From: a virus
Taxonomy: Duplodnaviria > Caudoviricetes
Length of the DNA stretch: 40,838 bases
Virus record (IMG/VR): IMGVR_UViG_3300032239_000780
Location: 1 to 40,838 of that record
Direction: 5' to 3' (one strand)
Part shown: positions 1 through 40,838 of the stretch, piece by piece
Numbering within the stretch: the first letter of the stretch is position 1
Layout of the letters: the number at the start of each line of letters is the position of its first letter
Program-made: the position numbers and the translations under genes
The notes under the pieces: generated by a model
Told to the model about the DNA's origin: nothing
Seen by the model: only the letters and a program-made list of their open reading frames with translations
Databases searched by the model: none

Positions 1-1
1 G

Positions 2-3000
2 TCTACCACTATTATTGCTCCTGCGTCTACTGCTACTACAGGTTCACCATCGTCATCATCTGGTAAGCCAACCACGGAAACAAATGCACAACCTGTAACT
101 AAACCTGCAGATAAAACAGAAAATGGGCCTAGCGCGGAATCCACTACACAGTCAGAAACAGAAAAAGCGCAAACTCCTGCTGAACAACCTAAGTCACAAG
201 AGGCTACGCCTAAAGAAGCTGGCAAAAGCACACCTACAGTTGGTGATAAATCAGCCAAAACTGTGCAACCAAGTGAATATACAAACTGGGGTTACGGAGA
301 AGAATTTAAGCAACGTATTGATGACGACCGATTGCCACCAGAAATGCGATCTGATCGAAGAGTCAAAAAAAATGGGCAAGTTAATCCTTACTATCAAATG
401 ACTAAAGGTGAGGAAGTAACACGCCAAGGCAATATTGGCAATATAGTGGCTTTCCCAGGCATTGTTAGTAATACATTTAAGCGACTAAAAACTGCATTTG
501 ACTTAAATGTCAAAGACAAAGATGGCAACATTACTAAATGGAATATCGAAGTTAAAAGTGGCGTAAAAGACAAGAAATTTGGGCAAGCAGAATTTAAAAC
601 GCTTCTTATGGAGGAGTGGGGTCAATCGGCAACTCAAGCTGACGTATTGTCAAAGTATGTTGATCGATGGGCTGTAGGTTGGGCTAAAGATATTGCTAGG
701 TTGAGTGGTTACAACGTAAACATAATAGCCCGTGCTTTGCGAATTGAAGGTATTGATCCTCCAAGTGGTGAAGCTTGGCAAGCATGGAAATCTAATTATC
801 GTGAACAGCAAGTTCTCAATCCTACAAAAGCTAATAAAGAATTAATAGCAAAGCTTGTTACTGTATTTTATACAGAACGACTTGGAGGTATTGCTGGCCT
901 ATCGGCTGAGCAAACCGCTTCAATAGGGCGACCAGGTGCTACATTTACGTTGCAAGGCAATACTGGTCAAATAATGCATGTTGCGTTGGCCATGCGTGGC
1001 AAAATGAACTACGTCACGCAAGTGCATGAGGTAAATCACCTTCTTGTCAGATCACTGTACGGCCCTATGTATCACGAGATTGCTGCAGCAGTTCGTGAGT
1101 CATATGTAATATCTGGTAATCAACAACGCAACACAAGACAAATTACTCCTGACGTAGAAGAACAAATAGTAACAAGTTTAACTAATGCGTTGTTTAAGAG
1201 TGACGATGTAAACAAGGTATTAAAAGAAGCTTTTAAAGAAGGTGGAGCGAGTAACGATCATACATTAAATGCTTTATTTAACTCCATTGGTCAGCAGATG
1301 CGTGAGTCTGCTGGCATGGAACATAGCCCACTAGCCAATGACATTGCCAATAATCCAGGTTGGTCTGTTGCGTTTGATAAAACTAAACAAACGGCAGCTA
1401 GTACCCCTATTGTTTATCAACCATCTAAAGGTACATATTTTGATGGAACACTAAAACAAGACTTCAATCCAGCTCAAGACAAAAGTGTCTCTATTATTTT
1501 TAAAGACAGTGATGGCAAAGAAGTTGAAAGCACAGTTGATCCTGAAACACTATTTATTGGACAAATAGAAACTAAACTTTCAGAAGGTGCACAAAAAATT
1601 GTTGCACGTTGGTTAGGTCACTGGCATGACTGGACAGTTCAAAACATTAAAGAATATGTACCAGAAATTAAATCTGAATCTTTTGATCCTGTAACAAATT
1701 TGGATATTGTTCGCAAAAACGTTGGATACAACTGGTGGAGAAATGTACAGGAGTATAAATCAAAAGTATCCGGTTTAAATGATTCTAAATGGACTGCCGA
1801 ACGCATACGTGCCCGTGCTTTTTACAGTTATCTTGGTTGGCTTGATTTCAATAACAATGATTTGGCTACTGGGTACGATAATTTCCTGCCGTACAGTGAC
1901 TTGTCCGCACAAGAACGAATACCTCGTGGTACAGAAAAACGTCCAATTACGATCACGTCAGCTCATGATGCAGCCGATATGGCCAACGCACTCACGACAT
2001 TAATCGAAAAAGAAAAAGCCGACCTAGAACAAAAAAAGAAAGATGACGCTGCAGCTGCCGAGCAAACACAGAAAGATAGAGAAGCTGCGGAAGAAAAAGC
2101 GAAAGAAGACGCAGAAAAGGCCAAAGCTGAACAACAAGCCAAATACGAAGCAGCTAAAGCTAAAGGTGAAGCGTTAGCTGCTGCTAAAAAAGCAAAGCAA
2201 GATGCTGAGAATCAAGCTGCCGGAAAAACACCAGAACAAACAGAAGAGTTGGATAAAGCAATTAAACTTGCAACGTCCAAACTTACAACATTAAACAAGC
2301 AAATTACGGTACAAGTTGATAAAGCTCTAAAGGATTTTGATGGTCTTTTATCCGCCGGTAAAGTTGATGACGCTAGAAGTCTTGTACAAGATGTAATTGC
2401 GTTTATTGATGGCAAAGCTTCTGTGGCTACTGCAGAACATAAATCTATTATGGATTTAGGAGGTATTCTTCCAGAATCTTTAATCAATCATGGACGCAAT
2501 GAACAAGAACGCGTATTGACTACAACTGAACAAAAAATTAAAGATGCGACAGAAGTCAAGGTTGAAGCAGCTAAACAACTGTCCGACATTACATTGGATC
2601 AGTTGAAAAAAGAAGCAGAAGAAAATTTTGACGAAGATATATTTGGTGCTGCCGGTGGTGAATTCTCTGGTATGTCTACGTTTATCCGTAGCAAAGACAG
2701 CACTCCTGATTCAAATGCGTTGGTCATTCCTAGTACAGGTAAAAGCTGGGAAGATCCAACAATTAAAATCATTAATGATCATATTGAACGCCTGACAAAA
2801 ACGCCTGAAGTTAATCAGGAACGCCTCAAAGACAAACTGTTGGCGGATTTACTTCAATCTAGAGTTGCTAGTGTAAAAATTAATGTACGCATTAAAGATC
2901 GCGCATTGTACTCTACTGATTTTCAATATGTAGGTGGCAACCCAATTCGTGTTAGTGTAAATAAAATCCAACCTACCGAAAAAGCTAGTGATATACAGCA

Positions 3001-6000
3001 ATCTACCTACGCTAACGTGGCAAGTGGATTACGTCAATTATTTAGATCTGTGCGATTTACGCCTAACGGTATTGTTATTACTACCAATCGAGATGGGTAT
3101 TTGCAATCCGTCACAATGGATGCACAATCGTTTTACAAAGAAATTAACCGTGAAATTGAACGACAGTCAGAAGCTGGTATTACTGAGTATTTAAGAACAA
3201 CTGGACAAGCAGATAGTTATTACAACCGCGTGATGAAATTGTTGCGCGAAAGTGATTACAATCAAAATGCGGTTGTTGACATTATGGTTAGTGATTCTGC
3301 TTATGCCAACTGGACTAAAACTAAAGATCGTAATTACATTGATGTAAAAGATTTGACGGTTGCAAATTCAGGTTTACCACAATCAATGATTGCAGATTTA
3401 AAAAAAATTACGACGTCAGATGAGTTGCATAAATACATTGAGAATAACGAACACCAGTTAATGGCAAGCCCAATGTTTTTGCACATTATTCGAGCAAAGA
3501 ATGACACCAATTCAATATGGAGGAATAAAGGTGCATCTATACCGGATGTTAAGTGGAGCACTGCTCAATACGATCGTATTAATCGAGATGTAAACGAACG
3601 TTTGAATGTAACTAGTTTAAAAGTTGATCAGAATATAGATGATGCAGACTTTGTCGAACCTATGGCAAAAGCGTCTAGTAATATTGAACGCATGATGGCT
3701 AGTTCGCATTTGAATGGAAACGACATTGACACAGAAGTTGGTTTGACTGAAGATGAGAAAAACATATTTGACATTACTAAAAACTTACTAAGTAGTGATG
3801 AGTATTTTGACAATCTTGTAGATAGCCGTATACGTTATGTTGAAAGCGTTATGCAACCTAAGCATACGCTTGATTCATTACTTGATTTAGCGACAGATCG
3901 ACGCAAATTAGTAATGATGTACAAGGAAGATTTAGCATTTGCAAAAACAAATGGTGATAAAGATGCACAAGACAAAGCATTGGAACTGGTTAGAGCAGCT
4001 GAAGAATCTTTAGGTAACGTAAATGGTGCAATTAAAAGGCGTCGTGATGCTGCGCGATTGCAAACACAACAAGATGTAGACGCAATGGACAATGTATTTG
4101 AAGTTTTGTCTCACATTAATGATGACCAAATATTTAAATTTTTTGATCCAAGTAATACGGAACAACGTAATAAAATTACAAGGCTGGCTAATGAAACTGC
4201 ACAAGGCGTACCGCAATTATATGGAACGTTGCAAAAAACAGGTTTACCGGAAATTCTGCATGAAATTAAAAATCGTATTGAGGATCATTTAGATTCTAAT
4301 GACGAGCAGTCATACATGGATTCATATAGAACGTATGCGCGAGCATTAGGAAACATTAGTAATGCGTTCAAAGCAGCCCATGAAACATACGATAGAACGA
4401 GAGAAATACCAACACTTGGCAATTTAACTTCAAGATACGTTGATTTTCAATCCGGTCTTACCGTTCAAGAAGCAGTTATATTGGATGCAAGACGTATCAA
4501 TATGCAAGCATACAGGCTAGGTAGTAATCAGTCGTTAAGCGATTCAGATTTACAAGCTTTGATTGGTGTTGGTAGTGCAAAATACAACGATTCATTGTAT
4601 TTGTCTCCTACTGAGCAAGCTAAGAATACGGAAATTATTGAACAATTAACTAAACAGAATAACGGAGTTCGCCCAAGTCAAGCTGCACTACTTGCACATC
4701 CAGACTATACAAACCCGGCAACTAAATTAATCAATAGGATGAATGGATTGGAAACCAATTCGTTAATTGGTGATTCAGCAAAGATTCGTCTTGGAGAAGA
4801 AACGTTTAAACGGCATTACAATGTGTTGCGTGATTTGTTCAAAATTTTAAACACTAAAGTTGAAAGTAAAAATGGCGACAAAGAAACAACTAAAAGTGTA
4901 GACGATATCTTGTTTGCGAAAGGTAATCATTTTACAATCGCTGAAAAGACATGGATGTTGATGAATCTTGTCGATGATTTAACTGTTGGGAAAATACCGC
5001 CGAGTAGTGCAAAATTTAAACATGTTGAAGCTGCACGTGACGCCATGGCCAATGGCTTGGGTGTAGATACCCCAGGTGTTAAGACTAAAGGTCAGTTACA
5101 ACAACAAGCTAAAAACTTACGTTTATTTAGAAAACATGTAGCTGAGTCAATGGTTATGCCAGTACAGCGTGATTATGTTGGCACACGCCCTGGTGGTGTT
5201 GTAGAAGTAACTACAACAACACATAAAGACACAGAAGCTTTTGCTAAAGCCATTATTGAATTTGTCGTCAATAAAGATAAAGAATCCATTTTGAATCAAA
5301 CTGTATACAGTCGCAATGGGTTCTATCAAAAACTTATTAAACGCATTAATGATGCAATTAAATTTGATAAAAACGCACGTAAAGCGTTCGGTAATGTCCG
5401 AACTGTGTTGTCAGATGCAGAACTGTTTGCATTGGCCGACGCATATGACACGGGTGATGTAAAGTACACACCATGGGAGAAGTATGCGTTTGTCAAAACA
5501 ATGATTGACAAACGAGATTCAGCAATTAATTCACCATTAAAAGAATGGTTGGCATCAAACGCTAAAGTCAAAAATGCATTGACTGTAGCTGATTTAAATA
5601 CTTATTTAGATCAAGCTAGTGAATTAAGTGAATATGACAAACGAGCATTTATTGGAATATTTGCCAATAGTTTGTCTGCTAATATGTCGCACCTTAAACG
5701 TTACGCGATGTTAACAGGTCATCTTCCAGATGTGTCAGATTTAAAATACATATCAGAAGTAACTGGTGCATCAGTTGAGAAGTTGCAACAAGAATATGAA
5801 GCCGTTAGTAGTTTGTTTGCATCTGTTGGATACGAATCGCTTTCAAATCACATAATGGGTTCTCAAATTAATGTCACACATTTTAATCGAACGAGAGAAT
5901 CTGTACATACGCACGGTATTTTTGTAAATGCTAGTCCGGCTGAATTACAAGGTATTCATGCTTTTACAAGGCAAACGTGGATTGATTTAGAGTCCGTATT

Positions 6001-9000
6001 GGGTGAACATTACGCTATTACATCTGGTGATCCAAATGATTTCACACCGGGCAGCTACGATGCATTAGCAACACCAACACGGCTTAGAAGTGCAGTAATG
6101 GCAACTAAACTTGCCGACATGATTTGGGGTAAACAGCTCAGTGGAAGATCAATTCAAGGAGCTGATCGCATTGCTTTGGTTTCTAGTAAGATGCCGGCAG
6201 CAAATCAAAGTAAATCTGTAAACAGTAAATTAGCCAGTTCTATGACGCCAGAATCTAGAATGGCAGCTCATGTACATAACACGTCTGAAAGTTCTATGAC
6301 CAAAGTGTTGCGAGATGTGTTGCAAGGCGAAGGATTATCAACAATCAACGAATCGTTAAAACGATTTACTCTTGGTAAGTTTTTAACAATGTATCGACGA
6401 GCTGATGGCGCATTGCCATCACAAGCCGAAGCATTTAAAGCTTATGAGGCAGAGTATGCACGTGTAATTTTAGCAGCAAGAGAAGAAATGGTACGTAGTG
6501 TAAATGACACTACATATGATTCTTATGATTACAATCCTGCCAAAAAATCTGACGGATCATTGGATTACAGTAAAGTTGCTGTTTACGACCGAATATTGAA
6601 ACGTAATGTTTACGAAATCGATTACGTCAATGGTCGTGTGTTTGAGATAGAAGGTGTTGGTAAAAAAGCTGTACGTAAACCAATAACGATTGGCAAGTCA
6701 AACGAGAATGGCACAACGCAGTTGCATCAATTGTTGGCTGATGCATTGTTTGTTGGAGCTTCTGACAGCACCAAGCAAAAATATATGCCGGTTGTTTTGC
6801 AGTCGGCAGTTAACACGCCATCGTTAAATCCTGTACCTGCGGTGTATTGGCACGGTCGCTACCGCGTTAATATGCAAAACGACGGTGTAGCTGCATCTGA
6901 ACCAATGTATATGTCTACATTGATCAACAAACCCAAACAAGTGTTTGATAGCGTTGGATCCTTCGATACAGATACGGAAAACGGATACATCAAACCTGTA
7001 TTGCAACGATGGACAATGCCGGATGTTACAGGCAACACACGTATTCGTGTGGATAACGAAGGTTTGCCTTACTTTGATGGTGCCGGTTACACCGTAACCA
7101 CAAAAGAAGGCCACAGATCCGGTTTATTTACAAACTTAATTGCTAATGGATTAACAAAAGAAAAGGCACTGTCCATTTACGCAATGACTGAACATCCTCA
7201 ATTCAAAAACTGGGTTGCTGGAGATTTGATTGAAAACGCATCACTACGTAGAGGCACTAGTTTTGTTGACCAAGGACGTGTAGTAGACGCTGCTACGTAT
7301 AGCAAAGTCAACAAAGTTATTGCACTTCATGAGTTTGTCAAAGCTGTCAATAAGTATATGGATTCCCCAACTCAAAATAATCTTGAAATGGTTGAACACA
7401 CATATGATGAAACGGAAATGGGGCGTCACCTAACTGATTCCGAACTCAAAGCAAAAGCAAAATCAATAGTTTCGACACAGTTAGATTCGTTGGCGTATAT
7501 TAAAACAGCCACTGATCTAGCATCATCTATCACGACGCCAGAAATTGATTACCATGTAAAACCGTATCTAGCTCAACGTGAAAGCGAGAAGGACATAACA
7601 ACTGGAAAACCATTTACGTCGCTTGTTTTTGAAGATACATCAAACACCTTTATGAATATGGACGCACCAGGTTTAAGGACATATGACCTTGGTAGTGGGC
7701 TGGGTAGCAATTCCAATCGACGCAATCAACCATACTTTGTTCGAGTTTTTAACCCGTACGTACACGATGCTATGGAAAACGGTGTTGCATGGAATGACAT
7801 GCAAGACATTGTAAAAAAAGCAATAGCAGATGGCCATGACGGATTGGTTGTTACAAATTTACGTCCAAACTTATTAAATTCGGAACGACGTAATCTGGTT
7901 TACACATTTGATGATTCCAACGTCAAACCTATTGACCAGATGGGTGACATGACATACAGCGCATCAGTTCAAGCAACGGAAGCAGCTGTCACACCAATGT
8001 TTATGAATGCTCCAATGTGGGCGCCAGTAACAACAAAGGTAATTCCAGTTGCATCATCTGCTGTATTTGTACAACCTCCAAAGACAGCAAAAGAAATTGC
8101 TGGTGACATTCTTGGTTATTCGGCCGACGTTGCGCAAGGCGTTGCGCGATTCCCACTATCTCTTGACTTTGCATTTGTAGGTATTCAAGGTGCTAAAGCT
8201 TTAATGGGTGTTTTGACTGGACGTCCATACGATACTTGGTTTGCAGTCAAAGCATTTGGATTATCAATGCAAGGCATGATGCCGAATACATCTATCACTT
8301 TGTTTGGCAAGAAAATTGGGTTTGACAAACTTGGTCGTAGAGCGTGGCTTAACGTGTATCAAGAAATGCGTAAGGATCCGTATTTCCAACTTATGCGTGA
8401 CATGAACGTGCCATTGCATTTTGTAAACTTTGAGAAGAACATTGAAACAAAACGCAAACAGATCTACCAAGAAAGTAATGGCAAAGTTAGATACGAAGAT
8501 ATTAAACTTGACATGCTTGACTTTGATGAACGCGGAAACATGACTGATTATTTTGAAAGGATCACGCCTACAACGTGGATTCCTTTGACAGGTATGTTTG
8601 AACGACAAATGTCGTTGAATCACGACTTGTTGTTGTTTAGTCAGATTAAATATCAATTGCAACACAACCCAATGTTCAAAGGTTTAACCAACGAACAGTT
8701 GTCAAAACGTCGAGACGTCAAGGCAATGATTAACTTCTTGGCAATGTCAGTTGGAGACGTTCAATACTCAACAAACGACAAGGTTGATGCAGCAGCTGGA
8801 CGCTGGGGTAAGTTTATTGCTGCAGCTCCGCGTTGGTATTTGTCCAACGTGTTGATGAATCCTGTTGTTAATCCCGCTGTAACAGCATTGTATAAAGCAG
8901 TTCCTGCTATTCGTAAATACATGGGTGAAAACCATCGTGGTGTCGGTTTATATGACTACAACTTATTGGAAAATCGAGCGTTATTGAAATACCAATTGTT

Positions 9001-9766
9001 GACTTACGTAGGCACCGCTGCATGGGGTTTGATGATTCCATATATGGCCGAATGGCTTGGTCGTCTGTTAGGTCGTGAGGACATAACAGGTGAAGAAGGA
9101 TTTGGTAAGTGGAGATTCGGTAACTGGAAGATGGCCGATAGCTCAGGTGTATGGGACTTCGTGAATACTTGGACATCTACGCATGAACGTATGGTCAAAG
9201 GGCAATTCCAGCCATTGCCAAAACCTGGTGATAAAAAATCCACAATAGATTGGCTGTCACAAGTAAGTTCGCCAACGTTGTATAAATTATCGCCAGTTAT
9301 CACAAAGTTGATTCAAACATATACAGGTGTCGATGTAATTGGACGGCCAGTTTACGAAAATGACTATGAATGGATGAAGTTCTACGAGAAATTCTTCTCA
9401 CCGTTGGTCAAGGAAAAGTTTGGTGTTGATCTTGGCGTCAAACCTTTTGTACGAGGTTTGTATACAACGTCGTTGTCGCCAACGTCGTGGACTGCTATGT
9501 ATAAAACGTATTACGAGGCAGACTGGCAAACACAAGGAAACATGCCGACATACGCTTCGGATCAAGCATTGAAGCAATTTGTTGCTGCTGCTTTAGGATC
9601 CAGAGCTGATTATGACCAACATGTACCACAAGCATTCCAAGGTCAATATCGTGCAATGCAAAAGATGAAGAGGTTGAACTATACGGGGCCAACAATGATT
9701 GACATCATCAACGACCCCAATAAGCACATCATTCCTCGAATGCTAACAGGTGAAGATAAGTTTTAA
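2..9766 (+). CDS. Giant virion/ejection-type (polyvalent-like) protein, 5'-truncated by the window edge
   Basis: The frame of ORF 263..9766 is open back to position 2 (STTIIAPASTAT...). It carries an HEVNH (HExxH) motif at 1025-1039, an Ala/Lys/Glu coiled-coil at about 2000-2250, and ART-PolyVal-like motifs at about 7190-7935. Confidence 0.75.
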   Translation, partial: STTIIAPASTATTGSPSSSSGKPTTETNAQPVTKPADKTENGPSAESTTQSETEKAQTPAEQPKSQEATPKEAGKSTPTVGDKSAKTVQPSEYTNWGYGEEFKQRIDDDRLPPEMRSDRRVKKNGQVNPYYQMTKGEEVTRQGNIGNIVAFPGIVSNTFKRLKTAFDLNVKDKDGNITKWNIEVKSGVKDKKFGQAEFKTLLMEEWGQSATQADVLSKYVDRWAVGWAKDIARLSGYNVNIIARALRIEGIDPPSGEAWQAWKSNYREQQVLNPTKANKELIAKLVTVFYTERLGGIAGLSAEQTASIGRPGATFTLQGNTGQIMHVALAMRGKMNYVTQVHEVNHLLVRSLYGPMYHEIAAAVRESYVISGNQQRNTRQITPDVEEQIVTSLTNALFKSDDVNKVLKEAFKEGGASNDHTLNALFNSIGQQMRESAGMEHSPLANDIANNPGWSVAFDKTKQTAASTPIVYQPSKGTYFDGTLKQDFNPAQDKSVSIIFKDSDGKEVESTVDPETLFIGQIETKLSEGAQKIVARWLGHWHDWTVQNIKEYVPEIKSESFDPVTNLDIVRKNVGYNWWRNVQEYKSKVSGLNDSKWTAERIRARAFYSYLGWLDFNNNDLATGYDNFLPYSDLSAQERIPRGTEKRPITITSAHDAADMANALTTLIEKEKADLEQKKKDDAAAAEQTQKDREAAEEKAKEDAEKAKAEQQAKYEAAKAKGEALAAAKKAKQDAENQAAGKTPEQTEELDKAIKLATSKLTTLNKQITVQVDKALKDFDGLLSAGKVDDARSLVQDVIAFIDGKASVATAEHKSIMDLGGILPESLINHGRNEQERVLTTTEQKIKDATEVKVEAAKQLSDITLDQLKKEAEENFDEDIFGAAGGEFSGMSTFIRSKDSTPDSNALVIPSTGKSWEDPTIKIINDHIERLTKTPEVNQERLKDKLLADLLQSRVASVKINVRIKDRALYSTDFQYVGGNPIRVSVNKIQPTEKASDIQQSTYANVASGLRQLFRSVRFTPNGIVITTNRDGYLQSVTMDAQSFYKEINREIERQSEAGITEYLRTTGQADSYYNRVMKLLRESDYNQNAVVDIMVSDSAYANWTKTKDRNYIDVKDLTVANSGLPQSMIADLKKITTSDELHKYIENNEHQLMASPMFLHIIRAKNDTNSIWRNKGASIPDVKWSTAQYDRINRDVNERLNVTSLKVDQNIDDADFVEPMAKASSNIERMMASSHLNGNDIDTEVGLTEDEKNIFDITKNLLSSDEYFDNLVDSRIRYVESVMQPKHTLDSLLDLATDRRKLVMMYKEDLAFAKTNGDKDAQDKALELVRAAEESLGNVNGAIKRRRDAARLQTQQDVDAMDNVFEVLSHINDDQIFKFFDPSNTEQRNKITRLANETAQGVPQLYGTLQKTGLPEILHEIKNRIEDHLDSNDEQSYMDSYRTYARALGNISNAFKAAHETYDRTREIPTLGNLTSRYVDFQSGLTVQEAVILDARRINMQAYRLGSNQSLSDSDLQALIGVGSAKYNDSLYLSPTEQAKNTEIIEQLTKQNNGVRPSQAALLAHPDYTNPATKLINRMNGLETNSLIGDSAKIRLGEETFKRHYNVLRDLFKILNTKVESKNGDKETTKSVDDILFAKGNHFTIAEKTWMLMNLVDDLTVGKIPPSSAKFKHVEAARDAMANGLGVDTPGVKTKGQLQQQAKNLRLFRKHVAESMVMPVQRDYVGTRPGGVVEVTTTTHKDTEAFAKAIIEFVVNKDKESILNQTVYSRNGFYQKLIKRINDAIKFDKNARKAFGNVRTVLSDAELFALADAYDTGDVKYTPWEKYAFVKTMIDKRDSAINSPLKEWLASNAKVKNALTVADLNTYLDQASELSEYDKRAFIGIFANSLSANMSHLKRYAMLTGHLPDVSDLKYISEVTGASVEKLQQEYEAVSSLFASVGYESLSNHIMGSQINVTHFNRTRESVHTHGIFVNASPAELQGIHAFTRQTWIDLESVLGEHYAITSGDPNDFTPGSYDALATPTRLRSAVMATKLADMIWGKQLSGRSIQGADRIALVSSKMPAANQSKSVNSKLASSMTPESRMAAHVHNTSESSMTKVLRDVLQGEGLSTINESLKRFTLGKFLTMYRRADGALPSQAEAFKAYEAEYARVILAAREEMVRSVNDTTYDSYDYNPAKKSDGSLDYSKVAVYDRILKRNVYEIDYVNGRVFEIEGVGKKAVRKPITIGKSNENGTTQLHQLLADALFVGASDSTKQKYMPVVLQSAVNTPSLNPVPAVYWHGRYRVNMQNDGVAASEPMYMSTLINKPKQVFDSVGSFDTDTENGYIKPVLQRWTMPDVTGNTRIRVDNEGLPYFDGAGYTVTTKEGHRSGLFTNLIANGLTKEKALSIYAMTEHPQFKNWVAGDLIENASLRRGTSFVDQGRVVDAATYSKVNKVIALHEFVKAVNKYMDSPTQNNLEMVEHTYDETEMGRHLTDSELKAKAKSIVSTQLDSLAYIKTATDLASSITTPEIDYHVKPYLAQRESEKDITTGKPFTSLVFEDTSNTFMNMDAPGLRTYDLGSGLGSNSNRRNQPYFVRVFNPYVHDAMENGVAWNDMQDIVKKAIADGHDGLVVTNLRPNLLNSERRNLVYTFDDSNVKPIDQMGDMTYSASVQATEAAVTPMFMNAPMWAPVTTKVIPVASSAVFVQPPKTAKEIAGDILGYSADVAQGVARFPLSLDFAFVGIQGAKALMGVLTGRPYDTWFAVKAFGLSMQGMMPNTSITLFGKKIGFDKLGRRAWLNVYQEMRKDPYFQLMRDMNVPLHFVNFEKNIETKRKQIYQESNGKVRYEDIKLDMLDFDERGNMTDYFERITPTTWIPLTGMFERQMSLNHDLLLFSQIKYQLQHNPMFKGLTNEQLSKRRDVKAMINFLAMSVGDVQYSTNDKVDAAAGRWGKFIAAAPRWYLSNVLMNPVVNPAVTALYKAVPAIRKYMGENHRGVGLYDYNLLENRALLKYQLLTYVGTAAWGLMIPYMAEWLGRLLGREDITGEEGFGKWRFGNWKMADSSGVWDFVNTWTSTHERMVKGQFQPLPKPGDKKSTIDWLSQVSSPTLYKLSPVITKLIQTYTGVDVIGRPVYENDYEWMKFYEKFFSPLVKEKFGVDLGVKPFVRGLYTTSLSPTSWTAMYKTYYEADWQTQGNMPTYASDQALKQFVAAALGSRADYDQHVPQAFQGQYRAMQKMKRLNYTGPTMIDIINDPNKHIIPRMLTGEDKF

Positions 9767-10017
9767 TGACTGATTAGGCTATCGACGTCAACTACAAATG
9801 GCATCGGTAGCCCATTTGTTTTTAATACAGCGTATTCATCGTTAATGCGTACGTTTTGACATACAGTTGCTTCGCATATTTTTCCACGACTATTCGTGTA
9901 TTTTACTGTTGCGCTTTTGTTGATAAGTATCTGTTGTTGCTTCGCAGCCATTAACATAGCTGCAAGCAAAAACGTGATACTGCCACCGAGTATTACACCA
10001 AGAATTACCTCTAACAT
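9763..10017 (-). CDS. Small protein with N-terminal transmembrane helix
   Basis: Hydrophobic N-terminus (MLEVILGVILGGSITFLLAAML); coupled to the upstream gene; its stop overlaps the convergent giant gene stop. Confidence 0.7.
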   Translation of the reverse strand: MLEVILGVILGGSITFLLAAMLMAAKQQQILINKSATVKYTNSRGKICEATVCQNVRINDEYAVLKTNGLPMPFVVDVDSLISH

Positions 10018-10301
10018 TATTCGTCTCCTAAGTCGATTGTAACACCAGCTCCAAGGTCGACTTTGTTGTTATCTGCCCATTCTCCAAGTTCTTCGTAATT
10101 AACTTTAATTAATCCAAGTTTTAATGCTGCATGATTAATCGTGTTGACGTTGAGTACTTGAAATGCTTCACGAAGCAAAGTGTTGTGTTGATACTGTGTC
10201 AAGCATAACCGTTTACATGCAATGTTCTTGGATGGTGCAGTCAATGTAACGATGATTACCCATCGTTGCCACGGCGAAACTTTCTTGCGTTTTTGTTTCA
10301 T
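10017..10301 (-). CDS. Putative LuxR/GerE-like HTH protein
   Basis: KNIACKRLCLT...AFQVLNVNTINHAALKLGLI resembles a LuxR C-terminal HTH; ATGA overlap with dnaB. Confidence 0.5.
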   Translation of the reverse strand: MKQKRKKVSPWQRWVIIVTLTAPSKNIACKRLCLTQYQHNTLLREAFQVLNVNTINHAALKLGLIKVNYEELGEWADNNKVDLGAGVTIDLGDE

Positions 10302-11623
10302 AAACCTGAGTACACCATGTCCTCAAACTTTGCTAAATGCGGAATGAACGACAACTGTGTGCTTCCTACAGATCCGTTTCTGTTTTTAGATACGATGACC
10401 TCAGCATCCTCGGATTGTATTCCTTCGCGAGACGCCATGTCTGCGTAGTACATAGGTCGATACAGAAACATGACAACGTCGGCGTCAGATTCTAGGTCTC
10501 CGCTCTCACGCAAGTCCGACATCATTGGCCTCTTGTCATCTCTCTTCTCTACGCTTCTGGATAGTGATGAAAGCGCAACAACAGACACGTTTAGTTCCTT
10601 AGCCATACTCTTGAGTCCACGTGAAATAATGCCTATTTCACGCGTTCTGTTGTCAGATTTAGTACCCCCGTCGATCATCTGCAGGTAATCAACAAACACG
10701 ACCTTGAGATCTCTGTCCTTCTTGAGGCGTGTTACTCTTGCCCTTATCTCGCTTACGGTTATAGGTGACTTAGCTGAGACCATCAATGGCATACCAAGTA
10801 GATTAGCGCGAGCGCGACGTAAGTTATCTTGCTCGTGATCATAAAGTACGGAATTCGCTAACCGCTTGTTATCGATGCCGGTCATTAAGCTAAGTAGCCT
10901 ATGAGAAACCATCTGAGATGACATCTCGATAGAGATGTAAAGAGACGTATGTTGTTTCCTAGAAGCCCCAAGTGCCATCTGTAATGCAAGAGCAGATTTG
11001 CCCATACTTGGTCGTGCGCCGAGGATTACTAGTTCACCTGGGCGAAATCCGTTTAGGGCATCATCGAGATTCACAAACCCTGTTGTTACGCCAGCCATCT
11101 TGGATGTCTTGCGGTTAAGGATCTCATCGACTTCTGGGCCAACTATTTCTTCGACATGTGGTGAGTCGTCTACATGTCCAGATACCGAGCCAACATTGGA
11201 AACCCATTGATTGTAGAGATCCTCGGTTTCAATGTCTTCGTTAATGTTGGATATCAGGTATAAACTCTGCTCCATCAATCGGCGTCTGTCTGCAGCCTTT
11301 TTGACTAACTTTGCATATGTGACAACATGAGAGCTACTTGGTACAAAGTCTCCGACTTGCATAAGGTATGCAAGACCGCCGACATTATCGAGCATGTTGT
11401 TTTCAGTGAGTGCGGTCATTAATGACACAATATCTAACTCATCGCCAGCCTCGACTACCTCTTGCATTGCAGAGTAGATGCGTCCATTTGCTTCTCTGTA
11501 AAAGTCTACTCGTGAGACAATGTCACAGACGGATCCCCATGTTTGATAGTTGAGTAGGAGGGCACCCAGCAGAGACATTTCTGCTGGGATATCGTTGGGT
11601 GGGACAACTTTACTGATGTCCAT
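10298..11623 (-). CDS. dnaB: Replicative DNA helicase DnaB
   Basis: PPNDIPAEMSLLGALL N-terminus, Walker A GARPSMGKS, VFVDYLQ, RPMMSDLRESGDLESDADVV, KNRNG. Confidence 0.97.
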   Translation of the reverse strand: MDISKVVPPNDIPAEMSLLGALLLNYQTWGSVCDIVSRVDFYREANGRIYSAMQEVVEAGDELDIVSLMTALTENNMLDNVGGLAYLMQVGDFVPSSSHVVTYAKLVKKAADRRRLMEQSLYLISNINEDIETEDLYNQWVSNVGSVSGHVDDSPHVEEIVGPEVDEILNRKTSKMAGVTTGFVNLDDALNGFRPGELVILGARPSMGKSALALQMALGASRKQHTSLYISIEMSSQMVSHRLLSLMTGIDNKRLANSVLYDHEQDNLRRARANLLGMPLMVSAKSPITVSEIRARVTRLKKDRDLKVVFVDYLQMIDGGTKSDNRTREIGIISRGLKSMAKELNVSVVALSSLSRSVEKRDDKRPMMSDLRESGDLESDADVVMFLYRPMYYADMASREGIQSEDAEVIVSKNRNGSVGSTQLSFIPHLAKFEDMVYSGL

Positions 11624-11624
11624 G

Positions 11625-12140
11625 TTATTCAGTGATGGCCTTTACAGTAGCTGCTCCACTTTCAAGCAGATCCTTCATCTTGTGTTCAAGTGGATTGATT
11701 AAGTATGACTCCATGGAAACCCAGCCCATGACAATGTCATAAGCCTCAGACAGTAACTCATCTGCTTTCTCGCTAGTGGTCATTCCTAACATGTTCCATC
11801 CACCGGCCACCTTCACAATGTGTGGGAGACACATGTGAATATCGGAGGCATGGACATCACGATTAGATGCCCAGTACGTGATAACTTTCTTTATTTCATT
11901 CAGTGCTTGAGCTTTAGTTGGAATATCCCCAAACAGCTGAAGACCCATGCGTCGCAGTTCAGCGACCGTTGGTCGGAAATCACAATGCAAGAGCACGTGA
12001 CGCATCAATGCTCCCACAACTCTGTCATCCCAATCCTTCATGCACATCATGTATACAGACGCAACACCATCGTCCCATTTAACCTGTGATGGCAGTGTGG
12101 ATAGTACCGCACACATGCCTGTAAAAGTCTTCTTATCCAT
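11625..12140 (-). CDS. Helicase loader/inhibitor, SPP1 G39P-like
   Basis: CDFRPTVAELR motif; lies between initiator and DnaB; AGGAGG SD near 12150. Confidence 0.65.
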   Translation of the reverse strand: MDKKTFTGMCAVLSTLPSQVKWDDGVASVYMMCMKDWDDRVVGALMRHVLLHCDFRPTVAELRRMGLQLFGDIPTKAQALNEIKKVITYWASNRDVHASDIHMCLPHIVKVAGGWNMLGMTTSEKADELLSEAYDIVMGWVSMESYLINPLEHKMKDLLESGAATVKAITE

Positions 12141-12186
12141 TAAACCAGCCTCCTAAGTTGTTTATACCGTTACTATAATCTGATGT

Positions 12187-13005
12187 CTAGTCTTGCCAAA
12201 GCCTGTCCGCTTGACTAATAACGTTTTGTACAAGGTTTTGTTTGACCTCTGTTGCCATCGCTGTGCTCCAGTGTTTCCATAAAGCATTCATAGTGACCAT
12301 GTCTCGTCGGCCACCCCATTTCTCTACAAGATTGCGTGTTGCAAATGCAACCTGTTCTGGTGTTATGCTGGCAGCTTGCATCGACCGCAGTACGTGATGT
12401 GCATTTCTCCATTCACCAAGAAGAAATGCTGTCTGCATGAGCGCATCTGTAAAGATCACGGATCTGTACGCAAGGTACAAAGCTTTCGCAGGATCATCAT
12501 CAACAGGCATCTTGATGGAATCTCGTTTTGTCCCCTTCTTGGGGACTATAGGGGTATATTCTTCCTTCTGTATATTCTTTAATGTAATGAGGGGGTCTAT
12601 TTTTGCACCCTCCCCCCTGTCAATTTTTGCACCCTCCCCCGGTGCAGAATTTGCACCCTCCCCAAACCCCGTAGGTAGTATTTCATAAATGTTCGACGTC
12701 TGTCGTCCAGATGCAGTGTGACGAGCGCGACAAGATAACACCGTGTAGCCTCGAATTTCGCCCGTAGACAGACTTTTAATAGCGTTCTGGACTAATCTCT
12801 CACTCATACCGGTTTCCTGCGCTATAAGCGATACCGACGGGCAACACAGACCGTTCTGATCAGCATGCAACGCAATGCATGTCAAAACCATCCACTCACT
12901 CGGCGTAAAGTCTTTTAGACGAGAACGGAGTTCGTGACTTAGCATCACAAACCCCGTGTATTGTTTCCGTGTCCCGATCTGGGAACCGGACATTATTCCA
13001 ATCAT
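12187..13005 (-). CDS. Phage replication initiator (N-terminal winged HTH)
   Basis: CCPSVSLIAQETGMSERLVQNAIKSL HTH, GRQTSNIY motif and internal iteron-like repeats; start placed at MIGIMSG after a GAGGT SD. Confidence 0.8.
   Translation of the reverse strand: MIGIMSGSQIGTRKQYTGFVMLSHELRSRLKDFTPSEWMVLTCIALHADQNGLCCPSVSLIAQETGMSERLVQNAIKSLSTGEIRGYTVLSCRARHTASGRQTSNIYEILPTGFGEGANSAPGEGAKIDRGEGAKIDPLITLKNIQKEEYTPIVPKKGTKRDSIKMPVDDDPAKALYLAYRSVIFTDALMQTAFLLGEWRNAHHVLRSMQAASITPEQVAFATRNLVEKWGGRRDMVTMNALWKHWSTAMATEVKQNLVQNVISQADRLWQD
12599..12663. repeat. Three iteron-like direct repeats (TTTGCACCCTCCCC, 24-bp period), putative replication origin
   Basis: Copies at about 12599, 12623 and 12649 inside the initiator gene, next to an AT-rich stretch at about 12555-12590. 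Confidence 0.75.
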
Positions 13006-13007
13006 GT

Positions 13008-13577
13008 TTACCTCTTGTATGGGCACATTGGACAAAGCTGGACATCGTCTCGTGTCAAGCAAGCAGCAGTCTCTAGTACCTTTGACGCTTCTCGTTGAGA
13101 CAGGCCGACAGGTACAGGTACGGTGTCAGAGAGTTTAGGTTCGGTCAGTGGTGTACCACGTACGACCTCAGCCAAAACATCCACGCTCCAGCCCTTGATG
13201 GATGCTTCGTCCAGAATCCGTTTTTGTTCCGAAGGTTCGAGTTTACAGACAGCGCGATGATGCGTCCAGCTCAGATTTGGATTCCTGTTTTCAATGGGTA
13301 CTGATCGGGCAACCCAACTGTAGTTAGCTAGTGCCTGATATGAGTGACCGGTTACCTCCATTGCTTGGGTGTACTTCTCGCCAAAGCGTGAAGCACCATA
13401 GTTCAATGCGTCGCCAATACCCCATTGTGTGGCTACCTCAAGGCTACTAAGTGTAGCCATGAGTTGCTCCCATTGGTCGAACTGGAGATCGCCGGTAAAG
13501 GCGATCCCAGTGCGTGTGATTTCGACATTATTGCAGAGAAGGTCAACTCGTACGACCTTATTCTCCATTGTCTTCAT
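13008..13577 (-). CDS. LmbU-like DNA-binding protein
   Basis: WGIGDALNYG...YTQAMEVTGHSYQALANYSWVAR...LSWTHHRAV matches the LmbU-family pattern. Confidence 0.7.
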   Translation of the reverse strand: MKTMENKVVRVDLLCNNVEITRTGIAFTGDLQFDQWEQLMATLSSLEVATQWGIGDALNYGASRFGEKYTQAMEVTGHSYQALANYSWVARSVPIENRNPNLSWTHHRAVCKLEPSEQKRILDEASIKGWSVDVLAEVVRGTPLTEPKLSDTVPVPVGLSQREASKVLETAACLTRDDVQLCPMCPYKR

Positions 13578-14139
13578 CCTTCACTTTCAATCCGACAAAC
13601 TTGACTACTTCGTGCTCTGGTGTTACCTCACAACCATCAGGTCGAATGGCACTGTAGAGTAGTAAGTCATTGACAGTCTCAGGTTGAATTTTGCTGACTA
13701 GTACAGACTCAGTAATTTTTACGGCATCTGGTGCAAATGACCTCGCCCATTCAACAGCTGCTTCTTGATTTGTAAACTTGACTTTGGTTTTACTGGTGCG
13801 GAAAGTAATCTCGCCGTACTGGCCGGTATAGGTCTTCTTGTTTCGTGGCAAGAGTTGACGTGCAACGTCCGTAGCAGACGCTCCATACTTAAGTTCCATC
13901 CATGTGCGACGCGATTCAAGCTGTTTGATGCGCTTGGTAAACATGTCTTGAATGTGTTTGAGCTGTGCGGTTTCAGCAAGGATCAAGGAATCAATCTCAA
14001 GCATCTTCTTTTGAAGGATCCAGAGATCTTGCTCTGATTCAACGACGCCAGTCTCAAGCCATCCGTAGACACCCACTACCTCGCCGGTAGTGGGGTCAAT
14101 GAGCCATCCATTTTCACGGATCAGTTCTTCCTGTTCCAT
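13558..14139 (-). CDS. Gam / siphovirus Gp157-like host-nuclease inhibitor
   Basis: Coiled coil followed by KKTYTGQYGEITFRTS and AAVEWAR...VKITESVLVSKI; sits beside an annealing protein. Confidence 0.65.
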   Translation of the reverse strand: MEQEELIRENGWLIDPTTGEVVGVYGWLETGVVESEQDLWILQKKMLEIDSLILAETAQLKHIQDMFTKRIKQLESRRTWMELKYGASATDVARQLLPRNKKTYTGQYGEITFRTSKTKVKFTNQEAAVEWARSFAPDAVKITESVLVSKIQPETVNDLLLYSAIRPDGCEVTPEHEVVKFVGLKVKDEDNGE

Positions 14140-14762
14140 TATGCTGCTTCCTCATTCAATAGTTCATCGACAAGGGTATCTGCATCGGAGTATTCCTTCA
14201 TACGAACGACAGCAGACTGGAGATTCTCGGTTGTCATTGTGTCTGTGCCAAACATCCGACTGTAAACGCTTTTGGCGTCTGATGGCGCGATGTCGGTACC
14301 AAATAACCGTTTGCATTCATCCATAAAGAGGTTTGCAGCTACTTTATATGCAACCTTTGGATCATCAGCCTTAACTACGACAGGCGTGGCAGTCATTTGA
14401 TAGTTGCCGGGTATTGGAGCGTCAACAATGCGTTCGCCCTCGTCGAGTTCATCGAGAGCGTACTGTGTTCCGTAACCAGCCATTAGAAGCGCACGACCAA
14501 CAGCACCGGTCAGACTCTTTTCTTCAAAATCTGGAAAGTGTGCCTTGTGTTCGCGCTTGTGTCCAGTTGCAACAACACGTCCGTCAGGATCTGTAATACT
14601 GGCTCGCGACAGGCACGATGTTTCGTCCGTGCTAACGATCTCAGCGGTGATCCCCCAGCCGTCAGCGACTGGGTGGTCTTCGCGAAACAGTGCTATGCGC
14701 ACATACACGGGAGCATAGAGCTTGCCCCCTTTCATCTTCACCAAGTGGTCTTCAATTCTCAT
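14139..14762 (-). CDS. Rad52/Sak-like single-strand annealing protein
   Basis: YAPVYVRIALFREDHP...GRVVATGH...EKSLTGAVGRALLMAGYG. Confidence 0.65.
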   Translation of the reverse strand: MRIEDHLVKMKGGKLYAPVYVRIALFREDHPVADGWGITAEIVSTDETSCLSRASITDPDGRVVATGHKREHKAHFPDFEEKSLTGAVGRALLMAGYGTQYALDELDEGERIVDAPIPGNYQMTATPVVVKADDPKVAYKVAANLFMDECKRLFGTDIAPSDAKSVYSRMFGTDTMTTENLQSAVVRMKEYSDADTLVDELLNEEAA

Positions 14763-15393
14763 TAGGTGTAACCTTCAATCTGTTAATCATTGCTGCTTCT
14801 TCATCGACGTCAATGAAGTTGCTAAGCATGTATGAATTGCGAGCAAGAGCTTCTCTCACGTTGTACGTGGTGCCTTGGAACCAAACACTTTCGTCATTCA
14901 CGGCAAACAGTATCAGTGGTCGAACAATGAACTCAACCTCGTCTTGGCTGATGCCTTCTGGGAGGTCGATGTCTTCAAGAGCATCAGACAAGTCTTGCGC
15001 AATGATGATTCCACCATCGCGAGTAAAGAGCTTACCGTCAGCATCGCGACCACAAATGACTGAGCACGATGGATCGGATGTTAGATGGGATCCATATTTA
15101 GGCATCTCTCCAACGGCTCTGCTAAGCCATCCGTCTCCGGCAACAATCATTCGGCATGAGTCGCGGTAGATAAAGAATCTCCAGTCATCACAGAGTGTGA
15201 ACAGTGTCGTTGTGATAATTTTGAAACCGTCGATGCCTTGTTCGGTAGCGAGTGCAGTAGCTTCTTCTGGTGTGTCGCAAATCATCAATGCGTTGATGTT
15301 TACCGAGTCAGACGATGTGCCTCCGCACATGACGCCTTTAGGTGATTCTACAAAGTAGACTAGTCCATGCTTGTCTTTTTCGCTGACAAACAT
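14752..15393 (-). CDS. Hypothetical protein
   Basis: Long ORF in the operon; start moved to MFVSEKDK to avoid overlap with the upstream gene. Confidence 0.65.
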   Translation of the reverse strand: MFVSEKDKHGLVYFVESPKGVMCGGTSSDSVNINALMICDTPEEATALATEQGIDGFKIITTTLFTLCDDWRFFIYRDSCRMIVAGDGWLSRAVGEMPKYGSHLTSDPSCSVICGRDADGKLFTRDGGIIIAQDLSDALEDIDLPEGISQDEVEFIVRPLILFAVNDESVWFQGTTYNVREALARNSYMLSNFIDVDEEAAMINRLKVTPNEN

Positions 15394-15397
15394 GTAG

Positions 15398-15802
15398 TCA
15401 ATTGTTTTTGCAATTGAGTTCAATGTATCTGTCCAACCTTTCAACCTGTATGGGGCTGCCATACATTTCTTCAAACGTTCTAACCCGTTGGATAACGGAT
15501 TCAACATCTCGGCAGATCGCAGTCATCTGCTGATCAGCCATGCACTTTTGTTCCTTGCGAATGGTGCCTGTCTTGGTCTTAAGCTCTACGCCAATGGCAA
15601 CTGGTAACTTCCAGTGTGCGCAATGTATGTATAGATCTGGGCAACCAAGTGTGTTGCCTTGCCACCCTGTTGGGTAGTGCAAGTTCTTGCACCGTGGGCA
15701 TTGAACCTTTCGTCGTGCCTTTCCTGTTTCAATTACCGTGTAGCCTAGAAAGCCAAGGGTGTTTACGACGAGTGTTTGAAGTTGAGATTCTTTAGTTGCC
15801 AT
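15398..15802 (-). CDS. VRR-NUC-like PD-(D/E)xK nuclease (putative Holliday junction resolvase)
   Basis: ESQLQ...GCPDLYI...GVELKTKTGTIRKEQ, with a CPRC insertion. Confidence 0.75.
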   Translation of the reverse strand: MATKESQLQTLVVNTLGFLGYTVIETGKARRKVQCPRCKNLHYPTGWQGNTLGCPDLYIHCAHWKLPVAIGVELKTKTGTIRKEQKCMADQQMTAICRDVESVIQRVRTFEEMYGSPIQVERLDRYIELNCKNN

Positions 15803-15924
15803 TTGGTATAATAACCATGGACATGGGAATCTGTCACTTCCTATGCTCCACACCAGTAAGGGGAGTCAGCCTCCTATGCGTATTCCGCTCCCCTTACGTC
15901 TATCTACTTCGGTAGAAAAGTATA

Positions 15925-16434
15925 TCACCTCCCAGTGGTGGAATTAATCCAATCCCAGCAATATCTGTTAATCGCAACAGTAAGTTTATGTCCTCCGAGT
16001 GATGTGTCAATCTTCGCGAGCTTGCATGCGATCATTGCAGACCGTGGGTCTGGAGCCATCCTGTATATCTTTTGATATTCCTCGATTGTGTGTACGGTTT
16101 TGATCCAATCGGCGTGTCTGTGTGTTGGGTGTGCGACCATGTCGAGAGGATCTGTTTTGGCAAGGTGTCTGTATCGCGTCCATTTGTGTTCAGCGATCAC
16201 GACGCCTTTCTCAATCACGATGAGGAACCATCGCCTCATTGGAATCAGTCCGTTAAGGACTGCAAGAAGGTGTTCGTAGTTCCTGTATGTGACGTTGACT
16301 GCGTCTACGGTTACTTCGCCTGTGTCTTTATTGAGGCAGAGCGTTTTTGCCCATTCGAGTGCGATGGATTGAGCGTGGTCGAATGATTTGCACCACTCGA
16401 CCTTGCCTGTTGTCTTCGCTCTAAAGAATCTCAA
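15925..16434 (-). CDS. Hypothetical protein
   Basis: ORF coupled to the upstream gene on the operon strand. Confidence 0.6.
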   Translation of the reverse strand: MRFFRAKTTGKVEWCKSFDHAQSIALEWAKTLCLNKDTGEVTVDAVNVTYRNYEHLLAVLNGLIPMRRWFLIVIEKGVVIAEHKWTRYRHLAKTDPLDMVAHPTHRHADWIKTVHTIEEYQKIYRMAPDPRSAMIACKLAKIDTSLGGHKLTVAINRYCWDWINSTTGR

Positions 16435-16820
16435 TATGGTTTCATTCTGCCACGTTGTCGTTCACGGCATTTGTAGCACGTCCAGTGTGGCGTCCAGTTG
16501 CCAGACAGGAACTCATCTACCATCTCGCACACGGTAGCTTTCTCACCGGTTGGATGTTTGCTCTGGTGGATGAAGAGAGGTTTCTTGCCTTCTTCGTTCC
16601 AGACCATGTTCTGATCACTGAAGACATCAACGGATCCGTCCATTGGAATGGAGAATGTTGCGATGTCAAGATGAAAGTAGTCCCATTGCACGGTACACAT
16701 GGGGACTCCTTTCTTTTCCCAGATTGTTGTTGTGATTTTCTTCCACAATTGCTTGATGTCATCAGGTGCCTGATCGATCCAAGTATTGAGAAGTTTTTGT
16801 GCAGTCTCTTGTGGTGTCAT
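16431..16820 (-). CDS. Hypothetical protein
   Basis: ATGA-coupled ORF. Confidence 0.6.
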   Translation of the reverse strand: MTPQETAQKLLNTWIDQAPDDIKQLWKKITTTIWEKKGVPMCTVQWDYFHLDIATFSIPMDGSVDVFSDQNMVWNEEGKKPLFIHQSKHPTGEKATVCEMVDEFLSGNWTPHWTCYKCRERQRGRMKPY

Positions 16821-16957
16821 TTCTTTTTAGCTATGTCCATGACGAGTGCAACGGGATAGAGAGGAATGGTGACAAGGAAGCAGACAACAAGAAATGGCAA
16901 CAGGTGCATGATAAATGTGCCTGGGATTGTCACCATGAGTGCAAGGATGTCCTTCAT
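16817..16957 (-). CDS. 46-aa membrane protein (not in the ORF track)
   Basis: MKDILALMVTIPGTFIMHLLPFLVVCFLVTIPLYPVALVMDIAKKK; ATGA overlaps on both sides. Confidence 0.7.
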   Translation of the reverse strand: MKDILALMVTIPGTFIMHLLPFLVVCFLVTIPLYPVALVMDIAKKK

Positions 16958-17322
16958 TCTGCGTCCTCTGTGTCATTCGTAAAGACCCACTCCCACCGGT
17001 ACGTGGTGTCACCAGCGATCAATGTAAGGCGATGCTGCACGATGATGCCGAACGTGTTTAGTTCTTGTGTTTCGTGAGAGTAGTCAAGGTCAGCGTCCTT
17101 CATGACACTGGAGTCTGGGTCTACCATGTCGATAATCATGCGAGCTACGACTTTAATGGCATCATTGTCGCGGAATCCGCTGATCATGATTGGTGCATGC
17201 TTAGCATTGGTGATGTAGCACCGAATACTGTGTAGTGAATCCTTCTTGTAGTCCTTGACTAAAGGATGCTGTACGACGAATGGAGCGATGTGTTGAAACG
17301 CCTCGTAAGTATTAACTTTCAT
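16954..17322 (-). CDS. Hypothetical protein (MKVNTYEAF...)
   Basis: AGAAAGG SD just upstream of the ATG at 17322. Confidence 0.65.
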   Translation of the reverse strand: MKVNTYEAFQHIAPFVVQHPLVKDYKKDSLHSIRCYITNAKHAPIMISGFRDNDAIKVVARMIIDMVDPDSSVMKDADLDYSHETQELNTFGIIVQHRLTLIAGDTTYRWEWVFTNDTEDAE

Positions 17323-17332
17323 TTGAACCTTT

Positions 17333-17366
17333 CTGTGCTGGTGTTTCGCCCCACCAGCAGGGCATT
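17333..17366 (-). repeat. 34-bp hairpin repeat, copy 1, upstream of SD
   Basis: ctgtgctggtgtttcgccccaccagcagggcatt, identical to 17796-17829. Confidence 0.9.
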
Positions 17367-17371
17367 GCACA

Positions 17372-17782
17372 CTAGTCGATGACTTTGATTGGGATCCGAC
17401 TGAGTGTGAAGAAGAATCCGCCGAAGACGGTCTTGTCAGAGTTAGTGAATGACAACTGGTAGTCCCAGTCATCGTGTCCTTCAACGAGTTCGACGTCGCA
17501 TTTGCTCCAAGCTTCGCTGTGGATGAACATGCGGACGATCGGTTCGATGTCAGTGTCGCACGATGCAGTGATGTTGCAGAGCTTAATGAGTTCGTTTCCT
17601 GCGTAAGCGTAAACGGTGAAGGATGCATCGGAGAGCGCACCATCGCTAAAGTAGAACGGGATGGACGCGATGTGAGAGCGATGTGTAAACGCTTCGAGGA
17701 TGTCCTCCACTTGTGGACGAGTGAGTGTGCCTTGGTTCACGAGAGCAAGGGCTTCTGCCTGTTTGTCGGTCAATCTGACCAT
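17372..17782 (-). CDS. Hypothetical protein
   Basis: AGGAGG SD; flanked by the two 34-bp repeats. Confidence 0.7.
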   Translation of the reverse strand: MVRLTDKQAEALALVNQGTLTRPQVEDILEAFTHRSHIASIPFYFSDGALSDASFTVYAYAGNELIKLCNITASCDTDIEPIVRMFIHSEAWSKCDVELVEGHDDWDYQLSFTNSDKTVFGGFFFTLSRIPIKVID

Positions 17783-17795
17783 GATTTGATACCTC

Positions 17796-17829
17796 CTGTG
17801 CTGGTGTTTCGCCCCACCAGCAGGGCATT
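17796..17829 (-). repeat. 34-bp hairpin repeat, copy 2, upstream of SD
   Basis: Identical to 17333-17366. Confidence 0.9.
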
Positions 17830-17892
17830 CAAACGACTACACTGATATTATCGCGTCGATCACAGAATGTGTGACATGTGACGGCAATAAAT

Positions 17893-18255
17893 TTAATCTC
17901 GCCAATAATCACCTGACAATCGATCCTCAAGCTGTTGTTCTGCATCGGATGTGATTTCATCATTGATGCTTTCAGCCCACTCGTAGACGGTCAAGTAGTA
18001 GTCATCGATCGTGTCATTTTCCAGATCGTTCGCGAGGATGTACTCGGAGATGCTTTCTGTGAGATGTACGAAGAAGTCTGGCGCAGGGATCTCCTTGTTG
18101 TCAACGTCCTTGCAGATCTGCACAAGTGCTTCGACTTGAATGAGTTCGTATGACACGGAATGTACGCTCTCGTCGCACTCAATAACGTTTTCAGCAAGTA
18201 GGTCGGGTGGCAAACGCCACCCAATCTCGTCCAGCACACTGATGTCAATGCTCAT
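17893..18255 (-). CDS. Acidic hypothetical protein
   Basis: Coupled ORF, D/E-rich. Confidence 0.65.
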   Translation of the reverse strand: MSIDISVLDEIGWRLPPDLLAENVIECDESVHSVSYELIQVEALVQICKDVDNKEIPAPDFFVHLTESISEYILANDLENDTIDDYYLTVYEWAESINDEITSDAEQQLEDRLSGDYWRD

Positions 18256-18533
18256 TTAGGATCCTCTCGTGTCACGTCGATGGCAGTCCACTCAAGGACT
18301 TGCCAGTTGACGCCGATGGTTGCGTCGTGGTTGTCGTGGAGTTGCTCAACCATCGCGCACGAGAACTCGTGGAGTGCCTCGTCATTGGATGGTGCTTCAA
18401 GTCCAGTGTTGTCAAGAGCTGCCACAAAGTCTTCTGGACACCAGAGACCGATGTAGAAGTCTGGGAACTCCTTCTCGATCTCTGCAATGCGATCGCGTAC
18501 CTGTGTGAAGCGCGGGTCGAAGTTAAGACTCAT
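18252..18533 (-). CDS. Hypothetical protein (MSLNFDP...)
   Basis: GGAGGAGG SD upstream. Confidence 0.65.
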   Translation of the reverse strand: MSLNFDPRFTQVRDRIAEIEKEFPDFYIGLWCPEDFVAALDNTGLEAPSNDEALHEFSCAMVEQLHDNHDATIGVNWQVLEWTAIDVTREDPK

Positions 18534-18975
18534 CGTCATCCTCCTCCTCAGCTTTCTTTTGAATGTAGTAGTCATTGATGAAGTCATCCAGCACAGGGTT
18601 GAAGATGTCCCACCAGTCTGTGCAGGATACGCTCCAGTCAGCGATCATCTCGCCACGCCCGATCTCAGGATCATCAGCACAGTTACCATAGACCAGCACG
18701 ATGGAAACGTACGTGATGTCGTCGTCTTCTGTACGATCAAGGTTGCAATCACCGAGGCAGAGCCATTCGATGTCACATGCGTTCATGTGCTTCGCCATGT
18801 CTTCGACAGACTTGATGGGAGTGTAGTCTTCACCATCGTAAAGATCGATGCAGAGACCATACTCTTCACACAAAGGCAGAAGCTTCTCTACCAGTTGGCA
18901 ACCGTGTACATGCTCAGCAATCCCACGTGCCTGAACCGAAGGTGCATGGGATGCATACACCTTCTTCGCAATCAT
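18523..18975 (-). CDS. Acidic hypothetical protein (start uncertain, 18975 or 19014)
   Basis: ORF on the operon strand; GGTGGA upstream of the ATG at 18975. Confidence 0.6.
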   Translation of the reverse strand: MIAKKVYASHAPSVQARGIAEHVHGCQLVEKLLPLCEEYGLCIDLYDGEDYTPIKSVEDMAKHMNACDIEWLCLGDCNLDRTEDDDITYVSIVLVYGNCADDPEIGRGEMIADWSVSCTDWWDIFNPVLDDFINDYYIQKKAEEEDDDES

Positions 18976-19015
18976 GTTGGATAATCCACCAACAGAAACA
19001 ATGTTACTTTGCATA

Positions 19016-19510
19016 CTAGTCAACCTTTCCACATGTAGGACATGCCTCACCAAACAAAACCGCCACGCTGGTCTTCTCACAACCCTCACACTCACCAACG
19101 CCCATGAGCCACAGGTCTTCCTCTGTCAAGTCACGGTCTGAGCGATGCTCCTCTTTAGTCACAAGACCATCGACACCCTCAAGACTCCCAGCATACAGAC
19201 TCTCAGCTGATCCCCACGAAATGTCAAACGTCAGGTCATCGTGCTTTGCAATGATCATGCGGAACCAGTCCATCGGCTCATTCCAACGAGAATCGATGTA
19301 CAGGTACAGACTCGCCTCATAAGGCTGAGCATCCAACCCTTCGCGGTAGCAACAGTCCATGAGCATAGCACCACAATCACTCTCACCCTCACCAAGGAAG
19401 CGGGAGAAGTCATTGGGGGAGTCATCACTAGGAAGATGCGTCTCCATAAACGACAAGACCAATGGGGCAGACCCATAGATACGAACAACACTCTCACACG
19501 TATTTGCCAT
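19016..19510 (-). CDS. DUF1281/Api92-like ferredoxin-fold protein
   Basis: MANTCESVVRIYG...IDSRWNEP...LTFDISW...LYAG pattern; GGAGGT SD. Confidence 0.55.
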   Translation of the reverse strand: MANTCESVVRIYGSAPLVLSFMETHLPSDDSPNDFSRFLGEGESDCGAMLMDCCYREGLDAQPYEASLYLYIDSRWNEPMDWFRMIIAKHDDLTFDISWGSAESLYAGSLEGVDGLVTKEEHRSDRDLTEEDLWLMGVGECEGCEKTSVAVLFGEACPTCGKVD

Positions 19511-19866
19511 CTAACATAACCTCCGTACGTCTTCTCATTCAGGAGAGAAGATAGCCAATGGTAACAACAAACCAATATAAGCGCAAGTGAGAAATCTCAC
19601 AGTCAAATGAAGGAGGATAGAAGGAATGGGGAAAGTTGCGAGATTTAAGGGGAAATATGAGGGAAATGGCGGGGGATTTATCGGACTACGTCCCTACATC
19701 TAGAGCCAGTAAAAAAAATACCTGCTGTCTCCCCGTAAGTCAGCACCGCCAAGAGCTGCGCATCGCGTCTACCACTAGGATCATGCGCGGGGTTGTCACA
19801 CTTTTGAAAACGATTGCAGCCAGATCTTTACTTAGGCGGTACCCAACAGCTGAAGGTAGAGATGCC

Positions 19867-19976
19867 TATACTTACGTGCGGATGTAGGATCGCGTGGTGC
19901 CACCATCACGCCTCTATACCTACAGGGTGTGTGTGGGGTGCCATAGGCACAAAAAAAGGAGGGCTTTCGCCCTCCC
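19867..19976. repeat. Intergenic element copy R1 (partial: core, hairpin, terminator)
   Basis: tatacttacgtg...tgtaggatcg...ctatacctacaggg...ggcacaaaaaaaggagggctttcgccctccc. Confidence 0.8.
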
Positions 19977-19978
19977 GC

Positions 19979-20806
19979 CTAACGCCACAAAGCGCAGGAA
20001 CCGTGAGCCTTGATAACCATGTTGTTATCAGGATCCCCGTTGCATTGACCACATGTCTGGCATGTGACTTTACGCTTCGTCATAAGCGACGTGTCTGCTG
20101 GACATCGCTTGTGACGCATAGCGCGTAGCTGTTGCCACTCCATGTCGAAGGTCTTCTGTCCAAGGACGGTAAACGTCCCCCATCCGTTAGCACGTGCTTC
20201 AATTGCATCGGCGATGCTATCGCATGATGCCATGCACATGCCCTTGAAATCTTGTGCCCATGGTCTACGCCACTGGTGCGTGTATGCTGTGTGACCTTTG
20301 TCAATGGTCACATCCTGCAACAGCGTACGCCATACAGGATATGGAACCATGGCAGGATCCCCGTAAGCACCAACACGTGTTTGTCTGTCGAAGCGTAGAA
20401 TCATGTCGTTTACATCTTCGACGGCGACATCTGGCACGTTACCGTTTAGGTACGATTTCCACATCATGGTTGGCGCGTTTCCGACCAAAACATAGCAGGT
20501 GTTGACGTCTGCTGTTTCTTCCTTTCCTTTGTCGGTGATACGCGTACGCGTCATCTTACGATTCATGCAATCCCCGCAGATGCATGCATCGTTATATTCC
20601 AACGCTTCAAGCGGAGACATGTCGGTACGCATGATGTACGTTTGAACCATGTCGCCGGTTTTGTCGTTAGCTTTGTCGCTGTCACCTTTGATTTCAAGAC
20701 CGGTGACCCACAAAGCGATTGGAGAAACATTGTCCCACGGAGAAACGCCACGCCAAGCGATGGCTGTGTTGAAGGCAGGTTTCCCTGCGCGATTGTATAA
20801 ACGCAT
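19979..20806 (-). CDS. Cys-rich uncharacterised phage protein, possibly Fe-S / radical-SAM-like
   Basis: NDKTGDMVQTYI, ICGDC, CYV, RVGAYGDP, HTAYTHQW, CPA...CQTCGQC...HG; AGGAGG SD. Confidence 0.55.
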   Translation of the reverse strand: MRLYNRAGKPAFNTAIAWRGVSPWDNVSPIALWVTGLEIKGDSDKANDKTGDMVQTYIMRTDMSPLEALEYNDACICGDCMNRKMTRTRITDKGKEETADVNTCYVLVGNAPTMMWKSYLNGNVPDVAVEDVNDMILRFDRQTRVGAYGDPAMVPYPVWRTLLQDVTIDKGHTAYTHQWRRPWAQDFKGMCMASCDSIADAIEARANGWGTFTVLGQKTFDMEWQQLRAMRHKRCPADTSLMTKRKVTCQTCGQCNGDPDNNMVIKAHGSCALWR

Positions 20807-20987
20807 TTGTTTGATGCCTCCTATGCATCACCTATATTGCAATACGCCACGTCACACATCAACTACAACAAGACATATACTTACGTGTGGTGTGTAGTTC
20901 GTGTGGCACTGTTCACCACACTTATACCAGCGGGGAGGGTGTGGGCAGCTTTTTTGACAAAAAAAGGTGGGAGCCGAAGCCCCCACC
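20807..20987. repeat. Intergenic element copy R2
   Basis: SD hairpin, tgcaatac box, tatacttacgtg-N5-tgtagttcgtg, hairpin, minus-strand UUCG terminator. Confidence 0.9.
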
Positions 20988-20990
20988 GAG

Positions 20991-21479
20991 TTAGATCTTG
21001 ACGTCAGTCCTGCCATCGTGGTTTTTGATTTCGATGGCACCGCCATTTGCCTTGTGATACTTCATCATAAAGATGGATTCGCGCTGTGTTTCGCACTCCT
21101 TGCGCTTCTCATGCCATTCGGTGTACCGAGCAGACATGTAATCCTTCATCAAGCGTTCTTCCTTGTACATGGAGATGTATGATGTCGCCATGCCGTTGCG
21201 GAAAGCGTAATTGAGAATCAAACGCTGAAGATCGACAGCAAACTCGTGATTTTCATTGATTTCTGAAGTATTGACACGTTCGTCAATGGTCTCTTCAACA
21301 AAGCGATCAAGACCCTTGACGTCATCTGCTGTGATGATTTCGTCACCGAGAGCGTCATTGATCATGTCCTTGATATCAGCACGTGTGACAACAGTGTCGT
21401 CCATGTTTTCGGACATGTCGTGGAGTTTGGATGCGAAGGCTGAGAACATCTCAGCGAGAGCGATAATAAACTTAACCAT
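20991..21479 (-). CDS. Hypothetical protein (cassette gene, MVKFIIALAE...)
   Basis: Start set by the AGGAGG SD in R3; stop abuts the terminator in R2. Confidence 0.75.
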   Translation of the reverse strand: MVKFIIALAEMFSAFASKLHDMSENMDDTVVTRADIKDMINDALGDEIITADDVKGLDRFVEETIDERVNTSEINENHEFAVDLQRLILNYAFRNGMATSYISMYKEERLMKDYMSARYTEWHEKRKECETQRESIFMMKYHKANGGAIEIKNHDGRTDVKI

Positions 21480-21656
21480 TTTATGTCGCCTCCTAAGCGA
21501 CACTATATATGCAATACGTGACGTCACACGCGCATTCTAAACAGATATATACTTACGTGCTGTTTGTAGATCGTGCGACTGTTACCACCTCTACCTGTAC
21601 TGACGGGGTGAGCGTGGGATCCGACGAAAAAAAAGAGGAGGCCGAAGCCTCCCCCC
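21480..21656. repeat. Intergenic element copy R3
   Basis: Same motif order as R2. Confidence 0.9.
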
Positions 21657-21658
21657 TG

Positions 21659-22003
21659 TTAGTCAGTCAAGATAAGGTATGCAAACGGTTGCATTATCTC
21701 AACCTTAAGGTATGCATCGTGGATTTGATTCCACACTGCAATCCACTTATCTTTGTCAAAGTCGTCGTTCTCATGAGCAACCCATGCGACATTGTCGTGT
21801 GTCATTTGTTCAAGGAACCATTGAAAACCAACAAGTGTTCCGCAGTGCATTCCGTCAACGGTGATGTCAAGTGTGTCTTCTGCGATAGACATCATAAGGG
21901 ATGGACGCAGAAAGGTTTCAGCGTCTGGTGAATACAGATTGTCGAACATCTCGCACAGATTGCTGAGCGTGATGGTCTGTAACGGCTCTAGTAAAAACTT
22001 CAT
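21659..22003 (-). CDS. Hypothetical protein (cassette gene, MKFLLEPL...)
   Basis: SD in R4; terminator in R3. Confidence 0.75.
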   Translation of the reverse strand: MKFLLEPLQTITLSNLCEMFDNLYSPDAETFLRPSLMMSIAEDTLDITVDGMHCGTLVGFQWFLEQMTHDNVAWVAHENDDFDKDKWIAVWNQIHDAYLKVEIMQPFAYLILTD

Positions 22004-22179
22004 AACATTGTCGCCTCCTAGCGACACTATATATGCAATACAGCACGTCACACGCTACTTGTAAAGATACATATACTTACGTGCGCGATGTAGATCGTGC
22101 AGCTATACCACTCTCCTGTACTTGCGGGTTGGGAGTGAGGTGCTAGGCACAAAAAAAGGTGGGAGCCGAAGCCCCCACC
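22004..22179. repeat. Intergenic element copy R4
   Basis: Same motif order; terminator identical to that of R2. Confidence 0.9.
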
Positions 22180-22182
22180 AAG

Positions 22183-22812
22183 TTACCAACCTCGTTCGTT
22201 TTGGTTAGCACACATGTCGCAGACATATCCTTTGTATTTGTCCTTCGGAGTGAGGACGTTTTCACGTCCGCATTGTCCGCATGGCAGATTACGTGGATTG
22301 CTGGACGATGATGCTCGCAACGCGCTTACACCACCTGGGTCGGCAAAGTCGCTGTAGTCATCGTCATCGTATGGGATATCGTCGATGTCGCATTCTTCAT
22401 CCTCATCCTCATCCTCAATCTCAGGGTCGATGTTGTCACCGTCCCACTGAAAGCAGTCTGGCATGTACGATGATGGGTTTTCATTGAGGATGCCCTCCCA
22501 TTCGCTTAGTAACTCAACGCAACCGCAATCACCACCAATGCAGTACTGAATGGATTCCACTTCAGAGCATCCGTCGCATGACGTTGTCGGAGTGCGAGAG
22601 CAGTCATGGAATACGCCGATGTCAAGCACTAGATGTGCGTCAATGCAGGATGCTGCATCTTCAACGTCTTTGTACAGGTTTGCTGCGTACGTCTTACAGA
22701 CGCAAGTGATGTTTTTCATCGTGTGCCATCCAAGGCGTTCCGCTTCCATGGTGAACCATGCCTTAGCGGATGCAGTGAAGGCGTCCAACGCCTTCTGTTG
22801 TGTCTCTGTCAT
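22183..22812 (-). CDS. Cys-rich acidic protein with C-terminal CxxC...CxxC zinc ribbon (cassette gene)
   Basis: CGQC...CDMC and a poly-D/E linker; SD in R5. Confidence 0.75.
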   Translation of the reverse strand: MTETQQKALDAFTASAKAWFTMEAERLGWHTMKNITCVCKTYAANLYKDVEDAASCIDAHLVLDIGVFHDCSRTPTTSCDGCSEVESIQYCIGGDCGCVELLSEWEGILNENPSSYMPDCFQWDGDNIDPEIEDEDEDEECDIDDIPYDDDDYSDFADPGGVSALRASSSSNPRNLPCGQCGRENVLTPKDKYKGYVCDMCANQNERGW

Positions 22813-22987
22813 AACAATGTAGCCTCCTATGCTACACAATATATGCAATATGGTACACAGCCCACCTATTACAAAGATACATATACTTACGTGGGCCGTG
22901 TAGATCGTGGGCCAACACTACGCTCCCTATACTGACGGGGTGCGAGTGGGGTTTGATAAAGGAAAAGTGGGGACCGAAGTCCCCACC
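22813..22987. repeat. Intergenic element copy R5
   Basis: Same motif order. Confidence 0.9.
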
Positions 22988-22989
22988 CG

Positions 22990-23691
22990 TTACAAAGTAA
23001 CTTTGCAACGACATCCCGGCACAGGGCACTGCAACCATGGAGTGGCTGCTTTGATGATTTTGAAGTCATCGCTCTTATAGTTGCCTTCGTCGTTGTGACC
23101 GTACCAATGCCACGTGTCATCGGTATAGAATCCGTGACCACCAGAGCATCGCAGGTCGCAACACGCTACGTCAAACCATGCATCCTCGTCCTGTAATGTA
23201 GCGATTACAGGATAAGAGTAACCACCGCGAGCATCGCAACCGTTATGCGTTTGGACTGCATAATACGTTACGTCATCCCACGTATACTCTACCGAGCAAT
23301 TGTGATACAGGACACCTTGACTTAGGAAGCTTTCGCCATTGTACGTATTGTGTGACCCGATATTGCTTGCACCAAGTGTCTTGGTAAAGAATGCATCTAT
23401 CACATCAAACCATGATGCATCCGGCATTGTTTCTGCAACAGCGTGAAGGGCGGTTGTCAGGTCATTATCGATGGTAAAGAACGTACACAATGCATCTACA
23501 ACATTGCGTGTTATATCCCACTCATACGATTTGATATCTAGCCGGAAATCCCATTCTACATCTGCAAGCGTAAGACCTGCGTTTCGTTCGTGGTGGCGTC
23601 CGTATGCTCCGCCAGAGTCGAGAAAGTGCCGACCCGTGTCGTTTTTTATCATTGCGAGCCATTGCTCGCGGTCTGTCTTATGTTCTGCCAT
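22990..23691 (-). CDS. Hypothetical phage protein (cassette gene, MAEHKTDREQ...)
   Basis: NDTGRHFLDSGGAYGRHHERN and HNGCDARGGYS motifs; GGAGGA SD. Confidence 0.75.
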   Translation of the reverse strand: MAEHKTDREQWLAMIKNDTGRHFLDSGGAYGRHHERNAGLTLADVEWDFRLDIKSYEWDITRNVVDALCTFFTIDNDLTTALHAVAETMPDASWFDVIDAFFTKTLGASNIGSHNTYNGESFLSQGVLYHNCSVEYTWDDVTYYAVQTHNGCDARGGYSYPVIATLQDEDAWFDVACCDLRCSGGHGFYTDDTWHWYGHNDEGNYKSDDFKIIKAATPWLQCPVPGCRCKVTL

Positions 23692-23887
23692 GCTTGGCAA
23701 TCCTCCGAGTAAGTATCGGCTTTCGCCGTACACTTTATATGCAATACACCACGCGATGCGCCTATTAGAATAATATATATACTTACGTGCTGTGTGTAGA
23801 TCGTGCGGATCCATTACTCACAGCTATACTTGCGGGGCGTGAGTGGGCGTTTTGGCACAAAAAAAAGAGAGGACCGAAGTCCCCTCT
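23692..23887. repeat. Intergenic element copy R6
   Basis: Same core; the leader has a GAAA-tetraloop hairpin instead of the SD hairpin. Confidence 0.9.
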
Positions 23888-23890
23888 AAG

Positions 23891-24316
23891 TTAGCAGTTT
23901 TCCTTTACCATTCCGCCCCGTGGTCCAACCTTAATGATGAAGTCAACGAATCCGTCATCATATCCAATGTGACATTCAAAACGTGCATCATCATCATCAA
24001 GGCATGGATACATTTGCTGGTCATTTAACCTGCGCCATAATGCATTCTTGATTGCTGGAATACTCTTGAAATATTCAGGTTCACCAATGCTATATGAAGA
24101 ACCGCCAATGAAGTAACAGTAGTATCCACGCAAATCACTCTGACGAAAAACGCAATCGTGTTGTGTGTCATAAATATACGCAGGGTATAACTTATAACAA
24201 CGACCACGGTCACGATTGACTTCTCTGACTTTTATAGAGGCTTGATTAAGCGAGTTATACTCACCAAGCCACTCCAAACGACCGAGCGCATTTCTGCGCT
24301 GAACAACATACCGCAT
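23891..24316 (-). CDS. Hypothetical protein (cassette gene)
   Basis: SD in R7; terminator in R6. Confidence 0.75.
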   Translation of the reverse strand: MRYVVQRRNALGRLEWLGEYNSLNQASIKVREVNRDRGRCYKLYPAYIYDTQHDCVFRQSDLRGYYCYFIGGSSYSIGEPEYFKSIPAIKNALWRRLNDQQMYPCLDDDDARFECHIGYDDGFVDFIIKVGPRGGMVKENC

Positions 24317-24495
24317 GATATGTAGCCTCCAATGCTACACCATATATGCAATACACCACGTCACACGCCTATTCTAAAGATATATATACTTACGAGGCGT
24401 ATGTAGATCGAGGCCCAATAGCAACACATCTATACCGGCGGGGTGTGCGTGTGCATTTTTTGGCACAAAAAAAAGAGGGCGGTCGGTACGCCCTC
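24317..24495. repeat. Intergenic element copy R7
   Basis: Same motif order; CGAGGC variant in both direct-repeat halves. Confidence 0.9.
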
Positions 24496-24501
24496 TTTAG
24501 A

Positions 24502-24903
24502 TTACATATCGCCCTCAAACTTAGCGATGTAGTCGTCAAGTTCCCTTGCAATCACTACACATTCCTGCGTTTTGTTTGCAAGTTGCTCACGCAATGCTTT
24601 TTTCTCATCGCGTAGTTCCTGTGCTTCCTTGACAGAGTCGCGATACAACGCTTTGTATGTTTCCATACTACGACGCTGATTCTCAGCATCACTCTTAGCG
24701 ACCTCAAAGCATCCACGCCACGCTTTGTTTTCCTTCAATAGTGTTATTATCCTGTTCCAATCTTTTTCAGACCGAAGCGTGTAGATATCCAAAGAGCGTT
24801 GCAAGGAATCAGAATAATGTTTCTGTTCCATATACTTTCCAACAGCGATAACAGTGACGAGAAGCATAGCGGAGCAAAGCACCGCAAGAATCATAACTAA
24901 CAT
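24502..24903 (-). CDS. Membrane-anchored coiled-coil protein (cassette gene)
   Basis: N-terminal hydrophobic helix followed by a heptad-rich region; AGAAAGG SD. Confidence 0.75.
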   Translation of the reverse strand: MLVMILAVLCSAMLLVTVIAVGKYMEQKHYSDSLQRSLDIYTLRSEKDWNRIITLLKENKAWRGCFEVAKSDAENQRRSMETYKALYRDSVKEAQELRDEKKALREQLANKTQECVVIARELDDYIAKFEGDM

Positions 24904-25083
24904 ACTCAAACCTTTCTTTCTACCGACACTTTATATGCAATACCGTACGTTACACGCCTATTCTAAAGATATATATACTTACCTGGTGCATGTAGATCCT
25001 GAGCAGATAACAACACAGCTATACTGACGGGGTGCGGTGGGGCAACTTTTGGCACAAAAAAAGAGGGCGGTCGGTGCGCCCTC
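24904..25083. repeat. Intergenic element copy R8
   Basis: Same motif order; CCTG variant in both direct-repeat halves. Confidence 0.9.
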
Positions 25084-25090
25084 TTCAATA

Positions 25091-25303
25091 TTATTTACCG
25101 CACCTGCAATAGCAAACACATGGTTCGCTATAACAGAAACAAAAGTGGGAGTTCCAGTCAAACTCCCTTGGTTGCCCGCAGAATCTGCAGTTACCGCGAC
25201 GTTGACCATTCCGAAAGCGCTGACAAAACGCCTTGTAGCGCTTGTTTGTCATGCTTTTTGGCTTGCGTTGAAATCGATGCTTTAGGAGATGGTCGATGTT
25301 CAC
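25091..25303 (-). CDS. 70-aa basic Cys-rich protein (GTG start)
   Basis: GGAGG 7 nt before a GTG that overlaps the upstream TGA; CRFC...CFC...CVCYCRC. Confidence 0.6.
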   Translation of the reverse strand: MNIDHLLKHRFQRKPKSMTNKRYKAFCQRFRNGQRRGNCRFCGQPREFDWNSHFCFCYSEPCVCYCRCGK

Positions 25304-25440
25304 TTTTTGTCCTCCCAGATTCCTGTGAGAGCAAGCACTGCCATGAATGGCGCGCCAATAACGCTCCAGTGTGTGTAAATACACACAACTGTAACGATAA
25401 CGACTAATAAGGTCATCATGACCTTGCTAAACTTTTTCAT
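25300..25440 (-). CDS. 46-aa two-helix membrane protein (not in the ORF track)
   Basis: MKKFSKVMMTLLVVIVTVVCIYTHWSVIGAPFMAVLALTGIWEDKK; same leader as the 24903 gene. Confidence 0.75.
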   Translation of the reverse strand: MKKFSKVMMTLLVVIVTVVCIYTHWSVIGAPFMAVLALTGIWEDKK

Positions 25441-25618
25441 ACTCAAACCTTTCTTTCTACCGACACTTTATATGCAATACGCTACGCTGAACGCCTATTC
25501 TAACAATATATATACTTACGTGGCTAGTGTAGATCGTGGCCAAACAACACTCTCGCTATACCGACGGGGCGTGAGTGGGCGTTTTGGCACAAAAAAGGGG
25601 GAGGGCTTTCGCCCTCCC
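25441..25618. repeat. Intergenic element copy R9
   Basis: Same motif order; terminator like that of R1. Confidence 0.9.
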
Positions 25619-25620
25619 GG

Positions 25621-26169
25621 TTAGTTGGCTGAAAACATGTCAGCCGAGTGTAGAATGCACTGCAAAACAGTTGCGTTACGTCCATTCACAGCGCAGTCCT
25701 TTGGTGTTCCCCAGTCAGGGAAACCATGATGCGCTAACATCACCGTTGCAATGCGGTTTTCCATTGCTTCGGTAATTAGTCCGTACTTTGCGTTAGTACG
25801 TACCATCATTAGAACCGATTTTGTGACATGCCCCATGTCGAAGTCGCCGTATGTAATAACACCTTCTTTGTCAATGACATACTCGGATGTTTTAGCTACG
25901 TCATGAAGTAACGATGCAACGATAAGAATATCCATATCGTAGTCGGAATATTCTACGTTGCATTCCAGCATTGACACTGCGGTTTCTGCAACCTCAATAG
26001 TGTGCTGGAATAATCCACTGCGATAGTTATGATGGTACTTTTTTGCGCCGGGACATTCAAAGAAGTACACAGGCAGTGTACGGTCTACGAGTTCACGCAA
26101 GTTAGAATCAGCGATGATGTTTTTGAGCGCAACAAACCGCTCCGACAAGTCAAAGATACAAGGTTCCAT
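25621..26169 (-). CDS. HD-domain phosphohydrolase, YhaM/Cbf1-like HD domain without OB-fold
   Basis: PGAKKYHHNYRSGLFQHTIEV, LLHDVAK, GH, AHHG..WG, LHSADMFSA. Confidence 0.85.
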   Translation of the reverse strand: MEPCIFDLSERFVALKNIIADSNLRELVDRTLPVYFFECPGAKKYHHNYRSGLFQHTIEVAETAVSMLECNVEYSDYDMDILIVASLLHDVAKTSEYVIDKEGVITYGDFDMGHVTKSVLMMVRTNAKYGLITEAMENRIATVMLAHHGFPDWGTPKDCAVNGRNATVLQCILHSADMFSAN

Positions 26170-26314
26170 ATGATATAGCCTCCTTGGCTACACTTTATAT
26201 GCAATACGCTACACGCTACACCTATTCTAAAGATATATATACTTACGTGTTGCATGTAGTTCGTGTTGCAACATCACCTCTCCGTATACTTGCGGGGGGT
26301 AGTGATGCATTTTT
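26170..26314. repeat. Intergenic element copy R10 (first in transcription order; no upstream terminator)
   Basis: SD hairpin tagcc-tcctt-ggcta, tgcaatac box, core, hairpin. Confidence 0.9.
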
Positions 26315-26315
26315 A

Positions 26316-26386
26316 CACCCCCTCCACCCCCCTCCTCTCCCCTCCCCCAGCTCCCACCCCCACCCCACATGGCAAGCCTCCCCCCT
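26316..26386 (-). other. C-rich tract (G-run rich on the minus strand) at the divergence point
   Basis: cccctccacccccctcctctcccctcccccagctcccacccccacccc. Confidence 0.7.
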
Positions 26387-26522
26387 GTTATTTTTTAAAA
26401 AATGGTAACAGCCACCCACAGATCATCTTCCCAAAACCCTCTTTCTCCCGCAGGAGAATTATAATCACAACCCCAACAACTTATGATAATATACCTACGT
26501 GCTTAGCACTAAAGGAATAACA

Positions 26523-26756
26523 ATGAAGAATAATAGATTGCGTGAGGAGTATGATCAGCTCCTTTCCGACATGTTGTTGATGCAGTACCGTGTTGAGGTT
26601 TTCCGTAGGAAGATGCAGGTTGCTGAGTCGTCGATTGCAATTGGTAGTCGTTTGCAGACCAGTGTTGAGGACGTTGTGAATGAGTTGGTAAAGATTAGTA
26701 ACCATGAGCAGTTAGAGCATAAGCCTGTGGTTGGTTTATCTTGGTGGTGGAAGTGA
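26523..26756 (+). CDS. Hypothetical coiled-coil protein
   Basis: AAGGA SD before the ATG at 26523; GATAAT -10-like box upstream. Confidence 0.65.
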   Translation: MKNNRLREEYDQLLSDMLLMQYRVEVFRRKMQVAESSIAIGSRLQTSVEDVVNELVKISNHEQLEHKPVVGLSWWWK

Positions 26757-27031
26757 GCTTAAATAACGCTAGGTCTATTGGCGCTGTACGTGCTAGGGTC
26801 AAGAATAATTCTGGTGGCCCACCAAAGAAGCGGGTGTACTTACTGGATCATATTCCTGAAGAGATTCAGGAAGTGATTTGGATTTGGTACAAGGAGGGTC
26901 GGAGTCGTCGTCAGATGTCTCAGATGTTGATTGACATGGGTGTTCCAAGTCCTCCAATGACGGTGCCTTGGGGTGATAACGCTATTGCTACGGTTGTATA
27001 TAAGTACAAAGCAAAAGAAGCAGTACAATAA
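26753..27031 (+). CDS. Small DNA-binding protein resembling the recombinase DNA-binding domain of large serine recombinases
   Basis: IWIWYKEGRSRRQMSQMLIDMGVPSP...WGDNAIATVV; GTGA coupling. Confidence 0.5.
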   Translation: MSLNNARSIGAVRARVKNNSGGPPKKRVYLLDHIPEEIQEVIWIWYKEGRSRRQMSQMLIDMGVPSPPMTVPWGDNAIATVVYKYKAKEAVQ

Positions 27032-27034
27032 TGC

Positions 27035-27556
27035 ATGGAAAAGACGTATAGATCTCCAGCTCGGATGCTTGACGCTGATGTAAGTGCTTACTACGCCCAT
27101 AATGATCCGATGCAGGGTGGGATGATTACTAAGCGTGGTAACCCTGTAGGCCGTGGTCGTATTGCAGTAGATCCATCCGTTATTCCGTTTCGCAGTGTAG
27201 TGTGGATTCCGGGTTATGGATGGGCTACTGCTGATGATACTGGCGGGGCTATTAAGGGTAATCGAATTGACCTTGGGTACGGTGCTACAGAAGGCGACAT
27301 TGCTCGTGCTTATGGGCATAAGAATCAGAAGATTCATATCTATCCACCAGATACGCCATATCAAGGGATGAAGGATCCTTCTGCGTTAGAAGCTTTTCTA
27401 CGCAGTAGATGGAATACAAAATACGGTTCAGGTAATCAGCATTCATTTGTTGAACCTTCTGTTAGCCCAATGATGGACATGATGATGCAAGATCCATATG
27501 CTGATTACGTCCAACCGCAGCAACAACCTAGTATGCAGCAATTGCTTATGGGCTAG
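27035..27556 (+). CDS. 3D-domain (MltA-like) peptidoglycan-active protein
   Basis: IAVDPSVIP...IPGYG...ADDTGGAIKGNRIDL. Confidence 0.85.
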   Translation: MEKTYRSPARMLDADVSAYYAHNDPMQGGMITKRGNPVGRGRIAVDPSVIPFRSVVWIPGYGWATADDTGGAIKGNRIDLGYGATEGDIARAYGHKNQKIHIYPPDTPYQGMKDPSALEAFLRSRWNTKYGSGNQHSFVEPSVSPMMDMMMQDPYADYVQPQQQPSMQQLLMG

Positions 27557-27571
27557 TGTTGTTGTATATTC

Positions 27572-27711
27572 AGGGGGCCACCGAGAGGTGAGCTTTGTAT
27601 GAAAGCGGAAAACTCCAGGCACACGCCCTTCATGCAGACTCTGTTAACAAGAAGCACCTGCTACTTGATCCCGTAAATCCGGATGACGATCAAGCTCAGC
27701 AGGTGTTTTTG
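27572..27711 (+). ncRNA. Putative structured small RNA or leader ending in a terminator-like stem
   Basis: Follows a TATATT -10-like box; CACC-GAGA-GGTG, TGTATGAA/TTCATGCA and GCACCTGCT/AGCAGGTGT stems, then a T-run. Confidence 0.4.
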
Positions 27712-27728
27712 TATGTATACTTACTAGT

Positions 27729-28073
27729 ATGAAATCTACCCTCTACCAGTACGCCCTTACAAACATATCCGTTGTAGATGGCGACACAATCAAAGCGGAT
27801 ATTGACCTTGGTTTTGGCGTGTCTTTGGTTAACAAGAAAATTCGCCTAGAACATATCAACTGCCCGGAGAAAGACACATCCGAAGGTGTTGATGCAAAGC
27901 ACTATACAGATACGTGGGTCAAAGAACATCCTGAGTGTATTGTGATTGTAAAGAATCACCGTGAAGACAAATATGGACGGATTCTTGGTACTGTCACTAG
28001 TGACGGCCAAAGCTTGGCTGATGCGCTTAAACTTGCTGGGCACGGTGTTGACTACGAAGGTGGTAAACGTTGA
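27729..28073 (+). CDS. Thermonuclease (SNase-like)
   Basis: VVDGDTI.ADIDLGF, IRL..INCPE, DKYGRILG. Confidence 0.85.
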   Translation: MKSTLYQYALTNISVVDGDTIKADIDLGFGVSLVNKKIRLEHINCPEKDTSEGVDAKHYTDTWVKEHPECIVIVKNHREDKYGRILGTVTSDGQSLADALKLAGHGVDYEGGKR

Positions 28074-28531
28074 GCGTACAACTGATTGCCTATGAACGTA
28101 TGAGTGAACGATCTCGTGCTCAGAAGTTAGAGCAACAGACTCCAGGGTCCGCTGGATATGATCTTGCAAATGGAACTGCTGAACGTATATCGATTCATCC
28201 TGGTAAACATGCCATTGTTAGAACTGGTATTAAGATACAACTACCTACGGGATACGAACTGCAGGTAAGAAGTCGCAGCGGACTCGCTGCCAAGAATGGC
28301 GTCATTGTGCTGAACTCACCGGGAACTGTTGACTCTGATTTTCAAGGGGAAATCTGCGTTATCTTGTACAACGCTGGCGGTGATGTGTTTTACGTAGAAC
28401 CAGGCGCCCGTATTGCACAAGCAATCATTAATAAGCTGCCAGACGTTGAACTAGTTGAAACTATGACTATGGACATGTTTATGGAGGAATCAGTACGTGG
28501 ACAAAACGGGTTCGGAAGTACAGGATCTTAA
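28070..28531 (+). CDS. dut: Trimeric dUTPase
   Basis: SAGYDL, RSRSGLA, GTVDSDFQGEI, RIAQ, RGQNGFGSTG. Confidence 0.95.
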   Translation: MSVQLIAYERMSERSRAQKLEQQTPGSAGYDLANGTAERISIHPGKHAIVRTGIKIQLPTGYELQVRSRSGLAAKNGVIVLNSPGTVDSDFQGEICVILYNAGGDVFYVEPGARIAQAIINKLPDVELVETMTMDMFMEESVRGQNGFGSTGS

Positions 28532-28850
28532 TCAACACTACGCAAAAGCATGTGACGTACAACCAGTAGATGTAGCAGATGCCTGGAACCTTGATAGGTA
28601 CGAATTTAGTGCATTAAAATATATCTACCGACGGGGAAATAAAGAAGGCAACACGCGCAAATCAGACCTCATGAAAGCAATTTGGTACCTTGTGTACGCG
28701 CTTTCTAAGGATAAAAAACTCTGCGCAATGGTCATTGAGCTGGTAAAACTACACAACAAATACAAGGAGCTGCCAAATGATACGAGCAACAAACCGACCG
28801 ATCGCTCTAAAAGCGATCCAGAATTCCCGTATGAACATTGGAGTAACTGA
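28497..28850 (+). CDS. DUF3310 (T7 gp1.7 / SaV-like) protein
   Basis: QHY...QPVD...ALKYIYRRGNK...DLMKAIWYL. Confidence 0.7.
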   Translation: MDKTGSEVQDLNQHYAKACDVQPVDVADAWNLDRYEFSALKYIYRRGNKEGNTRKSDLMKAIWYLVYALSKDKKLCAMVIELVKLHNKYKELPNDTSNKPTDRSKSDPEFPYEHWSN

Positions 28851-29328
28851 AGAAGGCGGAGAGAACCGTGGAAAAGCAGTTGAATCTTATCTGGCTAGTT
28901 GCATTCCAGCTCTCCCACCCGGCTCTCCATGGTGTGTGGCTGTTCAACGCTTTCGACTTAAACAAGCATCAACAGAACTAGGTCATACTTACGATGCAAC
29001 AATGCCACGTACTGGCTATACACCAGACTACGTAGCTTGGGCATACCGTACCGGGAAATGGATTAGCGTAGCGCAAGCAAAAAATGATTCTTCCTTGGTA
29101 AAAGAAGGCGACTTGGTCTGTTTCTACTTTGCACAAATGGGCCGACACGCCCACATGGGTATGGTAGACAAAGTTGCTGACTGGGGCGTACACACCATTG
29201 AAGGAAATACATCACCAGAAACCGGAGATCTTGAATTTGTTGATAGAGATGGTGACGGCTATTACCCAAAAGTAAGGAATTGGGCTGAACTAGGAGTCAA
29301 AGGCGGTTTCATTGCACTTGATTTCTAG
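28777..29328 (+). CDS. CHAP-domain endolysin
   Basis: IGVTEEGGENRG..V..Y, PWC, GDLV.F, HMGMV, TIEGNT. Confidence 0.8.
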   Translation: MIRATNRPIALKAIQNSRMNIGVTEEGGENRGKAVESYLASCIPALPPGSPWCVAVQRFRLKQASTELGHTYDATMPRTGYTPDYVAWAYRTGKWISVAQAKNDSSLVKEGDLVCFYFAQMGRHAHMGMVDKVADWGVHTIEGNTSPETGDLEFVDRDGDGYYPKVRNWAELGVKGGFIALDF

Positions 29329-29370
29329 GTATACTACCTACGTTTGAATAACTAACAACTAACCAAATGG

Positions 29371-29400
29371 AAAGCCTAGCAGCACAGTGCTAGGCTTTTT
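29371..29400 (+). terminator. Intrinsic terminator
   Basis: aaagcctagca-gcacag-tgctaggctttt. Confidence 0.8.
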
Positions 29401-29418
29401 AGTTTCTGTAAGACAAGA

Positions 29419-29456
29419 TGATATAATCCAATCGTTAACTAGTTTAACTAAGGAGG
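29419..29456 (+). promoter_or_regulatory. Extended -10 promoter, candidate operator and SD of the XRE gene
   Basis: TG-A-TATAAT at 29419-29427; GTTAA-ctagt-TTAAC at 29434-29448; AAGGAGG. Confidence 0.6.
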
Positions 29457-29463
29457 TAAAATA

Positions 29464-29781
29464 TTGAAAGAGTACGAACCACGTACACTTATTCACCACT
29501 TGCTAGACAAACAACGACTGTCACAGCGACGCTTCTCAGATTACATGGGCGTCGATGCACCTACTGTCTCGCAATGGTGCGCGGGTAAACGTGTACCAGC
29601 TAATGAAAGCATTGAAAAGATGGCTGATGTGCTCCAGGTAGATAGGTCATACCTACGTGGGTACATCCTTGCACTTAATGTTCTGCGTACAGAAACACCA
29701 GAAACAGCTGCACACATGTCAGATCACATTAAAAAAGAAATTGAGACTCGGTTTTTAAACAATCTCAATAAGGAGTTGTAA
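29464..29781 (+). CDS. XRE-family HTH transcriptional regulator
   Basis: LSQRRFSDYMGVDAPTVSQWCAGKRVP. Confidence 0.8.
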   Translation: MKEYEPRTLIHHLLDKQRLSQRRFSDYMGVDAPTVSQWCAGKRVPANESIEKMADVLQVDRSYLRGYILALNVLRTETPETAAHMSDHIKKEIETRFLNNLNKEL

Positions 29782-30168
29782 TTGCTTAATAAAGTTATTT
29801 TAACGGGACGTATGGTGGCCGATCCTGAACCTGTTCAGACGTCTGGTAACACGGCAATCACTAAAGTGCGTGTAGCAGTAGATCGCAAGGGCCGTGAAAA
29901 AGAGACAGACTTCTTTGACTGTACGGCGTTTGGTAAGACTGCTGAATTCATTGAAACGTACTTGAACAAGGGACGCATGGTCGCACTCATCGGCCAGCTC
30001 CGTGTACGCTCGTATGACGCCAAGGATGGAAGTAAACGCAAGGTCTGGGAGATCGTCGTCGACGAAATTCATCCGCTAGATTCCCGTAAGACTACTGACG
30101 AACCAGTTACGACGTCATCTGGCAAGATGTCAGTAACTACAGATGACATCGAGGATCCATTTGCATGA
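29782..30168 (+). CDS. ssb: Single-stranded DNA-binding protein
   Basis: MLNKVILTGR..ADPE, ETDFFDC.AFGKTAE, acidic C-terminus ending EDPFA. Confidence 0.95.
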   Translation: MLNKVILTGRMVADPEPVQTSGNTAITKVRVAVDRKGREKETDFFDCTAFGKTAEFIETYLNKGRMVALIGQLRVRSYDAKDGSKRKVWEIVVDEIHPLDSRKTTDEPVTTSSGKMSVTTDDIEDPFA

Positions 30169-30434
30169 CACGCGAAAAGATTGAAGAGATCTGCGAAAGC
30201 GCAGTAGGCGGTAAAGAAGAAGCTGGCACATTGCTAGCTGACGGACTAGACGCTGGGTTTCTTGGTGTTACTGATGATGGCATCGCTGTATACAGTAAAG
30301 AAAAATGTGTTCGCGCACTCATGGAACAAGATGGCCTATCTGACGAAGAAGCCATTGAATTCCTTGAATACAACACATTTAGTACTTACGTGGGTGAGAT
30401 GACGCCGATGTTTATTAACACTGGCTGGGATTAG
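30165..30434 (+). CDS. Hypothetical phage protein
   Basis: ADGLDAGFLG...DGLSDEEAIEFLEYNT...YVGEMTP; ATGA coupled. Confidence 0.7.
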   Translation: MTREKIEEICESAVGGKEEAGTLLADGLDAGFLGVTDDGIAVYSKEKCVRALMEQDGLSDEEAIEFLEYNTFSTYVGEMTPMFINTGWD

Positions 30435-30679
30435 CAATCCCACGCTCGCAATGACTTATTGATTCGACTATTCGGATCGTTAGCTGTCTTGGATGAAGTG
30501 TTCTTTGCCTTCATCCCAGACATGCGAGCGCAGAATGATTTACGCCTAGCTGCATCTTTAGGTGTCTTGGGATTTGGAGCAGGTGGCTTAAGGTTAGCAC
30601 CGGTAGTCTTTTTGTAATACGCACGGCCAGCTGCGTTTAGACCACCTGCTGGATTTTGTAGTTTTTTAGTAACGCCCAT
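30431..30679 (-). CDS. Small basic phage protein (DUF6321-like)
   Basis: GGLNAAGR...RRKSFCARM...DPNSRINKSLRAWDC. Confidence 0.7.
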   Translation of the reverse strand: MGVTKKLQNPAGGLNAAGRAYYKKTTGANLKPPAPNPKTPKDAARRKSFCARMSGMKAKNTSSKTANDPNSRINKSLRAWDC

Positions 30680-30693
30680 AGCGCATTGTACTA

Positions 30694-31008
30694 CTACTTG
30701 ATGTAGCCAAGCTTACGGGCCTTCTGTACGGCCTGTACACGGGCGCCACGGCCACTGCAGCCTAGCTTCCAGTACATTGCATCCATATGGAATTGAACCG
30801 TCCTGTGGCTAATCAGAAGCGACTGGGCCATCTGCTTTGCAGTCATGCCACCAGCCATCATCTTGACGATTTCCTTTTCGCGTGGACTGAGTTCATAGGA
30901 TCCATCAGTAGGTTTTGCAGTTTCAGTTTCGGTTTCCTCACCGATCTTCCTCCACTCAAAACCATCAAAATATTCGCCTTCACGTCGGCCTGGCGTTTCT
31001 TCTTCCAT
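30694..31008 (-). CDS. LuxR-family HTH regulator
   Basis: LSPREKEIV...GMTAKQMAQSLLISHRTVQFH...YWKLG. Confidence 0.9.
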   Translation of the reverse strand: MEEETPGRREGEYFDGFEWRKIGEETETETAKPTDGSYELSPREKEIVKMMAGGMTAKQMAQSLLISHRTVQFHMDAMYWKLGCSGRGARVQAVQKARKLGYIK

Positions 31009-31090
31009 ATGAATATTCCTTGATGTACAATCTGGTTATGTAATACATGCAGTATTAGCAAGTAAGTATAACACACGAGGAAGTAAAAAC

Positions 31091-31642
31091 ATGCCAAAAG
31101 ATGACGTTGTAGATAAAGTTGTAAGCGGAGTTAAAGGTGCTGCTAATGCGATTGAAAAAACAGCTTCAAATGGCGTATTTCAAGTTCGTAAGGCTATTTA
31201 TGGGTTGACACCCAATGGCTATACACAAGATGAACGCAACGCAATGGAAGACGAAGCCATTAAAGATCTTCCAAACTGGTGGGGTAAGAAAAGTAAATAT
31301 AAAGATCAGTACGCAGATCTTATTAGGCAGGAATCTCGTACTCCAGGACCATTGGGGACCAAGTCAAACAGAGATCAAATGGTTGATGACATGGGTGGTC
31401 AGGTACAGCGTGTAGTTACTGCTAAAAATCGACAAAATAAAGATTGGCCAGCAACGCGTCAAGAAAAGATTACTAGGGCAAAAGCAGCTGCTGCAAAAAA
31501 TAGTGGAGTAGCAAAACCGGCGACAACACCTGTAAAAATATCCGCAAAGCAAGCTGCAACTGCAATGTCTGGGATATCTTCCAGTTCTAAGCCAGCACCA
31601 ACAATGCGCAGTTTGATGGGTATACCGAAACCAAAGAAATGA
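31091..31642 (+). CDS. Hypothetical basic protein
   Basis: GAGG SD; first gene of the rightward late block. Confidence 0.7.
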   Translation: MPKDDVVDKVVSGVKGAANAIEKTASNGVFQVRKAIYGLTPNGYTQDERNAMEDEAIKDLPNWWGKKSKYKDQYADLIRQESRTPGPLGTKSNRDQMVDDMGGQVQRVVTAKNRQNKDWPATRQEKITRAKAAAAKNSGVAKPATTPVKISAKQAATAMSGISSSSKPAPTMRSLMGIPKPKK

Positions 31643-31800
31643 AAACAAAAGCGCATCCCGGCTTTAAAGCCGTACAAGCAAAAATCGCTGCCAAGTCTGG
31701 AATACCAATGAAAAACGCTGGTGCCATACTTGCTTCTGCTAGTCGTAATGCTTCTCCTGCAGCAAAGAAAGCTAATTCAGCACTAAAGAAGGTCAAATGA
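31639..31800 (+). CDS. 53-aa basic protein (not in the ORF track)
   Basis: MKTKAHPGFKAVQAKIAAKSGIPMKNAGAILASASRNASPAAKKANSALKKVK; ATGA overlaps. Confidence 0.7.
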   Translation: MKTKAHPGFKAVQAKIAAKSGIPMKNAGAILASASRNASPAAKKANSALKKVK

Positions 31801-32042
31801 TGGCTATTGGACAAATGAACAAACACATCAATCATCTATCAATGCGCAAACTATTGGGTATTGAACAAAAAGAACACGGCATGAAATCTAAGCCAACCGC
31901 AAAAGATATGCCCGGCATGGAACAGAAAGAACATGGTCTTAAGTCGAAACCACCAATGAATAAAATTATGCAAATGGAAAATAAAGAGCACATTAAAAAC
32001 GGAAAGATCGTAATTGGACGTGAAAAAGGCATGAAGAAATGA
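31797..32042 (+). CDS. Small basic protein with EQKEHG repeats
   Basis: EQKEHGMKSKP / EQKEHGLKSKP / ENKEH. Confidence 0.7.
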   Translation: MMAIGQMNKHINHLSMRKLLGIEQKEHGMKSKPTAKDMPGMEQKEHGLKSKPPMNKIMQMENKEHIKNGKIVIGREKGMKK

Positions 32043-32209
32043 AATGCAAAGAATGTGGCAAAACATTGGTTAATGGTGCATGTCCAGGGTGTTCCAAGAA
32101 GTCTATGGGGCAGATGATGGGTATGAAGCAAGGTATGAAAAAAGGTATGACGAATTCCAAGGCTCAAGGGAAAAAGTCTATGCCTATGGGATTCATGCGT
32201 GGCAAGTAA
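32039..32209 (+). CDS. 56-aa Met/Lys-rich protein with CxxC...CxxC (not in the ORF track)
   Basis: MKCKECGKTLVNGACPGCSKKSMGQMMGMKQG...; ATGA coupled. Confidence 0.65.
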   Translation: MKCKECGKTLVNGACPGCSKKSMGQMMGMKQGMKKGMTNSKAQGKKSMPMGFMRGK

Positions 32210-32411
32210 GAAAATAGTACCGACCGAAGAAGAGGTAAAGGCGGTACTACCAAATCAGCCTCAAAACACCAGGCAAATGCCAATGCAGGGTAATCGTCGT
32301 CTCAACATGGCAAGAGCGCAGAATGGCCTTACTGGAGTCTCACAGCGACTATCCATGAATAACTTGATGGGACTTGCAGCACGAAAGTCTCCATACGGAC
32401 CAGGACAATAA
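32199..32411 (+). CDS. Hypothetical protein
   Basis: ORF fills the gap in the operon. Confidence 0.6.
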   Translation: MASKKIVPTEEEVKAVLPNQPQNTRQMPMQGNRRLNMARAQNGLTGVSQRLSMNNLMGLAARKSPYGPGQ

Positions 32412-32413
32412 TC

Positions 32414-34825
32414 ATGCCTAAGCAAACGACACAAGATAATCGATCTGATGAAGAAATAGCAGCCACAAACAACAGTAGAAATATAGCTATTGGTGCCACA
32501 GGACTTGCTGGAGCTGCTGCAATTGGCAATCAAGTTCATCGGCAAATTATTGGTAATCGTTTGCTTAACATGATGTATCAGAGTCAGGAAGGACGTAAAT
32601 TGCTCACTAAAGTAGGAGCAGTTGCTGATATCAAAGATCCTAATTTCAACAAAAAAGATACACCTAAGAGTGTTGTTGATAAAGTAAAAGAACGTGTATC
32701 TACAAGTTCTGGAACTAAATCTACAGGTCAATCTGGCGGACGAGTAGGAAAAACAAACGTAGTATCAAAAACAAAAATTAGGCAAAGCGCCACAGATCAG
32801 CAAATTCAATCGGAGATCAAACGATTGGTTAACGATGAAATTGCAAGAATTACGGAAACTAGTAAAAAAATAACAAACCCGCTTGACGCATCGCAACCTG
32901 CCGATAACACTGTTGCAGTTGAAAAAAGCATGGATCGTAAAAAGATCGAAACAGAAAAAACAACAGGGCGAAGTGAAGTAAAACAAGCACGTGCTGATCA
33001 ACCTGCTGTGATTGCAGCAGCCAAACAAGAAGTAAAAAAAGCAAAAGAAAGGCCTAATCCAAGTGACACGGATATACAGCAAGCTAGAGATGCTGCAGTG
33101 CAATCACGGCTTGATTTAGAAGCAGCTAAACTCGGAGCAAATGGAGGCAATGTTGGGTATCAAGCCGATCAGGATGCCGGACGTGTTCGTGACGCTATTA
33201 CTGCACGTATGCCAGAACTTGTCACAGCGCGAAGGTCATTGATCCGGCAATATAATGCAGCGGTAAAAGCATTAGGACCAAAACCAAAAACTGGCACATC
33301 AAGCAGTAGCAGGACAGCACTTGCCGAATGGAATGAAAAACAAAAACAAATAACCGCAATGAAATCGCAACTTGACACTATTGATCAGGTAGTAACAAAA
33401 AGTGGTGGTTTAGCGCCAGGTTATTCAGTTCCTACTGACGATGCCGGAGGACGAAAAATATATCCATCCATTGATGAAATTCTTGCTGGTGGTGGAAGGA
33501 TGGGTAACACTGAACTTGCTGGTAATGTGGCATCGTTAATTGGAAACCAAAGTCAAAATGCATCTACACCTGGTCGATATACATTTGGTGTAGAGCCAGA
33601 TGCAGATGTTGCAGCAGCAAAAACAGGATTTAATAACGCGTTAGGTAATTACAACACGCTTCAAAACCAGCAGAAAACGTACGATTTTAATATCAATCGT
33701 GCTGAAAATGCTGCCACGGCAGCATCTCAACCAATTCCACCATATGCTCAACCGCGTATGGATTATCCAGAACCTGGTGAAAAATTTTCATTCGAAGTGC
33801 CAGTTGAACCGTCTATGCCATTTTACGCACAAGGTAGAGACGCAGTAGATCCATACGCTAATCTTGGCATTAGAGGAGACATCATTCCAGAACGTCCGTT
33901 TAATCCTGCAATGGACAGGAATGCCATTTTTGATACGGGACAATTTACTGATTGGATGGGTAAATACAATGCCGAGCTACCAAGCGTTCAGCCTAGAACA
34001 GCAGTACAAGATACGGGGAATCTCGGTAGATTGCGAGCTATTGCGTCGTCTGAAAAATTTAATACTGATGAGCCAAACAATGGATTGATTAAACGTTTGC
34101 AAAAATTACTTGGTGGAGGAGTTAGTCCTAGTGCTGTTACAAACGCTAGTAATCAAGCAACAATAAAAGCAAACAATGACAATGCCATGAGGGCATTCTC
34201 TGGAAAGTTTGGACATGGTCCAGATATGAATAATCCTGAGCATGTTAAATGGCTAGAAGAAAAAGGTTACAGTAAACCGTCACTTGCAACTAGAGATGTT
34301 GATGGTTTAAAAAGTGGTGGCCTTACAAAAATAACATTGCCTGATTTTGGATGGGGGCGTCGTGCTGAAGCATTTGACGCAGCTCAGAAAATTGGATTGC
34401 GTACTGGAAATGCTAACCCAACATTAATTGGTGGTAAAACTGGAAGAGTTAAAGGTTACCTTGGCAGTGTTGCTGGTGGTGTAATCCCACTGGCTGCAGG
34501 TTATATGTGGAACAGAGCTGAAGGAGCAAAAGCCGAGGAAGATGCTAAAGCTCAAATAGCAAAAGCTAAAGTTGAAGCACCAAAGGTAAAACAAGCATTC
34601 AGCGACAATGCAACCATACAACATAATGCAGCAAATGTAGTTCAAACCATGGCTGGATTAGAAGGTTCTAACAGAATTAATCCAAATGCGTTGGCTGCAA
34701 AAGCTATTCAAGCCATAGAAGATCAAGGATCAAATAAAGAACTAAGAGAGTTTTATTTAAAACATAAAGCTGATATGCGATCAGCAATTATAACAGAGGC
34801 GAAAAAAATTATGGGTGGAAAATAA
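32414..34825 (+). CDS. 803-aa hypothetical protein, probably internal virion protein
   Basis: Long Ala/Gly/Lys-rich ORF in the late block. Confidence 0.6.
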   Translation: MPKQTTQDNRSDEEIAATNNSRNIAIGATGLAGAAAIGNQVHRQIIGNRLLNMMYQSQEGRKLLTKVGAVADIKDPNFNKKDTPKSVVDKVKERVSTSSGTKSTGQSGGRVGKTNVVSKTKIRQSATDQQIQSEIKRLVNDEIARITETSKKITNPLDASQPADNTVAVEKSMDRKKIETEKTTGRSEVKQARADQPAVIAAAKQEVKKAKERPNPSDTDIQQARDAAVQSRLDLEAAKLGANGGNVGYQADQDAGRVRDAITARMPELVTARRSLIRQYNAAVKALGPKPKTGTSSSSRTALAEWNEKQKQITAMKSQLDTIDQVVTKSGGLAPGYSVPTDDAGGRKIYPSIDEILAGGGRMGNTELAGNVASLIGNQSQNASTPGRYTFGVEPDADVAAAKTGFNNALGNYNTLQNQQKTYDFNINRAENAATAASQPIPPYAQPRMDYPEPGEKFSFEVPVEPSMPFYAQGRDAVDPYANLGIRGDIIPERPFNPAMDRNAIFDTGQFTDWMGKYNAELPSVQPRTAVQDTGNLGRLRAIASSEKFNTDEPNNGLIKRLQKLLGGGVSPSAVTNASNQATIKANNDNAMRAFSGKFGHGPDMNNPEHVKWLEEKGYSKPSLATRDVDGLKSGGLTKITLPDFGWGRRAEAFDAAQKIGLRTGNANPTLIGGKTGRVKGYLGSVAGGVIPLAAGYMWNRAEGAKAEEDAKAQIAKAKVEAPKVKQAFSDNATIQHNAANVVQTMAGLEGSNRINPNALAAKAIQAIEDQGSNKELREFYLKHKADMRSAIITEAKKIMGGK

Positions 34826-35583
34826 TGGGACCTCAAGATAGTTTTGCATTGCAATTACTTAAAGCCAGTGGACGTTTAGCAAAAAAATATGCTGCTAGCG
34901 TACCGTGGCTGTATGAAACTGCAGCTAATACACTCGACAATATTGTAGATGCACCCAAAGTGGCTTTAGATTATTACGCCAGAGAATTTAAGCCAACACC
35001 ACAAATGATGGATAAGTTGCAAAATGTTAAAGATTTTGTAGGTGAATTTAGCAATGTGCCAATGGCTCCTCCGTTTTTAGGCAGAGGTAAATCAGACAGA
35101 GGATATTTACCTATCGCAAATATGGCTATGGGTAGCGATATGTCTGGAGGCCCGATTGGTTTTGATAGCACGTACCCTCAATATGCAGCAAACAGTAATG
35201 CACAATTAGCATCACGAGAAGCAGAAGAGTTAGAGCATGTACGAAAACCGTTTAATGACTGGGAAGCGTTGCATAGTGCTGTTATGCAACGATATCAAGA
35301 TACCGCTAAATTTCAATCAGACATGCGTAAAGATCCAAGGATAATTAAAGCAGCTGGCGGTGATCCTAGAAGGATGGCTGCGATTATTCATCAAGCTACA
35401 ATTGCTCGAAATAACAACCTTCGCAACAGTGGAAAGTTGTTTAATGCAGCTGATTCTGTCCGTGGATATCGTTTCTATAAAGACCCATTGGAACCACGTG
35501 GGTCAATGAAATCTGGGAACATGCACGAAACAGGTTTTGATTTACCAGACATGACAGGTCGGCAACCGTACATCATCCGCTAG
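34825..35583 (+). CDS. Hypothetical protein
   Basis: TAATG-coupled ORF. Confidence 0.7.
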   Translation: MGPQDSFALQLLKASGRLAKKYAASVPWLYETAANTLDNIVDAPKVALDYYAREFKPTPQMMDKLQNVKDFVGEFSNVPMAPPFLGRGKSDRGYLPIANMAMGSDMSGGPIGFDSTYPQYAANSNAQLASREAEELEHVRKPFNDWEALHSAVMQRYQDTAKFQSDMRKDPRIIKAAGGDPRRMAAIIHQATIARNNNLRNSGKLFNAADSVRGYRFYKDPLEPRGSMKSGNMHETGFDLPDMTGRQPYIIR

Positions 35584-35603
35584 TAAGTTGGTATTATTGA
35601 TGT

Positions 35604-36356
35604 ATGTCAGAAATAGTAACAATTGATGGTAAGCGATACCGTATAACGGATAACAGAAAAGTGTTGCTATGCAATGGAACAACAGTTGATCAAAATGGAC
35701 CAAGACCGTGCAATGCTATGGCTCTTAAAGGGCGCGATTATTGTGCTTATCATGGCGGTAGGTCTCTCATAGGTCCAGCTCATCCTAATTTTATTACAGG
35801 CCTTGAATCTAAAAACTACAAAAGATTTAGCAATGTAGGTAAAGATCTTTTAGCTAAAATCGAAACATTACGTGAAGACCCAGATCTATTTAGTCTTAAA
35901 GATGATGCAGCATTTATTACTGCTATCATGGATGCAAGAGCTGAAGCTGCAGCTGAAGGCGTTGGTATTGATCAATACAAGAAGGTTCAAGCAGCATACT
36001 CTCTCGCGCATAGTAAGTTGGGGTCACCAGACTTCATTGACTCGTTTGAGCAAATTGGAGATGTATTGACCGAAACATTAGATCAATACGCTGCATCTAG
36101 AGACGTTATTGAGTTAATTGAAAAACGCGTCGGTATTGTAGAAGCTGAGCATAAAATGATGCATCAGAAAGCCTATACACTTGAAGTGGATCAAGCCTTT
36201 AGTTTAGCAATGCAAGTGCTGGACATTGTTCGTGAAAATGTACACAACGCCGAAGAACTTATTGCTATTCGAGCTGGAGTGCAACGATTACTTAAGGTTT
36301 ATAAGAGCGAAGACGAAGAAGTCATTGATGCGGAGGTCGTGAATGAATCTGCGTGA
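35604..36356 (+). CDS. Putative terminase small subunit (HGGxS motif)
   Basis: C...CNAMALKGRDYCAYHGGRS; directly upstream of TerL. Confidence 0.65.
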   Translation: MSEIVTIDGKRYRITDNRKVLLCNGTTVDQNGPRPCNAMALKGRDYCAYHGGRSLIGPAHPNFITGLESKNYKRFSNVGKDLLAKIETLREDPDLFSLKDDAAFITAIMDARAEAAAEGVGIDQYKKVQAAYSLAHSKLGSPDFIDSFEQIGDVLTETLDQYAASRDVIELIEKRVGIVEAEHKMMHQKAYTLEVDQAFSLAMQVLDIVRENVHNAEELIAIRAGVQRLLKVYKSEDEEVIDAEVVNESA

Positions 36357-38076
36357 TTTGGAGAAGATGACTCCAAAAAAATTTAAGCAGTTTGCTCGTC
36401 CTGACAAGCCACTTACGCATGCTTTACTTGAAGCGATGGATGCACGATTAAAAGAAGTTATCGAAACTGGAGATTACGATAGCGGAAAGGCGTTTAGCAT
36501 TAACGGATCAGACTTGGATTACCTTACATGGCTTAAAACATTTGCGCCTCACGCAGCATCGTCAGAACTTGCACCTCATCATAAACGCGCATGGGAATGG
36601 GCAGAAGGTTTAGAGCAGGGTGTCACTCCACCTGCGTTGATTGAGTGTTGGTTTCGTGGTGGCGGTAAAAGCACCACGATGGAACTTATATCAGCAAGGA
36701 TTGCAGTTAAAGGTACGCGTAGATTTCTATTGTACGTATGTAGTACTCAAGAAGCAGCTGACCGCCACGTTACAGACATTGCCAACGCAATGGAACGTTG
36801 TGGAATTGAAAGGGCAATGAACAAGTATGGCTTTAGTAAAGGCTGGAATGCGTCTAAGCTCCGAACTGCTAACGGTTTTAATGTTTTGGCTTTTGGCCTC
36901 GATACTGGTGCTCGTGGTGTTAAGTTGGACCATCTTCGCCCAGATTTTATTATCTTGGACGACATTGACGAATTGGACGACTCGGTTAATCGCGTTGAAA
37001 AAAAAGTGGCTACTATAACGCAAACAATTTTGCCAGCAAAGTCAAATGACTGTGCAGTCGTATTTGTGCAGAACCGCATACATGCTAACAGTGTTATGTC
37101 ACAGGTTTTGTCTGGCGAACTGGACATGTTGCAGAATCGCGTTCAAAGCCCGATAGTTCCGGCAATTAGTGATCTTCGATATGAACCTGTTGAAAAAGAA
37201 GATGGTCGCATGGGATACAGGATCACTAGTGGCACACCTTCATGGGAGCATAAAAACCTTGAGGTGTGTCAACAAGAGATAGATACTTACGGTCTAATTT
37301 CGTTTTTGCGCGAATGTCAGCATGACGTCGGCGTTGGTGGTCGATTCTTTCCAGAATTTAAGCAGTATGACGAAAAAGGCAATCCATGGCACGTGGTTGA
37401 CATCATTGACTTTAAACCATGGTGGAGATATTGGGCGTCTCACGACTTTGGTACAAACGCGCCTTGTGCGTTTTACTTATACTGTAGCGACGAACACGAA
37501 AACGTCTACGTCATAGGTGAAATTTATAAGTCTGGCATGGTGTCAAGTCAGCAAGCTGAAGCTGCTCTTGAATTGTTAGAGAAGTTTAAAATGGCTGAAC
37601 CAGTTGACCCAGAACGACGCGGTGGTGAATGGAAAACGCGTTTAGAAGCCATTGCGTTTGACTGGGGTAATACATTTCCGCCAGATAATCCAGCGCAACG
37701 CATTGGTGAGTATCCTGTTGAAGTTTGGTGGCGTAAAGGTATGCCAGCCGTACGTGCTGTCAAAGACCGCAAAGCAGGTTGGCGTCGCGTCAAAGAATGG
37801 TTATCTGCCACACGTATGACAGATGGTTCAGTAACACCAAAATTCAGAATTTTACGTAATGGCTGCCCAAATCTTATTCGTGAATTGGAAGCAGCCATGG
37901 CTGACCCACGAGATCCTGAAGACCTTGACAATGGAACTAAAAGTGACCACGCTCTTGACTCGTGCAGGTATGGTGTTATGTGGCGCGAATATCCGGTGTC
38001 ATGTGATTCTGTTCAATCACAAGGTAAGTTTAATCCAACATGGCTTGCTAAGAAGTCGCCAGAGGACTTTGTATGA
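36343..38076 (+). CDS. terL: Terminase large subunit
   Basis: FRGGGKST Walker A, RPDFIILDDID Walker B, HDFG and DHALDSCRY nuclease motifs. Confidence 0.92.
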   Translation: MNLRDLEKMTPKKFKQFARPDKPLTHALLEAMDARLKEVIETGDYDSGKAFSINGSDLDYLTWLKTFAPHAASSELAPHHKRAWEWAEGLEQGVTPPALIECWFRGGGKSTTMELISARIAVKGTRRFLLYVCSTQEAADRHVTDIANAMERCGIERAMNKYGFSKGWNASKLRTANGFNVLAFGLDTGARGVKLDHLRPDFIILDDIDELDDSVNRVEKKVATITQTILPAKSNDCAVVFVQNRIHANSVMSQVLSGELDMLQNRVQSPIVPAISDLRYEPVEKEDGRMGYRITSGTPSWEHKNLEVCQQEIDTYGLISFLRECQHDVGVGGRFFPEFKQYDEKGNPWHVVDIIDFKPWWRYWASHDFGTNAPCAFYLYCSDEHENVYVIGEIYKSGMVSSQQAEAALELLEKFKMAEPVDPERRGGEWKTRLEAIAFDWGNTFPPDNPAQRIGEYPVEVWWRKGMPAVRAVKDRKAGWRRVKEWLSATRMTDGSVTPKFRILRNGCPNLIRELEAAMADPRDPEDLDNGTKSDHALDSCRYGVMWREYPVSCDSVQSQGKFNPTWLAKKSPEDFV

Positions 38077-38204
38077 TCTACGTAGTTGCACTTGTCTCGA
38101 TTGCTAACTTGTACCTTAGTGTTATCGTATACTTGCAATTGAAACGTATTACAGGGATGGGGATAGAACTGCCATTCATTCATTACGGAGATAAGTACAT
38201 CTGA
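38073..38204 (+). CDS. 43-aa membrane peptide (not in the ORF track)
   Basis: MIYVVALVSIANLYLSVIVYLQLKR...; overlaps the terL stop and the portal start. Confidence 0.6.
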   Translation: MIYVVALVSIANLYLSVIVYLQLKRITGMGIELPFIHYGDKYI

Positions 38205-40408
38205 TGGCAATACAAGACATGTTGAAAAACCTAATGCCTGGTCAACCTAAGATTATGGCAATGAAAAAGCCAGATAATTACGGGACGCCTGGTAGCTTTG
38301 ACGTCGATAAGTTATTGCTGAATGACGACAGTAAACTTGGACTCGATCACGATAAAGCTGATTGGAAAGTTTCTCCTGAAGAAGATGCAGAAGAAGCCAT
38401 CAAGATTTCCAAGTTAGTTCGAGATCAATTTGAAAAAGCGTACCGCACACGGCATGAAATGGAACTTGAATGGATGCAAGCACTTGCATTCTTTGAAGGC
38501 CGACAATGGTATAAGATTAACAGCCAAGCGCGTAATTTAGCAAGTTTGCAAGATCCATCAGAATCAAATCGTTACATTACAGTCAACAAAATGAGGCCAC
38601 TTATTGATGGTGTAGTTGGCAAATTGACGCAAGTAAGTCCGGACGCACGAGCTGTACCGTTGTCATACAATGATCGCGATCGTGCAGCAGCTGACGAAGC
38701 AAACTTCATTGCCGGTCATTACACTAGAAAATTTAGCCGTGAAACACAACTAAAAGAGCGCGTACGTTGGGCGTGTGTTACTGGAACGTCCTTTGTAAAA
38801 ATCTGGTGGGATAGCAAAGCTGAGCAAGTTATGCCGTATATGGGTCTTGACGGACAGATCCAAGGTTTTGAAAAACTACCAATTGGTGATGTTTGCGAAG
38901 AAATCATTCCATGTTTTAACGTCTATGTAGACCCACATGCGCAAACAGACGAACAAATTCGATGGATGATTCATGCGTCTATCAAACCAATGTCATGGTT
39001 TGTGGACAATTACGGAGAAGCAGGTAAAAAGGTTAAGGCTAACGCTCTTACTGGACAAACGGCAGGTTACGTTGATGCTTATTTGGAGGGAGCAAATGGA
39101 ACTGGACTTGGATGGGTACAGCCTACGTCAGCCCGTCTCAATGCAGCAGATCACAGACGGCATGCATCCATTGTTTATGAATATTGGGAAAAACCTACAT
39201 CACAATATCCAAAAGGTAGATACATCGTCACTACTGACGATGCGTTGCTATACGCTGGCGTGTGGCCATACAACAAACGTGATGAGTTTCCATTTGTGCC
39301 GTTGCGATGGCAACCGCGAAGTGGAACTCCATATGGTCATAGTCTAGGTTACGACTTGTGTCATCTTCAACTGACGTACAACCGAATTTACAGCCGTGCT
39401 GTTGAACAGATGGAGAAGAACAAAGACTACGTAGTTATTGAACGTAGGTCTCGTATTGGTGCAGACGCATTTAACGTAACTGGAGACGATATTGACGACA
39501 AGAATAGGCAATTTAGAAAGATCTATTACGATACCGGTACACATCCTCCGCAGATTCAACGTTCACCGGGCATCAGTGCGGATTTGTTTCCGTTTCTCCA
39601 AGTTATTGAAAAGGACATGGCTGACATTGCTGGACTTCATGACGTCAGTCAGGGAATGGCACAAGCTGGCACTCCAGCTGAATCAGTACGCTTATTACAA
39701 CGAGCTGACAACACTCAGCATAGTTACATCAGAGCAGACATCGAAATTAGTGCAGCAAAAATTAAAGAATGGGAAATCGCTCTCGTTGAACAATTTGCTG
39801 TTGCTCCTTTTATGGGTTCAGTAGACGATCAGATGAATCCAAAAGATCCTGTGCAACAAGGCGTCATCAATTTCGAGGCAATTCGAGATGGTGGACAGTA
39901 CCGTGTTGTGTATGTTCCAGGGTCCTCGCAGGAAGATTCACCAGATCAGAAAATGCAAAAGATTGCAATGCTGCGTCAAATGGGATTATTTGGTGATCCC
40001 GCAGATCCTGACACCAACGCACTTGTTGTCAAGATGTTACAACTACCAGAAACAACACAAATTTTGGATCATTTGGCAGTTCAACAACAAAAAGCTGAAC
40101 AGGCGATGCAACAACAACAAGCCATGCAAGAACAGCAAATGGCTATGCAACAGCAGCAAGTTGAAGCTCAATCTCAACCCAAACAAACGTTTGATCCTGA
40201 AGCTGAACAAATGAAAGCCGAGATTGATATGCAAAAGCAACAAGCAAAATCTGAAGCGGACATGCAGAAGATTGAAGCCCAAAGCCGAGCAAAACGTGAT
40301 GATTACGCAGCACAGAAAATAGCAGACTTACGCCATGAGTTGATGTTAAAACAAATTAATGGCGGAAGCGATCAGGAAAAACCACGTCCTGGTGCAGACA
40401 AACAATAA
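38204..40408 (+). CDS. Portal protein (P22-like, Q-rich C-terminal barrel)
   Basis: Follows TerL; AFFEGRQW, ITVNKMRP, Q-rich coiled-coil tail. Confidence 0.85.
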   Translation: MAIQDMLKNLMPGQPKIMAMKKPDNYGTPGSFDVDKLLLNDDSKLGLDHDKADWKVSPEEDAEEAIKISKLVRDQFEKAYRTRHEMELEWMQALAFFEGRQWYKINSQARNLASLQDPSESNRYITVNKMRPLIDGVVGKLTQVSPDARAVPLSYNDRDRAAADEANFIAGHYTRKFSRETQLKERVRWACVTGTSFVKIWWDSKAEQVMPYMGLDGQIQGFEKLPIGDVCEEIIPCFNVYVDPHAQTDEQIRWMIHASIKPMSWFVDNYGEAGKKVKANALTGQTAGYVDAYLEGANGTGLGWVQPTSARLNAADHRRHASIVYEYWEKPTSQYPKGRYIVTTDDALLYAGVWPYNKRDEFPFVPLRWQPRSGTPYGHSLGYDLCHLQLTYNRIYSRAVEQMEKNKDYVVIERRSRIGADAFNVTGDDIDDKNRQFRKIYYDTGTHPPQIQRSPGISADLFPFLQVIEKDMADIAGLHDVSQGMAQAGTPAESVRLLQRADNTQHSYIRADIEISAAKIKEWEIALVEQFAVAPFMGSVDDQMNPKDPVQQGVINFEAIRDGGQYRVVYVPGSSQEDSPDQKMQKIAMLRQMGLFGDPADPDTNALVVKMLQLPETTQILDHLAVQQQKAEQAMQQQQAMQEQQMAMQQQQVEAQSQPKQTFDPEAEQMKAEIDMQKQQAKSEADMQKIEAQSRAKRDDYAAQKIADLRHELMLKQINGGSDQEKPRPGADKQ

Positions 40409-40434
40409 TAATGTGGTAGATTGAGGGAAACTTA

Positions 40435-40838
40435 ATGTCTGACGAGATGGTGATGCCAACTCCCGATTCACCAGCGGGAGCGACGGACACGGGTTTGCGC
40501 GATGCATTCGCTGGCTTTATCCAGGAGAACGCCGATTCTGGACAAGAGGCACAAGGGGCGATAGGTGCCGTAGACGCCGGTTTAGATGTAGATAACGATT
40601 CGTATTTGAATGATTTATTGGGAGTTGAAACTCCTGGTAATGTTCCTTACGAGCGTTTTCGCGAGGTCAATGAACGTGCAAAACAAGCAGATACGCTCAG
40701 TAACGAGTTTGAAGCTTGGCGCGGTGTTATTGACGAATTCAAGCAACTTGGTTACAACAGCGCAGCTGATATTCAAGCAGCTTTGGAAGCTCAACAACAA
40801 GCTTCCGAAGAAGCTGAAATCGCACAGCGTTACCAACA
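40435..40838 (+). CDS. Scaffolding protein, 3'-truncated
   Basis: Acidic N-terminus and VPYERFREVNER motif; follows the portal; open to the window end. Confidence 0.7.
   Translation, partial: MSDEMVMPTPDSPAGATDTGLRDAFAGFIQENADSGQEAQGAIGAVDAGLDVDNDSYLNDLLGVETPGNVPYERFREVNERAKQADTLSNEFEAWRGVIDEFKQLGYNSAADIQAALEAQQQASEEAEIAQRYQ

What the first reader, a model, noticed from the sequence alone, without database searches (positions are those of the whole stretch)
20884..26270. Covarying direct repeats exactly 16 bp apart inside each element
Two 9-nt slots flank a constant TGTAG(A/T)T, and the second copies the first within each element: R2 cgtgtggtg/cgtgtggca, R3 cgtgctgtt/cgtgcgact, R4 cgtgcgcga/cgtgcagct, R5 cgtgggccg/cgtgggcca, R6 cgtgctgtg/cgtgcggat, R7 cgaggcgta/cgaggccca, R8 cctggtgca/cctgagcag, R9 cgtggctag/cgtggccaa, R10 cgtgttgca/cgtgttgca. 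Even departures from CGTG occur in both halves (R7, R8). Hairpin pairing or a fixed protein consensus does not explain this. Possible explanations are copy-specific address codes, alternative pairing with a third strand, or a dual-guide RNA layout loosely like TIGR or bridge RNAs. No Nop-domain or IS110 protein is visible here.
Basis: partly seen in the sequence, partly recalled or inferred. Interest (0 to 1): 0.82.

Follow-up and report, generated by a model that had tools for sequence, protein, structure and literature searches.

The report
Self-matching sites in phage gene cassettes
In an uncultured freshwater phage, nine small genes are each fronted by a copy of a 180-base stop-and-start element in which two short sites 16 bases apart resemble each other more than chance allows; the element is likely a swappable promoter cassette of a known kind, and the self-match is loose, missing in one group of relatives, and likely kept by local DNA copying, not by a guide RNA.

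Summary
All nine slot pairs, the spacer and the 16-bp offset are as written. The within-copy match is real: 6.56 of 9 letters against 5.19 by permutation (p=4e-4), and offset 16 is the top signal of a scan over all offsets. It is weaker than claimed. The excess lies in slot positions 2-6 only. In 12 related phage genomes it holds in three groups, partly at offsets 12-20, and is absent in a fourth (20 modules, p=0.97). Between orthologous modules one slot often changes alone (22 single-slot against 17 double changes).

The slots lie inside a reiterated intergenic module: terminator of the previous gene, two TAC-N3-CG boxes 44-48 bp apart, an AT-rich -10-like site with no -35, then the start of one leftward gene. 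Relatives swap and replace genes at these modules, as with PeSL cassettes of T4-type phages. I found no third strand, no tandem target in the phage genomes, and no Nop, IS110, integrase or resolvase family.

Best reading: a PeSL-like, probably activator-dependent early promoter cassette whose two tandem sites are occasionally re-copied locally. That last step is inferred and untested; the cause of the match stays open.

The parts
20884..20908 (+). R2 slot A 20884-20892, spacer 20893-20899, slot B 20900-20908 (box 1 at 20878-20885, box 3 at 20925-20932)
21556..21580 (+). R3 slot A, spacer, slot B (box 1 at 21550, box 3 at 21598)
22080..22104 (+). R4 slot A, spacer, slot B (box 1 at 22074, box 3 at 22119)
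22890..22914 (+). R5 slot A, spacer, slot B (box 1 at 22884, box 3 at 22930)
23786..23810 (+). R6 slot A, spacer, slot B (box 1 at 23780, box 3 at 23827)
24393..24417 (+). R7 slot A, spacer, slot B (box 1 at 24387, box 3 at 24433)
24982..25006 (+). R8 slot A, spacer, slot B (box 1 at 24976, box 3 at 25022)
25519..25543 (+). R9 slot A, spacer, slot B (box 1 at 25513, box 3 at 25559)
26246..26270 (+). R10 slot A, spacer, slot B (box 1 at 26240, box 3 at 26287); followed by a C-rich tract instead of a terminator
19869..19976 (+).
21477..21657 (-). One whole module as an example (R3), read on the minus strand: terminator 21657-21632, box 3, slot B, spacer, slot A, box 1, AT-rich -10-like site near 21502-21509, hairpin around the ribosome-binding site, ATG at 21479
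20966..25618 (-). Eight intrinsic-terminator-like hairpins with T runs, one at the end of each leftward cassette: 20987-20966, 21657-21632, 22179-22158, 22988-22965, 23887-23866, 24498-24472, 25086-25060, 25618-25599 (a ninth at 19976-19957)
   Evidence: 22 terminator-like sites found vs 6.0 +/- 2.3 in shuffles
19979..20806 (-). Cassette gene, 275 aa (phrog_2554; weak DUF7227)
20991..21479 (-). Cassette gene, 162 aa, no family
21659..22003 (-). Cassette gene, 114 aa; order swapped with the next gene in four relatives
22183..22812 (-). Cassette gene, 209 aa, acidic and cysteine-rich
22990..23691 (-). Cassette gene, 233 aa (phrog_11344)
23891..24316 (-). Cassette gene, 141 aa
24502..24903 (-). 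Cassette gene, 133 aa, hydrophobic N-terminus
25300..25440 (-). Cassette gene, 46 aa, hydrophobic
25621..26169 (-). Cassette gene, 182 aa, HD domain
26492..26499 (+). Lone TAC-N3-CG box at the -10/+1 region of the first rightward gene (start 26523); present at this place in 9 of 11 genomes shown

Best explanation
The two slots lie inside a ~180-bp element repeated in front of each of nine leftward genes, and this element is likely a PeSL-like terminator-promoter cassette boundary whose slots are probably tandem, degenerate protein-binding sites that are likely re-matched from time to time by local strand slippage. Shown: each gene ends in its own terminator-like hairpin; the module has fixed geometry (two TAC-N3-CG boxes 44-48 bp apart, the spacer at a fixed place); an AT-rich -10-like site lies about 40 bp from box 1 with no -35 match; relatives carry the same frame with genes swapped and replaced. 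Inferred: host RNA polymerase starts at that -10 and, lacking a -35, needs a factor bound at box 1, the spacer with slot B, and box 3 (about -55, -70 and -100); the same box at the start of the first rightward gene would let that factor repress it. Inferred, weakest step: both slots begin with CGWG, so a nascent strand can misalign by about 16 nt and copy a few following letters before realigning. This would give identity that is highest next to the seed and fades by position 7, a drifting register, and no match where slot B has lost the seed. Inferred: cassettes are shuffled by recombination between modules, possibly through the phage's Rad52-like protein.
For: One module per leftward gene, with terminators. 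98 modules in 13 genomes; box spacing 46 in 58, 47 in 23, 45 in 13, 44 and 48 in 2 each. -10 match 4.67/6 vs 3.14 in controls, TAnnnT in 46 of 98 vs 7%; best -35 match 2.26 vs 2.52 in controls. The rightward promoter has a normal TTGCAY...TATAST form in four relatives, so the host likely uses sigma70-type promoters. Gene order f3-f2 in the window and three relatives, f2-f3 in four; 30 gene clusters among 98 cassettes, an upper bound because some singleton ORF calls are wrong. A close strain carries a 58-nt stretch identical to the window's R4 upstream region in front of its R7-type slots. Excess identity is confined to slot positions 2-6; register 12-20 in relatives; no match in the group whose slot B starts YGT(C/T); 22 single-slot vs 17 double column changes between orthologs, 7 of the 17 matched in both states. 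Three small HTH proteins are conserved in the relatives searched. PeSL anatomy and shuffling: PMC4122927, PMC2839356.
Against: No binding protein, start site or slippage event is shown. No module with a 16-bp duplication or deletion was found in 13 array loci, and slot B is followed by spacer-like TGTA in 0 of 98 modules, so copying would have to be short or one-directional. The match arose in three separate groups (p 0.006, 0.004, 0.0007 for any register on distinct types), which is a lot for a rare mutational process without selection. A-spacer-B is the segment best conserved with its gene (0.87 identity between orthologs vs 0.74-0.82 for the other segments), which hints at selection on it. 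A +strand hairpin around box 3 has some support and is not explained by a pure DNA-site model. PeSLs have near-consensus -35/-10 boxes; this module lacks the -35. The Rad52-like call is below threshold (Foldseek E 0.017; tied with dsRBD-type folds).
Confidence: 0.5

Rival explanations
1. The match itself is selected: something compares the two slots (a dimeric factor that needs like half-sites, or a slipped or strand-swapped DNA structure), so each promoter carries its own internal code.
For: Match in three separate groups; 7 column changes between orthologs are matched in both states; A-spacer-B travels with its gene in 21 of 24 comparisons, also across a gene-order swap.
Against: 22 single-slot changes between orthologs and one more in a close strain (loose end at 22081); register drift of 12-20; absent in 20 modules of one group; no tyrosine integrase or resolvase in 5 records searched each; no match to neighbouring modules.
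Confidence: 0.17
2. The slots are arms of a folded single strand: A pairs with B, and palindromic cores such as GGCC or TGCA make a hairpin look like a direct repeat.
For: Own A:B duplexes are more stable than swapped ones over 82 modules (z -2.5 to -3.3); in the group without the direct repeat z is -1.7 to -2.4.
Against: No A:B complement passes the family-wise threshold; no pairing signal in the L117/L107/L169 group, where purine-rich direct repeats persist; longest reverse-complement match not significant in any group (p 0.07-0.39); no fixed-register covariation; no Rfam match.
Confidence: 0.12
3. Each module makes a ~75-nt +strand small or antisense RNA from box 1 (TATACT as a -10) through the slots to the hairpin around box 3 and a short T run.
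For: TATACT is invariant in the window's group; the hairpin around box 3 beats half-shuffled controls on the + strand (Stouffer z -4.2 to -5.9 in three groups) and own arms pair better than swapped ones (z -3.0 RNA, -4.3 DNA over 82 modules).
Against: TATACT is not kept in other groups (TACCTA, TACCGA, TACCTG); no hairpin signal in the L113/L167 group; little fixed-register pairing; T run missing in several modules; it would not by itself explain the A/B match.
Confidence: 0.1
4. The element is a dual-guide RNA unit like TIGR or a bridge RNA, used by a protein encoded elsewhere.
For: Slot A is 9 nt, ends at TG, and in five relatives follows CTA, CGA or CAA, which are in the box C set used for stem-loop TIGR arrays (bioRxiv 10.64898/2026.09.09.750476, passages).
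Against: Slot B has neither box; the window has TTA; 4 of 9 letters are near-constant; units are split by genes and terminators, not arrayed; no Nop or IS110 family in 5 relatives; no tandem target in six phage genomes.
Confidence: 0.03
5. The match is an accident of shared ancestry or composition among few modules.
For: Only about 10 distinct module types per group; the fixed-offset test is not significant in L117, L113 or L167 alone (p 0.09, 0.48, 0.43).
Against: Offset 16 is the top signal over all offsets and passes the family-wise null in the window alone; it survives collapsing to distinct types and recurs in separate groups.
Confidence: 0.05

Closest known systems
PeSL / PmSL cassettes of T4-type phages (PMC2839356, passages; PMC4122927, text parts 1-2 of 3)
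   Same: Repeated intergenic terminator-plus-promoter elements, one per small variable gene, with ribosome-binding site and start codon at the 3' end; genes gained, lost and swapped at them. PmSLs have a regulator box in place of the -35.
   Different: Here the phage has a P22-type portal and is not T4-like. A ~110-bp fixed-geometry tract (two TAC-N3-CG boxes, spacer, two slots) lies between terminator and -10. There is no sigma70 -35. The term 'direct repeat' does not occur in PMC2839356's main text. Mini-circles are not shown here.
Activator-dependent phage promoters (T4 MotA middle promoters as cited in PMC4122927; Mu Mor/C and phi29 p4, recalled)
   Same: A -10 without a -35, with conserved upstream boxes; small phage HTH proteins as candidates.
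   Different: Boxes lie further upstream (about -55 to -105) and come as a pair 46 bp apart; no activator is identified.
TIGR-Tas tandem-spacer guide RNAs (PMC12045711, passages)
   Same: Two 9-nt variable slots separated by a short constant stretch; slot A is followed by TG.
   Different: No Nop protein, no box C/D around slot B, slots similar to each other and partly constant, units separated by genes, no target found.
Integron attC cassette arrays (recalled)
   Same: Single-gene cassettes with a repeated boundary element and changing order.
   Different: Each cassette has its own promoter-like site and terminator; no tyrosine integrase found; no conserved fixed-register hairpin.

Membership tests
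PeSL-type cassette boundary | Repeated intergenic element with an upstream terminator-like stem-loop | tested here: met
   Nine terminator-like hairpins, one per cassette; repeats
PeSL-type cassette boundary | Ribosome-binding site and start codon at the element's 3' end | tested here: met
   (GGAG motif within 20 nt of the start in 7 of 9 window modules; two have AGAAAGG)
PeSL-type cassette boundary | Sigma70-like -35 and -10 boxes | tested here: not met
   -10 enriched, -35 not (2.26 vs 2.52 control); closer to the PmSL form with a regulator box
PeSL-type cassette boundary | Gene gain, loss and exchange at the elements between related phages | tested here: met
   order swap and replacements; upstream-segment exchange
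PeSL-type cassette boundary | Mini-circles formed by recombination between elements | not testable with these tools
   One contig joint skips exactly one cassette (24457 to 25047) but may be an assembly path
TIGR-Tas | Nop-domain Tas gene beside the array | tested here: not met
   PF01798: 0 of 5 relatives, four of them at least 90% complete; control rang in 5 of 14 genomes; none among 44 window proteins
TIGR-Tas | [quoted passage not shown] | tested here: not met
   Slot B follows GAT/AAT/GTT and is not followed by a conserved TG/CG
TIGR-Tas | Contiguous array of units | tested here: not met
   Units are 520-900 bp apart, split by genes and terminators
TIGR-Tas | Tandem target matching spacers A and B | tested here: inconclusive
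   None in six phage genomes; host genome unknown and not searched
TIGR-Tas | Processed 36-nt or stem-loop RNA | not testable with these tools
   Only contigs were available for the one RNA library
IS110 bridge RNA | IS110 recombinase gene | tested here: not met
   PF02371: 0 of 5 relatives; control rang in 12 of 14
Integron cassette array | Tyrosine integrase | tested here: not met
   PF00589: 0 of 5 relatives; control rang in 14 of 14
N4-type virion-polymerase hairpin promoter | Phage-encoded virion RNA polymerase | tested here: inconclusive
   3167-aa ORF has no Pfam, PHROGs or NCBIfam family and no relevant PDB hit, and no DxDxD motif; the PF00940 search had no positive control

The most novel reading that the evidence does not exclude
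Each early promoter of this phage group carries a private two-copy code that is read by comparing slot A with slot B, through a slipped or strand-swapped DNA structure or a +strand RNA, so that selection acts on the match and not on the sequence: a self-referential regulatory or recombination switch with no known precedent.
Probability: 0.12. Interest if true: 0.75.

Novelty: new variant of a known kind. Interest (0 to 1): 0.36.

Why it matters
The cassette principle is known from T4-type phages; this shows it in an unrelated freshwater phage group with a longer, fixed-geometry control tract. The within-copy match is either a visible record of very local concerted evolution inside a regulatory element, or a constraint nobody has described. 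One single-slot versus double-slot mutation test would tell these apart.

Tried and rejected
Rfam: six weak matches, all far below gathering scores. Third strand: no partner for A or B among upstream, P or Q segments, in a reverse-complement window scan, or in adjacent genes, leaders and terminators (largest z 3.8, a direct B-to-terminator-region match in one group, among 96 tests). Tandem guide targets in six phage genomes: none. Long hairpin centred on box 1: significant in the window alone (Stouffer z -3.5) but not in any group. Column-pair covariation gave no helix (first attempt, timed out). Palindromic 4-mers are not strongly avoided in the window (observed/expected 0.76-1.16), so a restriction-site reading was dropped. 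Scan of bacterial and archaeal genomes: one isolated match in an unrelated MAG, taken as chance. Host not identified. RNA library X3: its 9.3-kb contig spans most of the array and carries the same variants as DNA run X2; contigs cannot show strand, start or level, and the depth difference (106 leftward vs 15 rightward, equal in X2) is not used. Atlas search of the 77-aa ORF gave only generic helical matches; the 96-aa ORF could not be searched there. Foldseek gave no match at E<=0.001 for either model. Scans with DnaB and the 275-aa gene added one array genome already held and distant homologues whose flanks I did not analyse. Resemblances to lux, tra, NrdR, LexA, Chi and KOPS motifs were recalled, were partial or not conserved across groups, and were not tested against any library. 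Literature: searches returned no description of this element; subscription papers and bioRxiv supplements were not searchable. Rows dropped: L175 (same sequences as L117) from all counts; L109 and L170 (near copies of L013) from the 82-module tests; R1-type modules from all statistics.


Full report
Setting. The window is a 40.8-kb virus record, estimated 65% complete, with a P22-type portal, a terminase, DnaB, a replication initiator and a Mu Gam-like gene. The runs that hold it are labelled metagenome or freshwater metagenome; no cultured relative is close and the host is unknown. Between 19.9 and 26.3 kb lie nine short leftward genes, each ending in a terminator-like hairpin and each preceded by a copy of one element.

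The observation. All nine slot pairs, the spacer and the 16-bp offset are as written. Own A/B identity is 6.56 of 9 against 5.19 when B slots are permuted, p=0.0004. A scan of every 7-nt window pair in the module puts offset 16 at these slots first and above the family-wise null (z 4.9 vs 3.8). The excess is confined to slot positions 2-6; positions 7-9 are near chance. A tenth module at 19869 does not fit the pattern.

Relatives. Pattern and protein scans gave 106 modules in 14 loci including the window. One locus repeated another, leaving 98 modules in 13 genomes in four groups. At fixed offset 16 the match is significant in the window's group and in L117/L107/L169 (p=0.0002 pooled), not in L113/L167 (p=0.34), and absent in L110/L115/L112 (2.45 vs 2.72, p=0.97). 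Allowing any register, the first three groups are significant (p<=0.0001) and the fourth is not (p=0.94), with offsets from 12 to 20. Collapsing to 7-12 distinct types per group gives p=0.006, 0.004, 0.0007 and 0.85. In the fourth group slot B starts YGT(C/T), not CGWG. Between orthologous modules of the window's group, 22 distinct column differences affect one slot and 17 affect both, 7 of them matched in both states. The match is real, recurrent and soft.

Anatomy. On the minus strand each module reads: terminator of the previous gene, box 3, a 14-17-nt linker, slot B, spacer, slot A, box 1, about 40 bp, an AT-rich -10-like site, usually a hairpin around the ribosome-binding site, start codon. 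Boxes 1 and 3 share TAC-N3-CG on the + strand and lie 44-48 bp apart in all 98 modules, 46 in 58. The -10 is enriched (4.67/6 vs 3.14; TAnnnT 46 of 98 vs 7%) and the -35 is not (2.26 vs 2.52). The first rightward promoter has a normal -35/-10 form in four relatives and carries a lone box at its -10/+1 region in 9 of 11 genomes. One-box and three-box versions occur in relatives. This fits, by inference, a DNA-level array of protein sites upstream of a promoter that needs an activator. Candidates are three small HTH proteins conserved in the relatives searched: a LuxR-type, a Cro/C1-type, and a 96-aa protein whose model matches HTH domains, best the G20C small terminase (Z 8.0, rmsd 1.2, 53 residues). 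None is shown to bind.

Shuffling. Cassette genes fall into 30 clusters among 98, an upper bound because some singleton ORF calls are wrong; two genes are in opposite order in the window and in four relatives. A-spacer-B follows the gene it precedes in 21 of 24 comparisons. A close strain has the window's R4 upstream 58 nt in front of R7-type slots. One contig skips exactly one cassette (24457 to 25047, 16 shared letters), which may be an assembly path. Window modules share exact stretches of median 14.5 and at most 43 nt (36 pairs). The 207-aa gene beside the Gam-like gene is possibly a Rad52-type annealase (top Foldseek row RAD52, E 0.017; tied with dsRBD folds). No tyrosine integrase or resolvase was found (0 of 5 each). 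This is the behaviour described for PeSLs (PMC4122927, text parts 1-2; PMC2839356, passages).

Third strand: none inside the module or in adjacent sequence. Hairpin: own A:B duplexes are modestly more stable than swapped ones (z -2.5 to -3.3, 82 modules), but not in the group with purine-rich repeats. Dual guide: TIGR needs a Nop protein and boxes around both spacers (PMC12045711, passages); there is no Nop or IS110 family in 5 relatives, slot B has no boxes, and no tandem target exists in six phage genomes. Slot A does follow CTA, CGA or CAA in five relatives and ends at TG, a partial likeness only. Address code: slots do not match neighbours and change singly. A +strand hairpin around box 3 has moderate support in three of four groups but little fixed-register pairing, so a small antisense RNA is not excluded.

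Mechanism of the match. I commit to occasional local copying between two CGWG-seeded sites by strand misalignment (general knowledge of templated mutation; search 72 seen as a listing only). It predicts the gradient away from the seed, the drifting register and the loss where the seed is gone. Against it, no 16-bp duplication or deletion was seen in 13 array loci, slot B is never followed by spacer-like letters (0 of 98), and the match recurs in three groups. I put the cassette reading near 0.85 and the copying step near 0.5 to 0.6, about 0.5 jointly; a selected match is the main rival.

Verdict. A new variant of a known kind of element, with one real, soft and unexplained internal pattern. 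Interest 0.36.

Noticed in passing
window 26310-26400: C-rich tract with a conserved core CCC..TGGCAA(G/T)CC in the window and 10 relatives, at the switch between leftward and rightward genes; six viral or metagenome contigs begin 95-180 bp upstream of the next gene. Possible packaging site or genome end, or simply an assembly break.
   Followed up: partly
window 26741-27031 (+): Conserved 96-aa HTH protein with no family; best fold match is the G20C small terminase DNA-binding domain (Z 8.0), weak Pfam Recombinase hit in 1 of 9 homologues. A separate HGGxSTG gene at 35604-36356 lies before the large terminase.
   Followed up: partly
window 26523-26756 (+): 77-aa ORF with a near-invariant core SDMLLMQYRVEVFRR, found in 12 viral and 9 metagenome loci; helical, no family.
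   Followed up: partly
window 29329-29400 (+): A -10 (TATACT) with a box directly behind it, then about 60 nt and a terminator-like hairpin with a T run: a possible small RNA or 8-codon ORF upstream of the Cro/C1-type gene.
   Followed up: no
window 263-9766 (+): 3167-aa ORF with no Pfam, PHROGs, NCBIfam or relevant PDB match; likely an ejected virion protein by size and position.
   Followed up: partly
window ~12590-12680; L107 2830-2960; L188 ~13450-13560: Iteron-like repeats (GGGGAGGGTGCA..) lie inside the initiator gene in the window but directly beside module R1 in several relatives.
   Followed up: no
window 17321-17366 and 17784-17829: A 46-nt repeat (91% identical) forming a hairpin just upstream of two leftward gene starts.
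   Followed up: no
L117:3272, L113:4221, L169:2009, L107:2975: R1-type modules with a longer insert in which the spacer TGTAGG has a perfect or near-perfect complement CCTACA about 20-25 nt downstream; in L113 slot B is a 9-bp inverted copy of box 1 plus slot A.
   Followed up: partly
L115 12253-13557; L110 11591-12991: A 434-466-aa ORF whose start resembles a DNA cytosine methyltransferase (by eye, not tested) occurs in the group that lacks the A/B match, where slot B often starts TGT instead of CGT.
   Followed up: no
window 14139-14762 (-): 207-aa protein beside the Gam-like gene, possibly a Rad52/Sak-type annealase; structural match below threshold.
   Followed up: partly
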